From: a virus
Lineage: Duplodnaviria; Heunggongvirae; Uroviricota; Caudoviricetes
Virus record (IMG/VR): IMGVR_UViG_2718218172_000006
Direction: 5' to 3' (one strand)
DNA: 15,331 nucleotides
In this document: one piece after another, positions 1-15,331 of the stretch
How positions within the stretch are numbered: position 1 is the first letter of the stretch
Layout of the letters: every line of letters starts with the position of its first letter
Notes under the pieces: model-generated
Databases searched by the model: none
What the model was told of the DNA's origin: nothing
The model's input: only the letters and a program-made list of their open reading frames with translations
Translations under genes and position numbers: made by a program

Positions 1-987
1 TCACTTATTAAAATGCCCCCAACGGAAATACATGTCACATGCCATCATAAAATCGTTATGCCAGAGGCATCGACAATGGAAAAAATAGTAAATTAAGCAC
101 GGTACATAGCAGAGTAAAAAATAGGCTTCAAACCAAATCCGCCATTCCACAAGCGTTGCCAATACCGACACCAGCGTAATCCACATCATTTCAATAACCA
201 GCAATATGAATAACCGAAGCCAAAGCGGCTTGGCAAAAAAGGTCGACAACGCATTTTCACTGGAGAAAAACAGATCGATTTCCTGCAAAAAAAGCCTGCC
301 CAGAAAAGCGTACCGCTTGGAGAAGCGCAGAAAAAACAGATTAATCGCCAACACTACGCCACAAAGAATGAGCAATGCAATTATCGATTTAAACGTTAAC
401 CACTGCCCCTCTGTCACAAAAGAATCACTGTTACGTAACGGGCTGATAGTAAGCAGGTTAACAACCGTTGAGATGCACACCGAAAGCAGCACATAGCGAG
501 TCAGACTTTTATATTTTACTTTTTTCGCTACTGAAATAGCGACCTGCTTGACATAACTGGTGCGGATCATCCGAAACAGCAGAAAGATGACCAACGGCCC
601 AAGTAACGAAATCAGGAACAGCGCATATAACGAGGGTAGAAGCTGGTATAGCCCCCAACTCATTGCACTCAACATGATTAACGACAGAAATCCTGCCACC
701 AGAGGTTGTGTAAGAAATAATTCTATTTTGTGGTTCTGCTTTTTCTTAAACCACGAAAAATCGATATTCTTCGTGACGCATTTATAAGCCCAGTACGCCT
801 TGAGATCAAAAATAAAATTATACAGCACCAGGGCCAGAATCCCACTAACGACACCAATATCCTCTGATGGAAAAGTAAATCCTGCATTTTTCCAATAAAA
901 GCCTATCAGAATAAGTCCAATAGCATAAATGTATATCAGATTTCGTTTATCCTGAAAGCGAATAAAAGTTAAATAATCAGGAATCAT
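1..987 (-). CDS. polytopic integral membrane protein, function unknown (328 aa)
   Basis: Complete ORF in the six-frame track with stop at 1-3. Its ATG overlaps the stop of the upstream acyltransferase fragment (ATGA-type coupling at 984-987). The translation is long hydrophobic stretches separated by K/R-rich loops, with A+T-rich codon usage. Family not recognisable by eye. Confidence 0.55.
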
Positions 988-1512
988 TTGAATACCTTTG
1001 CATCACTAAATGCTTTACGACAATGCATAACTCGTTGCTGATCCACGCCAGCAAAATCATTTAACATATTCCCCAAATAGGGCTTATTACTTATTTCAAG
1101 GAAAGCTACCGGGGTTGGCATATTCAGAAATGTATCGAGAGATTCAGTCCATTTCACCGTATGGGTTAAGTGTAATGAGAGATTTTCTTTGATAATTGAC
1201 GGAGCGACCTCGCTTTTTGCTGTTACGTTCATCAGAACCTGATGCTCTGGCGAAGCGATATCCAGTCCGGCAAGATAATCGCGCATTGCCTGAACGCCGT
1301 CTTCCATCAAACGCGTGTGCCAGGCACCGCTCACACCGAGTTTAACCGGTTCGTATCCAGCGGCCATCAGCAGCGTGGCAAATTCATTCAACGAGGCCTG
1401 CGTTCCCCCAATAACCTGCTGGCGCGGCGTGTTATCACAGCTAATATCCAGCGCAATGCCTGATTCCGTAATCATCGTCTGCAGTTGTTCGCGGTTGATG
1501 CCTTTAACCGCC
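984..1512 (-). pseudogene. FabD-like malonyl-CoA:ACP transacylase, C-terminal fragment truncated by IS3
   Basis: The 163-aa track ORF (984-1475) resembles the C-terminal half of FabD-type acyltransferases (GVSGAWHTRLMEDG, VKWTESL). My manual translation shows the frame stays open upstream of the annotated Met as far as the IS3 end at 1513, where the first in-frame stop lies inside the IS. The N-terminal half of a normal ~300-aa enzyme is absent. Confidence 0.6.
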
Positions 1513-1577
1513 TGATCTTACCCAGCAATAGTGGACACGCGGCTAAGTGAGTAAACTCTCAGTCAGAGGTGACTCAC

Positions 1578-1877
1578 ATGACAAAAACAGTATCAACCAG
1601 TAAAAAACCCCGTAAACAGCATTCGCCTGAATTTCGCAGTGAAGCCCTGAAGCTTGCTGAACGCATCGGTGTTACTGCCGCAGCCCGTGAACTCAGCCTG
1701 TATGAATCACAACTCTACAACTGGCGCAGTAAACAGCAAAATCAGCAGACGTCTTCTGAACGTGAACTGGAGATGTCTACCGAGATTGCACGTCTCAAAC
1801 GCCAGCTGGCAGAACGGGATGAAGAGCTGGCTATCCTCCAAAAGGCCGCGACATACTTCGCGAAGCGCCTGAAATGA
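1578..1877 (+). CDS. insE: IS3 transposase OrfA (InsE-like)
   Basis: Track ORF 1569-1877 begins at a GTG; the likely true start is the ATG at 1578, giving [31 protein letters not shown]..., 99 aa. This matches IS3 OrfA as I remember it. Confidence 0.88.
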
Positions 1878-2136
1878 AGTATGTCTTTATTGAAAAACAT
1901 CAGGCTGAGTTCAGCATCAAAGCAATGTGCCGCGTGCTCCGGGTGGCCCGCAGCGGCTGGTATACGTGGTGTCAGCGGCGGACAAGGATAAGCACGCGTC
2001 AGCAGTTCCGCCAACACTGCGACAGCGTTGTCCTCGCGGCTTTTACCCGGTCAAAACAGCGTTACGGTGCCCCACGCCTGACGGATGAACTGCGTGCTCA
2101 GGGTTACCCCTTTAACGTAAAAACCGTGGCGGCAAG
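1874..2136 (+). CDS. insF: IS3 transposase OrfB (InsF-like), N-terminal part only
   Basis: Track ORF 1874-2257 ([32 protein letters not shown]...) overlaps the orfA stop in the -1 frame (ATGA), as in IS3 family elements. The translation becomes X from 2137 because of the N-run, so only the N-terminal part is real sequence. Confidence 0.82.
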
Positions 2137-2236
2137 NNNNNNNNNNNNNNNNNNNNNNNNNNNNNNNNNNNNNNNNNNNNNNNNNNNNNNNNNNNNNNNN
2201 NNNNNNNNNNNNNNNNNNNNNNNNNNNNNNNNNNNN
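2137..2236. other. assembly gap (100 N)
   Basis: Run of exactly 100 n characters; sequence either side is unrelated in composition. Confidence 0.99.
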
Positions 2237-2505
2237 CACTACAGCAGAGCCATGTAGACAACATCCCCTCCCCCTTTCCACCGCGTCAGACGCCCGTAGC
2301 AGCCCGCTACGGGCTTTTTCATGCCCTGCCCTAGCGTCCAAGCCTCACGGCCGCGCTCGGCCTCTCTGGCGGCCTTCTGGCGCTCCTGCTGCGGCGTCCG
2401 CTCGTGGGCCGTGGCGCGGGTCCGCGCGCCGGCCTCGTGCGCCTGGCGCTCGCGGGCGAGGTCCAGGGCGGCCGTCTTCACGTTCTGCCTTGCGCAGATG
2501 AGATA
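2237..2505. other. G+C-rich flank outside the transposon terminal repeat (probably plasmid backbone)
   Basis: Visibly G+C-rich sequence outside the 38-bp IR. The four overlapping track ORFs here are most likely chance frames. Part of it (…CGCCCGTAGCAGCCCGCTACGGGCTTTTTCATGCCCTGCCCTAGCGTCC…) reminds me of broad-host-range plasmid backbone sequence; this is unverified. Confidence 0.3.
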
Positions 2506-2543
2506 GGGGAGCCCGCAGAACTCGGAAAAAATCGTACGCTAAG
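2506..2543. repeat. 38-bp terminal inverted repeat of a Tn21-family transposon (tnpA end)
   Basis: GGGGAGCCCGCAGAACTCGGAAAAAATCGTACGCTAAG at 2506-2543, close to the Tn501/Tn1721-type IR as I remember it. The tnpA stop codon (2539-2541) lies inside it, as is typical for this family. Confidence 0.8.
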
Positions 2544-5505
2544 GTTTTCCGAGCTGCCGCAGCGGCCTGAATTTCCCGTCTTCCAGCTTGCGGCTTTGCC
2601 GCCAAACGTAATCGCCGGTCAGGTTGATGTGCTCCCAGCCCAATGGCGAAAGGTATTGCAGTAACTCAGGATTAACTGGCTTGCCTGCCTCTTCTCGGGC
2701 CTGGGTCGCGCGCTCCAAGTACACGGTGTTCCACAACACGATGGCGGCCGTCACCAGGTTGAGGCCGCTGGCCCGGTAGCGCTGCTGCTCGAAACTCCGA
2801 TCCCTGATCTCGCCGAGGCGGTTGAAGAACACCGCCCTGGCCAGGGAGTTACGCGCCTCGCCCTTGTTCAATCCGGCATGCACGCGGCGACGCAGTTCCA
2901 CGCTTTGCAGCCAATCGAGGATGAACAGCGTGCGCTCGATCCGACCCAGCTCGCGCAGAGCCACGGCCAGGCCGTTCTGGCGCGGGTAGCTGCCAAGCTT
3001 GCGCAGCATCAGCGATGCGGTGACGGTGCCCTGCTTGATCGACGCGGCCAGCCGCAGAATCTCGTCCCAGTGAGCGCAGACGTGCTTGATGTTCAGGGTT
3101 CCGCCGAGCATTGGACGCAGCGTCGGGTAGTCTTGGACGCTATTGGGCACATACAACTTGGTTTCACCGAGGTCGCGGATGCGCGGCGCGAAGCGGAAGC
3201 CCAGCAGGTGCATCAGGGCGAAGACGTGATCGGTGAAGCCAGCGGTGTCGGTGTAGTGCTCCTCGATCCGCAGATCGGACTCGTGGTACAGCAGACCGTC
3301 GAGCACGTAGGTGGAATCACGCACGCCTACATTCACCACGCGGGTGCTGAACGGCGCGTACTGGTCAGAGATGTGGGTGTAGAACAGCCGTCCTGGCTCG
3401 CTACCGTACTTCGGGTTGACGTGGCCGGTGCTCTCGCCTTTACCGCCGGCACGGAAACGCTGGCCATCGGAGGATGAGGTGGTGCCGTCACCCCAGTTGG
3501 CGGCGAAGGCATGCCGGAACTGGCTGTTGACCAGCTCGGCCAGGGCCGTCGAGTAGGTTTCGTCACGGATGTGCCAGGCTTGCAACCAGGACAGCTTGGC
3601 GTAGGTCATGCCCGGACTCGACTCGGCCATTTTGGTCAGGCCGAGGTTGATGGCATCGCCCAGGATCGCCGTTAGCAGTAGCGTCCGGTCTTTCGCCTGT
3701 GCGCCATCCTTCAGGTGCGTGAAGTGGCGGGTGAAGCCCGTCCATTCATCCACATCCATCAGCAGCTCGGTGATCTTGATGCGCGGCAGTAGCTGGCTGG
3801 TCTGGTCGATCAGCGCCTGCGCGGTGTTGGGCACCGCGGAATCCAGCGGGGTGATTTTTAGCCCGGACTCGGTGAGGATGGCATCGGGTAGTTCGTTGTC
3901 CTTTGCCAGTCGGGTGACAGTGGCCAGCTGCTCGTCCAGCAGCTGCAAACGCTCTTCCAGGTACTGGTCGCTGTTCGGGTTGATCGCGAGTGGCAGCGCC
4001 TGTTCCCGCTTGAGTGCGGCGAATTTCTCGGGAGGCAGTAGGTAGTCATCGAAGTCGCGGAACTGCCGCGAGCCTTTGACCCAGATGTCGCCGGAGCGCA
4101 GCGCGTTCTTCAACTCGGACAAGGCGCAGATTTCGTAGAAGCGCCGGTCGATGCCTTCCGGGGTGATCACCAGCGGTTTCCAGCGCGGCTTGATGAAGGC
4201 GGTCGGTGCGTCGGAGGGCACCTTGCGCAGATTATCGGCATTCATCTCGCGTAGGGTCTGAACGGCATCCAGCACGGCTTGCGCTGCCGTCGCGGCTCGG
4301 AGCTGAAGCACCTCCAGAAAGGCTGGGGTGTAGCGGCGTAGCGTAGCGAAGTTCTCGCTGACCAGGTGCAGGTGGTCGAAGGCTTCCGGCCGGGCCAGCA
4401 GCTCGGCCTCAGTGACACTCTGGGTGAACTCGTCCCAGGGAATGACCGCCTCGATGGCGGCGAACGGATCGTCACCGGACTCTTTAGCGTCCAGCAGGGC
4501 CTGGCCGATCTTCGAGTACAGGCGCACCTTGTCATTGATCGCTTTGCCCTGCTTCTGGAACTGCTGCTGATGCTTGTGTTTCGCGCCACTGAACAGCTTG
4601 ACCAGGATGCGGTCGTGCAGATCAACCAGTTCATCGATCACGGTCGCGGTGCTTTCCAGTACCACGGCGACCAGCGTGGCATAGCGCCTCTCCGGTTCGA
4701 ACTTGCCGAGGTCTTGTGGCGTCATCTGCCCGCCCTCGCGGGCGAGCTTCAGCAATCGGTTCTGGTGGATGTGCCGGCCGAGGCTGTCGGGAAGGCCCAC
4801 CAGTTGGAAAATCTTCAGCCGCTCGATGTGCTCGATCATGTGCCGCGAGTTCGGCTTCAGCGGTGATTGCCGCAACCAGGTCAACCAAGTGCTGTTGCTG
4901 CCGGCCTTAATGGTGAGCAGTTCGTCGAGCTTGGCGTGATGCGATGGGTTCAACGGCTCGATCAGGGCGCGATAGACCCGCCGATTGGCGCGTGCAATGG
5001 CCTCCGAACACGCCCGGTCAATAACGCTCAGCGTCGGCAGGATGCGCCGCTTCTGGCGCAAGCTCTCCAGCGCCTGCCCGGCCAGCAGCAAGCCCTTGTC
5101 GGTCTGCTGGGCCAGCTCGGTCAACTCGCGCACCAGGGCGCGGAAGTCCGACAGACCGAACGGGGCCAGTTGCAGGTAGGTGCGCAGTTCCAGAGCGTGC
5201 TCGCGGCGGGTCACGTCGCGCTCACCGTACTTCGCCCAACTCGCGGGGTCGGCTTGGACTTGCTTGGCCACCCACTGGATCACGGGCTCGGGTAGCGCCG
5301 TGTCGTTGCCCAGCGCATAACCAGGGTAGCGCAGCAGGCAGAGCTGCACGGCGAAGCCGAGGCGGTTGCCATCGCCCCGCCGTTGACGGATCAGGGATAG
5401 GTCGGAGTCGTTGAAGGTGTAGTAGCGGATCAGGTCATCCTGGCTTTCTGGCAGCGCAAGCAGGGTGTCGCGCTCCGTAGCCGAGAGAATCGAGCGACGC
5501 GGCAT
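2539..5505 (-). CDS. tnpA: Tn3-superfamily (Tn21 subgroup) transposase TnpA, 988 aa
   Basis: 988-aa ORF starting [37 protein letters not shown]..., with conserved blocks I recall from Tn21/Tn501 TnpA (e.g. [41 protein letters not shown]). Length matches the family. Confidence 0.95.
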
Positions 5506-5508
5506 GGT

Positions 5509-6069
5509 TCAGTCGTCCGTGCGAAGGTACTGGTAGAGGGTTTCACGGCTGATGCCGAACTCGCGTGCGAGCTGAGCCTTCGGCTCGCCGGCAGCGGCCC
5601 GCTGCCGCAACGTGATGGCTTGATCGTCGGAGAGAGCTTTCTTGCGGCCCCGGTAAGCACCGCGCTGCTTGGCCAGGGCGATGCCCTCGCGCTGCCGCTC
5701 GCGGATCAGGGCGCGCTCGAACTCGGCAAAGGCCCCCATGACCGACAACATGAGGTTGGCCATGGGCGAGTCCTCGCCGGTGAACACCAACCCCTCCTTC
5801 AAGAACTCGATGCGCACGCCGCGCTTGGTCAGCCTTTGCACCAGACGGCGCAGATCGTCGAGGTTGCGCGCCAGGCGATCCATGCTGTGCACCACCACGG
5901 TATCGCCTTCGCGGACGAATCCGAGCATGGCTTCCAGCTGCGGGCGCTGGGTGTCCTTGCCCGAGGCCTTGTCGGTGAACAGCTTGCCGATCTCGACCTG
6001 CTCAAGTTGGCGTTCCGGGTTCTGGTCGTAACTGCTGACCCGAACGTAACCGATGCGTTGTCCCTGCAA
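5509..6069 (-). CDS. tnpR: serine recombinase (resolvase) TnpR
   Basis: The track gives 5509-6123 (204 aa), but the conserved resolvase N-terminus starts at QGQRIGYVRVSS. A TTG at 6067-6069 is preceded by GGAGG, giving a ~186-aa protein typical of Tn501/Tn1721 TnpR. The start is uncertain; the ATG at 6123 is the alternative. It sits 3 bp upstream of tnpA on the same strand. Confidence 0.88.
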   Translation of the reverse strand: MQGQRIGYVRVSSYDQNPERQLEQVEIGKLFTDKASGKDTQRPQLEAMLGFVREGDTVVVHSMDRLARNLDDLRRLVQRLTKRGVRIEFLKEGLVFTGEDSPMANLMLSVMGAFAEFERALIRERQREGIALAKQRGAYRGRKKALSDDQAITLRQRAAAGEPKAQLAREFGISRETLYQYLRTDD

Positions 6070-6260
6070 GATGCCTCCATAGGCTGGATGGGCGGTAGGG
6101 CTTACGTTGGTTTTTGGTTCCATTGCGCCCTAAGCCTTGAATTTGTCAGGTTGGAATCTATGACCTTGGCAAGCATGTGTCAAAGAATGTGAAAGCAGAC
6201 TCTATTCTGACGGCGCAGTGTCGTTTTCAGAAGACGGCTGCACTGAACGTCAGAAGCCGA
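6070..6260. promoter_or_regulatory. res (resolution) site region and tnpR promoter, approximate extent
   Basis: By position: in Tn21-family elements the three-subsite res region lies immediately upstream of tnpR. Sequence shows repeated TGTCA-containing dyads (TGTCAGGTTGG…, CATGTGTCAAAG…). Sub-site boundaries not determined. Confidence 0.45.
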
Positions 6261-6502
6261 CTGCACTATAGCAGCGGAGGGGTTGGATCCATCAGGCAAC
6301 GACGGGCTGCTGCCGGCCATCAGCGGACGCAGGGAGGACTTTCCGCAACCGGCCGTTCGATGCGGCACCGATGGCCTTCGCGCAGGGGTAGTGAATCCGC
6401 CAGGATTGACTTGCGCTGCCCTACCTCTCACTAGTGAGGGGCGGCAGCGCATCAAGCGGTGAGCGCACTCCGGCACCGCCAACTTTCAGCACATGCGTGT
6501 AA

Positions 6503-6602
6503 NNNNNNNNNNNNNNNNNNNNNNNNNNNNNNNNNNNNNNNNNNNNNNNNNNNNNNNNNNNNNNNNNNNNNNNNNNNNNNNNNNNNNNNNNNNNNNNNNN
6601 NN
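6503..6602. other. assembly gap (100 N)
   Basis: Run of 100 n characters. Confidence 0.99.
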
Positions 6603-6607
6603 GTCTC

Positions 6608-6763
6608 TTACTCCTCAGGTTCGTAAGCTGTGAAGACAGCGACCTCCGTCTGGCCGGTTCGGATTCGTACCTCGCAGAGGTCTTTCCTCGTTACCAGTGC
6701 CGTCACTATGACGGTTAAACAGATGACGATCAGGGCGATTAACATCGCCTTTTGCTGCTTCAT
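6608..6763 (-). CDS. hokD: Hok/Gef-family small membrane toxin (HokD/RelF-like), 51 aa
   Basis: Not in the track (under 60 aa). My manual translation gives MKQQKAMLIALIVICLTVIVTALVTRKDLCEVRIRTGQTEVAVFTAYEPEE, stop at 6608-6610, with AGGAGA upstream of the ATG. It lies 71 bp downstream of relE, as in the relBEF locus. Confidence 0.85.
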   Translation of the reverse strand: MKQQKAMLIALIVICLTVIVTALVTRKDLCEVRIRTGQTEVAVFTAYEPEE

Positions 6764-6834
6764 AGCCTGCTTCTCCTGTCAACGCAAAGCAGAAGTGTCA
6801 CCTTCGGTGCGAAACAGAGATGTCATGCTTTGGT

Positions 6835-7122
6835 TCAGAGAATGCGTTTGACCGCCTCGCTATATACTTCCGAGCGTTCTCTTTTCCCAACAGAAATCAC
6901 GAAAACGACAACTTTCTCGTCTATAACCTGGTATACAAGGCGATAGCCTGAAGACCGGAGCTTAATCTTGTAACAATCAGGCATACCACGGAGCTTGTTT
7001 GCTTCAATCCGGGGTGACTCAAGTACTTCAACCAGCTTCTTTTTCAACTGTTCACGTACCGTCGAGCCCAGCTTTCGCCATTCCTTTAGTGCCCGCTCGT
7101 CAAAATCCAGAAAATACGCCAT
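6835..7122 (-). CDS. relE: RelE mRNA-interferase toxin (type II TA)
   Basis: 95-aa ORF MAYFLDFDERALKEWRKLGSTVREQLKKKLVEVLESPRIEANKLRGMPDCYKIKLRSSGYRLVYQVIDEKVVVFVISVGKRERSEVYSEAVKRIL, recognised as E. coli RelE. Confidence 0.95.
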   Translation of the reverse strand: MAYFLDFDERALKEWRKLGSTVREQLKKKLVEVLESPRIEANKLRGMPDCYKIKLRSSGYRLVYQVIDEKVVVFVISVGKRERSEVYSEAVKRIL

Positions 7123-7361
7123 CAGAGTTCATCCAGCGTCACACGTACTGGCTTAGGATTACGAAGCCGTTCTTTCACTATCTCCACAAGTTCAGCATCT
7201 TCATCACTCAGGAGTGTCTGTTTGAACGGCAAGCGTTCATTGTCAGCGATATACTCGAGCATGAGACGAAGCGCTTCAGAAGGAGTTACACCCATTTTTT
7301 CAAGCGCGGCGTAAGAACGCGCTTTAAGTTCATCGTCAATACGCAGGTTAATGCTACCCAT
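7122..7361 (-). CDS. relB: RelB antitoxin
   Basis: 79-aa ORF MGSINLRIDDELKARSYAALEKMGVTPSEALRLMLEYIADNERLPFKQTLLSDEDAELVEIVKERLRNPKPVRVTLDEL, recognised as E. coli RelB. It overlaps the relE start by 1 bp. Confidence 0.95.
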   Translation of the reverse strand: MGSINLRIDDELKARSYAALEKMGVTPSEALRLMLEYIADNERLPFKQTLLSDEDAELVEIVKERLRNPKPVRVTLDEL

Positions 7362-7425
7362 GTCTTACACCTCTTGTAATTACAAATGTCATTACAAGTA
7401 TCGCACTACAACATGCTTAGGGCAA
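7362..7425 (-). promoter_or_regulatory. relBE promoter/operator region (relO-like hexad repeats)
   Basis: Immediately upstream of relB the minus strand reads …TTGCCCTAAGCATGTTGTAGTGCGATACTTGTAATGACATTTGTAATTACAAGAGGTGTAAGAC-ATG. The palindromic TTGTAAT/ATTACAA repeats are consistent with the RelB-RelE operator. Confidence 0.55.
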
Positions 7426-7691
7426 GTCACGAAGGAAGTCAGAAAGTAGTCGTAAGAACGGTGATCACTGTCCGCTTTGTGCCAGGAGCAGCCATTGCTA
7501 AGTCCATCCTGTATTGTGCAGGTCAGCTCGTTTTTAAAGAGTCCGGCCATCATCTTACTGGTACAGACACCATATACTTTGTGACGGTCAGGCTACATAT
7601 GCACAACTCAACTTATTCATCTATTTTTTGCTTTAGCATGTCAGTGTTGCTTTCTCGTCGGCGGGTGAGCGGTGACCTGACCTGTCGATAA
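7386..7691 (+). CDS. ydfV: hypothetical protein (YdfV-like ORF), doubtful
   Basis: 101-aa track ORF between relB and flxA, the position and length of K-12 ydfV as I remember it. It overlaps the relBE promoter and has an odd composition, so it may not be a real gene. Confidence 0.3.
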   Translation: MSLQVSHYNMLRASHEGSQKVVVRTVITVRFVPGAAIAKSILYCAGQLVFKESGHHLTGTDTIYFVTVRLHMHNSTYSSIFCFSMSVLLSRRRVSGDLTCR

Positions 7692-7843
7692 AGGAACGTA
7701 ACACGTTTTATGCAACACCCGCATGCGGCAGAAAATTATTGCCGAACGTTTACCCCTGTCAACAAGCTTTACTTTCTGAGGCGCGCCAGCCCGCGAGGAA
7801 AACAATCTGAACATCAAACAATTAATGACACAAGAAATACGAT

Positions 7844-7870
7844 TAAAGATTTTTTTGTGCATGCCGATAG
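7844..7870 (+). promoter_or_regulatory. sigma-28 (FliA) class-3 flagellar promoter of flxA
   Basis: TAAAGATT (7844-7851), 11-nt spacer, GCCGATAG (7863-7870), against the sigma-28 consensus TAAAGTTT-N11-GCCGATAA. AAAGGAG ribosome-binding site at 7880-7886, ATG at 7894. Confidence 0.7.
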
Positions 7871-7893
7871 TGCTTTTTTAAAAGGAGAAATCT

Positions 7894-8226
7894 ATGTCTG
7901 TCACAATTCAGGGAAATACCTCAACCGTTATTTCAAACAACTCCGCCCCGGAAGGAACATCAGAAATAGCCAAAATCACAAGACAAATTCAGGTGCTGAC
8001 TGAAAAGCTTGGGAAAATCTCATCGGAAGAGGGGATGACGACACAGCAGAAAAAAGAAATGGCTGCATTGGTACAGAAGCAAATTGAAAGCCTCTGGGCT
8101 CAACTGGAGCAGTTGTTAAGGCAGCAGGCAGAGAAAAAGAATGAAGACGCGACAGTTCAGCCTGATAAAAAAGAAGAGAAAAAAGACGATACAAATACCG
8201 CTGGCACCATTGATATTTACGTCTAA
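7894..8226 (+). CDS. flxA: FlxA (FliA-regulated protein), 110 aa
   Basis: 110-aa ORF MSVTIQGNTSTVISNNSAPEGTSEIAKITRQIQVLTEKLG…, recognised as E. coli FlxA, with a sigma-28 promoter just upstream. Confidence 0.85.
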   Translation: MSVTIQGNTSTVISNNSAPEGTSEIAKITRQIQVLTEKLGKISSEEGMTTQQKKEMAALVQKQIESLWAQLEQLLRQQAEKKNEDATVQPDKKEEKKDDTNTAGTIDIYV

Positions 8227-8240
8227 GTGACAGCCGTATT

Positions 8241-8264
8241 GTGGCCCTCATCGGGCCACTTTTC
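8241..8264 (+). terminator. intrinsic terminator downstream of flxA
   Basis: GTGGCCC-tcatc-GGGCCAC (7-bp perfect stem) followed by TTTTCGCC, 15 nt after the flxA stop. Confidence 0.6.
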
Positions 8265-8313
8265 GCCATCAGCCTTTTCTTTAAAGACATATTATCTTTG
8301 TATCATTTCTGAT

Positions 8314-10162
8314 AGTTAACATTACAAGATATAAGTAATGGACGCACTCCCAATTAGTCTATTTAAATCGCCACGAGTTTAACTGACAACCCATGATCAA
8401 TTATGAATTGCAACTATTTCTGTAGTCACTTTTGTGGGGACAGTCCACAAAACTGCCAACTTCCGCTTCTTGCTCTTAGCGGACATTAGCATAGGCTATT
8501 TACCATAACGCCTCATTACGCGCACCGCCCAGACTGACTCAGCGCGTTTCTGGCATATCCCCGGTAAAACAAGTAACAAACCACCCGAAAATGAACACCA
8601 GAAACGCGACTTAAGAATCTACCCTATGAATGGATATGCACTCAACCGAATCGATCTTGGTTTCAATCTTTTTTATCGGGATCAGGCTTCTTTTTAGGTA
8701 ACTTCGGGGGCTTAACTTGCTGATGACTTTGCGTTCGGCGCGTAAGCCAGGGATGGTCAGCTTTAGGTTTAACATAGTATTTTGAGCGTAAATCAATACG
8801 GGCATTATCCACTCGTTCATGGACACTCTTTTCATCATCCAGTGGTATAGGCTCCGGGCCATCAACATACTTTTCCCAGCCCAGCGCTTTCCCGTCATAC
8901 AGAACGTTAATTTCACCGTCAAAGTTCTCGCATACAGTAACAACCGAATGCCTAAGTCGATATCCCCGGCCCTCACTGCGTACCTGAAACGCACTGCTTT
9001 TGTACTGGAAAGTGAGATTTTTAGACAGAACGCGCTTCGCCTGTAGGCTGAAGATATAACCCAGTTCCTCTTCAGAATGGTGCACATCAAGATGAGCATT
9101 ATCAGTAGTACGAGGCGACGTAGCGAACCGGTTGTTATAGGCTTCAATAAAGGTCGGCAACCATGCATTTGCTGTTTCAATATCACTGATATTCTGAAGC
9201 CGCATTTCTTTGACCAGCCTGTCCTGTAGTGTCTGATTGGCGCGCTCTACCCGCCCTTTTGCCTGCGGGCTGTTGGCATGGATTGGCTCGATGCCCAGTG
9301 TCTTTATCGCACGAGTGAACTGGGTCAGCTCACCTTCCCGCTCTGGGTTATTTACCCTGAATATACTGTGTCTATCAGAGTAGAGAGCGAGCGGTACGCC
9401 ATGATCATTAAGGTAACCCCGGAGGGTTTCCATGTAAGCCCGGGTTGTTTCAGCAGGCACAAAACGCAACGCCATCAACGCACTGGTGGCATCATCAATG
9501 AAAACGATCAGTGTACATCTGGGGCCTCGATTTTCAAACCAGTCATGAGGTGAGCCATCAATCTGGATCAGTTCACCGTAAGATGGTCGTCGCATGCGGC
9601 GTTGATATATACGGGCAATTTTACGACGGCGTTCACGCCATAACCCCTCTTCTATCATCCACTTTCTGAGAGTTTCAACGGATAAAGATAAACCGTGTAT
9701 CTCGCGCAATTTTTCGCACGCAAACGTAGGTCCAAAATCAGCGTAACGGCCTTTGAGGAGTGAAATTACTGTTGCTCTGAATTCAGTAGAAAAGGAATTA
9801 TTAGGACGCTTTCCACGTCGGTGGGAAACCAGACCAGAAGGCCCTTCATTTCTATACCGTTGCACCAGACGTTTAACCTGCCGAATAGAAATGCCAATGC
9901 GTGCCGCAGCTTGTTCCTGAATAATCTGAAGTCGGTGGAGTTCCTTATGACTCATCGTAACAGTCTCTTTGATCATGAAAAATCCCCCAGAGAATTGTCT
10001 GGGGACATTTTAGAATGGTTCAAAGGGGACATTACAGCTTGGTGTTAACAATAGCCTGCTTCTCCGTGCCTTTCGGCACGTAAGAGGCTAACCTACATGT
10101 GTCTAGCATGAAATTGGCCTCAGATTAATGTTAAGCGTCTTGCAGGACGCGTAATGTTAACT
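8314..10162 (-). mobile_element. insertion sequence carrying the DDE transposase; ends uncertain
   Basis: The only candidate terminal repeats I could find by eye are a perfect 12-bp inverted pair, AGTTAACATTAC at 8314-8325 and GTAATGTTAACT at 10151-10162. The true ends may lie inside this span. No target-site duplication identified. Confidence 0.3.
8663..9976 (-). CDS. DDE transposase, rve/integrase-core type (IS481- or ISNCY-like), 437 aa
   Basis: 437-aa ORF with an N-terminal helix-turn-helix region (IGISIRQVKRLVQRYRNEG) and a D…D…E arrangement typical of rve-fold transposases (LIQIDGSPHDW … LALYSDRHSIF … KGRVERANQTLQ). Lysine-rich C-terminal tail. Exact IS family not identified. Confidence 0.8.
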   Translation of the reverse strand: MIKETVTMSHKELHRLQIIQEQAAARIGISIRQVKRLVQRYRNEGPSGLVSHRRGKRPNNSFSTEFRATVISLLKGRYADFGPTFACEKLREIHGLSLSVETLRKWMIEEGLWRERRRKIARIYQRRMRRPSYGELIQIDGSPHDWFENRGPRCTLIVFIDDATSALMALRFVPAETTRAYMETLRGYLNDHGVPLALYSDRHSIFRVNNPEREGELTQFTRAIKTLGIEPIHANSPQAKGRVERANQTLQDRLVKEMRLQNISDIETANAWLPTFIEAYNNRFATSPRTTDNAHLDVHHSEEELGYIFSLQAKRVLSKNLTFQYKSSAFQVRSEGRGYRLRHSVVTVCENFDGEINVLYDGKALGWEKYVDGPEPIPLDDEKSVHERVDNARIDLRSKYYVKPKADHPWLTRRTQSHQQVKPPKLPKKKPDPDKKD

Positions 10163-10310
10163 GGGGCTTTTCTCTATCTGCCGTTGGTGTCCATGCCCGA
10201 GGCAGATAGCCTCAAGCACCCGCAGTCATTCTACTTAACTAAGATTTCCCCGCAAACCGTTTTTGTCCAGCACAGTAAATATCCAACTAAACCAATGGAG
10301 TTCGCTGTAT

Positions 10311-10490
10311 TTACCGCCAGTATTCAATGCACATGACCGCCATGAACACCCCTAAAAAAAGGGCATTTATATATCCAAATATTAATATCAAAACATCAAC
10401 TTTTTCCATATACCTTGCTGTGAAGATGATGGGCATACATGATGCGAACAACCAGAACGCAACAAACAAAAACTGCAATGCGTTTTTCAT
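10311..10490 (-). CDS. small two-helix membrane protein, 59 aa (track ORF 10311-10529 trimmed to the ATG with a ribosome-binding site)
   Basis: ATG at 10488-10490 is preceded by GTAGGAGGAATA-ATG, a near-consensus Shine-Dalgarno. Product MKNALQFLFVAFWLFASCMPIIFTARYMEKVDVLILIFGYINALFLGVFMAVMCIEYWR has two hydrophobic helices. No family recognised. Confidence 0.5.
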   Translation of the reverse strand: MKNALQFLFVAFWLFASCMPIIFTARYMEKVDVLILIFGYINALFLGVFMAVMCIEYWR

Positions 10491-10674
10491 TATTCCTCCT
10501 ACAATCAATGTGCAATTACATTTAAACACACCTCAATTTGGCCGGACATATAAATATCTAAACCAGAAAAAATCACTTACATAGCGTTACAAACTCTTTA
10601 GTCTAAAGGTTCATCGTAAAACATTCCCCATACTTATCAGTCCGTTCCGCGCCAGGTAGCTCATTGCCTTATCT

Positions 10675-10704
10675 GGCAACCTGTAATCAGGTTTCCGCTT
10701 TTTC
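10675..10704 (+). terminator. candidate intrinsic terminator (plus strand)
   Basis: GGCAACCTG-taat-CAGGTTTCC (9-bp stem, one mismatch) followed by GCTTTTT. No convincing plus-strand gene upstream, so the terminated transcript is unknown. Confidence 0.3.
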
Positions 10705-11642
10705 AGTTGGCTGGTCGTTTAACCGACATAGTTAATCCATTAATCTAGTTGCCGGATGTTGGTGGATTTTCGCGTTTTAGTTGTTCATAAAAGTGCACAG
10801 CTTTAACCAGTTCTTCTGATGTAACTGGGACTGGTGAGGCAGTGAATAAGGCCTGAATTTGATAGTTCGGCCTGTCGTTACAATCCTCTTTTTTCGGTAC
10901 ATATTTCCAGTCACCAGACCACTACTTCCCCTGAAAGTCCGTAACGCCTTTTTTCACGTAGCGATATCGCCATGCCACTGGTTTTGCTTGCCCCGCCGTT
11001 TCATGCCCTTCCTGATAATTAATCTCGCTCATTCATCGCCCCACTCATCACAATATGCTTCGACCGGAGTTTTTCCCGCTTCATAGTCATCACGCTAGGA
11101 TTCGACATCAGCAGCACTTCCACCGCGTAACTCACCATAGTCCATTAATAGTTCATCCCGCTCTTCAAAACTGATGTTATATTTAGCTGAACAAAAATCA
11201 GCCACTTTGTTCTTCCTCATCGTCTTTTATTTCGTGGTATGAGTAATTGCAGTAGTTAAAGAAAATTTCTTATGCTCCGTCATGAATTTCCTCAGGTGTT
11301 GCGTCATCGTCCACTTCGAATACATCCTCAAAATCTCCACCAGCTATTCCCGTTTCAATAATAATTTTGAACTTTCGCATTTCACTACCGCCCTTTCGGG
11401 CGGCCTCCTGATGTTCTGAGGGTGCAGAAATCCATCCGGTTAAGGATTAAATTTTATTTACAGAACTGAATTTAATTATTCAGATATACGTATCTGTAGC
11501 CTTACGAATCTACTCACTGGATGCCTCTTTCATAAAAATAATCCAGTGGGTTTTATCGTTTTTTCCCTGTTCGTTGACAGATAACAGGTTTTCTGTCTGT
11601 CAGTGCCAGAATCTGGCTTACCGGTATTTGCGTTTCATTCCA

Positions 11643-11999
11643 TTAAAAAATCAGAACGCCGTGCGGCCTCAACACCCGAAAGGCTTCTTTAAATCTCTGT
11701 CGCGAATCATCACGCCAGGCATCTTTATTCAGCCGTCCATATTTCTTTCCCATCCAGGCGTTATCACCAACACTCTCAAGATGCGGAGGGTCTAATACAA
11801 CCATCGAAAAAGATGCGTCTGCAAATGATAATGCACGAAAATCTGCGATAATGTCAGGGCTGATAATCAAGCGTCTCCCATTGCGTAATGTGTATCCTTC
11901 TTTTCTGATATCGCTGAATATCGCCCGTTCGTCAGACTTATCGAACCAGAACATGCGGCTGCCACAGCACATATCAAGAATGGTTGCCGGTGCACTCAC
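11643..11999 (-). CDS. DNA N6-adenine methyltransferase-like protein, short (118 aa), possibly truncated
   Basis: An N-terminal SAM-binding-like motif (LDMCCGSRMFWFDK) is followed by a DPPH motif (VVLDPPHLE), resembling the DPPY/DPPW catalytic motif of amino-methyltransferases. The GTG start overlaps the stop of the upstream gene by 4 bp. The frame stays open for 29 more codons beyond the TAA stop, suggesting a nonsense mutation or an unusually short enzyme. Confidence 0.5.
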   Translation of the reverse strand: MSAPATILDMCCGSRMFWFDKSDERAIFSDIRKEGYTLRNGRRLIISPDIIADFRALSFADASFSMVVLDPPHLESVGDNAWMGKKYGRLNKDAWRDDSRQRFKEAFRVLRPHGVLIF

Positions 12000-12418
12000 T
12001 GCGCCACGTCCTGAAAATTACCCTGATAGAAAGCCAGTATGCGCTGCATAACTTCGCTCTTCCGGCACTCGCGACAGATTATGTTTAGGCGACTGTCGTA
12101 GCGACGTATTTCTCCGTCAGGTGATGACCAGATAAGGTCCGGATCAACCACAGCAGGTTTCTTCACCTTTGCCCTCGAGAGTTTTTTGCGGGCGTTTTGC
12201 CAGTCCTTACGCGCCTGTTCAGAGGGGAATAACCCGTAGCCGGAGTTGTATACATCGCCACTGGCTACCAGCTCTCTGGCAAGAACGCTCATCAGATATC
12301 TAGTCGCACCTGTTTTAGCTTCCAGTTGCCGTAACGTCTCACGGCCGCTCTGGCGCACGAGTTCCACCACCTGCCATTTAATTTTTTCCCGCTCTTCTTG
12401 TGTAAAAACTTTTGCCAC
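11996..12418 (-). CDS. hypothetical prophage protein with a putative helix-turn-helix (140 aa)
   Basis: 140-aa track ORF with a GTG start. It has an HTH-like segment (ETLRQLEAKTGATRYLMSVLAREL) and a basic central region, and is translationally coupled to the downstream methyltransferase-like gene. Family not recognised. Confidence 0.55.
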   Translation of the reverse strand: MAKVFTQEEREKIKWQVVELVRQSGRETLRQLEAKTGATRYLMSVLARELVASGDVYNSGYGLFPSEQARKDWQNARKKLSRAKVKKPAVVDPDLIWSSPDGEIRRYDSRLNIICRECRKSEVMQRILAFYQGNFQDVAQ

Positions 12419-12458
12419 AAGTCCCCCTTAAAATTACCTCATGACCTGAAATCAACAC

Positions 12459-13424
12459 TTATCCTCTGAAACCAGGCGGAATTTCTGTATCCGGTTCAGA
12501 AATATGATTAACACAACGCTGTACAGGTGAACGTCCCAGGCGGATGACCAGTTCGTCCCATTTTTCGCGGAGCTTTGACGGGCTCATGATGTTTTTTACC
12601 CAGAATGGATCTCGCTGAACCCGACCAAACATTTCGCAAATTTGTCTGTGGCTTCTGCCATCCAGCATCCGCATTGTGCGCACGTCATTGGCCCAGGCAG
12701 TCCAGTTAGGCTCTTTTGGTCGCATGATCTCGCCATCATCACTGGCTGCCTGTTCGTAGAGACCCACGATCCGCCCCCAGATCCACTGCGCACACGCCAA
12801 ATCCTCCCTGCTACCCCACTGGCGTTTTTTCGCACTAAACACAACCGCGTCGGAGTTCCGGGTTAAAAAATCCTGTTCAGTCGTCTGCGGGTCCGGTTGC
12901 GAAGCTTCCGGACGAAAAGTGTTTTTATTCTCTGTAGTAATCTCTGTTGTATTCTCTGTAAGATCATCAGGCCATTTTGACCCGATGACATTGGGTCGTT
13001 TTGAACCAATGGAGCGTTTCATTTTGACCTCTTCCATCGTGTCATTTTGACCTGATGGAGCGGCGCATTTTGAACCGATGGATTCGCTCAATTTGCCACC
13101 ATCTAAAAGCTCGCTCCCATAGTTGATCGTGTAGAAATTGGTCATATCGCGCTTTGATTTATTGAGCTTTTCACAACGCAAAAGCCCCAGCGTTTTCAGA
13201 CTTGCAAACGCGCGCTTTAACGTTGACTCTGACCAGAATGGGAACTGTTCCAGCCATTGTTCCGTTGTGTTATAAATCCAGCGAACACCATCACATTCCA
13301 TGCCGGAGTTGGTATCTCTCAACCAGTAGTGCAGTTGTTGCAAAACAATGGCTTCGTTTAAGCCAATTTTCATTGCCAGCTGCGTGTTTATAACCAGTGG
13401 GCGTTCAGCAAAAAGAAGGCTCAT
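12459..13424 (-). CDS. lambda O-like replication initiator (replisome organiser) with an embedded candidate origin
   Basis: Track ORF 12459-13478 trimmed to the first ATG (13422-13424). It sits where a lambdoid O gene would, downstream of the Cro-like dicC. The N-terminal region looks like a DNA-binding domain, and the central linker is encoded by five direct DNA repeats followed by an A+T-rich stretch, as in ori-lambda. This is a functional inference; similarity not verified. Confidence 0.6.
   Translation of the reverse strand: MSLLFAERPLVINTQLAMKIGLNEAIVLQQLHYWLRDTNSGMECDGVRWIYNTTEQWLEQFPFWSESTLKRAFASLKTLGLLRCEKLNKSKRDMTNFYTINYGSELLDGGKLSESIGSKCAAPSGQNDTMEEVKMKRSIGSKRPNVIGSKWPDDLTENTTEITTENKNTFRPEASQPDPQTTEQDFLTRNSDAVVFSAKKRQWGSREDLACAQWIWGRIVGLYEQAASDDGEIMRPKEPNWTAWANDVRTMRMLDGRSHRQICEMFGRVQRDPFWVKNIMSPSKLREKWDELVIRLGRSPVQRCVNHISEPDTEIPPGFRG
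12973..13083. repeat. five iteron-like direct repeats (~23-bp period) inside the O-like gene
   Basis: Plus strand: cATTTTGACCCGATGaca (12973), cGTTTTGAACCAATGGAG (12997), tcATTTTGACCtcttcca (13019), tcATTTTGACCTGATGGAG (13042), gcATTTTGAACCGATGGAt (13065). The adjacent A+T-rich 12901-12960 contains ATTCTCTGTA twice. Confidence 0.6.
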
Positions 13425-13926
13425 AATTCCATCCAGCTTTTTGTTGGTATTGCTGTCGATACGCAAGTTTGAAAGCAATTGCTTTTTCTATAAGTTCGTC
13501 AGTTTCACGATCCACTACGGCAGGATCAGCAAAAAGCAGTCCGGACTCCACCACATCGCCATATTCTTTGTTTAACCCGGCGATCATGCACGTGATGCTT
13601 TTTCCGTCAGTAATTTCACGATACAACCTGAAATCATTAATCCGGATAGCCTCCATAATTGCAGGCACTAGCGCCGTGAACTTTTCACGCTTATCCCTGG
13701 TGTCGATAGCCTTCCAGCGTTCAAATATCTTCACTCGATTAACGCCAAGCGCTCGCTGATCAATCGCGCCACCTTCATATGTGACACGCTGAACATCGAT
13801 GTTCGGGCGCTCTTTCAAAGCCCAGAATGCTTCAGTGATTAATATCGTCGCCTGCTCCTGTGTCATTCCTGGTCGACATATCCAGGCATCCAGAGCCTCA
13901 CGAGCCTGTTCAGGAGTGATTTTCAT
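13405..13926 (-). CDS. hypothetical prophage early protein (173 aa)
   Basis: 173-aa ORF starting at ATG 13924-13926. It overlaps the dicC stop by 17 bp and the O-like gene start by ~20 bp. It sits where a lambdoid cII-like gene would; no family recognised. Confidence 0.5.
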   Translation of the reverse strand: MKITPEQAREALDAWICRPGMTQEQATILITEAFWALKERPNIDVQRVTYEGGAIDQRALGVNRVKIFERWKAIDTRDKREKFTALVPAIMEAIRINDFRLYREITDGKSITCMIAGLNKEYGDVVESGLLFADPAVVDRETDELIEKAIAFKLAYRQQYQQKAGWNYEPSFC

Positions 13927-14140
13927 TGTTCAACCGCCCCGCCCGCTTCGTCTTACGATATTCATCATAAACTTTGGGATCATACTGAAGCTCCCCGCCA
14001 GATGCCTCCTGTAGACGCATCGCGCGACCTTCGGGAACTAAATCCCCTTTCCAGCTATAAAGCGAAGCCAAACGAATACCTGCTGCTTGTGCAAGTTTTG
14101 TTTTTGAACCGAAATACAAAAGAGCGTCAGTTTTAAGCAT
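13910..14140 (-). CDS. dicC: DicC (Cro-like repressor), 76 aa
   Basis: 76-aa ORF MLKTDALLYFGSKTKLAQAAGIRLASLYSWKGDLVPEGRAMRLQEASGG…, transcribed divergently from dicA. Recognised as E. coli DicC; length matches. Confidence 0.88.
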   Translation of the reverse strand: MLKTDALLYFGSKTKLAQAAGIRLASLYSWKGDLVPEGRAMRLQEASGGELQYDPKVYDEYRKTKRAGRLNNENHS

Positions 14141-14223
14141 TTAAAACACCTTTATTGTTAGTCATAACTAACAAGATAGATGTTAACAAAAACATAGTCA
14201 ATACGATTTAGCATTAGCTAACT
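14141..14223. promoter_or_regulatory. dicA/dicC divergent promoter-operator region
   Basis: An 83-bp intergenic region contains a 20-bp palindrome TTGTTAGT-cata-ACTAACAA (14155-14174) with perfect 8-bp arms, TGTTAACA (14181-14188), and TTAGC-atta-GCTAA (14208-14221) overlapping the dicA start. Confidence 0.65.
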
Positions 14224-14631
14224 ATGGAAACAAAAAATTTAACTATCGGCGAACGCATCAGGTATCGTCGGAAAAACCTCAAACACACCCAAAGGTCTCT
14301 TGCTAAAGCCCTGAAAATCTCCCATGTGTCTGTATCACAATGGGAACGGGGTGATAGTGAACCTACAGGGAAGAACCTTTTTGCCCTCAGCAAAGTATTG
14401 CAATGCTCACCAACATGGATTCTATTTGGCGATGAAGACAAGCAACCAACACCACCTGTTGAGAAGCCAGTTGCCTTATCCCCCAAAGAACTAGAGCTCC
14501 TTGAGCTGTTTAATGCACTGCCAGAATCAGAACAGGATACCCAGCTCGCCGAAATGCGAGCTCGAGTAAAAAACTTCAATAAACTCTTTGAAGAATTACT
14601 AAAAGCCCGTCAGCGGACAAATAAAAGATAA
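14224..14631 (+). CDS. dicA: DicA (XRE/cI-type HTH repressor), 135 aa
   Basis: 135-aa ORF METKNLTIGERIRYRRKNLKHTQRSLAKALKISHVSVSQWERGDSEPTGKNLFALSKVLQCSPTWILF…, recognised as E. coli DicA; HTH_XRE motif evident. Confidence 0.95.
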   Translation: METKNLTIGERIRYRRKNLKHTQRSLAKALKISHVSVSQWERGDSEPTGKNLFALSKVLQCSPTWILFGDEDKQPTPPVEKPVALSPKELELLELFNALPESEQDTQLAEMRARVKNFNKLFEELLKARQRTNKR

Positions 14632-14659
14632 CATCATCAATGAGTTATCTTTTACCACA

Positions 14660-14725
14660 TCAATTATGTTAGCTATAGCATACAAAATAACTTGACCGAT
14701 ATGTTAGTCATGGCTAATCTTGTTT
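14660..14725 (+). promoter_or_regulatory. candidate dicB-operon promoter with operator half-sites
   Basis: TTGACC (14692-14697), 17-nt spacer, TAATCT (14715-14720). GTTAGT/GTTAGC motifs related to the dicA/dicC operator half-site sit at ~14666-14681 and 14703-14718, overlapping the spacer. Confidence 0.5.
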
Positions 14726-14797
14726 GCATCAACACACCGCACGGTGTTCTCAGCAAACAGTTCCGCTACCCCAGCGTTAAGGGGAAATGAGGTCAGC

Positions 14798-14953
14798 ATG
14801 GATACTATCGATCTTGGCAACAACGAATCTCTGGTGTACGGCGTGTTTCCAAACCAGGACGGCACGTTCACCGCAATGACGTATACCAAAAGCAAAACGT
14901 TTAAAACCGAAAATGGTGCCCGTCGCTGGCTGGAAAGAAACTCAGGTGAGTGA
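14798..14953 (+). CDS. ydfA: YdfA, 51 aa
   Basis: Track ORF 14720-14953 trimmed to the internal ATG at 14798, which is preceded by AAGGGGAAATGAGG. Product MDTIDLGNNESLVYGVFPNQDGTFTAMTYTKSKTFKTENGARRWLERNSGE matches K-12 YdfA in sequence and length as I recall it. Confidence 0.8.
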   Translation: MDTIDLGNNESLVYGVFPNQDGTFTAMTYTKSKTFKTENGARRWLERNSGE

Positions 14954-14954
14954 T

Positions 14955-15083
14955 ATGGATTTCGACACAATCATGGAAAAGGCTTACGAAGAATACTTCG
15001 AAGGCCTTGCCGAAGGCGAAGAAGCTCTCAGCTTCAGTGAGTTTAAACAGGCGCTTTCCAGTTCGGCAAAATCTAACGGCTGA
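14955..15083 (+). CDS. ydfB: YdfB, 42 aa
   Basis: Not in the track (under 60 aa). ATG at 14955 is preceded by AGGTGAG; product MDFDTIMEKAYEEYFEGLAEGEEALSFSEFKQALSSSAKSNG, stop at 15081-15083. Position and length match K-12 ydfB. Confidence 0.7.
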   Translation: MDFDTIMEKAYEEYFEGLAEGEEALSFSEFKQALSSSAKSNG

Positions 15084-15112
15084 TAAGCGAAACAGCACCG
15101 CGAGGAATCAGT

Positions 15113-15331
15113 ATGCAGAAACGAGAACCCGTCATCATCGCGCCAGACTATACCGATGATGAACTTTATGAGTGGATGCGCCAGAAAATTAATGCAGCGC
15201 AGGATCTGAAATGGGCTAATGAAGCCAGGGCTAAGCAGGCTGAAAATCTGTCCGCTCTGGAGCAGGATATCACCAATCTGGAAAAAGCAGCGGCATTAAG
15301 CATTGCCAGAATGATTACATACCCGCGTTAG
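15113..15331 (+). CDS. ydfC: YdfC, 72 aa
   Basis: 72-aa ORF MQKREPVIIAPDYTDDELYEWMRQKINAAQDLKWANEARAKQAENLSALEQDITNLEKAAALSIARMITYPR, with GAGGA upstream and a stop at 15329-15331, the last codon of the window. Confidence 0.8.
   Translation: MQKREPVIIAPDYTDDELYEWMRQKINAAQDLKWANEARAKQAENLSALEQDITNLEKAAALSIARMITYPR

Follow-up and report, generated by a model that had tools for sequence, protein, structure and literature searches.

Nested IS3 junction alleles, an acyltransferase remnant and an intact ycdU at the ymdE/ycdU locus of Escherichia coli

When a FabD-like reading frame runs straight into the end of an insertion sequence, is it a gene split by that element, with its other half just beyond, or what is left of something larger? 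The question is raised by the first 1,512 nt of a 15,331-nt stretch of DNA recorded as a virus (IMG/VR record IMGVR_UViG_2718218172_000006), which was analysed as a whole and is referred to as the window. The window contains two runs of N, each of exactly 100 (2137–2236 and 6503–6602), and is a scaffold of three unlinked contigs, the pieces of which are non-adjacent in complete genomes; in strain cq9, the first and the third piece are ~600 kb apart. Beyond the first gap (2137–2236) stands a Tn3-family element, not IS3, that is unlinked to the ycdU locus, and the IS3 is here a mere break point of a short-read contig. The nearness of the ycdU locus to a Tn3-family/integron fragment in this scaffold is thus not real linkage.

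The first piece (1–2136), comprising ycdU, a remnant of ymdE and part of an IS3, matches many E. coli chromosomes with 100% identity, and its features are therefore not due to chance. The annotated order in strain C8 is serX tRNA, RtT, ycdU, an incomplete ACP S-malonyltransferase, IS3, dgcT and pgaABCD, and in the chromosomes that are 100% identical over 1–2136 the locus lies between serX-ghrA and IS3-dgcT-pgaABCD. Judged by these matches, the piece is the chromosomal ycdU/ymdE-remnant/IS3 junction of E. coli, reaching from the serX-ghrA side to the dgcT-pgaABCD side. The feature as such is already known, namely as the pseudogene ymdE (b1028), IS3D and ycdU (b1029), and the deleted DNA as O-island 47. 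Goldstone et al. (2016, PMC4951805) reported ymdE of MG1655 to be a pseudogene 'foreshortened by an IS3 element' and pointed to full-length homologues of 945 bp in other phylogroups, and the MG1655 coordinates of IS3D and ymdE have been published (PMC5635171). All that the present analysis adds is that, of two nested junction alleles, the window has the longer one. Taken as a whole, we regard it as highly probable that the piece represents the ymdE/ycdU locus with an IS3 and a 31,556-bp deletion, which left behind a dead acyltransferase remnant and the orphaned ycdU of a ~15-gene operon. Rfam and repeat scans of 1–2136 gave no matches. An RtT repeat region lies just beyond the left end of the window; the serX–ycdU interval contains four tandem RtT sRNA repeats in K-12 (L004 2310–2989) and one in C8 (L002 11672–11808).

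The acyltransferase remnant occupies positions 984–1512 on the minus strand and encodes residues 139–313 of a 313-aa FabD-like malonyl-CoA:ACP transacylase plus the stop codon, as determined by translation, matches to the Acyl_transf_1 and fabD profiles and alignment to the uninterrupted allele of O157:H7 strain EDL933. The open frame (984–1514, minus strand) consists of one Q, 175 native residues and the stop. An earlier note on this DNA, according to which a FabD-like frame runs into the IS3 left end at 1513 with only the C-terminal ~175 codons left, was thus exact in its coordinates. The remnant matches positions 149–276 of Pfam Acyl_transf_1 (PF00698) with 27.7 bits, which is under the cut-off of 32.7 bits because only these profile positions are left, and positions 133–264 of TIGR00128 fabD with 70.5 bits (E 1.5e-19; equivalog cut-off 260.9 bits). 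The intact EDL933 allele reaches 87.5 bits with Acyl_transf_1, above the cut-off, and 178.7 bits with fabD, again under the equivalog cut-off. Neither copy thus reaches the fabD equivalog cut-off, and the protein is therefore a paralogue and not the housekeeping FabD. Over its full length, the intact protein aligns with FabD (1MLA, 2G2Z), PksC (5DZ6) and DisD (3RGI) at E-values of 1e-32 to 1e-22, with 1e-32 for Bacillus PksC 5DZ6 and 1.3e-22 for E. coli FabD 1MLA. It shares the GHSxG motif, the Arg and the downstream His with FabD and the trans-ATs, and its best matches are polyketide trans-ATs.

In the intact 313-aa protein, the nucleophile motif (GHSVG) is located at residues 95–99 and the aligned Arg in 'HFRASLM'. 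Unlike FabD and the trans-ATs, the window copy comprises the C-terminal 56% only and, as it begins at residue 139, has neither the GHSxG nucleophile nor the substrate-binding Arg; the downstream His (GAWHTR) is kept. An in-frame TAA derived from the IS3 end is located just upstream of the remnant, the junction itself offers no start codon, and translation could begin at the earliest from an ATG at 1475, which would give 163 aa. In a promoter/terminator scan of 1–2136, the minus strand showed no sigma-70-like site ahead of ymdE'/ycdU; the only sites were two weak ones inside ycdU, fewer than in shuffled sequences. Given the missing Ser nucleophile, Arg and junction start codon, together with the in-frame TAA from IS3, we conclude that the remnant is a dead pseudogene. 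PGAP labels it 'incomplete; missing N-terminus' in genomes with identical sequence, and in annotations the frame at 984–1512 should be named a pseudogene remnant, not an acyltransferase.

The second gene, ycdU (1–987, minus strand; ATG 985–987, stop 1–3), is the orthologue of b1029 and a complete open reading frame for a 328-aa polytopic inner-membrane protein. The encoded protein is 100% identical to NCBI 'protein YcdU' entries, and the gene is annotated as ycdU in the matching chromosomes. Its coupling to the acyltransferase frame by an ATGA overlap, as had been claimed, can be read directly from the sequence at 984–987 (minus strand), where the remnant stop (986–984) and the ycdU ATG (987–985) overlap, and the intact allele of EDL933 shows the same overlap of 4 nt. 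The description of the gene pair as A+T-rich applies mainly to ycdU, with a G+C content of 40.6%, and not to the remnant (47.6%) or the intact operon (49.3%).

The deletion/IS3 junction was placed by three-way alignment and exact flank mapping between the last chromosomal base at 1512 and the first IS3 base at 1513, where the left end of the element begins with TGATCTTACC... (in a longer reading TGATCTTACCCAGCAATAGTGGACACG...). The left 624 bp of IS3 (1513–2136, plus strand) include the left inverted repeat, orfA (1578–1877) and the start of orfB from 1874, and are identical to the IS3 of C8 at 624 of 624 positions. The terminal repeat starting with TG and the orfA/orfB pair with its programmed −1 frameshift place the element in IS3. 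The full-length IS3 copy used for comparison has 1,258 bp, ends with ...GATCA and carries the annotation 'IS3-like element IS3 family transposase, programmed frameshift'; that of the window is cut at 2136 by the 100-N gap, and its far end lies beyond the window. Because the contig of the isolate breaks at 2136, we infer the deletion from complete genomes with identical sequence. The right end of IS3 (...GGGTAGGATCA), followed by AAATGCCGCTTTATGG..., is the same in C8 and K-12, and the right flank corresponds in both to position 33949 of the EDL933 locus (L003), which is 10 bp past the dgcT stop codon. On the left side, the window and EDL933 are similar up to position 1512 and not beyond. The uninterrupted allele that had been sought was found in this strain, as a 313-aa gene overlapping ycdU by ATGA in a region that is 98.6% identical to window 1–1512. 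Relative to EDL933, the window type, as represented by C8, has its left junction at L003 2392 (window 1512), is flanked by GCC and AAA and misses 31,556 bp; K-12 has its left junction at L003 2207 (window 1327), is flanked by CAC and AAA and misses 31,741 bp.

These flanks bear on the reading as a simple IS3 insertion, in which the 5' half of the acyltransferase gene and the operon would lie just past the far IS3 end and a 3-bp duplication would flank the element. That the frame runs directly into the IS3 end is what such an insertion would look like, and the far end is not visible in the window. However, in the complete genomes identical over 1–2136 the far end adjoins the dgcT flank and the 5' half is absent. 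The 3-bp target duplication that the earlier note had anticipated at the far end is missing in every complete genome examined in detail, with GCC vs AAA in the window type and CAC vs AAA in K-12; flanks without a 3-bp match are what a deletion or a recombinant copy would show, not a fresh insertion. Moreover, among 5,426 complete genomes, a break-spanning query found the ymdE/ycdU locus at 2,634 places in 2,627 genomes. A split allele would give two places, so that there are at most about seven such alleles and simple insertions are very rare at most. We accordingly give a simple insertion almost no credence. The claim that an IS3 truncates the acyltransferase gene stands insofar as IS3 is located at the break, but 31,556 bp have been replaced, including the acyltransferase 5' half, and it is with this DNA that ycdU lost its upstream partners, as had been suspected.

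In the same sample, the uninterrupted acyltransferase gene is present in 390 of the 5,426 genomes and the exact window-type junction (1512) in 716, while the IS3/dgcT right junction was found in 2,299. Both left-junction types together account for 2,168–2,190 genomes, from which about 1,470 with the K-12-type junction (1327) result by subtraction. The 200-bp query for the K-12 junction is confounded, since its halves lie 185 bp apart in window-type genomes and get joined, and its count of 2,190 is the sum of both types. For typing, it is relevant that the IS3 junction exists in two or more nested alleles, the longer of which can be missed by pan-genome studies that assume the K-12 length. MG1655 has the same locus, gene remnant, IS3 copy, orientation and IS3/dgcT right junction as the window type, but only 113 acyltransferase residues survive in it compared to 175 in the window, the remnant of which is 185 bp longer.

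What distinguishes EDL933 is that it holds the 31.6 kb missing from the window. This DNA corresponds to the catalogued O-island 47 (OI-47; 31,727 bp, z1528–z1556; PMC8565820). In addition to the rest of a FAS/PKS-like and export operon, it contains a two-partner secretion pair, a fimbrial operon, grvA and an EAL-domain gene next to dgcT. OI-47 has been described as an island restricted to O157, O55 and O145, and this description, together with the small number of genomes that have the intact gene (390/5,426), would be in line with a short ancestral state, in which the island was inserted in the O157 lineage and K-12 and the window type never had it. Against this, the remnant is a truncated copy of a gene that stands in full length, with ycdU behind it, at the end of the same operon in other genera; no insertion could supply in frame the 138 N-terminal codons that the remnant lacks, and the IS end is located exactly at the break. 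An ancestral short state is thus very improbable. The opposite polarity is preferred, with an ancestral state, kept in O157:H7 as O-island 47, in which the gene for a 313-aa trans-acting malonyl-CoA:ACP transacylase and ycdU would have formed the end of a ~15-gene operon.

In EDL933, the genes of this operon are tightly packed on the same strand in the order holo-ACP synthase, SDR ketoreductase, FabZ/FabA-like dehydratase, ACP, GcvT-like aminomethyltransferase-family protein, 852-aa double ketosynthase, 407-aa ketosynthase, hypothetical protein, ABC ATPase, hypothetical protein, FtsX/MacB-type permease closest to LolC/E, LolA-like protein, 462-aa hypothetical protein, acyltransferase and YcdU. 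The two-gene operon that had been suggested for the window is therefore the 3' end of a larger conserved unit. The order from the double ketosynthase (KS-KS) through the acyltransferase to YcdU, with YcdU always last, is shared by Klebsiella oxytoca, Mixta intestinalis and a distant relative from a metagenome, identified by profile (E 8e-26), and the flanking genes differ at each of these three non-E. coli operon sites. According to the gene table and domain scans, co-linear KS, KR, DH, ACP, PPTase and AT genes are conserved across genera.

The gene content is that of a type II pathway of the fatty-acid/polyketide-like kind combined with a Lol-like export module, and from it we infer that the operon makes and exports some lipid or polyketide. 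An O-antigen or capsule locus, as guessed from the pairing of an acyltransferase with a membrane protein, is not what was found: the operon has KS, KR, DH, ACP, AcpS and a LolCDE/LolA-like exporter, and no glycosyltransferase, Wzx/Wzy or polysaccharide-export families were detected among the scanned operon proteins. None of the named cluster families compared with the operon reached its curated cut-off. A literature search on the product of the OI-47 operon retrieved no chemistry paper, only work on grvA regulation and phenotypes of island deletion. The operon is rare and, like the YcdU family, uncharacterised.

With regard to the origin of the deletion, the simplest reading is a single dgcT-adjacent IS3 with left-end deletions of differing length into the island. 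An IS3 copy would have been anchored 10 bp past the dgcT stop codon, and the 31,556 bp up to codon 138 of the acyltransferase gene would have been lost either by a second IS3 insertion followed by IS3–IS3 recombination or by a one-ended adjacent deletion. The sequence cannot separate these two routes. Adjacent deletions by IS3-family elements are commonly explained by a second nearby insertion and subsequent recombination between the copies, as in the case of IS150 and rbs; the IS150-mediated rbs deletions in long-term evolution lines are reportedly of the same adjacent-deletion kind. As a consequence of the deletion, ycdU, though still intact, has lost its promoter and all its pathway partners.

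The window-type and K-12 alleles would be nested products of the same anchored IS3. Between both types, IS3 differs by one mismatch in 1,258 bp and the right flank by one mismatch in the first 1.8 kb, whereas the left flank (window 1–1327) differs at 10 of 1,327 positions. Because the left flank diverges more than IS3 and the right flank, the left junctions may be independent or reshuffled by recombination and not successive steps; the K-12 junction could be derived from the window-type junction or have arisen independently. In a lab-evolved K-12 clone, 26,518 bp were lost from genome position 1,094,727, from ymdE through ycdU to pyrC, in a deletion labelled 'IS3-mediated' (PMC8611074), which fits the same IS3 copy still making leftward deletions. 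The deletions described here share with that of the clone and with those at rbs an anchored IS3-family copy, variable lengths from one end, a single IS left behind and no matching duplication. In contrast to these cases, they are of old date and have become fixed in natural lineages of large size (716 and about 1,470 genomes), and the presumed intermediate, with IS3 beside dgcT and the island still present, was found in none of the 5,426 complete genomes.

YcdU had no match in Pfam and NCBIfam searches, Acyl_transf_3 included, and ten distant relatives have no Pfam domain either; no solved structural relative of YcdU was found. Its homologues are from Enterobacterales (Enterobacter, Kosakonia, Mixta, Klebsiella and Pantoea), and in a profile search of 1.84 billion representatives the family amounted to 71 clusters at 50% identity. 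The AlphaFold model, based on an alignment of 35 sequences, is confident (pLDDT 89, pTM 0.85) and all-helical with about eight long helices, and the conserved polar residues are concentrated towards the C-terminus (W309, H310, C317, D318 and R322). At codons 304 and 307 (67–78), the window YcdU has His304 and Cys307, compared to Tyr304 and Phe307 in K-12 and EDL933; His304 is nearly invariant across the family. In one distant relative from the profile search (P0150, 398 aa), a C-terminal acyltransferase fragment (Acyl_transf_1 149–266) is joined with the C-terminal half of a YcdU-like protein; this was not accepted as a genuine AT-YcdU fusion, being probably a gene-call artefact or else another deletion at the same gene pair. 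Its constant position in the operon suggests that YcdU is a dedicated membrane component of the pathway.

In roughly 2,200 of the 5,426 complete genomes of E. coli, ycdU has been kept intact although the other pathway genes were deleted. Goldstone et al. (2016, PMC4951805) raised the possibility, for mastitis-associated phylogroup A strains, that the truncated ymdE product, or ymdE and ycdU together, keeps a selected function. Both genes belong to the core genome of mastitis strains (98.5% vs about 80%), and few further disabling mutations or frameshifts in ymdE as well as evidence of transcription in GEO were reported (PMC4951805). The intact ycdU, with six synonymous vs three non-synonymous codons among nine differences to K-12, could be seen in the same light, but these substitutions are too few for any conclusion on selection. 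A retained function is further at odds with the remnant's missing catalytic Ser, Arg and junction start codon and with the lack of a promoter-like site upstream on the minus strand in the scan of 1–2136. The RNA-seq counts of ycdU in K-12 are very low (53–64; PMC10294691), and a later study states in its title that there is no evidence for a mastitis pathotype. A selected function of the truncated ymdE, alone or with ycdU, is thus unlikely, and we retain the reading of a dead remnant beside an orphaned ycdU. It is a little less doubtful, though still speculative, that the retention of ycdU reflects a function independent of the operon, such as one behind the mastitis enrichment, and that the nested junctions mark a stepwise, ongoing erosion.

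In the scaffold, piece 2 (2237–6502) is a Tn3-family element with tnpA (2539–5505, minus strand) and a resolvase gene (5509–6123, minus strand), followed by the start of intI1, the integrase gene of class 1 integrons. With ISPa40-type copies on plasmids of Pseudomonas putida and Stutzerimonas it shares 99.9% identity, whereas among complete E. coli genomes its best matches over the full length (TnAs1/Tn21-like) reach only 88.8%, which makes it an unusual Tn3-family variant for E. coli. Piece 3 (6603–15331) is a lambdoid/Qin-type prophage segment with dicA, a ydaT-family toxin gene, DUF977 and an ISNCY transposase gene, and is 100% identical to several E. coli chromosomes. Within this prophage piece, a match to the sok antitoxin RNA (Rfam RF01794, 104 bits, E 3.6e-23) at 10050–10221 on the minus strand suggests a hok/sok-type toxin-antitoxin locus.

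What the first reader, a model, noticed from the sequence alone, without database searches (positions are those of the whole stretch)
6603..15331. Qin-like prophage retaining early-left genes that K-12 has lost
hokD-relE-relB-(ydfV)-flxA and dicC-dicA-ydfA-ydfB-ydfC match K-12 Qin in order and protein length. Here about 5.9 kb separates flxA from dicC, containing a 173-aa protein, an O-like gene with iterons, a 140-aa protein, a methyltransferase-like gene, a small-gene region, a small membrane protein and a transposase element. From memory, K-12 has only short pseudogene remnants in this interval. This locus may therefore show the ancestral organisation and what the K-12 deletion removed.
Basis: partly seen in the sequence, partly recalled or inferred. 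Interest (0 to 1): 0.4.

Follow-up and report, generated by a model that had tools for sequence, protein, structure and literature searches.

The report
Fuller Qin prophage; relBE transposon in hokD
This is an ordinary, fuller copy of the E. coli Qin prophage from which K-12 lost 4.8 kb (its replication module), but it also shows that the classic relBE toxin-antitoxin genes arrived inside a 3.3-kb transposon inserted at the start codon of the hokD toxin gene.

Summary
Window 6603-15331 is 100% identical to Qin-type prophages of many E. coli and 99.94% identical to the 48.7-kb phage record PhiR42_1. K-12 matches 6603-8847 and 13647-15331 and lacks 8848-13646 (4,799 bp). The junction shares only 'TA'. 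K-12 ydfW is the last 49 codons of a transposase. K-12 ydfX is the first 93 codons of a CII-like/YdaT gene.

The lost genes (CII-like, O-like initiator with iterons, DUF977, methyltransferase fragment) lie downstream of the cro-like dicC, so they are early-right, not early-left. The locus is also not ancestral.

Window 6777-10050 (relE, relB, ydfV, flxA, IS1202-family transposase) has 19/26 terminal inverted repeats and a perfect 15-bp target duplication. It splits hokD from its sok/leader RNA (10051-10221). The uninterrupted site exists in 1,071 of 5,426 E. coli genomes.

Units of this kind, with different duplications, sit at the same place in at least six other hok-family genes. I found no paper describing this. 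'ISEsa1' is catalogued as 1.6 kb with no duplication.

The prophage comparison is routine. The transposon reading is moderately interesting.

The parts
6608..6763 (-). hokD toxin ORF (51 aa), cut off from its own leader
   Evidence: Annotated hokD in the identical cq9 locus. Peptide MKQQKAML... lies directly next to the left duplication.
6762..6776 (.). Left copy of the 15-bp target-site duplication ATAGCCTGCTTCTCC (reverse complement is the hokD Shine-Dalgarno sequence plus AT of the ATG)
   Evidence: Perfect direct repeat of 10051-10065. Present once in empty-site genomes.
6777..6802 (+). Left terminal inverted repeat (IRL) TGTCAACGCAAAGCAGAAGTGTCACC
   Evidence: 19/26 match to IRR. About 20/26 by my own count to the IRL of a plain 1.44-kb relative in a Chromatiales MAG (sequences).
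6835..7122 (-). relE (cargo), reads outward towards hokD
   Evidence: 100% identical to K-12. Conserved at the IRL end of most enterobacterial units.
7122..7361 (-). relB (cargo)
7386..7691 (+). ydfV (variable cargo)
   Evidence: Replaced by other cargo in L006/L016/L023/L076.
7894..8226 (+). flxA (variable cargo)
   Evidence: Pfam FlxA..
8663..9976 (-). IS1202-family (ISEsa1-type) DDE transposase, 437 aa, with an in-frame 9-aa loss near the N-terminus. Its last 49 codons are K-12 ydfW.
   Evidence: NCBIfam NF033594, 456 bits. Alignment to 446-aa copies. ydfW identity.
10025..10050 (-). Right terminal inverted repeat (IRR); read inward it is TGTTAACACCAAGCTGTAATGTCCCC
   Evidence: Sharp end of homology in 15 loci from different genera.
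10051..10065 (.). Right copy of the 15-bp target-site duplication
10051..10221 (-). Orphaned hokD leader / sok region
   Evidence: Rfam RF01794 (sok), 104 bits against a gathering score of 59, full-length model ending at the IRR joint.
10311..10490 (-). 59-aa hydrophobic ORF with an AGGAGG ribosome-binding site, unannotated in cq9
   Evidence: No NCBIfam hit.
10611..11380 (-). Decayed small genes: a frameshifted hypothetical gene (10611-11032) and a DUF7167 gene with an internal stop (11198-11380)
   Evidence: PGAP flags in the identical cq9 locus.
11643..11999 (-). Methyltransferase fragment (118 aa)
   Evidence: Matches only positions 52-165 of the 229-position PHROG 954 profile.
11996..12418 (-). 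DUF977 / LygF / 'Ren-like' protein (140 aa)
   Evidence: Pfam PF06163, full length. PHROG 142.
12459..13424 (-). Replication initiator, O-like (321 aa)
   Evidence: PHROG 391, E = 1e-91. Annotated as protein O in some genomes and in PhiR42_1.
12965..13103 (.). Origin iterons inside the O-like gene: five clear copies plus one degenerate copy, period 23-24 bp, core CATTTTGA(C/A)C. A 63% A+T stretch lies next to them (12900-12964).
13405..13926 (-). CII-like / YdaT-family gene (173 aa). Its first 93 codons are K-12 ydfX.
   Evidence: Pfam YdaT_toxin, PHROG 163..
13910..14140 (-). dicC (Cro-like)
   Evidence: NCBIfam PRK09744, Pfam P22_Cro.
14224..14631 (+). dicA (CI-like repressor)
   Evidence: NCBIfam PRK09706.
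14798..15331 (+). ydfA, ydfB, ydfC (start of the early-left operon)
   Evidence: cq9 and K-12 annotation.
8848..13646 (.). Segment absent from K-12 MG1655 (4,799 bp)
   Evidence: Exact mapping. The two flanks share only the dinucleotide TA at the junction.

Best explanation
Window 6603-15331 is the immunity, replication and early region of a full-length Qin-type lambdoid prophage. Three layers of history can be read from it.

(1) Ancestral phage layout. [quoted passage not shown]

(2) Transposon insertion. A 3,274-bp IS1202-family transposon inserted at the hokD translation start and duplicated 15 bp (the Shine-Dalgarno sequence plus AT of the ATG). Its order is IRL, relE, relB, ydfV, flxA, transposase, IRR. 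The insertion separated the hokD ORF from its promoter, leader and sok antisense gene. It placed the ORF directly downstream of the outward-reading relBE operon. This is the known relBEF (relB-relE-hokD) arrangement.

(3) Deletion in the K-12 lineage. A 4,799-bp deletion by illegitimate recombination (2-bp microhomology) removed the following: the first 376 codons of the transposase, IRR, the orphaned hokD leader/sok, the small genes, the methyltransferase fragment, DUF977, the O-like gene with its origin, and the 3' half of the CII-like gene. It left the remnants ydfW and ydfX. The prophage could then no longer replicate, and the transposon could no longer move or be recognised.

Shown here: the identities, the end points, the inverted repeats and duplication, the empty site, the split hok leader, and insertions of related units in other hok genes. 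Inferred: that the O/iteron module is a working origin, that the transposase actively selects the hok leader, and that hokD is translated from relBE transcripts using the duplicated ribosome-binding site.
For: K-12 deletion. The exact end points were mapped, and the K-12 ydfW and ydfX products are truncated parts of longer ORFs. The K-12 junction occurs in 360 of 5,426 genomes. Among the 40 listed I recognise mostly K-12 laboratory derivatives, and several are labelled as laboratory strains.

Replication module. The same CII-like, O-like and DUF977 module, at 96.6% identity over the shared part, occurs in phage HannyBb, whose record gives its source as bird droppings. It also occurs in the 48.7-kb record PhiR42_1, which is 99.94% identical over all 8,729 bp.

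Transposon. A perfect 15-bp direct repeat lies exactly outside the 19/26 inverted repeats. The IRL resembles the IRL of plain 1.4-kb relatives in Hahella and a Chromatiales MAG, which also have 15-bp duplications at varied sites. The reconstructed empty site (509 nt) is uninterrupted in 1,071 of 5,426 E. coli genomes, at up to 99.8% identity, for example in strain SW071618. Rfam sok (RF01794) matches at 104 bits and ends at the IRR joint.

Independent insertions. The same 3.3-kb unit sits on an Enterobacter IncF plasmid and a Salmonella IncI plasmid with different duplications (ATGGCCTTCTTCTCC and ATCATAGCCCCTCCA). Units with other cargo (4.3-6.1 kb) have their own duplications.

hok targets. 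Seven different Hok-family peptides abut the IRL-side duplication. Rfam sok hits end at IRR in seven further loci.

Population counts (of 5,426 genomes). The hokD|relE junction is in 1,164 and the transposase|hok-leader junction in 678.
Against: The window's transposase lacks 9 residues in its N-terminal DNA-binding region, so this copy may be inactive. No transposition has been observed.

The boundary between the conserved transposase module and the cargo (about 8458-8472) has no IRL-like sequence. An IRR-like motif in the wrong orientation lies at 8480-8505. This is unexplained.

Nine related copies show IRR but no partner IRL or duplication within the DNA held (up to 6.4 kb). Movement of the 1.6-kb part alone cannot be excluded.

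ISfinder and Harmer & Hall 2023 define ISEsa1 as 1,609 bp with 15/22 inverted repeats. I could not inspect that reference sequence.

No separate helicase-loader gene was identified in the replication module, and origin activity is untested.

Ramisetty & Santhosh 2016, which first reported relBE integration into hokD, could not be read. It may contain more than the citing paper says.
Confidence: 0.85

Rival explanations
1. K-12 shows the ancestral state, and the 4.8 kb in the window is a later insertion (for example, recombination with another lambdoid phage).
For: Lambdoid prophages are mosaic and swap modules. Only 287 of 5,426 genomes carry at least 80% of the whole 8.7-kb form in one place.
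Against: K-12 ydfW and ydfX are truncated pieces of ORFs that are full-length here, in plasmids of other genera and in phages. The K-12 junction has only 2 bp of homology and fuses two unrelated genes out of frame. The K-12 junction is found mainly in what I recognise as K-12 laboratory derivatives.
Confidence: 0.02
2. Only the 1.6-kb ISEsa1 is mobile. relBE-ydfV-flxA were phage morons already sitting next to hokD, and the IS simply landed beside them.
For: ISfinder lists ISEsa1 as 1,609 bp. Homology between copies with different cargo stops near window 8458-8472. Nine copies have no IRL within the DNA held.
Against: The empty site lacks relBE, ydfV, flxA and the transposase together, and carries one copy of the 15-mer. 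The duplication flanks the whole 3,274 bp. There is no inverted repeat or duplication at the 1.6-kb boundary. The 1.6-kb definition is the one for which no duplication could be found. The same 3.3-kb unit has different duplications in three hok loci.
Confidence: 0.04
3. The association with hok genes comes from one ancient insertion that then spread among hok paralogues by homologous recombination or by selection, not from target choice by the transposase.
For: hok loci are similar enough to recombine. In phage-derived contigs nearly all copies are the one hokD event. Insertions that disarm a toxin could be favoured.
Against: In each locus the two duplication copies match each other but differ between loci. 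The insertion point shifts by 1-8 nt relative to the ATG while staying adjacent to the leader hairpin TTGCC....GGCA. One copy (L019) is at the same site in the opposite orientation. Non-hok targets (L036) also begin TTGCC after the duplication. A related subgroup of the IS1202 family is known to be site-specific, for dif sites.
Confidence: 0.1

Closest known systems
Cryptic prophage Qin of E. coli K-12 MG1655 (b1544-b1579)
   Same: Same gene order. 100% nucleotide identity over hokD-flxA-ydfW and 2 mismatches over ydfX-ydfC. In the strain with the identical sequence (cq9), the prophage lies next to rspB as in K-12.
   Different: The window carries 4,799 bp that K-12 lacks: most of the transposase, IRR, the hokD leader/sok, small genes, a methyltransferase fragment, DUF977, the O-like gene with its origin, and the 3' part of the CII-like gene.
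ISEsa1 (IS1202 family, formerly the ISNCY/IS1202 group), as listed in ISfinder and in Harmer & Hall 2023 (PMC10132070)
   Same: The transposase is named ISEsa1-family by PGAP in plasmid records and matches NF033594. The right end is shared by many enterobacterial copies.
   Different: ISEsa1 is catalogued as 1,609 bp, with 15/22 inverted repeats and no target duplication. Here the unit bounded by inverted repeats and a 15-bp duplication is 3,274 bp and includes relBE, ydfV and flxA. The catalogued left end has no counterpart.
ISAjo2-type IS1202-family elements that target dif/pdif sites (PMC10132070)
   Same: Same IS family. Insertion at a fixed short distance from a conserved palindromic site, and in a preferred orientation.
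   Different: A different subgroup, with 3-5-bp duplications and a XerC/D-site target. Here the duplication is 15 bp and the recurrent target is the hairpin plus ribosome-binding site of hok-family mRNA leaders. The targeting is inferred from 7 of 9 sites with paired duplications, not tested.
[quoted passage not shown]
   Same: The hokD ORF plus a full-length match to the Rfam sok/leader model. Intact versions occupy the same position in related prophages and in phage HannyBb.
   Different: Here the ORF and the leader are 3.3 kb apart, separated by the transposon. In K-12 the leader is deleted altogether. From memory, Pedersen & Gerdes 1999 attributed hokD inactivation to an unspecified rearrangement.
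Bacteriophage lambda ori/O module
   Same: Iterons followed by an AT-richer stretch inside the initiator gene, downstream of cro- and cII-like genes.
   Different: The initiator has no Pfam hit and matches only PHROG O-like families. The iterons are 23-24 bp with a different consensus. No P- or DnaC-like loader gene follows; a DUF977 gene does.

Membership tests
Qin-type lambdoid prophage | Synteny and near-identity with K-12 Qin genes on both sides of the interval | tested here: met
   100% identity over 6603-8847; 2 mismatches over 13647-15331.
Qin-type lambdoid prophage | Integration between ydfJ and rspB | not testable with these tools
   The contig ends at 6603 and 15331. In cq9, which has the identical sequence, the integrase lies next to rspB.
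Lambdoid early-right (replication) operon | Cro-like gene followed on the same strand by a CII-like gene and an initiator gene containing iterons | tested here: met
   P22_Cro/DicC, PHROG 163, PHROG 391, and five clear iterons plus one degenerate copy.
Lambdoid early-right (replication) operon | Helicase loader (P or DnaC type) | tested here: not met
   No such family was found among the ORFs at 10311-13926. Phage HannyBb also lacks one in this module.
IS1202 family transposable element | DDE transposase of the family | tested here: met
   NF033594, 456 bits against a cut-off of 250, covering profile positions 7-365 of 368.
IS1202 family transposable element | Imperfect terminal inverted repeats of about 22-29 bp | tested here: met
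   19/26 between 6777-6802 and 10025-10050.
IS1202 family transposable element | Target-site duplication (3-5 bp, or 16-28 bp in the subgroups listed in the source paper) | tested here: met
   Perfect 15-bp duplication here and in 8 other distinct insertions. 15 bp also in the plain Hahella relatives. This is one base shorter than the 16-28 bp range quoted.
ISEsa1 as catalogued (1,609 bp, no duplication) | Element limits about 1.6 kb apart, with 15/22 inverted repeats | tested here: not met
   No convincing inverted-repeat pair at a 1.5-1.95 kb span. Homology of the transposase module ends at 8458-8472 without an IRL.
[quoted passage not shown] | Hok-family ORF preceded by the conserved leader / sok region | tested here: met
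   Both are present but split by 3,274 bp. RF01794 matches at 104 bits and ends at IRR. The joined sequence is contiguous in 1,071 genomes.
[quoted passage not shown] | Functional regulation of hok by sok (post-segregational killing) | not testable with these tools
   Needs expression and killing assays.
relBE type II toxin-antitoxin system | Identity with the characterised K-12 relB and relE | tested here: met
   Same protein accessions as K-12-type RelB and RelE in cq9; the DNA is 100% identical.

The most novel reading that the evidence does not exclude
The transposase of this IS1202-family lineage recognises the conserved hairpin and ribosome-binding region of hok-family mRNA leaders and inserts 15 bp from it, usually in one orientation. 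The element's outward-reading relBE operon then captures the hok toxin ORF and strands its sok antitoxin. On this reading the transposon specifically hijacks type I toxin-antitoxin loci of plasmids and prophages, and the textbook K-12 relBEF operon is the decayed product of such an event.
Probability: 0.3. Interest if true: 0.75.

Novelty: new variant of a known kind. Interest (0 to 1): 0.5.

Why it matters
The prophage comparison itself is routine. It gives exact end points for a K-12 deletion. It explains two K-12 'orphan' genes, ydfW and ydfX, as gene remnants. It also shows that K-12 Qin lost its replication initiator and origin.

The less expected result concerns relBE, one of the most studied toxin-antitoxin systems. 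In K-12 relBE is usually treated as a chromosomal or prophage gene pair with hokD as a third gene. The fuller locus shows that relBE, ydfV and flxA are cargo of a transposon inserted at the hokD start codon.

This supplies a mechanism for the reported 'integration of relBE into hokD'. As far as I recall, an older report also attributed hokD inactivation to an unspecified rearrangement, which this would explain. It suggests that the catalogued ISEsa1 has the wrong left end, which would account for the missing target duplication. It also points to a possible second site-specific subgroup in the IS1202 family, one aimed at hok loci on plasmids and prophages. That idea can be tested directly with a transposition assay.

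Tried and rejected
Inverted-repeat search assuming a 1.5-1.95-kb IS. It gave only weak pairs at 14-16 of 22, none at the homology boundaries. I dropped it in favour of locating the ends empirically from related loci.

Treating window 1-6602 as part of the prophage. It does not match Qin. It is separated from the finding by 100-N spacers and consists of a Tn3-family transposon contig and an IS3/acyltransferase contig.

Scan of viral contigs with the exact IRR. It returned almost only the same hokD event, so it added no independent target sites.

Scan of metagenomes with the exact IRL. It added several hok-family junction variants. The frequent flank 'GACCCATACATCTCC' proved to be a rearranged Qin variant: in L219, IRR still abuts the hokD leader. 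It is not a new target.

Search for IRL partners in L005, L008, L014, L017-L019, L022, L033, L037 and L038. None was found within the DNA held. L020 has a nested or tandem arrangement.

Literature. I found no description of a relBE-carrying IS1202-family transposon or of hok targeting. Ramisetty & Santhosh 2016 is not held.

IS-mediated adjacent deletion as the cause of the K-12 deletion. Rejected because the left end point lies inside the transposase gene, not at an element end.

Full report
**1. What the window is**

The window is a scaffold. There are 100-N runs at 2137-2236 and 6503-6602. The finding starts at the first base after the second spacer.

Bases 1-6502 do not match Qin. They consist of two unrelated contigs:
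- a contig with an acyltransferase fragment and an IS3-family transposase;
- a contig with a Tn3-family transposase and resolvase, about 89% identical to TnAs1/Tn21-type elements.

These contigs cannot be assumed to be linked to the prophage.

**2. Check of the observation**

Window 6603-15331 is 100% identical to the chromosome of E. coli cq9 and many other strains. In 287 of 5,426 complete genomes a single match covers at least 80% of it.

Against K-12, window 6603-8847 is 100% identical and 13647-15331 has two mismatches. Window 8848-13646 (4,799 bp) has no counterpart. The distance from flxA to dicC is 5.7 kb here and 0.88 kb in K-12.

- a 173-aa YdaT/CII-like protein;
- an O-like initiator with five clear 23-24-bp iterons and a degenerate sixth, next to an AT-richer stretch;
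- a 140-aa DUF977 protein;
- a methyltransferase-like gene;
- decayed small genes;
- a 59-aa hydrophobic ORF;
- a transposase.

**3. The K-12 deletion**

The two end points share only the dinucleotide TA.

The left end point lies inside a 437-aa transposase ORF (8663-9976, minus strand). K-12 keeps the last 61 codons, and its annotated ydfW is exactly the last 49 residues.

The right end point lies inside the 173-aa CII-like/YdaT ORF. K-12 ydfX is its first 93 residues plus three out-of-frame codons.

These remnants show that the difference is a deletion in K-12, not an insertion here. It looks like illegitimate recombination. It is not IS-mediated, because the end point is internal to the transposase gene.

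The K-12 junction occurs in 360 of 5,426 genomes. Among the 40 listed I recognise mostly K-12 laboratory derivatives, and several records are labelled as laboratory strains.

**4. What was deleted, and on which side of the immunity region**

dicA is a CI-type repressor and dicC a P22-Cro-type protein.

The deleted genes lie downstream of dicC on the same strand. In full-length relatives they are followed by the Q-like antiterminator and the lysis genes. They are therefore the equivalent of lambda's rightward early operon (cro-cII-O-...-Q), not 'early-left'. The leftward operon (ydfABC, dicB, exonuclease, xis, int) runs the other way from dicA.

The module of CII-like, O-like and DUF977 genes is present at 96.6% identity over the shared part in phage HannyBb, whose record gives its source as bird droppings. 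It is also present in the 48.7-kb record PhiR42_1 from ECOR13, which has lambda-like head genes and int/xis and is 99.94% identical to the whole finding.

So the deletion most probably removed the replication initiator and origin of Qin. That is an inference from homology and iteron architecture. No loader gene was identified.

The interval is already decayed in the window. The methyltransferase matches only positions 52-165 of a 229-position profile, and two small genes are pseudogenes.

**5. The transposon**

The transposase is named ISEsa1-family (IS1202 family) in plasmid records. On two plasmids the whole stretch from relE to the transposase recurs at 98% identity inside hok-type loci.

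Related loci from one genome per species gave a sharp right end of homology at window 10050 in 15 loci.

Immediately outside that end lies ATAGCCTGCTTCTCC (10051-10065). The same 15-mer lies at 6762-6776, just upstream of the hokD ATG. The 3,274 bp between them begins and ends with 19/26 inverted repeats.

The left repeat, which lies just beyond the 3' end of relE, closely resembles the left repeats of plain 1.4-kb relatives in Hahella and a Chromatiales MAG. These relatives have 62% identical transposases and also make 15-bp duplications at varied sites.

A sequence built from the two flanks with one copy of the 15-mer (509 nt) is found uninterrupted in 1,071 of 5,426 E. coli genomes, at up to 99.8% identity. 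One example is strain SW071618. Its prophage has rem, hokD, the small genes, the methyltransferase gene (a pseudogene in that strain), DUF977, O-like, YdaT, cro and cI, but no relBE, ydfV, flxA or transposase.

The Rfam sok/hok-leader model matches window 10050-10221 over its full length, at 104 bits against a gathering score of 59. The match ends exactly at the transposon joint.

Conclusion: relE-relB-ydfV-flxA plus the transposase is one transposon. It inserted at the hokD start and separated the ORF from its promoter, leader and sok.

**6. The whole unit moves, and often into hok genes**

The same 3.3-kb unit has different duplications on the Enterobacter plasmid (ATGGCCTTCTTCTCC) and the Salmonella plasmid (ATCATAGCCCCTCCA).

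Units with the same IRL-relE-relB end and transposase, but other cargo, have their own matching duplications. The cargo includes a cation-efflux protein and cytochrome b561, with or without an IS110-family insertion, and unit sizes are 4.3-6.1 kb.

Seven different Hok-family peptides start right at the IRL-side duplication. Rfam sok hits end at IRR in seven further loci.

Of nine distinct insertions with a verifiable pair of duplications, seven are in hok-family translation-initiation regions. The duplication always abuts the leader hairpin TTGCC....GGCA. One further copy (L019) is at the same position in the opposite orientation. Non-hok targets exist (L016, L036).

I infer target preference, but I did not test it. 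Recombination among hok loci is a weaker alternative.

**7. Consequences and counts**

After insertion, the hokD ORF keeps a ribosome-binding site, supplied by the duplicated 15-mer, and lies downstream of relBE. This matches the co-transcribed relBEF operon reported by Gotfredsen & Gerdes 1998, as cited in PMC5120126.

In 5,426 genomes the counts are:

| Feature | Genomes |
|---|---|
| hokD\|relE junction | 1,164 |
| transposase\|hok-leader junction | 678 |
| K-12 deletion junction | 360 |

The window's transposase lacks nine residues (QESINRHIT) of the N-terminal DNA-binding region that the 446-aa plasmid copies have. It may therefore be inactive.

**8. Comparison with what is known**

It is common knowledge that K-12 Qin is defective, and full-length relatives are in the databases. 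That part is not new.

A 2019 review states that relBE, acquired from plasmids, integrated into hokD, citing Ramisetty & Santhosh 2016. I could not read the 2016 paper.

Harmer & Hall 2023 list ISEsa1 as 1,609 bp, with 15/22 inverted repeats and no detectable target duplication. They place it in its own subgroup, and show that a different subgroup targets dif sites.

I found no paper describing the IRL beyond relE, the 15-bp duplication, the cargo structure or the hok target.

The element meets the family criteria: transposase, inverted repeats and a long duplication. It does not fit the catalogued limits of ISEsa1.

**9. Open points**

The border between the transposase module and the cargo (about 8458-8472) has no end-like repeat in the expected orientation. 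An IRR-like motif at 8480-8505 points the wrong way.

Nine related copies have no IRL within the DNA held.

How cargo is exchanged while relBE stays 98.8% identical across genera is unexplained.

**10. Verdict**

K-12 did lose this interval, but it is the early-right replication region, and the locus is an intermediate rather than the ancestor.

The added value is the reading of relBE-ydfV-flxA as transposon cargo inserted in hokD, which the K-12 deletion had hidden.

Noticed in passing
window 2137-2236 and 6503-6602: Two runs of 100 N. The window is a scaffold of three contigs, so the finding's start (6603) is a contig end, and the Tn3-type sequence to its left is not shown to be adjacent to hokD.
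   Followed up: yes
window 2237-6502: Tn3-family transposase (988 aa, 2539-5505, minus strand) and serine resolvase (204 aa, 5509-6123, minus strand). About 89% identical to TnAs1/Tn21-type transposons. No E. coli genome covers 80% or more of window 1-6700.
   Followed up: partly
window 1-2136: A separate contig with a partial 328-aa ORF of no recognised family, a 163-aa malonyl-transferase-like fragment (984-1475, minus strand) and the start of an IS3-family transposase (1569-2134, plus strand).
   Followed up: partly
window 9890-9920 (transposase residues 20-28): The transposase here is 437 aa. It lacks nine residues (QESINRHIT) in the N-terminal helix-turn-helix region that the 446-aa copies on plasmids and in Shigella have. 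Both 3,274-bp and 3,301-bp versions of the unit circulate in Qin-type prophages.
   Followed up: partly
window 10311-10490 (minus strand): Unannotated 59-aa hydrophobic ORF (MKNALQFLFVAFWLF...) with a strong AGGAGG ribosome-binding site, between the hokD leader and the decayed small genes. No NCBIfam family match; other libraries were not searched with it.
   Followed up: partly
L001 (cq9) 10061-11374, equal to window 8663-9976: RefSeq annotation splits the continuous transposase ORF into 'ydfW' and an 'ISNCY transposase, missing C-terminus'. This looks like an artefact of carrying over the K-12 gene name.
   Followed up: yes
L085 (E. coli CP53) 8666-9973: An independent loss of the methyltransferase, DUF977 and O-like genes and the 3' part of ydaT, next to an IS5, in a prophage with an intact hokD locus. 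The replication module appears to be lost repeatedly.
   Followed up: no
window 8480-8505: A motif resembling the right inverted repeat (GCGGACATTAGC...), in the same orientation as the real right end, at the border between the conserved transposase module and the variable cargo. Its role is unknown.
   Followed up: partly
L016 (Kluyvera sp.) about 4837-4950: One non-hok insertion of a 4.6-kb unit lies next to a match to the Rfam isrO small RNA. L025 (Hahella) shows tandem insertion of the plain IS beside another copy's end.
   Followed up: no
L086 (phage PhiR42_1, PV340562): A 48.7-kb record deposited as a complete phage from ECOR13 carries the whole finding at 99.94% identity, including the transposon. 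It also has lambda-like head genes, integrase and excisionase. No paper on it was found.
   Followed up: partly

Follow-up and report, generated by a model that had tools for sequence, protein, structure and literature searches.

A 3,274-bp ISEsa1-type transposon of the IS1202 family, with relBE as passenger, very probably lies at the hokD leader of a Qin-like prophage

In the IS1202 family, members of the ISTde1 subgroup generate target duplications of 15-17 bp (Siguier et al., bioRxiv 10.1101/2022.12.17.520857), and they have been described as cargo-free elements without target specificity. Members of the ISAba32/ISAjo2 subgroup, which includes the passenger-carrying tISKpn21, generate duplications of 3-6 bp at XerC/D dif-like targets. 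ISEsa1 from Enterobacter/Cronobacter sakazakii has been catalogued as a 1,609-bp unit whose terminal repeats match at 15/22 positions and for which no target duplication could be detected (Harmer & Hall, PMC10132070), and it also stands in the supplementary file of 10.1101/2022.12.17.520857, just ahead of the IS1202-subgroup sheet, where it has no end or duplication data. At the relBE-hokD locus of K-12, relB, relE and hokD are co-transcribed (Gotfredsen & Gerdes 1998, as cited in PMC5120126), and it is stated in a review that relBE entered hokD by integration from plasmids (PMC6379469). The literature examined, including these two articles, gives no transposon name, ends or duplication for this locus.

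In this study, we analysed a window of 15,331 nucleotides, that is, the whole stretch of DNA of one virus record of the Caudoviricetes. Comparison of its sequence with other copies and with an empty site makes it very probable that positions 6777-10050 are a single 3,274-bp IS1202-family transposon, inserted at the hokD leader of a Qin-like prophage. Read in the orientation of the transposase, the element would run from the left inverted repeat (IRL) through the ISEsa1 DDE transposase, a cargo of flxA and part of ydfV and a conserved relB-relE module to the right inverted repeat (IRR). The features of the locus are as follows.

6608-6763, minus strand: hokD, Hok-family type I toxin gene and insertion target (Pfam HOK_GEF, PF01848, E=1.2e-23; annotated hokD in identical genomes)
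6762-6776, no strand: target-site duplication, IRR-side copy, ATAGCCTGCTTCTCC, identical to 10051-10065 and present as a single copy in the empty site L010
6777-6802, plus strand: IRR, TGTCAACGCAAAGCAGAAGTGTCACC, a 19/26 match to the left repeat
6777-7489, no strand: conserved right-hand module of ~713 bp, with the IRR, relE, relB together with the DNA upstream of it, and ~100 nt from the 5' end of ydfV
6835-7122, minus strand: relE toxin gene, passenger (Pfam ParE_toxin, PF05016, E=2.2e-13; annotation)
7122-7361, minus strand: relB antitoxin gene, passenger (Pfam RelB, PF04221, E=1e-32; annotation)
7386-7691, plus strand: ydfV, passenger, by annotation, with no Pfam match and its 5' part in the conserved right module
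7490-8457, no strand: lineage-specific cargo segment, with the 3' part of ydfV, flxA, the 8422-8460 palindrome and the left arm of a 12-bp inverted pair
7894-8226, plus strand: flxA, passenger (Pfam FlxA, E=2.3e-14)
8458-10050, minus strand: conserved transposase module, 1,593 bp here and 1,620 bp in the undeleted form
8663-9976, minus strand: ISEsa1 transposase gene, 437 aa, by NCBIfam NF033594 match and alignment
9915-9928, minus strand: site of a 27-bp in-frame deletion, with a short direct repeat on both sides, from comparison with relatives
9984-10005, minus strand: stem-loop within the left end, directly upstream of the transposase start codon, of putative function
10025-10050, minus strand: IRL, TGTTAACACCAAGCTGTAATGTCCCC, delimited by the divergence point of four contexts and by a direct repeat
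10051-10065, no strand: target-site duplication, IRL-side copy, a perfect 15-bp repeat of 6762-6776
10050-10221, minus strand: orphaned hokD leader and sok region (Rfam RF01794 sok, 104.1 bits, E=3.6e-23, model positions 1-157/157)

The left end, TGTTAACACC, closes at position 10050, exactly where the four independent contexts diverge, and has a second AATGTCCCC motif 24 nt inward. The right end starts with TGTCAACGC at 6777, shares 19/26 positions with the IRL, ends in TTGACA (its last six bases) when read outward, and has another (G/A)TGTCA motif ~24 nt inward. An identical IRR was found at 20+ loci, and the IRR is homologous to that of simple-IS relatives in Hahella and Chromatiales. Both repeats are of the imperfect, TGT-initiated type (~23-29 bp, 5'-TGT) of the IS1202 family. 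The ends and the 15-bp target duplication are fixed by comparison with an uninterrupted site, as the first-pass annotation had suggested: in L010, hokD is joined straight to the sequence from 10051 onwards with one copy of the 15-mer, and the whole 3,274 bp is absent. In many E. coli genomes, the two flanks match as one 132-bp place, which is the expected length of the empty site. When 6700-10120, covering the element with its flanks, was used as query, at least 80% of it was present in 760/5,426 genomes. No matches were found when the flanks of the element were searched for self-similarity inside the window, and the flanks are therefore not duplicated phage DNA. The duplication length agrees with the ISTde1 subgroup (15-17 bp). 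While a simple IS of the family has 1.3-2.0 kb and one ORF, this unit has 3,274 bp and also holds relE, relB, ydfV and flxA, as is the case for the "tIS" category of elements with passengers, to which tISKpn21 has been assigned. A scan of 6600-10400 with promoter and terminator consensus sequences gave counts no higher than in shuffles, and for a circle-junction promoter, joining by eye the outward TTGACA of the IRR to a -10 in the IRL, the sole candidate -10 was TAACAC, which is weak and has a spacer of ~15 bp.

The 437-aa ORF had been read on first pass as the transposase of an unclassified element, and it can now be classified. It scores 456.4 bits with NF033594 (transpos_ISNCY_2; cutoff 250), residues 14-368 covering model positions 7-365/368, and has 97.9% amino acid identity to WP_004196353.1, named IS1202-like element ISEsa1 family transposase by NCBI; the same 97.9% holds for plasmid ISEsa1 transposases. 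In alignment with 11 relatives, D140, D161/D162, D201, E244 and Q251 are all conserved, and the IS1202-family signature of a DDE triad with an extra DD pair, Q at E+7 and an N-terminal helix-turn-helix (HTH) is present. By these matches, the transposase is ISEsa1 of the IS1202 family (once filed under ISNCY). The 27-bp deletion has removed ESINRHITQ, 9 aa at the N-terminus just ahead of the helix-turn-helix, and elements with this deletion (3,274 bp) and without it (3,301 bp) were sampled about equally. Lying at the N-terminal DNA-binding region, this loss may leave the window copy immobile. NCBI's PGAP annotation breaks the gene into "ydfW" (8663-8812) and a pseudo "ISNCY transposase" from 8933, the upper end of which is 9955 or 9976 in the two annotated records. 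The K-12 name intK implies a phage tyrosine integrase, but "integrase" here stands for the rve/DDE core.

The element is built of two conserved modules with a variable part between them. The right-hand module is 96-99% identical across elements with unrelated cargo (L011, L013, L015, L016, L019, L023, L028, L030), the transposase module is 99.7% identical to plasmid copies with homology stopping at 8458, and the segment in between (7490-8457) has no homology to other elements, whose cargo between the two modules differs. Within the right-hand module, the relB and relE ORFs adjoin with base 7122 in common, as in a relBE type II toxin-antitoxin system, and relE is transcribed outward, to the IRR and hokD. 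The transposase module (1,593 bp plus the deleted 27 bp) matches the catalogued 1,609 bp of ISEsa1, whereas the unit with a duplication in the window differs from it in having 3,274 bp, 19/26 repeats, a 15-bp duplication, four passengers and a transposase that is shorter by 9 aa. The published description of ISEsa1, in its length and in its lack of a duplication, suggests that the catalogued unit is the transposase module only, and a larger true unit probably accounts for the report of ISEsa1 without target duplication. If true, this published oddity would be resolved, and the 15-bp duplication would put the element in the 15-17-bp subgroup of the family.

Other delimitations of the mobile unit have to be weighed against this one. 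Alternatively, the catalogued 1.6-kb ISEsa1 (~8458-10050) might have landed beside a pre-existing relBE-ydfV-flxA cluster, the IRR-like sequence at 6777 being a relic or a coincidence. This reading agrees with the literature entry of 1,609 bp and 15/22 terminal repeats (PMC10132070), and the 1.6-kb module is indeed the part conserved across all copies, but we consider it unlikely. There is no target duplication around the module here, nor for the 1.6-kb definition in Harmer & Hall (PMC10132070), and the best ungapped inverted match to the IRL near the inner boundary of the module reaches only 12/22, against 19/26 at 6777. Moreover, the empty site misses all 3,274 bp together, the same arrangement of two modules between perfect duplications is seen again around at least five different cargoes, and the relE-side IRR has a homologue in the IRR of relatives without cargo. 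The ~1.85-kb unclassified element bounded by a perfect 12-bp inverted pair, as proposed in the first-pass annotation, is refuted by the comparison. The pair is present (AGTTAACATTAC at 8314-8325, GTAATGTTAACT at 10151-10162), and perfect inverted 12-mers at least 1 kb apart arose in 3% of 2,000 first-order Markov simulations of 8200-10400; it is mildly unusual and was picked after the fact. It has no flanking duplication, its left arm lies in cargo and its right arm in the sok leader, which is also found, at 98% identity, where the element is absent, and homology to independent ISEsa1 copies ends at 8458 and 10050, away from both arms. The real ends at 6777 and 10050 are unrelated to it, an outcome that the first-pass annotation had itself named as refuting its reading.

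The first-pass annotation had also named a non-mobile, integrase-like phage gene as a possible identity of the ORF, and the K-12 name intK would suggest such a gene in the Qin prophage. Its prophage location and a weak match to rve_3, "integrase core" (E=2.5e-5), point that way, but this reading is refuted by the match to an IS transposase equivalog model over the full length and by the terminal repeats and target duplications; moreover, plasmids of Klebsiella, Enterobacter, Serratia and Phytobacter bear nearly identical copies. A Pfam search of the ORF returned HTH_29/HTH_32 and rve_3, and no Phage_integrase or other tyrosine-recombinase domain. The first-pass reading of a mobile DDE-transposase element is borne out. 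Two palindromes noted there in the flanks are likewise present in the sequence, but they are not IS features: TTTTGTGG...CCACAAAA, within arms 8422-8437 / 8445-8460, lies at the boundary of transposase module and cargo, and CTATCTGCC...GGCAGATAG, within arms 10163-10182 / 10201-10220, is a structure of the sok leader. The DNA of L010 is 98% identical to the window over the right 12-bp arm and the 10174-10210 palindrome.

In L010, the Hok ORF and the sok/mok leader are contiguous. Both are found in the window, yet the 3,274-bp transposon stands between them, with the full-length sok match abutting the left repeat and hokD now directly downstream of the IRR. The insertion has cut hokD off from its sok/mok leader, now 3.3 kb away past the IRL. 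It had been supposed that the insertion separated flxA and the toxin-antitoxin genes from the replication genes; instead, flxA and relBE are cargo inside the element, and hokD and its sok leader were split. The duplicated sequence, read as GGAGAAGCAGGCTAT (the reverse complement of ATAGCCTGCTTCTCC), consists of the hokD ribosome-binding site, the spacer and the "AT" of ATG, and because of the 15-bp duplication hokD has retained a ribosome-binding site. A second hok gene on the orphan side was rejected: the sole ORF in 10051-10600 encodes 72 aa and matches no Pfam family, and the region is the hok leader. In the window, hokD stands right behind relB-relE, which read outward across the IRR, and this is the relB-relE-hokD ("relBEF") order of K-12.

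K-12 is identical to the window over 6603-8847 and equals the window sequence minus 8848-13646 (4.8 kb). Since the match runs to 8847, ydfW/"intK" is the 3' end of the transposase gene. This comparison shows that K-12 bears the same insertion and then underwent a further 4.8-kb deletion leaving the "ydfW/intK" transposase remnant, and the earlier remark that K-12 keeps only a remnant of the gene holds good. The relBEF locus of K-12 differs from the window in having lost the IRL, the sok leader and the greater part of the transposase gene, and K-12 alone is insufficient to recognise the transposon. Pedersen and Gerdes are said to have described in 1999 that the upstream regulatory region of hokD was lost by a rearrangement. 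The insertion of the ISEsa1 transposon is probably this rearrangement. On the reading of 6777-10050 as one element, relB, relE, ydfV, flxA and the "intK/ydfW" pseudogene of K-12 are parts of one transposon, and a textbook locus gains an origin, the relBEF operon having arisen from a transposon landing on the hokD ribosome-binding site.

Other copies share the layout of transposase module, variable cargo and relBE module, again with at least five different cargoes. At least 11 different perfectly duplicated targets of 13-16 bp flank elements of 2.3-12.8 kb with both end modules, the 12.8-kb element being found on Klebsiella plasmids, and most of these insertions adjoin Hok genes, encoding at least five different Hok proteins. 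Among the simple-IS relatives, 10 copies in Hahella and those in Chromatiales have a homologous IRR and 15-16-bp duplications. The hok-leader pattern was matched by 36/53 distinct IRL flanks, and three more were hok-related on inspection; about 70% of distinct insertion flanks are hok leaders. GGCA was found 16-17 nt from the IRL in 27/36 of the hok-pattern flanks versus 3/17 of the non-hok flanks (binomial P=3e-4). Some hok-adjacent copies may be of common ancestry rather than separate events, the many Qin copies probably represent one or two insertion events, and the hok enrichment could come partly from selection after insertion rather than from target choice. We propose that the transposase would bind the TGT-initiated ends, each with two ATGTC(C/A) motifs 24 nt apart, would make cuts staggered by ~15 bp, and would choose its target by GGCA, which forms the 3' half of the hairpin GCCGAAAGGCA in hok leaders and would lie at a constant 16-17 nt from the junction with the IRL. 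Transposition may plausibly follow a copy-out/paste-in route, as for ISKpn21 of the same family.

Compared with the ISTde1 subgroup, elements of the window type share the TGT-initiated ends, a conserved motif around position 20, duplications of 15-16 bp and one 400-500-aa transposase with HTH and DDE domains, and differ from it in having cargo and lying mostly at hok leaders. With the ISAba32/ISAjo2 subgroup they share the family, passengers in some members, and oriented insertion with the IRL at a fixed distance (about the duplication length) from a short motif; on the other hand, they have a ~15-bp duplication, relBE with variable cargo and, in place of a Xer site, the hairpin and ribosome-binding site of hok leaders as target. 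We lean towards the view that elements of the ISEsa1 type form a so far unrecognised class of IS1202-family transposons with cargo, which would target hok leaders 16-17 nt from the hairpin GGCA, carry relBE at the right end, disconnect hok from sok/mok and set it behind relBE, and move metal-resistance cargo (ncr/chr, a CDF transporter, ars) between plasmids and prophages of enterobacteria. The 1.6-kb unit in the catalogue would then be a mis-delimited fragment of such a transposon. Literature searches found no named transposon that joins ISEsa1 to relBE, hok or nickel/chromate genes. If true, the IS1202 family would have a second sequence-specific target, hok leaders, beside Xer sites, with potential use in targeted insertion. 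Nickel/chromate, cation-efflux and arsenic genes ride the same vehicle on clinical Klebsiella and Enterobacter plasmids, and correct element boundaries therefore matter for annotating resistance islands. Two Scandinavium elements (L029, L043) were found without the relBE module, so this module is not universal.

Comparison with related loci gives good support for a 3,274-bp ISEsa1-type transposon in the window, which carries relBE, ydfV and flxA and whose insertion at the hokD ribosome-binding site duplicated 15 bp. In the empty site of E. coli CP53 (locus L010), the hokD start codon is joined directly to the sequence that follows from 10051 onward (98% identity over 647 bp), therefore the window holds an extra 3,274 bp, 6777-10050. 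Alignment to an uninterrupted Qin-like prophage had been proposed in the first-pass annotation as the way to the exact ends and target-site duplication, and the L010 locus gave both. To find the left end, the sequences preceding the transposase start were aligned between the window and plasmids of Enterobacter, Phytobacter and Serratia; all of them turn identical exactly at TGTTAACACCAAGCTGTAATGTCCCC, which places the end of the left inverted repeat (IRL) at 10050. The right inverted repeat (IRR) matches the IRL at 19 of 26 positions, and a second ATGTC(C/A) motif lies 24 nt further inside each end. The duplicated 15-mer, a single copy in L010, corresponds on the opposite strand to the hokD ribosome-binding site, the spacer and the first two bases (AT) of the ATG. 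Since the DNA adjoining the IRL is a full-length sok match, the insertion split the hok/sok locus between leader and coding sequence.

Features of the element and its flanks
6762-6776 and 10051-10065: the two copies of the duplication, ATAGCCTGCTTCTCC
6777: start of the element and of the IRR, with TGTCAACGCAAAGCAGAAGTGTCACC
6777-7489: relB-relE-IRR module, about 713 bp
8458-10050: transposase module, about 1.6 kb
8663-9976, minus strand: transposase ORF, 437 aa
10050-10221: full-length Rfam sok match (RF01794, 104 bits)

A different element, a 1.85-kb insertion sequence at 8314-10162, had been proposed from a 12-bp inverted pair, AGTTAACATTAC / GTAATGTTAACT (8314-8325 and 10151-10162), with palindromes noted in the flanks. 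The pair is real and perfect and both palindromes are present, but the arms are not element ends: the right arm, together with the second palindrome, lies within the hok/sok leader, the left arm lies within cargo, and the true ends are 6777 and 10050, so that the shorter element was rejected. When 8200-10400 was simulated 2,000 times under a first-order Markov model, 3% of the sequences contained a perfect inverted 12-mer pair separated by 1 kb or more, a mild rarity for a pair selected post hoc. The arms also contain GTTAACA and ACATTAC, the terminal and subterminal motifs of the IRL on the plus strand; this likeness is probably coincidence, because the right arm belongs to the conserved target. 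Downstream of the transposase gene, the window and the plasmids cease to be homologous at 8458, and at this inner boundary there is neither an IRL-like repeat (best 12/22) nor a duplication.

The 437-aa ORF was correctly noticed at first, but the transposase can no longer be called unclassified: it matches NCBIfam NF033594 ('ISNCY family transposase') over its full length (456 bits vs a cutoff of 250), and tblastn found hundreds of plasmid copies at 97.9% identity annotated as 'IS1202-like element ISEsa1 family transposase'. Pfam gave helix-turn-helix domains and a weak rve_3 match, and nothing else. The canonical ISEsa1 protein WP_004196353.1 has 446 aa vs 437 aa in the window, where the in-frame loss of 27 bp between two short direct repeats removed ESINRHITQ just before the helix-turn-helix. 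The catalytic residues D140, D161/D162, D201, E244 and Q251 (E+7) are kept, and they form the signature given for the IS1202 family (Siguier et al., bioRxiv 10.1101/2022.12.17.520857). This 9-aa-deleted copy may be immobile, and the likeness to ISKpn21 of the same family makes a copy-out/paste-in pathway plausible. In the NCBI PGAP annotation the ORF, though intact, is broken up into 'ydfW' (8663-8812) and a pseudo 'ISNCY transposase', presumably an artefact that arises from use of ydfW of K-12 as a reference protein. Directly upstream of the start codon, inside the left end, a stem-loop (CCCCAGA...TCTGGGG, 9984-10005, minus strand) might limit transposase expression from outside transcription.

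The Qin-like prophage runs from 6603 onward in the order hokD, relE, relB, ydfV, flxA, transposase, several small genes, a replication-region block, ydaT, dicC, dicA and ydfABC. E. coli K-12 MG1655 is 100% identical over 6603-8847 and its match resumes at 13647, therefore K-12 has the window sequence minus 8848-13646. This absent segment holds most of the transposase gene, the IRL and the sok leader, together with a DUF7167 pseudogene, a methyltransferase, a DUF977 gene, a replication-region gene and part of ydaT. As judged from the alignment, ydfW ('intK') of K-12 is what remains of the transposase gene at its 3' end, and the ydfX pseudogene is a remnant of the ydaT-like gene at the far edge of the deletion; the first-pass annotation placed integrase remnants in K-12, which is right as to a remnant but not as to an integrase. 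Pedersen and Gerdes reportedly attributed the inactivation of K-12 hokD in 1999 to a 'major genetic rearrangement', which would correspond to the insertion together with the 4.8-kb deletion.

Of 5,426 complete E. coli genomes, 760 contain at least 80% of 6700-10120, and K-12-like genomes contain its first 63%. In many others the two flanks form one place spanning 132 bp, the expected empty-site length, and the uninterrupted 301-bp hok-plus-leader segment occurs in 4,020 genomes.

The same design was found in the Phytobacter plasmid pMRY16-398_1 (IRL, transposase, ncrYCBA, chrBA, other genes, relB, relE, IRR), a 12,843-bp unit that has another perfect 15-mer, GGAGAAGTCAGCTAT, on both sides and adjoins an R1-type hok gene. 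When one genome per species, metagenomes and viral contigs were surveyed, duplication and length occurred in 21 distinct combinations, with at least 11 different perfect duplications (13-16 bp, mostly 15-16) and lengths of 2.3-12.8 kb; most elements adjoin Hok proteins, at least five different ones. The transposase module is common to the aligned elements with these ends and the relB-relE-IRR module to all except two from Scandinavium, and the DNA between the modules varies.

Variable cargo between the two modules
Cation-efflux (CDF) transporter and cytochrome b561
LysR regulator and small membrane proteins
Arsenic-resistance genes (ArsC match; remainder by reading of ORFs)
Nested IS110-family element

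The relBE-IRR module is about 99% identical across lineages with transposase modules only about 90% identical (the window and L013, L016, L019 and L023), which suggests that modules were exchanged through recombination at fairly fixed boundaries. The two Scandinavium elements (L029 and L043), with transposases about 80% identical and perfect 15-16-bp duplications, lack the relBE module and lie at non-hok sites, thus relBE and hok targeting are each absent from part of the clade. Cargo-free relatives at 60-63% protein identity are simple insertion sequences, ten Hahella copies of about 1.45 kb and Chromatiales copies of 1,364 and 1,437 bp, with 15-16-bp duplications and a homologous IRR (...TTGACA), which shows that the repeat adjoining relE is the genuine right end. 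Tandem or nested arrangements were also seen: in L161 and in Hahella L032 the order is IRR, duplication, IRL, and in L027 an IRL directly follows a short repeat. In L026 an inversely oriented copy lies at a hok start.

Among 53 distinct 30-nt sequences adjoining the IRL, 36 show the hok-leader pattern (...GCCGAAAGGCAAGGAGAAG...), and three more are hok-related on inspection (a tandem copy, inverse orientation, a variant ribosome-binding site). The IRL lies 16 or 17 nt 3' of GGCA in 27 of the 36 hok-type flanks, a spacing also kept at the two sites with a duplication of only 13 or 14 bp; GGCA stands in the same register in 3 of the 17 other flanks (binomial P=3e-4). We infer that insertion is motif-guided and oriented, similar to that of the ISAba32 subgroup, which inserts beside Xer sites at a fixed distance, and selection after insertion could add to the hok enrichment. 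The duplication differs from locus to locus and its two copies are identical within each, which argues for separate insertions and against recombinational spread of a single ancestral one.

Harmer & Hall (PMC10132070) list ISEsa1 at 1,609 bp, with 15/22 terminal repeats and no target duplication, and assign it a small subgroup of its own; the supplement of Siguier et al. (bioRxiv 10.1101/2022.12.17.520857) lists it just before the IS1202-subgroup sheet, without end data, and the main text has targeting absent in subgroups other than ISAba32. A passage of a 2019 review (PMC6379469), citing Ramisetty & Santhosh 2016, describes relBE as of plasmid origin and integrated into hokD. The searched literature held no named transposon, ends or duplication for this event, and no link of ISEsa1 to relBE, hok or metal-resistance cargo. 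The novelty of the element, judged against this literature, is provisional.

Runs of 100 N at 2137-2236 and 6503-6602 divide the window into three scaffolded contigs, so that 1-6502 may not in fact adjoin the Qin region. The middle contig carries a 988-aa Tn3-family transposase (DDE_Tnp_Tn3, E=5.8e-155) and a 204-aa resolvase (2539-6123, minus strand), unconnected with the ISEsa1 element. Just past the orphan sok leader, a 72-aa ORF (10311-10529, minus strand) has no Pfam match, and its product is a probable membrane protein because it is visibly hydrophobic. Matches to other E. coli genomes start at 1512-1513, where an IS3 transposase is among the annotated features, and window position ~1512 is probably an IS3 boundary.

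Follow-up and report, generated by a model that had tools for sequence, protein, structure and literature searches.

The smORF and its ribosome-binding site

The window, i.e., the whole 15,331-nt stretch of DNA analysed here (IMG/VR record IMGVR_UViG_2718218172_000006), is a Qin-type lambdoid prophage. On its minus strand, it carries a small open reading frame (smORF; 10311..10490) of 59 codons and a stop, which begins with an ATG at 10490–10488, ends with a TAA at 10313–10311 and specifies the 59-aa product MKNALQFLFVAFWLFASCMPIIFTARYMEKVDVLILIFGYINALFLGVFMAVMCIEYWR. The initial annotation of this DNA had placed the gene at 10311–10529; these coordinates correspond to a longer, GTG-started version of the same frame, of 72 aa. 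We rejected the GTG start, since the additional residues show no conservation and a stop closes this part of the frame in the diverged sister locus described below. The latter has an in-frame TAA six codons upstream of the ATG, which identifies the 59-aa ATG form as the conserved form.

Ahead of the smORF, we found GTAGGAGGAATAATG, in which the Shine–Dalgarno sequence AGGAGG (10500–10495, minus strand) is separated from the ATG by a 4-nt spacer. AGGAGG occurs four times in the 15.3-kb window, both strands taken together. The near-perfect ribosome-binding site that the initial annotation had reported was confirmed, and its AGGAGG is unpaired in both the MFE and the centroid folds of the smORF leader. 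In a minority of alleles, the Shine–Dalgarno sequence reads GGGGGA (6 of the 27 distinct alleles compared; 20 of 82 loci for which upstream sequence is available). The smORF leader proper measures 120 nt, from the stop of the decayed upstream gene to the smORF ATG (10491..10610, minus strand), and we found neither a match to the sigma-70 consensus nor significant RNA structure in it; likewise, a 160-nt leader segment was no more structured than its shuffled versions (z = +1.3).

The smORF DNA has a GC content of 37%, with T at 52% of the second codon positions, and includes a slippage-prone run of seven Ts (10360–10354). This composition calls for caution, since AT-rich local DNA favours hydrophobic-looking ORFs by composition alone. 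On the plus strand, phage annotators have called an antisense ORF of 85 aa (10327–10584). We set this candidate aside: its frame is interrupted by stops in the sister locus and it is not preceded by a Shine–Dalgarno sequence.

Prophage context

In the copy of this prophage in strain ATCC 8739, the gene order is dicA, dicC, a YdaT-family gene, a gene for a replication-type protein, DUF977, a methyltransferase gene and two decayed small genes, followed by the ISNCY transposase gene, ydfW, flxA, ydfV, relBE and hokD. A Pfam scan of the window confirmed DUF977, YdaT and the transposase. The smORF operon is the cro-side, rightward equivalent of the pR operon (dicC, ydaT, an O-like gene, DUF977, the methyltransferase gene and nin-like genes). 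The gene order from dicC to the methyltransferase gene implies that the string to which the smORF belongs consists of the cro-side rightward early operon with a nin-like accessory tail, and not of “early-left” genes, as had been proposed from the window sequence; the smORF lies in the nin-like part. The nin-region gene directly upstream (10611..11032, minus strand) is decayed, with a frameshift and an internal stop, and is a PGAP pseudogene in ATCC 8739. The lysis genes essD-ydfR-rrrQ-rzpQ are found beyond Q, several kb away from the smORF in the ATCC 8739 copy.

The prophage was invaded by one insertion sequence and one Tn3-family transposon. The former is an ISNCY/IS1202-like element (8421..10050, minus strand; transposase gene at 8663–9976), of which the right end at 10050 is firm and the left end near 8421 approximate. 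The smORF had been described as lying next to this transposase insertion; in fact, 260 bp with a hok/sok leader remnant lie in between, and the junction with the insertion sequence is at 10051|10050. As to Escherichia coli K-12, the impression that its Qin prophage has nothing like the smORF was correct: K-12 is deleted for the stretch corresponding to window positions 8848–13646, and a tblastn search with the smORF protein gave no match in K-12 Qin. Crude scans for promoter consensus sequences upstream of the smORF yielded none in either of the two families, and neither did scans for terminators around it.

A hok/sok locus directly downstream

The remnant between the smORF and the insertion sequence (10051..10221, minus strand; mok ATG at 10109–10107) was identified with the Rfam sok model RF01794, which matches 10050–10221 on the smORF strand with 104 bits (gathering score, 59). 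Homology with phage vB_EcoS-640R1 (see below) ends at 10051, where the junction in the window reads ...gcaggctAT|tgttaacacc; the insertion sequence thus ends inside the start codon of hok, the coding region of which is gone. The spacer between the smORF stop and the hok mRNA start (10222..10310, minus strand) includes a putative hok promoter, with a −35 element TTGCGG (10255–10250) and a −10 element TAGAAT (10233–10228) 16 nt apart. From the sequence, we would place the start of the hok mRNA near 10221 (GGGTGCTTGAGG...); the assignment of both promoter and start is partly based on homology to the 5′ end of the R1 hok mRNA. No terminator was detected by scanning between the smORF stop and this putative promoter.

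The native layout is extant in phage vB_EcoS-640R1, which is free of the insertion sequence: the smORF is followed by a 90-nt spacer and a complete mok/hok locus. Indeed, every locus without the insertion sequence for which the available sequence reaches the end of hok carries an intact hok after the smORF. The native position of the smORF is, then, directly upstream of a hok/sok locus. In the sister family, a hok remnant of 62–66 nt, which shares 80% identity with the C-terminal half of hok, occurs 55 nt past the stop of the sister ORF, in the same orientation and with an in-frame stop codon. The order smORF-then-hok is common to both families and the arrangement is, therefore, older than the split between them. 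Nevertheless, the two modules are separable: phages mEp460 and 689R5 lack the smORF but carry hok in the same slot, and of the 110 phage records with this hok, only 3 include the smORF.

A diverged sister family supports protein coding

An exhaustive phmmer search of 1.84 billion protein representatives uncovered a 59-aa protein (P0081; E = 1.2e-8) that aligns with the smORF protein over residues 1–59 without gaps, at 41% identity. The common form of this sister family, P0086 (MRKILMYLCISIWIVISCVPIILTSEYLTEASIMALMFGHANALCIGVFISIIYIECWR), occurs in more than 1000 contigs; of 5426 complete E. coli genomes, 1045 carry it. It is labelled as an uncharacterised “hypothetical/membrane protein”. Its carriers are B2 E. 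coli, including Nissle 1917, ATCC 25922, LF82 and ST131. In Nissle 1917, the sister locus is located between ttcA with an integrase fragment on one side and a frameshifted gene for a metal ABC permease with uspF on the other; the Rac site is here occupied by the decayed remnant of a prophage. Within some 1.2 kb left unannotated by PGAP in this strain, the sister ORF is the sole ORF longer than 45 aa.

The two families share their length without gaps, the motifs W13, SC-PII-T, FG-NAL-VF and IE-WR, a Cys18 that conforms to the lipobox rule (see below) and the presence of hok sequences downstream. They differ in that the sister resides in a decayed remnant between ttcA and uspF, has a weak Shine–Dalgarno sequence (GGGA), is followed by a hok reduced to a C-terminal fragment and specifies an acidic loop between the predicted helices, where that of the Qin-type protein is neutral. 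Across the six aligned sequences, the invariant columns are M1, L5, L8, W13, S17, C18, P20, I21, I22, T24, L36, F38, G39, N42, A43, L44, V48, F49, I55, E56, W58 and R59, while Y27 and G47 each recur in five of them.

The coding DNA of the two families is 59% identical, with 58, 69 and 47% identity at the first, second and third codon positions, respectively (pN 0.35, pS 0.70; dN/dS about 0.24). The sense frame alone is open in both; the other five frames have stops in the sister locus. When the same 74 substitutions were placed at random (20,000 runs), the frame stayed open in 1.85% of the runs, and the BLOSUM62 score of the simulated protein pairs averaged 74 with a maximum of 123; none of the 20,000 runs reached the observed score of 145. 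Conservation of length and frame and constraint at the protein level in a diverged sister argue that the smORF is more than a chance ORF, and on the strength of this sequence comparison, it very probably is a true protein-coding gene or was one until recently. Profile searches, as well as searches in the GTDB, IMG/VR, phage and plasmid collections, did not yield a third family.

Distribution, allelic variation and annotation

The initial annotation had held that a lack of conservation in related prophages would speak against the gene. The gene is, in fact, conserved: of 5426 complete E. coli genomes, 1567 (about 29%) carry a 190-nt segment with the Qin-type ORF, with at least 97.4% identity. 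Sampling 60 records at regular intervals along the ranking gave 58 full-length, ungapped copies, one copy with a 1-nt gap and one truncated copy. No host outside E. coli and Shigella was found in GTDB genomes, IMG/VR, phages and plasmids, or with word-indexed protein searches and profile searches.

We compared 27 distinct Qin-type alleles from IMG/VR and other loci. Variable sites number 5 in the 180 nt of the ORF, 24 in 207 nt upstream and 37 in 260 nt downstream; the immediately adjacent 210 nt of non-coding DNA have 16. All five ORF polymorphisms are nonsynonymous (A16V, V31I, I37M, Y40H and L44I) and none is synonymous, counts that are too few to tell constraint from neutrality; the pattern would be consistent with relaxed constraint in defective prophages. 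Disrupted alleles occur in the databases, by frameshift in the run of seven Ts or by insertion sequences. One further locus (L086), with three 1-nt deletions in the ORF, was set aside, because these are situated in short base runs and the assembly looks indel-prone.

PGAP makes no smORF call in the RefSeq records examined, and no RefSeq feature underlies the smORF in the 60 matches listed; GenBank submitters label its product “hypothetical” or “membrane protein”. The three phage records with the smORF are PhiR42_1, 640R1 and 813R8. In the first two, it is the antisense frame of 85 aa that is annotated as a CDS, named “hornerin” in 640R1, and in 813R8, the label “hornerin” lies over the smORF match; GenBank phage records thus present a spurious antisense call in place of the smORF. 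The smORF peptide is not mentioned in the literature searched, nor in the Sakai Ribo-seq and small-gene supplements. Small hydrophobic proteins are commonly missed by annotation. Taken together, smORF and sister are carried by a large fraction of E. coli, with reference strains, probiotics and pathogens alike among the carriers (ATCC 8739, ATCC 25922, Nissle 1917, LF82 and ST131). The practical gain lies in the correction of annotations and in a candidate for small-protein studies rather than in a new principle.

Predicted structure of the smORF protein

The smORF protein is strongly hydrophobic (GRAVY 1.27), with two hydrophobic stretches in its Kyte–Doolittle profile. AlphaFold2, run with the six-sequence alignment, predicted helices at residues 2–24 and 31–58 joined by a loop at 25–30 (mean pLDDT 71). 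The tiny protein with two hydrophobic segments described in the initial annotation was thus recovered by the hydropathy profile and the structure prediction: two helices of transmembrane length with a short polar loop in between, as predicted for a membrane hairpin. With K or RK at the N-terminus and a loop that is acidic in the sister family and neutral in the Qin-type family, the positive-inside rule suggests an N-in/C-in topology. Helix 2 has a conserved face, G39-x2-N42-A43-x3-G47, which would be the type of surface that drives tight helix packing in membrane proteins.

A second reading stems from the N-terminal part of the protein. The PROSITE lipoprotein rule PS51257 asks for K or R in the first seven residues, an uncharged h-region and [LIVMFWSTAG]2-[LIVMFYSTAGCQ]-[AGS]-C, with the Cys at position 15–35. 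Both families conform to it (LFAS-C18 and VIS-C18), as do 6.7% of shuffled helix-1 sequences. Residues 1–17 could, therefore, be the signal peptide of a lipoprotein, of which the mature form may be a lipid-anchored, single-pass peptide of 42 aa; the residues after Cys18 are hydrophobic, which is atypical for a mature lipoprotein. On balance, we consider the hairpin somewhat more probable than the lipoprotein.

Searches of Pfam, PHROG, NCBIfam, PADLOC and PDB sequences with the smORF protein returned nothing above threshold, in line with the initial annotation, whose author did not recognise the protein. In particular, the suggested comparison with holin families gave no Pfam or PHROG match at E <= 10. 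Neither HOK_GEF nor any other toxin family was matched in Pfam or NCBIfam, and no defence or exclusion family in the PADLOC models or Pfam. Weak matches, to DUF4212/TIGR03647 and phrog_6298, were obtained with the sister protein only. Compared with viral structures by Foldseek, the predicted model matched none with E < 0.9, which is unsurprising for so generic a hairpin. A free Shine–Dalgarno sequence, a 59-aa frame and two predicted helices thus confirm the earlier observation of a real, unannotated gene for a predicted small membrane protein.

Comparison with known small membrane proteins

Like the smORF protein, Hok/Gef proteins are small, hydrophobic and prophage-borne; they are directed to the inner membrane, as predicted for the smORF protein, and their gene is adjacent in both families. 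However, Hok/Gef toxins have a single transmembrane helix, a Cys-containing periplasmic tail and an elaborate mRNA fold with the Sok antisense RNA, whereas the smORF protein has two hydrophobic segments and no HOK_GEF match. Type I toxin genes are recognised by an antisense RNA or a structured, blocking mRNA: the smORF leader is unstructured with its Shine–Dalgarno sequence free, and crude scans found no conserved antisense promoter at the smORF in either family. GhoT, a membrane toxin of 57 aa with two helices that belongs to the type V GhoST system, is similar in size and in its predicted inner-membrane hairpin. In contrast with GhoT, the smORF is part of a prophage operon without an adjacent gene for a GhoS-like antitoxin, and its product has no Pfam match at E <= 10.

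Class II holins and the pinholin S21 have two transmembrane segments in an N-in/C-in arrangement. The smORF protein would share these features and, in helix 2, a small-x3-small-x3-small face with S21, but it does not have a charged C-terminal tail, a SAR-like helix 1 or a dual start, and its gene lies outside the lysis cassette. Small phage or bacterial lipoproteins, such as the exclusion proteins Cor/Llp, entericidins and colicin lysis proteins, are of similar precursor size, and the N-terminus of the smORF protein, like that of its sister, fits the lipoprotein rule PS51257. They have no full transmembrane helix after the lipidated Cys, while the smORF protein is hydrophobic after Cys18 and continues with a complete predicted transmembrane helix; it matches none of these families. 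The two-helix DUF4212/sodium:solute symporter small subunit (PF13937, TIGR03647) aligns weakly with residues 4–56 of the sister protein, at 13.9 and 14.5 bits where the respective curated cut-offs are 30 and 26, and the protein of the window does not match at all; no symporter gene is adjacent to the smORF. This resemblance is probably compositional.

Proposed role and alternative explanations

Small membrane proteins of prophages often prove to act as toxins, in exclusion or by modulating host membrane machines, and the smORF product would be an uncharacterised, narrowly distributed member of this familiar class. In our proposal, the smORF comes last among the variable, nin-like accessory genes of the early operon that runs rightward, on the dicC/cro side, in lambdoid prophages of the Qin/Rac type. 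As we detected neither a separate promoter nor terminators on either side, it would be transcribed with the upstream early genes once DicA repression is lifted, and the strong, unpaired Shine–Dalgarno sequence would provide for efficient translation. The product would insert N-in/C-in as a helical hairpin with a periplasmic loop of about seven residues or, alternatively, be cleaved and lipidated at Cys18 to yield the single-pass peptide of 42 aa with a lipid anchor. The face of helix 2 (G39, N42, A43 and G47) could serve for packing, either by self-association or by binding a host membrane protein. The smORF protein might then act as a kil-type effector on the host membrane, perturbing the integrity or energetics of the membrane, or one of its proteins, while the phage develops, and inhibit growth when overexpressed, as do DicB, YdfD and Hok, which are encoded nearby in the prophage; the effector function and toxicity upon overexpression are a guess from its anatomy and by analogy with neighbouring genes. 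The complete chain, from the gene for a 59-aa inner-membrane protein in a nin-like early operon to a kil-type effector, is tentative, and we would give it slightly less than an even chance of being right as a whole.

Several alternatives were weighed against this proposal. The smORF could be an ancestral phage gene, now a silent and functionless relic that drifts towards a pseudogene, which would be compatible with the other readings as well. The neighbouring nin genes are pseudogenes, an insertion sequence and a Tn3-family transposon have entered the prophage, all changes within the family are nonsynonymous, frameshifted and interrupted alleles exist and the Shine–Dalgarno sequence is degraded in some; but the copy is free of indels in 58 of the 60 evenly sampled genomes, the diversity of the ORF (5 of 180 sites) is below that of the adjacent 210 non-coding nt (16 sites) and the sister copy is intact in 1045 genomes, by which we deem a mere relic unlikely. 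That the frame is fortuitous, in T-rich and AT-rich DNA, and no protein is made, would agree with its composition (37% GC; T at 52% of second codon positions), the missing PGAP call, the preference of some annotators for the antisense frame and the lack of synonymous polymorphism among 27 alleles. This reading is largely refuted by the comparison with the sister, which has the same length and frame, an excess of change at third positions and a closed antisense frame (simulation p < 5e-5), while the perfect Shine–Dalgarno sequence stands at the right distance in an open leader; we regard a chance ORF as very improbable. A holin, a pinholin or an antiholin-like lysis timer is hardly credible. 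The two hydrophobic helices and the G39-x3-A43-x3-G47 spacing in helix 2 are reminiscent of phage 21, the pinholin of which has a glycine zipper, but the gene is far from the essD-ydfR-rrrQ-rzpQ cassette beyond Q, helix 2 is followed by just four residues (EYWR) instead of a charged C-terminal tail, helix 1 is strongly hydrophobic and not SAR-like, a dual-start motif is missing and no holin family of Pfam or PHROG is matched at E <= 10.

A further explanation would have the protein act in the lysogen. Expressed from a weak promoter of its own, it might be a superinfection exclusion or anti-phage factor that blocks DNA entry, a receptor or transport, for which T4 Imm and HK97 gp15, which block the entry of incoming phage DNA, are the models. 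The accessory hotspot also harbours hok/sok, relBE-hokD and flxA; the sister is the lone intact ORF in about 1.2 kb of decayed remnant in 1045 genomes, which would fit domestication; and the lipobox-like motif recalls the Cor and Llp lipoproteins. On the other hand, neither family has a promoter consensus upstream, no PADLOC or Pfam Imm match was obtained, lambdoid exclusion genes are not known to sit in the nin region and a 180-nt ORF can be kept at low divergence without selection, so that we judge an exclusion factor rather improbable. A partnership with hok/sok, in which the smORF product modulates the insertion or toxicity of Hok or read-through from the smORF controls the hok mRNA, is suggested by the gene order common to both diverged families and by the lack of a detectable terminator between the smORF and the hok promoter. 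We think it decidedly improbable, given that mEp460 and 689R5 have hok without the smORF, that the smORF accompanies hok in 3 of 110 phage records, that it is intact where hok is destroyed (by the insertion sequence in the window; in the B2 remnant) and that classical hok/sok is not known to require a protein partner.

A more speculative proposition, which we consider doubtful to much the same degree as exclusion, is that the two families together constitute an unrecognised class of small membrane (lipo)proteins of E. coli prophages, acting as co-workers of Hok or as domesticated protective factors. Equally doubtful is the layout that might define such a class, a lipobox signal peptide followed by one C-terminal transmembrane helix with an Asn/small-residue face. 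If true, a Hok-linked or protective role would account for the lone survival of an intact ORF in the decayed Rac-site remnant of B2 strains. The adjacency to hok, the lipobox-like motif and the survival in a dead prophage remnant offer handles for cheap experiments.

Just past the stop of the decayed upstream gene lies a perfect 13-bp palindrome, CTTTAGaCTAAAG (10596..10608), which is invariant among the Qin-type alleles; the corresponding sequence in the sister locus is CTTCAGtCTGAAG, with both arms altered. Further upstream, at the edge of the conserved module, a weak terminator-like hairpin is present on the plus strand (10678–10693).

Truncation of hok/sok and variation in its leader

The hok/sok locus downstream of the smORF (the 59-codon gene for a hydrophobic membrane protein) is a minus-strand remnant, window 10051-10221, decapitated by an ISNCY/IS1202-like element that is inserted exactly within the hok ATG (junction 10051|10050). 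The promoter, the leader and the mok start are retained in the window and the toxin ORF is lost; an intact 51-aa Hok is extant in every IS-free relative whose available sequence extends to the end of hok.

Comparison of loci L003-L085 revealed three sharply different haplotypes in the hok leader at window 10068-10127 (minus strand), i.e., the section comprising the mok start and the Sok target, with 18 variable sites in 60 nt, while there is almost no variation across these loci in the rest of the module. The haplotypes may point to differing Sok specificities or to recombination amongst hok alleles.

A sister smORF in a Rac-site prophage remnant

In E. coli Nissle 1917 (L088), the sister smORF (8230-8409), which specifies a 59-aa protein of the 41%-identical family, is the only ORF of more than 45 aa in an unannotated stretch of some 1.2 kb (L088 7572-8797), located between a ttcA/int fragment and uspF. 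This stretch belongs to a decayed Rac-site prophage remnant; the sister smORF is followed, after 55 nt, by a dead piece of hok. The remnant with the sister smORF occurs in 1045 of the 5426 complete genomes.

Antisense annotation and disrupted alleles

The CDS annotated over the smORF region in the GenBank phage records examined, vB_EcoS-640R1 and PhiR42_1, is an antisense frame of 85 aa (window 10327-10584, plus strand), labelled “hornerin” in the former and “hypothetical protein” in the latter; in a further record, 813R8, the “hornerin” label likewise covers the smORF match. We rejected this frame as a gene, since stops interrupt it in the sister locus. The frame is almost certainly a mis-call.

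Three database alleles of 55 aa (P0022, P0024 and P0025), which end in ...NALFFRGVHGGHVH, are frameshifts at a T7 homopolymer within the smORF (window 10354-10360, minus strand), and represent either slippage variants or sequencing errors. The smORF copy in L086 (CP178302.1, 2940-3260) carries three 1-nt deletions and a 3-nt insertion, and its Shine-Dalgarno sequence is destroyed; because the deletions are located at short base runs, genuine decay and an error of assembly are equally likely.

Inverted repeats upstream of the smORF

Directly past the stop codon of the decayed gene that precedes the smORF, there is a perfect 13-bp palindrome, CTTTAGaCTAAAG (window 10596-10608), invariant among the Qin-type alleles. 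The sister locus has CTTCAGtCTGAAG, changed in both arms together. The palindrome might serve as a binding site for a protein or fold into a small hairpin. On the plus strand, opposite to the smORF, the conserved module has at its upstream edge a weak hairpin resembling a terminator (AACCTGtaatCAGGTT, then TCCGCTTTTT; window 10678-10693); we found no plus-strand gene or promoter that it might terminate.

Relation to K-12 Qin

Homology to K-12 Qin begins at window position 6603. On the minus strand, at window 2539-6123 and about 6608-6763, a Tn3-family transposon, encoding a 988-aa transposase with a DDE_Tnp_Tn3 domain and a 204-aa resolvase, adjoins hokD/relBE. Compared to window 8848-13646, K-12 Qin has a 4.8-kb deletion (junction at L091 17358/17359) that extends from within the ISNCY transposase gene, full length in the window (437 aa), to within a ydaT-like gene. 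K-12 “ydfW” is, therefore, a C-terminal fragment of the transposase, and “ydfX” a fragment of a YdaT-family protein.

What the first reader, a model, noticed from the sequence alone, without database searches (positions are those of the whole stretch)
10530..11642. About 1.1 kb with no ORF over 41 codons on the prophage leftward strand, with strong local structure
Between the methyltransferase-like gene and the 59-aa membrane protein gene, the expected coding (minus) strand has only very short ORFs. Examples are MRKFKIIIETGIAGGDFEDVFEVDDDATPEEIHDGA (11270-11380) and a 41-codon ORF (11095-11220). The first ATG is preceded by a perfect 6-bp GC hairpin with a TTTC loop (plus strand CCGCCC-tttc-GGGCGG, 11388-11403) sitting between the ATG and a consensus AGGAGG (11404-11409, minus strand), which could gate translation. 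Nearby are two A+T-rich palindromes (CTGAAT…ATTCAG at 11466-11483, CAGATA-tacg-TATCTG at 11481-11496) and a plus-strand terminator-like hairpin at 10675-10704. This could be decayed nin-type genes, a small-protein locus or a regulatory/ncRNA region.
Basis: seen in the sequence. Interest (0 to 1): 0.45.

Follow-up and report, generated by a model that had tools for sequence, protein, structure and literature searches.

The report
Decayed prophage genes plus conserved linker
The ORF-free 1.1 kb is mostly the wreckage of four small early genes of a defective Qin-type lambdoid prophage of E. coli, each killed by stop codons or frameshifts; the only part of wider interest is a roughly 100-base intergenic linker carrying the GC hairpin, which recurs in front of unrelated genes in many related prophages.

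Summary
The described features are at the stated coordinates. The region is not an RNA locus or a small-protein locus. About 80% of it (888 of 1113 nt) is remnant coding sequence on the minus strand:
- the 3' end of the methyltransferase gene (AAA to TAA, plus one extra G);
- a DUF7167 gene (TAA at codon 37);
- a 58-aa gene (TGG to TAG);
- a 171-aa-type gene (TAG, a 90-nt deletion and a 4-nt deletion).

Intact versions of all four, in the same order, occur in related prophage contigs at about 90% DNA identity. RefSeq already marks two of them as pseudogenes. Rfam finds nothing here. The plus-strand terminator-like hairpin is absent from relatives with the intact gene, and 6-bp hairpins in the region are no more frequent than in shuffles.

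The GC hairpin is real (GNRA loop, about -17 kcal/mol). It lies in a conserved ~103-nt intergenic cassette (11381-11483). The SD-hairpin unit precedes three unrelated gene families, always 6-9 nt before the start codon, and follows at least ten different upstream genes. It occurs in 44% of complete E. coli genomes. It most likely acts as a portable translation-initiation region (split SD, as in T4 genes 38 and 25) and as a mosaic boundary. Covariation does not support the structure, and function is untested. The finding is ordinary overall.

The parts
11643..11999 (-). Truncated methyltransferase ORF (118 aa). It ends at a premature TAA (11643-11645), where relatives have AAA (Lys).
   Evidence: tblastn of the 160-aa Klebsiella phage homologue reads '...VLIF*WNETQI...' straight through the stop; relatives have TTTAAATGG where the window has TTTTAATGG; intact relatives are 163 aa.
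11525..11642 (-). 3' remnant of the methyltransferase gene. Homology continues past the stop, with one extra G in the GGG run at 11565-11567 (frameshift). The ancestral stop corresponds to 11525-11527.
11512..11551 (-). Hairpin with an 11-nt stem and 18-nt loop around the ancestral methyltransferase stop (10 of 11 pairs in the window, 11 of 11 in some relatives). No U-tract follows. Role unknown.
   Evidence: (I1). It accounts for the lowest MFE z-scores in the region.
11381..11483 (-). Conserved ~103-nt intergenic cassette. Order: stops in all three frames (TGAATAATTAA), an A+T-rich spacer, stem-loop 1, SD, a GNRA hairpin and a 7-nt spacer. It is a mosaic boundary shared by relatives that carry different flanking genes.
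11466..11483 (.). CTGAAT-aattaa-ATTCAG palindrome at the 5' edge of the cassette. Homology to L002, L003 and L075 starts exactly here. On the minus strand it supplies stop codons in all three frames.
11418..11436 (-). Stem-loop 1 of the cassette (GAGGG...CCCTC in relatives). It is weakened in the window (GATGG). One relative group has GAGTG...CACTC.
11404..11409 (-). Consensus Shine-Dalgarno sequence AGGAGG, 23 nt upstream of the ATG.
   Evidence: Columns 13-16 are invariant in alignment A1.
11388..11403 (-). Hairpin CCGCCC-GAAA-GGGCGG (GNRA loop) lying wholly between the SD and the ATG. With it folded, 7 nt separate the SD from the AUG.
   Evidence: (-16.9 kcal/mol, z = -2.8).
11198..11380 (-). 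DUF7167 pseudogene (60 aa when intact). TAA at 11270-11272 replaces Lys codon 37, and the rest stays in frame.
   Evidence: PGAP: 'DUF7167 family protein, internal stop'; PF23768, 54.9 bits; 78 of 79 relatives are 60 aa.
11029..11220 (-). Pseudogene of a 58-aa acidic protein (phrog_519). TAG at 11095-11097 replaces Trp. The ancestral ATG at 11203-11205 is GTG here. Its end overlaps the next gene's start (ATGA).
10611..11032 (-). Pseudogene of a 171-aa-type protein (phrog_660). It carries TAG at 10922-10924, a 90-nt deletion near 10769 and a 4-nt deletion near 10714.
   Evidence: (PGAP: 'frameshifted; internal stop').
10675..10704 (+). Terminator-like hairpin plus T-run on the plus strand. It sits inside the third pseudogene. 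The T-run is the complement of conserved Lys codons, and the stem is not present in relatives with the intact gene.
10491..10610 (-). True intergenic spacer (120 nt) between the third gene and the 59-aa membrane-protein gene. It is conserved with L075 and L002. No promoter or terminator consensus was found.
10311..10490 (-). Intact 59-aa membrane-protein gene with AGGAGG 4 nt before the ATG. It flanks the finding.
   Evidence: 95-100% identical products in L067, L075-L077 and L079.

Best explanation
The window is a Qin-type defective lambdoid prophage of E. coli. Its early rightward operon runs on the minus strand: dicC, ydaT-like, O-like, DUF977, methyltransferase, and so on.

The 1.1 kb is a run of four consecutive genes of that operon, all inactivated:
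- the 3' third of the methyltransferase gene;
- a DUF7167 gene;
- a 58-aa gene;
- a 171-aa-type gene.

These remnants cover about 80% of the interval. The rest is two genuine intergenic spacers. This part is shown.

The GC hairpin belongs to a conserved ~103-nt intergenic cassette. In intact relatives the cassette sits between interchangeable upstream and downstream genes. Two roles are inferred for it.
1. The SD-hairpin unit is the translation-initiation region of whichever gene follows. The 16-nt GNRA hairpin loops out, which brings an AGGAGG that is 22-25 nt away to an effective 6-9 nt from the start codon. This is the arrangement of T4 genes 38 and 25.
2. Because the cassette is conserved while its flanks are not, it is a site at which homologous recombination swaps gene modules.

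In this window the cassette is a leftover in front of a dead gene.
For: Identity of the locus:
- 100% matches in many E. coli chromosomes, with Qin genes on both sides.

Pseudogenes:
- Three-frame translation shows homology continuing in frame across TAA, TAG and TAG.
- tblastn with intact relatives confirms this.
- The window aligns to intact L075 at 90.7% identity. The only coding indels are 90-nt and 4-nt deletions in the third gene.
- An extra G and AAA to TAA disrupt the methyltransferase.
- The common intact architecture in the IMG/VR loci is 60 aa, then 58 aa, then a variable third gene.
- PGAP calls two of the genes pseudogenes.
- There is no Rfam hit and no PHROG hit for the plus-strand ORFs.

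Cassette:
- Homology to relatives with different upstream genes begins at 11483-11485 and ends at 11381-11386.
- Loose SD-hairpin motif matches, pooled over all fetched loci, number 195. They precede three unrelated families: DUF7167, the 72-aa phrog_1832 protein, and Ead/Ea22-like proteins of about 123-211 aa.
- The start codon lies 6, 7 or 8-9 nt after the hairpin. The motif follows at least ten different upstream C-termini in many combinations.
- In one upstream context (about 32 of the 195 instances) only the SD-hairpin unit is shared.
- A 77%-identical DUF7167 homologue keeps the GGAGG-CCGCCC-GGAA-GGGCGG arrangement behind a different upstream gene.
- The hairpin folds at -16.9 kcal/mol.
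- The cassette is in 2395 of 5426 complete E. coli genomes, with up to 5 places per genome, and in 21 phage records.
- The T4 gene 38 and 25 precedent is described in PMC3014915. The boundary-sequence model is described in PMC3233612.
Against: Against the pseudogene reading: nothing substantial. It cannot be excluded that the 36-aa and 41-aa stumps are still made.

Against a functional hairpin or cassette:
- There is no covariation signal. 91.7% of cells are paired, the same as the shuffle mean of 91.7, and only one pair has a double change.
- The RNAalifold covariation term is -0.05.
- Several relatives with an intact DUF7167 gene carry weakened stems of about -8 kcal/mol.
- Two relative groups lack the 5' arm and the AGGAGG altogether, yet keep the gene.
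- The sequences are close relatives (mean column identity 95%), so conservation may reflect recent common descent and recombination rather than selection.
- The loci were gathered through DUF7167 and through the exact motif. Family proportions are therefore biased, and the motif-derived set cannot show hairpin variation.
Confidence: 0.85

Rival explanations
1. The interval is a non-coding RNA or cis-regulatory locus. On this reading the hairpin, palindromes and terminator-like site are functional RNA or DNA elements, and the short ORFs are incidental.
For: - Some 100-nt windows fold better than shuffles: plus strand 10650-10749 has z = -4.3, and 11500-11599 has z = -3.2 to -4.0.
- A terminator-like site is present on the plus strand.
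- The ~103-nt cassette is conserved.
Against: - About 80% of the interval is alignable in frame to protein-coding genes of relatives.
- The best-folding windows lie inside those remnants.
- The plus-strand stem is absent in relatives with the intact gene.
- There is no Rfam match at E <= 5.
- No sigma-70 consensus promoter is present in the cassette.
- There is no covariation.
Confidence: 0.05
2. The 36-aa and 41-aa ORFs are functional small-protein genes in their own right. The truncated alleles would be retained because the N-terminal peptides are useful.
For: - The truncated allele is widespread: 511 records are at least 99% identical.
- The 36-aa products appear as database clusters (P0056 and P0064).
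- The SD, hairpin and ATG are intact in front of the 36-aa ORF.
Against: - The sequence after each stop still encodes the homologous C-terminus in frame, which points to recent nonsense mutations.
- 78 of 79 relatives encode the 60-aa form.
- The neighbouring genes are also broken, two of them by frameshifts or deletions. This fits general decay of a fixed defective prophage.
- Wide distribution is explained by vertical inheritance of Qin.
Confidence: 0.05
3. The hairpin is a translational gate or repressor. It would occlude the start region or a weak SD-like 3' arm (GGGCGG, 7 nt from the AUG), keeping the downstream gene off until the structure is melted. The upstream UCCU (11440-11443) could additionally pair with AGGA of the SD.
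For: - RNAalifold pairs an invariant UCCU with AGGA of the SD in all 41 sequences.
- Two relative groups lacking AGGAGG and the 5' arm keep the 3' arm GGCGG at the same distance from the ATG, with an intact gene.
- Hairpins that reduce initiation are common in phage mRNAs (PMC3014915).
Against: - The hairpin contains neither the AGGAGG nor the AUG. Only the last G of the SD can join the stem.
- The 6-9 nt distance between hairpin base and start codon is kept in front of three unrelated genes. This is what a looped-out spacer predicts.
- GGGCGG is a poor SD compared with the adjacent AGGAGG.
Confidence: 0.2
4. The in-frame stops are read through (suppression or recoding), so the genes are still functional.
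For: - Three of the lesions are clean in-frame stops with downstream homology preserved.
- From general knowledge, amber-suppressor hosts such as supE44 strains would read TAG.
Against: - The stops are of mixed type (TAA, TAA, TAG, TAG).
- Relatives have ordinary sense codons there (Lys, Lys, Trp, Pro).
- Two of the four genes also carry frameshifting indels.
- No recoding signal is evident.
Confidence: 0.02

Closest known systems
Pseudogenised accessory genes of fixed defective lambdoid prophages (Qin/Kim, Rac, DLP12 of E. coli)
   Same: - The locus is Qin, with dicA/dicC, relBE, hokD, flxA and ydfU around it.
- The genes are broken by nonsense mutations, small indels, deletions and IS or transposon insertions.
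- RefSeq already flags two of them as pseudogenes.
   Different: - RefSeq misses the 58-aa pseudogene.
- RefSeq annotates the truncated methyltransferase as an intact 118-aa protein.
Split translation-initiation regions of phage T4 genes 38 and 25, where a hairpin lies between the SD and the AUG (PMC3014915; Nivinskas et al. 1999; Malys and Nivinskas 2009, as cited there)
   Same: - The SD is too far from the AUG (23 nt here, against 22 and 27 nt in T4).
- A stable hairpin lies wholly in between.
- With the hairpin folded the spacing becomes 7 nt (5 and 11 nt in T4).
   Different: - The context is a lambdoid prophage rather than T4.
- The stem is short (6-7 bp) with a GNRA tetraloop.
- The same SD-hairpin unit serves several unrelated genes.
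- There is no experimental test and no covariation support.
Conserved boundary (linker) sequences at module junctions of lambdoid phages (the Susskind-Botstein modular theory and the HK620/HK97 comparisons, as summarised in PMC3233612)
   Same: A short conserved intergenic sequence is flanked by unrelated genes on either side in different genomes, in many combinations.
   Different: - This particular ~103-nt cassette, with its three-frame stops and SD-hairpin, was not found in the searched literature.
- Recombination at the cassette is inferred from mosaic patterns and has not been demonstrated.
PeSL cassettes of T4-type phages: early promoter plus stem-loop motifs that mediate modular shuffling (PMC2839356, PMC4122927)
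   Same: - Repeated, conserved regulatory motifs containing a stem-loop.
- They sit in hyperplastic regions.
- They flank small ORFs of unknown function that differ between close relatives.
   Different: - No promoter consensus is present in this cassette.
- The stem-loop is not a terminator, since it has no U-tract.
- The copy number is 1-5 places per genome, not dozens.

Membership tests
Pseudogene of a phage protein-coding gene | Intact homologous ORFs exist in relatives in the same gene order | tested here: met
   - L075 has the 60 aa, 58 aa, 171 aa and 59 aa genes in order.
- L033 and L034 have a 163-aa methyltransferase upstream.
- Source.
Pseudogene of a phage protein-coding gene | The window copy carries disabling lesions relative to the intact copies, and homology continues beyond them | tested here: met
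   - Stop codons at 11643-45, 11270-72, 11095-97 and 10922-24.
- An extra G at 11565-67.
- Deletions of 90 nt and 4 nt.
- Source.
Pseudogene of a phage protein-coding gene | Loss of the full-length product | not testable with these tools
   This needs proteomics or ribosome profiling.
DUF7167 (Pfam PF23768) | Match to the family HMM above the gathering score | tested here: met
   - The intact relative, 90% identical to the window's conceptual translation, scores 54.9 bits against a cut-off of 24.4.
- PGAP names the window-identical locus DUF7167.
Any Rfam RNA family | Covariance-model match in 10300-11800 | tested here: not met
   - No hit at gathering scores or at E <= 5.
- The only hit in the window is sok, at 10050-10221, outside the finding.
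Intrinsic (Rho-independent) terminator, tested on hairpin 11388-11403 | G+C-rich stem followed directly by a U-tract | tested here: not met
   - The stem is present.
- It is followed by UAGUGAAAUG on the minus strand and CCUCCUGAUG on the plus strand.
- The scan does not report it.
Intrinsic terminator, tested on plus-strand site 10675-10704 | Stem plus T-tract, conserved in relatives | tested here: not met
   - The pattern is present in the window.
- The stem is absent in relatives with the intact gene.
- The T-run is the complement of conserved Lys codons.
Split SD-AUG initiation region (T4 gene 38/25 type) | SD at a non-functional distance (more than about 15 nt) from the start codon | tested here: met
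   23 nt lie between AGGAGG and the AUG. The figure is 22-25 nt in front of the other gene families.
Split SD-AUG initiation region (T4 gene 38/25 type) | A stable hairpin wholly between SD and AUG that restores a 5-11 nt effective spacing | tested here: met
   - The hairpin is 16 nt and the 52-nt context folds at -16.9 kcal/mol.
- The residual spacing is 7 nt here and 6-9 nt elsewhere.
Split SD-AUG initiation region (T4 gene 38/25 type) | Phylogenetic support for the stem (compensatory changes) | tested here: inconclusive
   - One G-C to A-U double change, several G-U pairs and several mismatches.
- No measure exceeds the shuffles.
Split SD-AUG initiation region (T4 gene 38/25 type) | Destabilising the stem lowers translation | not testable with these tools
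   This needs reporter fusions and structure probing.
Conserved mosaic boundary sequence of lambdoid phages | The same short intergenic sequence joined to unrelated genes on both sides in different genomes | tested here: met
   - At least ten upstream and three downstream families occur in about 30 combinations.
- Homology edges cluster at 11483-11485 and 11381-11386.
Conserved mosaic boundary sequence of lambdoid phages | Recombination breakpoints enriched in the sequence | not tested
   This would need a breakpoint or phylogenetic-incongruence analysis on an unbiased genome set.
PeSL (promoter-early stem-loop) cassette | Contains an early promoter next to the stem-loop | tested here: not met
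   No sigma-70 consensus is found in the cassette, either in the window or in L075.

The most novel reading that the evidence does not exclude
The ~103-nt cassette (three-frame stops, stem-loop 1, AGGAGG, GNRA hairpin) is a dedicated, portable junction element of E. coli lambdoid prophages. It would do three things:
- terminate translation of any upstream gene;
- supply a structured 'split' ribosome-binding site to any gene placed 6-9 nt after it;
- serve as the homology patch at which accessory (ea/nin-type) genes are exchanged.

This would be a lambdoid counterpart of the T4 PeSL shuffling cassettes, combined with a T4 gene-38-type initiation region.
Probability: 0.3. Interest if true: 0.4.

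Novelty: new member of a known kind. Interest (0 to 1): 0.2.

Why it matters
For this window it matters little. The ORF-free kilobase is ordinary gene decay in a domesticated prophage, and it should not be pursued as an RNA or small-protein locus.

Two practical points follow.
- The annotated 118-aa methyltransferase is a truncated pseudogene.
- One 58-aa pseudogene is missed by the reference annotation.

The conserved SD-hairpin cassette would be a modest addition to two old questions if it is functional. The first is how lambdoid mosaics are assembled at gene boundaries. The second is how widespread split SD-AUG initiation regions are outside T4. It is easy to test with reporter fusions.

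Tried and rejected
- **Rfam.** Scans at gathering scores and at E <= 5 found nothing in the region.
- **Promoters and terminators.** No minus-strand promoter is present in either spacer. The plus-strand terminator-like site was rejected after comparison with relatives.
- **Covariation of the hairpin and of the whole cassette.** No signal above the controls.
- **Wider relatives.** A genome-contig scan for DUF7167 gave only 3 loci, so cross-genus covariation was not possible. The word-index protein search found almost only Escherichia proteins. One distant homologue had no retrievable DNA.
- **Function of the three small proteins.** PDB sequence searches gave no meaningful hit. Pfam gives only DUF7167, and all three PHROG families are of unknown function. 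Structure prediction was not run, because the genes are dead in this window.
- **Plus-strand ORFs** (75, 73 and 85 aa). No PHROG match, so they are treated as spurious.
- **Literature.** Searches for DUF7167 and for the hairpin sequence found nothing.
- **Palindromes as protein-binding sites.** Considered and rejected. Perfect 6-bp hairpins in the region are at chance frequency. One palindrome simply marks the cassette edge, and the other lies outside the cassette, in methyltransferase-module-specific spacer.
Full report
**Where the window comes from**

The interval 10400-11800 is 100% identical to the chromosomes of many E. coli strains. In those records it lies in the Qin-type defective lambdoid prophage. 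On one side are dicA, dicC, a ydaT-like gene, an O-like replication gene, a DUF977 gene and a class I SAM methyltransferase. On the other side are an ISNCY element, flxA, ydfV, relBE, hokD, rem, ydfU and the Q-like antiterminator. The window also carries a Tn3-family transposase and resolvase (2539-6123) next to hokD.

**Check of the observation**

Three qualifications apply.

1. A 45-codon GTG ORF (10777-10914) exists on the minus strand.
2. The lack of long ORFs is what non-coding DNA of this composition gives. The longest ORF is 45 codons, against 61 +/- 17 in shuffles, and 17% of shuffles are as poor. It stands out only against the surrounding dense operon.
3. The structure claim holds for the GC hairpin only.
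   - An all-GC perfect 6-bp hairpin occurred in 0 of 300 shuffles.
   - Perfect 6-bp hairpins in general number 4, against 1.6 +/- 1.6 in shuffles.
   - Most minus-strand windows have unremarkable MFE z-scores.

**What the interval is**

A three-frame translation of the minus strand shows three reading frames that continue, with clear homology, straight through single stop codons.

| Gene (intact size) | Window coordinates | Lesions in the window | Family |
|---|---|---|---|
| Methyltransferase (160-163 aa) | ORF 11643-11999, remnant to 11525 | AAA to TAA at 11643-11645; extra G in the GGG run at 11565-11567 | class I SAM methyltransferase |
| DUF7167 (60 aa) | 11198-11380 | TAA at 11270-11272, where relatives have Lys | PF23768, 54.9 bits against cut-off 24.4; phrog_1997 |
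| 58-aa acidic protein | 11029-11220 | TAG at 11095-11097, where relatives have Trp | phrog_519 |
| 171-aa-type protein | 10611-11032 | TAG at 10922-10924; 90-nt deletion near 10769; 4-nt deletion near 10714 | phrog_660 |

- For DUF7167, the product reads MRKFKIIIETGIAGGDFEDVFEVDDDATPEEIHDGA*EIFFNYCNYSYHEIKDDEEEQSG*.
- For the third gene, the product starts MSEINYQEGHET...
- For the methyltransferase, a 160-aa Klebsiella phage homologue and 163-aa E. coli prophage homologues align through the stop. The ancestral stop corresponds to window 11525-11527.

Intact versions of the three small genes in the same order occur in IMG/VR prophage contigs.
- 78 of 79 relatives encode the 60-aa DUF7167 protein.
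- The usual architecture is 60 aa, then 58 aa, then a variable third gene.
- L075 carries the complete 60, 58, 171 and 59 aa arrangement at 90.7% DNA identity to the window. The only coding indels between them are the two deletions.

Remnant coding sequence thus covers 888 of the 1113 nt. The rest is two real spacers: 11381-11524 and 10530-10610. PGAP already annotates the DUF7167 copy ('internal stop') and the third gene ('frameshifted; internal stop') as pseudogenes. It misses the 58-aa gene and calls the truncated methyltransferase an intact 118-aa protein.

- *Plus-strand terminator-like hairpin (10675-10704).* It lies inside the third pseudogene. Its T-run is the complement of conserved Lys codons. 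Its stem is not present in relatives with the intact gene. It is a chance feature.
- *Palindrome CAGATA-tacg-TATCTG (11481-11496).* It lies in spacer specific to the methyltransferase module, and perfect 6-bp hairpins in the region are at chance frequency.
- *Palindrome CTGAAT...ATTCAG (11466-11483).* It marks the exact point where homology to relatives with a different upstream gene begins.
- *Best-folding stretch (11500-11599).* This is an 11-nt-stem hairpin around the ancestral methyltransferase stop. No U-tract follows and its role is unknown.
- *Known RNA families.* Rfam finds nothing in the region even at E <= 5. The only hit in the window is sok, at 10050-10221.
- *Promoters.* No sigma-70 consensus promoter lies in either spacer.

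**The hairpin and its cassette**

On the minus strand the sequence reads AGGAGG-CCGCCC-GAAA-GGGCGG-UAGUGAA-AUG. The SD is 23 nt from the AUG. The 16-nt hairpin has a GNRA loop and folds at -16.9 kcal/mol in a 52-nt context (z = -2.8). It lies wholly in between and leaves 7 nt.

The last ~103 nt before the ATG (11381-11483) form a block conserved at 90-95% in relatives whose upstream gene is different.

It showed the motif in front of unrelated genes. Loose-motif matches, pooled over all fetched loci including the DUF7167-derived ones, number 195 (family assignments).

| Gene family after the motif | Instances (of 195) | Distance from hairpin to start codon |
|---|---|---|
| DUF7167 | 126 | 7 nt in 124, 6 nt in 2 |
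| 72-aa membrane protein (phrog_1832) | 33 | 6 nt |
| Ead/Ea22-like proteins of about 123-211 aa | 22 | 8-9 nt |
| No ORF of 30 aa or more called | 14 | n/a |

- The motif follows at least ten different upstream C-termini, in about 30 upstream/downstream combinations.
- In one context (about 32 instances, upstream family 68) only the SD-hairpin unit is shared, and the upstream gene ends 5 nt before the SD.
- Seven contigs carry two copies of the motif, usually about 1.06 kb apart.
- A DUF7167 homologue of 77% identity keeps GGAGG-CCGCCC-GGAA-GGGCGG behind a DUF551 gene.
- The 5' end of the cassette, TGAATAATTAA, holds stop codons in all three frames.
- The cassette is present in 2395 of 5426 complete E. 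coli genomes, with up to five places per genome. It is in 21 phage records, including Stx2a phages and ArgO145. No RNA feature is annotated on it.

**How it most likely works**

*Shown:* the interval is a string of four broken genes and has no coding function of its own.

*Inferred for the cassette in intact relatives:*
1. It is the translation-initiation region of whichever gene follows. The hairpin loops out and brings a distant strong SD to 6-9 nt from the start. This is the 'split' arrangement demonstrated for T4 genes 38 and 25, where 22 nt become 5 and 27 nt become 11 (PMC3014915).
2. It is a conserved boundary sequence at which homologous recombination exchanges accessory genes. This is the classical linker model for lambdoid mosaicism (summarised in PMC3233612). 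It is analogous to the PeSL cassettes of T4-type phages (PMC2839356 and PMC4122927).

The constant 6-9 nt distance in front of three unrelated genes is the strongest argument that the unit supplies initiation signals.

**Evidence against a functional structure**

- There is no covariation. 91.7% of cells are paired, equal to the shuffle mean, and there is one double change. The RNAalifold covariation term is -0.05.
- Some relatives with an intact gene have stems of only about -8 kcal/mol.
- Two relative groups lack the 5' arm and the SD altogether.
- All sequences are close relatives, and the sampling was biased by the way the loci were found.
RNAalifold also pairs an invariant upstream UCCU with AGGA of the SD.

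**Comparison with known systems, and novelty**

- The pseudogene array is an ordinary and partly annotated feature of Qin.
- The cassette behaves like a lambdoid boundary sequence and like a T4-type split initiation region.
- It is not a PeSL, because it has no promoter.
- It is not an intrinsic terminator, because it has no U-tract.
- It matches no Rfam family.
- I found no description of this cassette or of DUF7167 in the searchable literature.
- I rate it a new member of known kinds.

**Verdict**

The 'decayed genes' reading is right, and the ncRNA and small-protein readings are not supported. Interest is low. One modest lead is worth a reporter experiment: the portable SD-hairpin linker.

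Noticed in passing
window 11643-11999 (-): RefSeq annotates this gene as an intact 118-aa class I SAM-dependent methyltransferase. It is truncated by a premature TAA, and intact relatives are 160-163 aa.
   Followed up: yes
window 10050-10221 (-), with 8663-9976 (-): A full-length sok match (RF01794, 104 bits) sits next to a hok-like ORF of which only residues 6-20 remain (10050-10094). The ORF appears to be cut by an ISNCY-type IS whose 437-aa transposase is at 8663-9976. A second, intact hok (hokD) is at 6611-6778.
   Followed up: partly
window 2539-6123 (-), and 1-1512: A Tn3-family transposase (988 aa) and a resolvase (204 aa) are inserted beside hokD and relBE. The first ~1.5 kb of the window has no match to the Qin region of the best-matching genomes.
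   Followed up: no
window 10311-10490 (-): An intact 59-aa membrane-protein gene has AGGAGG 4 nt before the ATG. Its product is 95-100% conserved in several IMG/VR contigs. It is unannotated in the RefSeq record examined, and some phage records annotate the opposite strand as 'hornerin'. It lies directly upstream of the sok/hok remnant.
   Followed up: partly
window 11466-11476 (-); loci L075, L216 and others: The 5' edge of the conserved cassette reads TGAATAATTAA. This places stop codons in all three frames at 4-nt intervals, so any upstream gene joined there would be terminated.
   Followed up: partly
window 11512-11551 (-): A hairpin with an 11-nt stem and 18-nt loop brackets the ancestral methyltransferase stop codon. 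It is perfect in L073 and L045 and has one mismatch here. No U-tract follows. It produces the lowest MFE z-scores of the region on both strands.
   Followed up: partly
proteins P0001, P0003, P0005 (relatives): Many database DUF7167 entries are 87-93 aa because the start was called upstream, through the cassette and hairpin. In cluster P0003 (139 members) the canonical ATG is AGG.
   Followed up: partly
loci L109, L125, L157, L165, L208, L216: These contigs carry two copies of the SD-hairpin motif about 1.06 kb apart. One precedes the 72-aa phrog_1832 membrane protein and the other precedes DUF7167.
   Followed up: partly
loci L002 and L003 (phages vB_EcoS-640R1 and vB_EcoM-606R7): These sequenced phages also carry broken copies of the same small genes. 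In L002 the third gene is frameshifted. In L003 the 58-aa gene is split into 36 and 29 aa. These accessory genes therefore decay often.
   Followed up: no

Follow-up and report, generated by a model that had tools for sequence, protein, structure and literature searches.

The window analysed here, a 15,331-nt stretch of viral DNA (IMG/VR record IMGVR_UViG_2718218172_000006), contains on its minus strand a 118-aa open reading frame (ORF) that resembles a methyltransferase and overlaps the gene of a 140-aa protein with a helix-turn-helix (HTH). The locus raises a simple question: is the short ORF a decaying orphan phage methyltransferase, a small enzyme that still works, or the catalytic half of an enzyme whose DNA-binding function resides in the neighbouring protein? 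Positions 9980-13510 of the window match the genome of E. coli ATCC 8739 with 0 mismatches, and Escherichia phage PhiR42_1 (from E. coli ECOR13) is 99.9% identical over the region. The neighbouring genes form a CI/Cro/YdaT-like/O-like replication module, which identifies the region as the early part of a Rac-like lambdoid E. coli prophage.

The short ORF and its upstream neighbour

Both ORFs lie where the initial annotation had placed them. They have four bases in common, GTGA, which hold the TGA stop of the upstream gene, lygF, and the GTG start of the downstream ORF, a translational-coupling arrangement. The features are as follows.

11996-12418, minus strand: lygF, the 140-aa ORF, which looks intact (ORF list; Pfam DUF977)
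11643-11999, minus strand: the 118-aa open remnant with a GTG start, corresponding to residues 1-118 of a ~160-aa enzyme (ORF list; phrog_954; PDLC03288)
11996-11999, minus strand: the GTGA overlap of the lygF stop and the methyltransferase start (sequence)
11955-11981, minus strand: motif I, ILDMCCGSR, the SAM-binding loop after β1 (sequence; model strand 7-9)
11781-11792, minus strand: motif IV, DPPH, directly after β4 (sequence; model strand 64-69)

The SAM-binding-like motif and the DPPH motif that had been noted in the 118-aa protein are thus both present. DPPH is the catalytic motif IV of amino-group methyltransferases, and its four residues (D70, P71, P72 and H73) are invariant among 46 family members; in motif I, C12 is invariant and L8, D9 and G13 almost so. 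The window protein carries motif I (LDxCCG), an acidic residue after β2 (D30) and DPPH, all at columns that are invariant or nearly so in these 46 members. It matched the phrog_954 profile ('DNA methyltransferase') at 6.7e-58 over profile positions 52-165 of 229, and two PADLOC models, PDLC03288 (MTase_II; 4.5e-45, positions 3-122 of 169) and PDLC03730 (oMTase; 2.8e-33). The 118-aa ORF makes up the N-terminal 73% of a class I SAM-dependent methyltransferase carried by phages.

The upstream gene directly follows the O-like replication gene. Its product, LygF, matched Pfam DUF977 (PF06163) at 5.1e-29, with residues 1-136 on profile positions 1-134 of 134, and, over its full length, phrog_142 at 1.6e-47, a family named 'Ren-like exclusion protein' in which 'Ren-like' is a PHROG label only. 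An AlphaFold2 (AF2) model was confident for residues 1-82 (pLDDT 90-96 over 11-70) and poorly predicted for the C-terminal half, with helices predicted at 7-24, 29-36, 40-53 and 67-82 and a β-hairpin wing ahead of the last. All Foldseek matches to this model were winged-helix proteins (GntR, MarR and IclR regulators), although these were weak (E 0.025-0.1), and DUF977 was previously called a winged helix by profile methods (Kinch et al. 2009, PMC2686095). These lines of evidence agree with the reading of the 140-aa protein as an HTH protein, and its N-terminal domain is predicted to be a winged helix (wHTH). Literature searches on LygF and DUF977 returned this winged-helix assignment (PMC2686095) and found no functional study.

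Two lesions in a longer reading frame

The initial annotation had counted 29 in-frame sense codons past the stop of the 118-aa ORF and had proposed that a single nonsense change shortened a protein of ~148 aa. The count is exact: beyond the TAA at 11643-11645, the frame runs through 29 sense codons (WNETQIPVSQILALTDRKPVICQRTGKKR) and closes with a TAA at 11553-11555. A DNA alignment of the window with the homologous loci of other E. coli genomes, combined with in-silico translation and repair, revealed two lesions in a gene that extended further still.

11510-11999, minus strand: the whole methyltransferase pseudogene (DNA alignment with intact homologues; in-silico repair)
11643-11645, minus strand: lesion 1, a premature TAA at codon 119, which is AAA (Lys119) in intact homologues (DNA alignment)
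11553-11642, minus strand: the 29 sense codons past the stop, namely former residues 120-144 and then out-of-frame GKKR (in-silico translation)
11565-11567, minus strand: lesion 2, GGG in place of the GG of intact homologues, a 1-nt frameshifting insertion (DNA alignment)
11510-11564, minus strand: the out-of-frame remainder that used to encode the C-terminus (..KNDKTHWIIFMKEASSE, then stop) (alignment; model)

At the first lesion, all intact homologues read TTTTTAAATGG and the window reads TTTTTTAATGG; in a longer context, CFSAN029787 and UTME-14 (161 aa) are intact, with ...CTGATTTTTAAATGGAAT..., as against ...CTGATTTTTTAATGGAAT... in the window. The altered codon is the AAA of Lys119, a residue that is invariant in 46 diverse members. 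The second lesion, an additional G located 78 nt downstream of the first, appears as ACA-GGAAAAAAC in all intact homologues versus ACAGGGAAAAAAC in the window. Because of this insertion, the 29-codon extension ends early, in GKKR and a stop, and the ancestor was ~157-162 aa rather than ~148 aa in length. The proposed nonsense change therefore stands (AAA to TAA), whereas the proposed length, although a correct reading of the frame as it now is, does not. The ancestral frame runs to a TAG at 11510-11512, through a segment (11510-11564) that formerly held β7 and the nearly invariant residues T150, W152 and K157. When both lesions were repaired in silico, the result was a 162-aa protein that is collinear with its intact relatives and ends in ...THWIIFMKEASSE (its C-terminus is also given as ...GKNDKTHWIIFMKEASSE).

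Homopolymer runs contain or adjoin both lesions (T6 and G3/A6), as would suit sequencing or assembly errors. The same two lesions were, however, present in the independent assemblies of PhiR42_1, ATCC 8739 and H15 and in four IMG/VR contigs, that is, in every copy of the allele lineage that was checked, and a 531-nt query spanning the remnant finds 382 complete E. coli records with an identity of 99% or more. This recurrence indicates that the lesions are inherited, and we give errors a vanishingly small probability. There is likewise almost no chance that programmed recoding, by readthrough and ribosomal frameshifting, restores the full-length enzyme. The stop does fall in a T/A-rich run and the second lesion beside an A6 run, but two separate events would be required: a TAA with T as the next base would have to be read through, and the ribosome would have to shift by +1. 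Moreover, the stop and the extra G are both absent from the aligned intact homologues, and at the stop the other frames run for only a few codons before they close.

A close relative of the window protein in ENA (P0006; 133 aa, 99% identical) has a Glu at the position of the stop (LIFEWNETQ) and still ends in GKKR. It retains the frameshift without the stop, which suggests, from this one sequence, that the frameshift may be the older of the two lesions.

The intact family and its upstream genes

Among 5.8 billion proteins searched, 6694 were homologues, and almost all of the best 120 of these were 156-178 aa long or ~248-251 aa long with an unrelated extension at the C-terminus. When representatives at 50% identity were searched exhaustively, 2008 clusters emerged, and the matched core reached within a few residues of the query C-terminus in nearly all full-length matches. 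Across 80 viral loci, 61 ORFs were of 150-180 aa (median 160), 13 were longer and 5 were of 118 aa; four of the five contigs with the 118-aa form carry both window lesions, and the fifth ends right after the stop codon. Intact E. coli members (P0001 and P0004) are 83-88% identical to the window protein, and the closest of them, P0001 (162 aa, 88% identity), is encoded directly after a DUF977 gene. Homologues are therefore not consistently ~118 aa, as would be expected of a normal short enzyme: they measure ~157-165 aa, with a subset near 250, and, when aligned, continue for ~40 residues past the position of the stop.

The longer subset (~248-290 aa; L016, L030, L041, L042, L046-L049 and L084; P0009, P0069 and P0095) has a conserved C-terminal extension of ~88 aa (...ELESLLL...HHQRRLKHHINRMWLEKM...) that may be a fusion with a downstream ORF and that bears no resemblance by eye to LygF or DUF977. 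N-terminal extensions of 50-80 aa were also considered as fused DNA-binding domains and were rejected: they vary from protein to protein and resemble artefacts of start-codon assignment or of fusion.

The AF2 model of intact P0004 (161 aa, pLDDT 94.2) is a compact Rossmann methyltransferase, with β1 at 7-9, β2 at 26-30, a hairpin at 34-46, β4 at 64-69 followed by DPPH, a helix at 95-109, β5 at 110-121, a helix at 127-131, β6 at 140-144 and β7 at 150-156. The whole model consists of the Rossmann core and this one β-hairpin, with no separate target-recognition domain, in line with the earlier remark that the short protein has no obvious target-recognition region. The two PADLOC models of the family, labelled 'Type II methyltransferase' (169 positions) and 'orphan methyltransferase' (153 positions), agree with a full length of ~160 aa, and phrog_954 matched the intact protein at 7e-88.

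Mapped onto this model, the stop at codon 119 lands inside β5 and deletes β6 and β7. A complete catalytic domain is absent from the window protein (β5-β7), given the stop at codon 119 and the frameshift after codon 144. Three residues of this part are invariant in 46 diverse members (K119, W120 and P138) and three are nearly invariant (T150, W152 and K157); all six are lost or out of frame in the window. As the rest of β5 and all of β6-β7 are missing, the seven-stranded Rossmann sheet would be unable to form, and the 118-aa product should have no methyltransferase activity.

We therefore consider it very improbable that the 118-aa protein still works, either as a genuinely short enzyme or as a SAM-binding protein. 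Its motifs I and IV are intact, NCBI's annotation pipeline PGAP records it as a coding sequence (CDS) in many genomes and the allele is widespread (382 E. coli records at 99% identity or more and a further 98 at 95-99%). Against this, the 118-aa form was found in a single allele lineage only, the stretch by which other members exceed it includes invariant positions, β5 is cut by the stop and the window lineage has replacements at conserved columns. In addition, the sequence after the stop is still recognisable as the lost C-terminus, which argues for recent truncation rather than a designed short form.

Those replacements (P58S, F69L, G102R and G141C) affect columns with a conservation of 87% or more, and none of the 46 aligned members has any of three of them. 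Unique codon changes in the window lineage comprised 14 non-synonymous and 12 synonymous changes, compared with 4:13, 3:7 and 3:2 in three intact lineages; this excess was not significant (Fisher p = 0.11 versus the pooled intact lineages and 0.06 versus L010) and is only suggestive of decay. Pairwise dN/dS was 0.12-0.24 between the window and intact copies and 0.11-0.27 among intact copies, a comparison that is uninformative because most of the divergence predates inactivation.

In a Pfam scan at E <= 1, only the generic Methyltransf_11 (3.5e-4) and Methyltransf_25 families matched. None of the DNA-methyltransferase families sought in that scan did so, neither the Dam-like (PF05869) and MT-A70 families that had been put forward as candidates nor N6_N4_Mtase or MethyltransfD12, and NCBIfam gave only generic sub-threshold matches and no DNA-methyltransferase family. 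Sequence searches of the PDB, whether started from one protein or from a profile of 46 sequences, gave a single marginal match, PH0226 (4.6e-5 with the profile), to which Foldseek added M.TaqI, CamA, M.BceJIV and an N4-cytosine methyltransferase (E about 2e-4 to 7e-4). The closest known systems with solved structures include the (D/N)PP(Y/F/H) amino-group methyltransferases Trm11 (tRNA m2G10), TrmN/Trm14, RsmC and TrmM, as well as M.TaqI, a gamma-class DNA N6-adenine methyltransferase. Motif I precedes the DPPH after β4 in this family, which is the gamma-type order of amino-group methyltransferases (compare PMC3299994), and DPPH is characteristic of enzymes that transfer methyl groups to the exocyclic amino groups of nucleic-acid bases. 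Judged from these motifs, the ancestral activity was most likely N-methylation of a nucleic-acid base. That base was probably in DNA, a label that comes from database annotation, and, because there is no recognition domain, intact members most likely have little intrinsic sequence specificity. RefSeq names the family 'class I SAM-dependent methyltransferase', and literature searches, which were not aimed directly at the family, found no experimental study of the ~160-aa proteins.

Prophage-borne methyltransferases of low specificity have been described elsewhere. Hia5, Hin1523 and Nme1821 are non-specific adenine DNA methyltransferases encoded by prophages, and Hia5, a Dam-like protein of 281 aa, has a region corresponding to a target-recognition domain (PMC3299994). 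M.EcoGII, encoded by a prophage that appears to be cryptic, is not expressed (PMC5778455). Like the family studied here, the Hia5-type enzymes and M.EcoGII are orphan prophage methyltransferases with a DPPx motif, but no homology between the two groups was detected in the Pfam scan; by analogy, Hia5 and M.EcoGII illustrate how a phage methyltransferase of low specificity might behave.

The second suggestion for the locus was that DNA binding and catalysis are split across two proteins; LygF would target DNA through its winged helix and the short methyltransferase would provide catalysis. The predicted winged-helix domain of LygF and the predicted lack of a separate target-recognition domain in the ~160-aa family would both suit such an enzyme, and the DUF977-methyltransferase pair with its 4-bp overlap recurs in several lineages (L005; L010 and L011; L014 and L015), some with intact enzymes. 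Of the 80 viral loci, however, only 7 have a DUF977 gene immediately upstream; in the remaining 73, this position is taken by unrelated ORFs of 41-465 aa. The 15 upstream ORFs that were read look mutually unrelated, some being Ead/Ea22-like coiled-coil or small zinc-finger-like proteins by eye, and in the PGAP annotation of some E. coli genomes the methyltransferase adjoins Eae and ead/Ea22-like proteins. The 4-bp overlap, for its part, was present in 37 of the 80 loci whatever the upstream gene, and also in O157 and UTME-14, where the upstream genes are unrelated, so that it is a property of the methyltransferase cassette and not of pairing with LygF. Conversely, lygF occurs without an adjoining methyltransferase in mEp460 and vB_EcoS-640R1, in which another gene comes next, and the catalytic partner in the window is broken in any case. 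A two-protein enzyme of LygF and the methyltransferase is thus highly unlikely; LygF is an independent neighbour and not a partner subunit.

A broader version of this idea, that the ~160-aa family is a bare catalytic module that borrows targeting from whichever protein is coupled upstream (LygF in this lineage), is a long shot. The absence of an extra domain, the coupled junctions in 37 of 80 loci and the existence of DUF977-linked intact copies are in its favour, and, if it were true, the window would keep the wreck of a two-protein methyltransferase. The upstream partners have no visible common fold or function, which argues instead for simple cassette mosaicism.

With these alternatives weighed, we regard it as very probable that the 118-aa ORF is a decaying orphan methyltransferase pseudogene, derived from an ancestral gene for ~162 aa and adjoined by LygF as an independent neighbour. 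Decay of an orphan phage methyltransferase was one of the two options first raised for this locus, and it is borne out by the change of AAA to TAA at the invariant Lys119 and by the frameshift relative to intact homologues. The window copy has the same motifs I and IV as the family defined by PHROG 954, PDLC03288 and PDLC03730, and the same early-region site in lambdoid prophages, but it lacks residues 119-162 owing to the stop and the frameshift; it is a pseudogene of the PHROG 954 family and not a working member.

Decay and annotation in E. coli prophages

Further features of the window are as follows.

12459-13478, minus strand: a 339-aa ORF (ORF list)
11198-11380, minus strand: a pseudogene with an internal stop, named DUF7167 in the H15 record (ATCC 8739 annotation)
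10611-11032, minus strand: a hypothetical gene, 'frameshifted; internal stop' (ATCC 8739 annotation)
8663-9976, minus strand: an IS-type transposase, a single ORF of 437 aa (HTH_32/HTH_29 and rve_3 integrase core)
7894-8226, plus strand: a FlxA-like gene (2.3e-14)
6835-7122, minus strand: a ParE-family toxin ORF (2.2e-13)
5509-6123, minus strand: a serine resolvase (Resolvase 1.9e-38 and HTH_7)
2539-5505, minus strand: a Tn3-family transposase of 988 aa (DDE_Tnp_Tn3 5.8e-155 and DUF4158)

In the annotation of the identical ATCC 8739 sequence, the next two features after the methyltransferase remnant are likewise pseudogenes, and decay affects the whole stretch after lygF. The transposase and resolvase form a Tn3-family transposon module that spans 2539-6123 on the minus strand, and the PhiR42_1 record splits the transposase at 8663-9976 into two pieces, 'Mobile element protein' and 'transposase'. 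Just upstream of the ParE-family toxin ORF, a small ORF (7122-7361) could encode an antitoxin. A scan for promoters and terminators found no relevant signal above background.

On this reading, a Rac-like lambdoid prophage once carried a stand-alone class I SAM-dependent methyltransferase of ~162 aa just downstream of lygF, with a start codon that overlapped the stop of the preceding gene. In this lineage, codon 119 then changed from AAA to TAA and a single nucleotide was inserted 78 nt beyond it, so that 118 codons, encoding β1-β4 and part of β5, have stayed open. As the coupled start is kept in the remnant, the truncated protein may still be made.

The 531-nt query spanning the remnant matched 902 E. 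coli records, corresponding to 901 of 5426 complete genomes, with 382 records at 99% identity or more, 98 at 95-99%, 30 at 90-95% and 392 at 80-90%. A copy in E. coli O157:H7 FRIK2069 (L006 1503-1976) has an independent TGG to TAG change at codon 95, described by PGAP as 'internal stop', which indicates that inactivation has occurred more than once in E. coli prophages.

Some public annotations already flag the gene as a pseudogene. PGAP treats the allele inconsistently: the identical 118-aa ORF is an ordinary CDS (WP_001310834.1) in ATCC 8739 and many other genomes, whereas the 98.7%-identical allele of H15 (RG53_RS07460) is a 'SAM-dependent methyltransferase; frameshifted; internal stop'. 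The PhiR42_1 record annotates the same allele as 'methyltransferase protein' (XSB42581.1). The DNA of these three entries is identical or 98.7-99.9% identical to the window and has the same two lesions.

In itself, the finding is a case of routine gene decay in the accessory region of a prophage and matters little. The identical sequence is nevertheless annotated as functional in many RefSeq genomes, and methylome or restriction-modification surveys that count it will overestimate the number of active methyltransferases. Its intact relatives constitute a large family, with 6694 homologues and about 2000 clusters at 50% identity. These DPPH methyltransferases are unusually small, at about 155-165 aa, and have no recognition domain, and it is this intact family, rather than the dead copy in the window, that makes a worthwhile experimental target.

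Follow-up and report, generated by a model that had tools for sequence, protein, structure and literature searches.

A candidate replication origin inside the initiator gene of a Qin-like lambdoid prophage

A gene in the early operon of a lambdoid Escherichia coli prophage carries a run of direct repeats in the middle of its coding sequence, raising the question of whether the phage begins replication there and, if so, how the host helicase is brought to the site. We examined the locus within a 15,331-nucleotide stretch of phage DNA, hereafter the window. The locus is probably a phage origin situated in the linker-coding DNA of its own initiator gene, in a Qin-like prophage, a reading to which we assign a probability of about 0.78. 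An origin inside an initiator gene is a known kind of element; the notable points are the absence of a loader gene and a DnaT-type tail on the initiator.

The initiator gene and its two halves

The gene occupies 12459..13424 on the minus strand (stop codon at 12459-12461) and encodes 321 amino acids. The original prediction gave its span as 12459-13478, starting from a TTG at 13478; all homologues and three phage records instead begin at the ATG at 13424 (MSLL...), which is the likely start codon. The same coding sequence is annotated in phage PhiR42_1 (100% identity) and also in HannyBb and mEp460, and a homologue search retrieved 4284 relatives. Full-length copies occur in 1849 of 5426 complete E. 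coli genomes (34%), where they are mostly annotated as "hypothetical protein." Searches of the whole protein and of each half against Pfam and NCBIfam returned nothing useful except the DnaT tail discussed below. The protein does have a full-length match, to PHROG 391 ("replication initiation O-like"; E 1.1e-91), in which residues 17-321 align with profile positions 11-298 of 298. Together with a lambda-O-type C-terminal domain and a winged-helix fold in the N-terminal domain, this match supports the assignment of the protein as a phage replication initiator, as first predicted.

A comparison with lambda O itself, proposed at the outset, was positive for the C-terminal domain and negative for the N-terminal one. 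By BLASTP, residues 147-294 align with lambda O residues 135-270 (34% identity over 148 aa, E 1e-26), which makes the C-terminal domain (~aa 195-297, 12534..12842, minus strand) homologous to that of the lambda O family. The N-terminal domain (aa 1-105, 13110..13424, minus strand), presumed to bind the iterons, gave no BLASTP alignment to lambda O and no Pfam match, including PF04492, even at E 10. A profile of 30 N-domain sequences reached an hhalign probability of 0.05% against the lambda O N-terminus, and descent from a diverged lambda O N-domain was rejected at the sensitivity used. The protein is therefore only half O-like, because its N-terminal domain differs from the lambda O (PF04492) domain.

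By fold, the N-domain is a winged helix whose closest matches are initiators of the RepA_N and DnaD types; it has the extended beta-hairpins seen in RepA and in the N-terminal domain of DnaD. Its top structural match is a genuine RepA initiator that binds iterons; Bacillus subtilis DnaB and the N-terminal domain of DnaD are also similar. At the sequence level, among 30 relatives, four gave sub-threshold DnaD_N matches (best E 0.029) and none matched RepA_N. No sequence similarity was detected between the present protein and the RepA_N initiators of Gram-positive plasmids (pSK41 / pTZ2162 RepA; PDB 4pta, 4pql, 5kbj), nor any match to the RepA_N family of Pfam; the C-terminal domain, host, and replicon type are different as well. 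An AF2 model of the full protein was poor (shallow alignment of 11 sequences, pLDDT 53.5) and was used only for the linker, which is predicted to be disordered.

The surrounding genes place the initiator in a rightward early operon that starts at a Cro/DicC-like gene (13910..14140, minus strand; Pfam P22_Cro and annotation) and reads through the origin region. A cI/DicA-like repressor gene (14224..14631, plus strand; Pfam HTH_3 and Phage_CI_repr) is divergent from this operon. Upstream of the initiator and in the same operon, a YdaT/CII-like gene (13405..13926, minus strand; Pfam YdaT_toxin, PHROG 163) overlaps the initiator start by 20 nt. Downstream, in the place of a loader gene, lies a DUF977/LygF ("Ren-like") gene (11996..12418, minus strand; Pfam DUF977, 5e-29; PHROG 142); this is the 140-aa gene previously described as an HTH protein, now identified as DUF977.

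Iterons, phased 12-mers, and their conservation as DNA

Tandem Repeats Finder (TRF) detected a period-23 array at 12999-13082, and a repeat search located copies starting at 12965, 12989, 13012, 13035, and 13058 (spacing 24/23/23/23). The five direct repeats of ~23 bp reported initially are thus real, and a sixth, degenerate here, has a good copy in relatives. From TRF, the repeat search, and frame analysis, we delimited an array of six 23-bp units at 12965..13103 (minus strand), which in gene order are 13081-13103 (the degenerate one), 13058-13080, 13035-13057, 13012-13034, 12989-13011, and 12965-12987. The core, GGTCAAAATG, occurs three times as an exact 10-mer in the 15-kb window, always on the gene strand and within 12973-13052; with up to one mismatch there are four matches in the window (1.2 expected), every one in the array. 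Three units show 7-8/9 of a dyad, CATCrGGyC..GrCCyGATG, and two or three of the six lack dyad symmetry. Iteron-type origins typically have three or more same-strand direct repeats that keep helical phase, and here six units follow one another at 23-24 bp, approximately two helical turns.

After a gap of 4 bp come three phased 12-mers of the form (T/A)ACAGAGA(A/T)TA(C/A) (12925..12960, minus strand), a candidate unwinding element. TRF reported a period-12 array at 12929-12960, and ACAGAGAWTAC with at most one mismatch is found three times in the window against an expectation of 0.28. Iterons and 12-mers alike greatly exceed chance. The GC fraction across 12900-12979 is 0.33-0.38, and the least stable 40-mer of the gene, at 12914-12964, stands at the 98.9th percentile for the window, although the A+T-richness is only moderate and equal instability is seen in many of the intergenic parts of the window. 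An easily unwound tract beside the repeats is a further feature of iteron-type origins. The original prediction had noted an A+T-rich stretch with two ATTCTCTGTA copies; these copies exist and form part of the three 12-mers, so that "A+T-rich stretch" undersells a sequence-specific, phased element. No DnaA boxes were found within 12400-13500, and Rfam gave no match in the initiator gene, its sole match in the window being sok at 10050-10221.

This anatomy recurs in relatives. The order of N-domain, iterons (period 22-24), and 12-mers (a median of 12 bp later) holds in 35-56 of 74 related genes and spans Enterobacteria, Staphylococcus, Lactobacillus, and Clostridia. The 12-mer motif is present across phyla in 56 of the 74. 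The iteron sequence is lineage-specific, with a core that varies between N-domain lineages, and megablast matches to Klebsiella phages are confined to the N-domain plus the array. Repeats kept as DNA, with a sequence that covaries with the DNA-binding domain of the initiator, are likewise as described for iteron-type origins.

Codon comparisons among relatives show that the iterons and the 12-mers are both selected as DNA. Where residues are identical, the frequency of identical codons is 0.51 for the N-domain and 0.47 for the C-terminal domain but reaches 0.85 across the iterons and 0.96 across the 12-mers. All 98 Glu codons of the 12-mers are GAG (320/678 elsewhere), and all 95 of their Thr codons are ACA (185/720 elsewhere). 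Amino acid identity in the iteron/12-mer region is below that of the folded domain, and synonymous sites are nonetheless kept; the constraint acts on the DNA because these sites are retained far more in the repeats than in the flanking domains. In addition, the six iterons are read in frames 0, 2, 1, 0, 2, and 2, yielding unrelated peptides, and some 12-mer copies in relatives are spaced at 11 bp and therefore fall in another reading frame. The proposed check of DNA-level conservation against homologues thus came out as anticipated.

Origin model and alternatives

Side-by-side comparison with ori-lambda agrees with the layout initially suggested, in which iterons and then an A-rich unwinding tract follow on the gene-sense side within the linker-coding part of the initiator gene. 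Both systems use dyad iterons (4-6 of them) with a central A-tract (TCAAAAyG in both) and a spacing of 20-24 bp; their C-terminal domains are homologous, and their initiator genes are placed alike in the early right operon. They differ in that the N-terminal domain here is unrelated in sequence, the iterons number six rather than four, the tract consists of 12-mers that are phased and conserved in sequence, the next gene is not P, and the tail is DnaT-type instead of lambda-type (DWIYGVDL). By analogy with lambda O and RepA_N, N-domain dimers would bind the dyad iterons, whose centers are A-tracts; wrapping of the iterons into an O-some-like complex would create strain that melts the adjoining 12-mer tract, and transcription from the cro-side early promoter would traverse the origin.

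The alternative that survives best, though we consider it unlikely, is that the module is a fossil whose origin anatomy is intact by recent descent but no longer fires in a degraded prophage. The window contains an IS-type transposase (8663-9976), a Tn3-family transposon (2539-6123), and a truncated methyltransferase gene, and the prophage may not be inducible because it carries the IS and the Tn3-type insertion. In K-12 Qin, the whole module is gone, as the original prediction had stated, through a clean 4.8-kb deletion equivalent to 8848-13646 of the window. Against decay stand an intact ORF, 97-100% identity to the modules of HannyBb, mEp460, and PhiR42_1, retention at full length in a third of the E. 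coli genomes, and synonymous-site selection across divergent relatives. HannyBb and mEp460, which carry the same module at 97-98% identity without a loader gene, form plaques. A fossil state would in any case concern the present copy alone, not the nature of the element.

Still less probable is that the protein acts as a helicase-loader accessory or a DnaD-like adaptor and that the true origin lies elsewhere. The repeats would then work as DNA in some other way, for instance by titrating the initiator to control copy number, by excluding related phages, or as a binding array for regulation. Relatives are labeled "DnaD-like helicase loader" in several phage records and PHROGs, the likeness of the fold to B. 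subtilis DnaB and to the N-terminal domain of DnaD fits such a role, and cloned lambda ori iterons have a known inhibition phenotype (PMC3349717). However, a conserved unwinding-type tract always comes after the array, as in lambda; the top structural match is an iteron-binding initiator; the C-terminal domain is of the lambda O type; and the early operon has no other iteron cluster or initiator candidate. That the repeats merely code for a repetitive flexible linker (SIGSK..., TTEN/TTEI), with no cis-acting role, is effectively refuted: the linker is predicted to be disordered and SIGSK and TTE(N/I) do recur, but a period of 23 is not divisible by 3, the frames shift accordingly, synonymous sites, including the fixed GAG and ACA of the 12-mers, are kept despite lower amino acid identity, and the 11-bp-spaced copies are read in another frame.

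The DnaT-type tail and helicase loading

An origin in the initiator gene leaves the matter of helicase recruitment. As the original prediction had stated, no P-like or DnaC-like loader gene follows the initiator, nor is P, a DnaC-like protein, or DnaB found in the annotated early regions of PhiR42_1 and HannyBb; the P-type loader gene directly downstream that marks the lambda O family is replaced by DUF977. The loading partner was then called unclear; a concrete clue to it is the C-terminal tail (aa 301-321, VQRCVNHISEPDTEIPPGFRG; 12462..12524, minus strand), which matches the flexible tail of host DnaT (primosomal protein I). The last 20 residues are identical to the DnaT tail at 14 of 20 positions (70%, E 9e-8; ...VN.(I/V)SEPD..IPPGFRG), with PDB matches to 2ru8, 6aep, and 9zbt_D. 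Nothing outside the tail matches E. coli DnaT. The NCBIfam DnaT model (NF002770) scored 16.2 bits against a cutoff of 201 and aligned residues 302-321 only, short of full-length membership. A DnaT-like domain spanning the whole C-terminal half was rejected (empty PDB profile search, hhalign 0.5%), leaving the tail alone in common, and the lambda-O-type domain minus its tail had no similarity to the DnaT C-terminal domain at the sensitivity used.

Other enterobacterial temperate-phage initiators bear the same tail, including those of Rac (YdaU-YdaV), Gifsy-1/2 (O plus DnaC-like), and Shigella phage POCJ13 (gp16-gp17). Their N-terminal domains are different and a DnaC-like loader (plus DUF1627) directly follows the initiator, with DUF977/LygF further downstream, whereas in the present module DUF977 comes at once. 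In Rac, Gifsy-2, and POCJ13, the succession of a tail-bearing protein and a DnaC-type loader mirrors the host dnaT-dnaC order. Identical 320-aa initiators occur both with and without the DnaC-like + DUF1627 pair. An O-like/DnaT link is already in print: Brezellec et al. 2017 (PMC5509034) reported on DopC, a domesticated O-like gene of Cellvibrionales/Oceanospirillales whose product carries a DnaT motif at its C terminus. That gene resides on the chromosome, has no iterons, and is accompanied by a P-like gene, in contrast to the phage-borne, iteron-bearing, P-less gene described here. Literature searches covering Eru types of Stx phages, replication modules, YdaU/YdaV, and the tail of DnaT turned up no account of this origin or of a tail partner.

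We surveyed loader genes by BLAST of the three downstream ORFs against a reference set of our own making, and the resulting tail-loader counts ignore phylogeny. Among N-domain relatives, DnaB, DnaC-like, or P genes follow in 0 of 22 loci with a DnaT-type tail and in 29 of 53 with other tails; a lambda-type tail accompanies a P gene. The rule suggested by the 0/22, that a DnaT tail means no phage loader, was revised because Rac, Gifsy-2, POCJ13, and many viral contigs pair the tail with a DnaC-like gene. For 73 viral-contig initiators ending in IPPGFRG, a DnaC-like gene comes next in 30, no loader in 38, and no downstream DNA is available in 5, with lambda P or DnaB next in none. Across ~140 related loci, the surviving rule is that a DnaT-type tail goes with a DnaC-type loader or none, never with lambda P or phage DnaB.

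We regard it as nearly an even bet, on comparative-genomic grounds, that the tail recruits host DnaC-type loading. The IPPGFRG tail would bring in the host DnaB-DnaC complex, directly or via host DnaT, and would thereby replace the P or DnaC-like protein encoded by relatives. Published work counts against this step: the role reported for the DnaT tail is trimerization and cooperative ssDNA binding (PMC5778457; PMC4132743), a role also given in a passage of PMC5314882 that cites Szymanski 2013, and in a 2026 preprimosome paper (PMC13377028) the preferred recruiter of DnaB/DnaC is the N-terminal domain of DnaT.

A gene carried by one in three complete E. coli genomes, without a Pfam family, can now be named as that of a phage replication initiator, with its candidate origin narrowed to about 180 bp. 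Tails sort by loading route (lambda-type with P, DnaT-type with DnaC-like or none, others with DnaC-like plus DnaB), which suggests a straightforward and testable explanation of how phages without a loader recruit the host helicase and bears on the role of the conserved DnaT tail in replication restart, the step discussed in PMC13377028. Iterons, C-terminal domains, and loading partners have been swapped while the nucleotides of one 12-bp unit stayed fixed all the way from Enterobacteria to Firmicutes, beyond what a plain "A+T-rich DUE" explains.

Taken jointly, two linked readings remain tentative and, on balance, doubtful: that (D/Y)xxIPxGFRG is a portable docking peptide for DnaC-type loaders and that the ACAGAGAnTAC units are an element read by the winged-helix domain. 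If the former is true, host DnaT and at least 10 unrelated families of enterobacterial phage initiators would have this tail in common, the host dnaT-dnaC operon would be a domesticated phage pair of initiator tail plus loader, and DnaT would hand DnaB-DnaC to the restart fork via its tail rather than its N-terminal domain. If the latter is true, ACAGAGAnTAC would be recognized, for example on the melted strand, by a conserved winged-helix domain, and would represent an ancient, cross-phylum "unwinding code" in place of a generic A+T tract.

An origin predicted within a chimeric initiator gene

The minus strand of 12459–13478 is a single open reading frame, in keeping with the original prediction, but the start assumed at 13478 gives way to the ATG at 13424 that is used in homologues and in three phage records (MSLLFAERP..., 321 aa). 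The 5′ end of the initiator gene overlaps the upstream gene by 20 nt. The early right operon comprises, in order, a Cro/DicC-like gene (13910–14140), a YdaT/CII-like gene (13405–13926), the initiator gene, and a DUF977 gene (DUF977/LygF, 11996–12418); a cI/DicA-like gene lies on the plus strand (14224–14631). Searches against lambda O and replication families bore out the designation as O-like. The protein aligns along its full length with PHROG 391 ("replication initiation O-like"; 1e-91), and residues 147–294 align with residues 135–270 of lambda O (from J02459) at 34% identity (E 1e-26). This alignment covers the C-terminal domain, with the pattern WG..EDL..A.W...PN...WAN(D/E)(I/V)R.M...DGR.HR..C..F......FW..N..SP.KLR.KW. 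No alignment was obtained between the two N-terminal domains, and Pfam returned no match to the initiator. A first AF2 run, based on a shallow alignment, yielded a poor model in which residues 102–177 were disordered. In a model built on 89 diverse homologues collected by profile search, the N-terminal 112 residues fold into a winged helix with two β-hairpins (pLDDT 86, pTM 0.77). By these domain and fold results the initiator is a chimera, in which a RepA_N/DnaD-type winged helix is joined by a disordered linker to a C-terminal domain of the lambda O type that ends in a short tail.

The linker-coding DNA is the predicted origin. Repeat searching placed 23-bp iteron copies at starts 12965, 12989, 13012, 13035, and 13058; a sixth (13081–13103) is degenerate here and well preserved in relatives. 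Tandem Repeats Finder (TRF) reported a period-23 array at 12999–13082 and a period-12 array at 12929–12960. Read in gene sense, the 10-mer GGTCAAAATG has three exact matches in the 15-kb window and four at ≤1 mismatch (1.2 expected), all within the array. ACAGAGAWTAC at ≤1 mismatch has three adjacent matches (0.28 expected). GC content falls to 0.33 at 12920–12979, and nearest-neighbor stability places the gene's least stable 40-mer at 12914–12964 (98.9th percentile of the window). The repeats and A+T-rich stretch are thus as first described, and both ATTCTCTGTA copies noted in that stretch are present, although they actually belong to three phased 12-mers. Directly gene-downstream of these is an inverted repeat, GTCCGG(11 nt)CCGGAC (12891–12913). 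Among the six iterons, units 2, 4, and 5 show 7–8/9 dyad symmetry (CATCrGGyC-AAAAT-GrCCyGATG). A search for DnaA boxes found none near the candidate origin.

In lambda, four annotated iterons with starts 20, 24, and 23 bp apart lie mid-O; beyond them, on the gene-sense side, come first an A-rich tract and next a palindrome with left arm TCAGAGAAT. The proposed ori-lambda layout, iterons and then an A+T-rich tract within the gene, holds for the window in both element order and strand asymmetry; A accounts for 0.50 of the sense strand across the 12-mers. The dyad iterons resemble lambda's TCCCTCAAAACGAGGGA, and the lambda palindrome occupies the place equivalent to GTCCGG(11 nt)CCGGAC, its left arm resembling the 12-mer unit. 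Anatomy, C-terminal homology, the modeled N-terminal fold, selection at synonymous sites, and wide comparative recurrence all support the original identification of a predicted lambda-type origin embedded in its own initiator gene. As an origin call, the finding is ordinary. Relative to the lambda O family, the initiator counts as a variant and not as an ordinary member, since its module differs in its DNA-binding domain, phased and conserved 12-mers, DnaT-type tail, and lack of a loader gene.

Constraint on the repeats and their spread among phyla

In gene numbering, the iterons begin at nucleotides 322, 345, 368, 391, 414, and 438; the six are read in frames 0, 2, 1, 0, 2, and 2, and encode DGGKLSES, SIGSKCAAP, PSGQNDTM, EEVKMKRS, SIGSKRPNV, and VIGSKWPDD. 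The repetition belongs to the DNA, not to the peptide. A codon alignment of ten relatives sharing the window's iteron type was scored by identical-codon frequency at identical, degenerate residues. This frequency was 0.85 in the iterons and 0.96 in the 12-mers (amino acid identity 0.62 and 0.75), versus 0.51 in the N-terminal and 0.47 in the C-terminal domain (amino acid identity 0.78 and 0.35). Synonymous sites are therefore most strongly held where the protein is least conserved. With all three reading frames in use, conservation at the DNA level extends beyond the peptide, as had been anticipated. When the 12-mer repeat was defined from the peptide alone ([TS]E.[TS] at four-residue steps), its Glu was encoded by GAG in 98/98 cases, versus 320/678 elsewhere in the same genes, and its first Thr by ACA in 95/95, versus 185/720.

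The initiator gene is 100% identical to copies in phage PhiR42_1 (from ECOR13) and E. coli ATCC 8739, and 98.5% and 97.4% identical to those of HannyBb and mEp460_ev081. It is present at full length in 1,849 of 5,426 complete E. coli genomes, mostly annotated as "hypothetical protein." Scanning one genome per species gave 80 loci with the N-domain, retrieved via two N-domain peptides whose conservation is by construction. Hosts span Enterobacterales, Pseudomonas, Acinetobacter, Photobacterium, Staphylococcus, Bacillus, Lactobacillus, and Clostridia. Three loci in metagenome-assembled genome (MAG) bins assigned to Bacillota, Veillonella parvula, and Collinsella (L004, L006, and L059) carry copies 96–100% identical to the E. 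coli gene; these contigs are most likely mis-binned.

Nearly all 80 loci have an array of period 22–24 bp about 320–450 nt into the gene. Among 74 complete genes, TRF detected such an array in 41, at least two phased CARAGA units occur in 56, and both features in 35, where the median distance from the array to the start of the units is 12 bp. Iteron sequence is lineage-specific (GGTCAAAATG, GGACAATCTGTCC, GGGCAAATTGCAC, GATCAAAATGATCC, and others), and the ACAGAGA(A/T/C)TAC unit is nearly constant in all phyla sampled. Staphylococcus phage 42E follows the same plan, with GGACAAAATG at period 22 and then CAGAGACTA-type units. Several loci, from Firmicutes and elsewhere, have 11 bp as their first unit spacing, which puts an unchanged DNA motif into another reading frame. 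Given codon fixation, this change of frame, and constancy across phyla, the tract is a sequence-specific DNA element and not merely A+T-rich. Binding to the single-stranded A+T tract is reported for lambda O (PMC7466680, which cites Learn 1997); by analogy, contact with the conserved N-domain is one possible explanation for the constancy of the 12-mer. A 37-nt megablast match to 12929–12965 (97% identity), limited to the 12-mer tract, lies in a "DNA-binding protein" gene from a different E. coli strain (NZ_CP028741.1, H42) that is unrelated apart from this stretch, which fits a tract common to different initiator genes.

Loss of the module from K-12 Qin

K-12 Qin does lack this module, as first stated. 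K-12 Qin is 100% identical to the window up to 8847 and the match resumes at 13647, one clean 4.8-kb deletion (8848–13646) having taken the IS, hok/sok region, methyltransferase fragment, lygF, the initiator together with its origin, and the 3′ portion of the YdaT-like gene, whose remaining stump is K-12 ydfX. Within the missing segment, a full-length sok antisense RNA (10050–10221, minus; Rfam RF01794, 104 bits) implies a second hok/sok-type locus. An IS-type transposase ORF (8663–9976, minus; HTH_32 and rve_3) and a methyltransferase ORF covering only positions 52–165 of a 229-position profile (11643–11999, minus) both indicate that this copy of the prophage is decaying. Elsewhere, a Tn3-family transposase (2539–5505, minus; PF01526, 6e-155) and the resolvase beside it (5509–6123, minus) are flanked by two 100-base N runs (2137–2236 and 6503–6602), and K-12 homology starts again exactly at 6603.

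A DnaT-type tail and a proposed route of helicase loading

As originally observed, no P-like or DnaC-like gene follows the initiator; DUF977/LygF is next, then the methyltransferase fragment. The isolated phage HannyBb has the same gene order, with no P, DnaC-like, or DnaB gene between the initiator gene and Q. The last 21 initiator residues, VQRCVNHISEPDTEIPPGFRG, match the E. coli DnaT C-terminus (14/20 identical, E 9e-8; DnaT sequence verified against PDB chain 9zbt_D), and the rest of DnaT has no match to the initiator. The tail of DnaT itself is described as flexible, 18–20 residues long, and required for trimerization and cooperative ssDNA binding (PMC5778457; PMC5314882; PMC4132743); a DnaT C-terminal motif has also been noted in dopC, a domesticated O-like gene (PMC5509034).

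Among N-domain relatives, C-terminal domains of at least three unrelated kinds end in the DnaT-type tail, which occurs at 22 loci, all Enterobacterales or obviously mis-binned MAGs. Within the next three downstream ORFs, with clusters annotated by Pfam, a DnaB, DnaC-like, or lambda P gene was found at 0/22 of these loci versus 29/53 with other tails (Fisher p = 2.7e-6, kinship ignored). The lambda-type tail (HWNSPEAWENTL) precedes a PF06992 P gene, and "SGFSEQDYG..CNW" precedes DnaC-like and DnaB genes. At seven scan loci whose genes end near 3850–3950 in locus coordinates (L007, L014, L027, L029, L034, L038, and L039), the extreme C-terminal tail goes with the gene that follows, regardless of which type of C-terminal domain bears it.

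Used as a query against phage genomes, the tail of host DnaT matched only the C-termini of replication initiators, from temperate phages of Escherichia, Salmonella, Klebsiella, and Shigella, including Rac YdaU, Gifsy-1 O, and Gifsy-2 O. Of six tail-bearing phages inspected, four have a DnaC-like gene directly after the initiator (Rac YdaV, Gifsy-2, POCJ13, and 666R9), whereas SPN1S and BUCT711 lack a loader. Viral contigs scanned for ...IPPGFRG-stop yielded 73 initiator-like ORFs in at least 10 N-terminal clusters, followed by a DnaC-like gene in 30 and none in 38; lambda P or DnaB followed in 0/73, five of which have no downstream DNA. One 320-aa initiator (MSSKLHGLVWEG...IPPGFRG) occurs in identical form with and without a DnaC-like and DUF1627 pair before DUF977 (viral contigs L105, L112, and L124 versus L106, L113, and L155), and the phage-borne DnaC paralogue thus looks dispensable.

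The rule consistent with all of these gene neighborhoods is that the DnaT-type tail goes with DnaC-type loading, phage-supplied or, where the phage has no such gene, presumably host-supplied. A tail-bearing protein followed by a DnaC-type gene is an order common to phage modules and the host dnaT-dnaC operon, and dnaC is regarded as a phage gene that became domesticated (PMC5109545). The tail may then be an adaptor for the DnaC route of helicase loading, a tentative proposal to which we give slightly less than even odds and which is new as far as our literature search showed. It partly conflicts with a proposal that the DnaT N-terminal domain recruits DnaB/DnaC, a recruitment whose mechanism, by the same account, "remains unknown" (PMC13377028). 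For replication specialists, the two points of possible interest are the constancy of the 12-mer across phyla and the correspondence between tail and loader.
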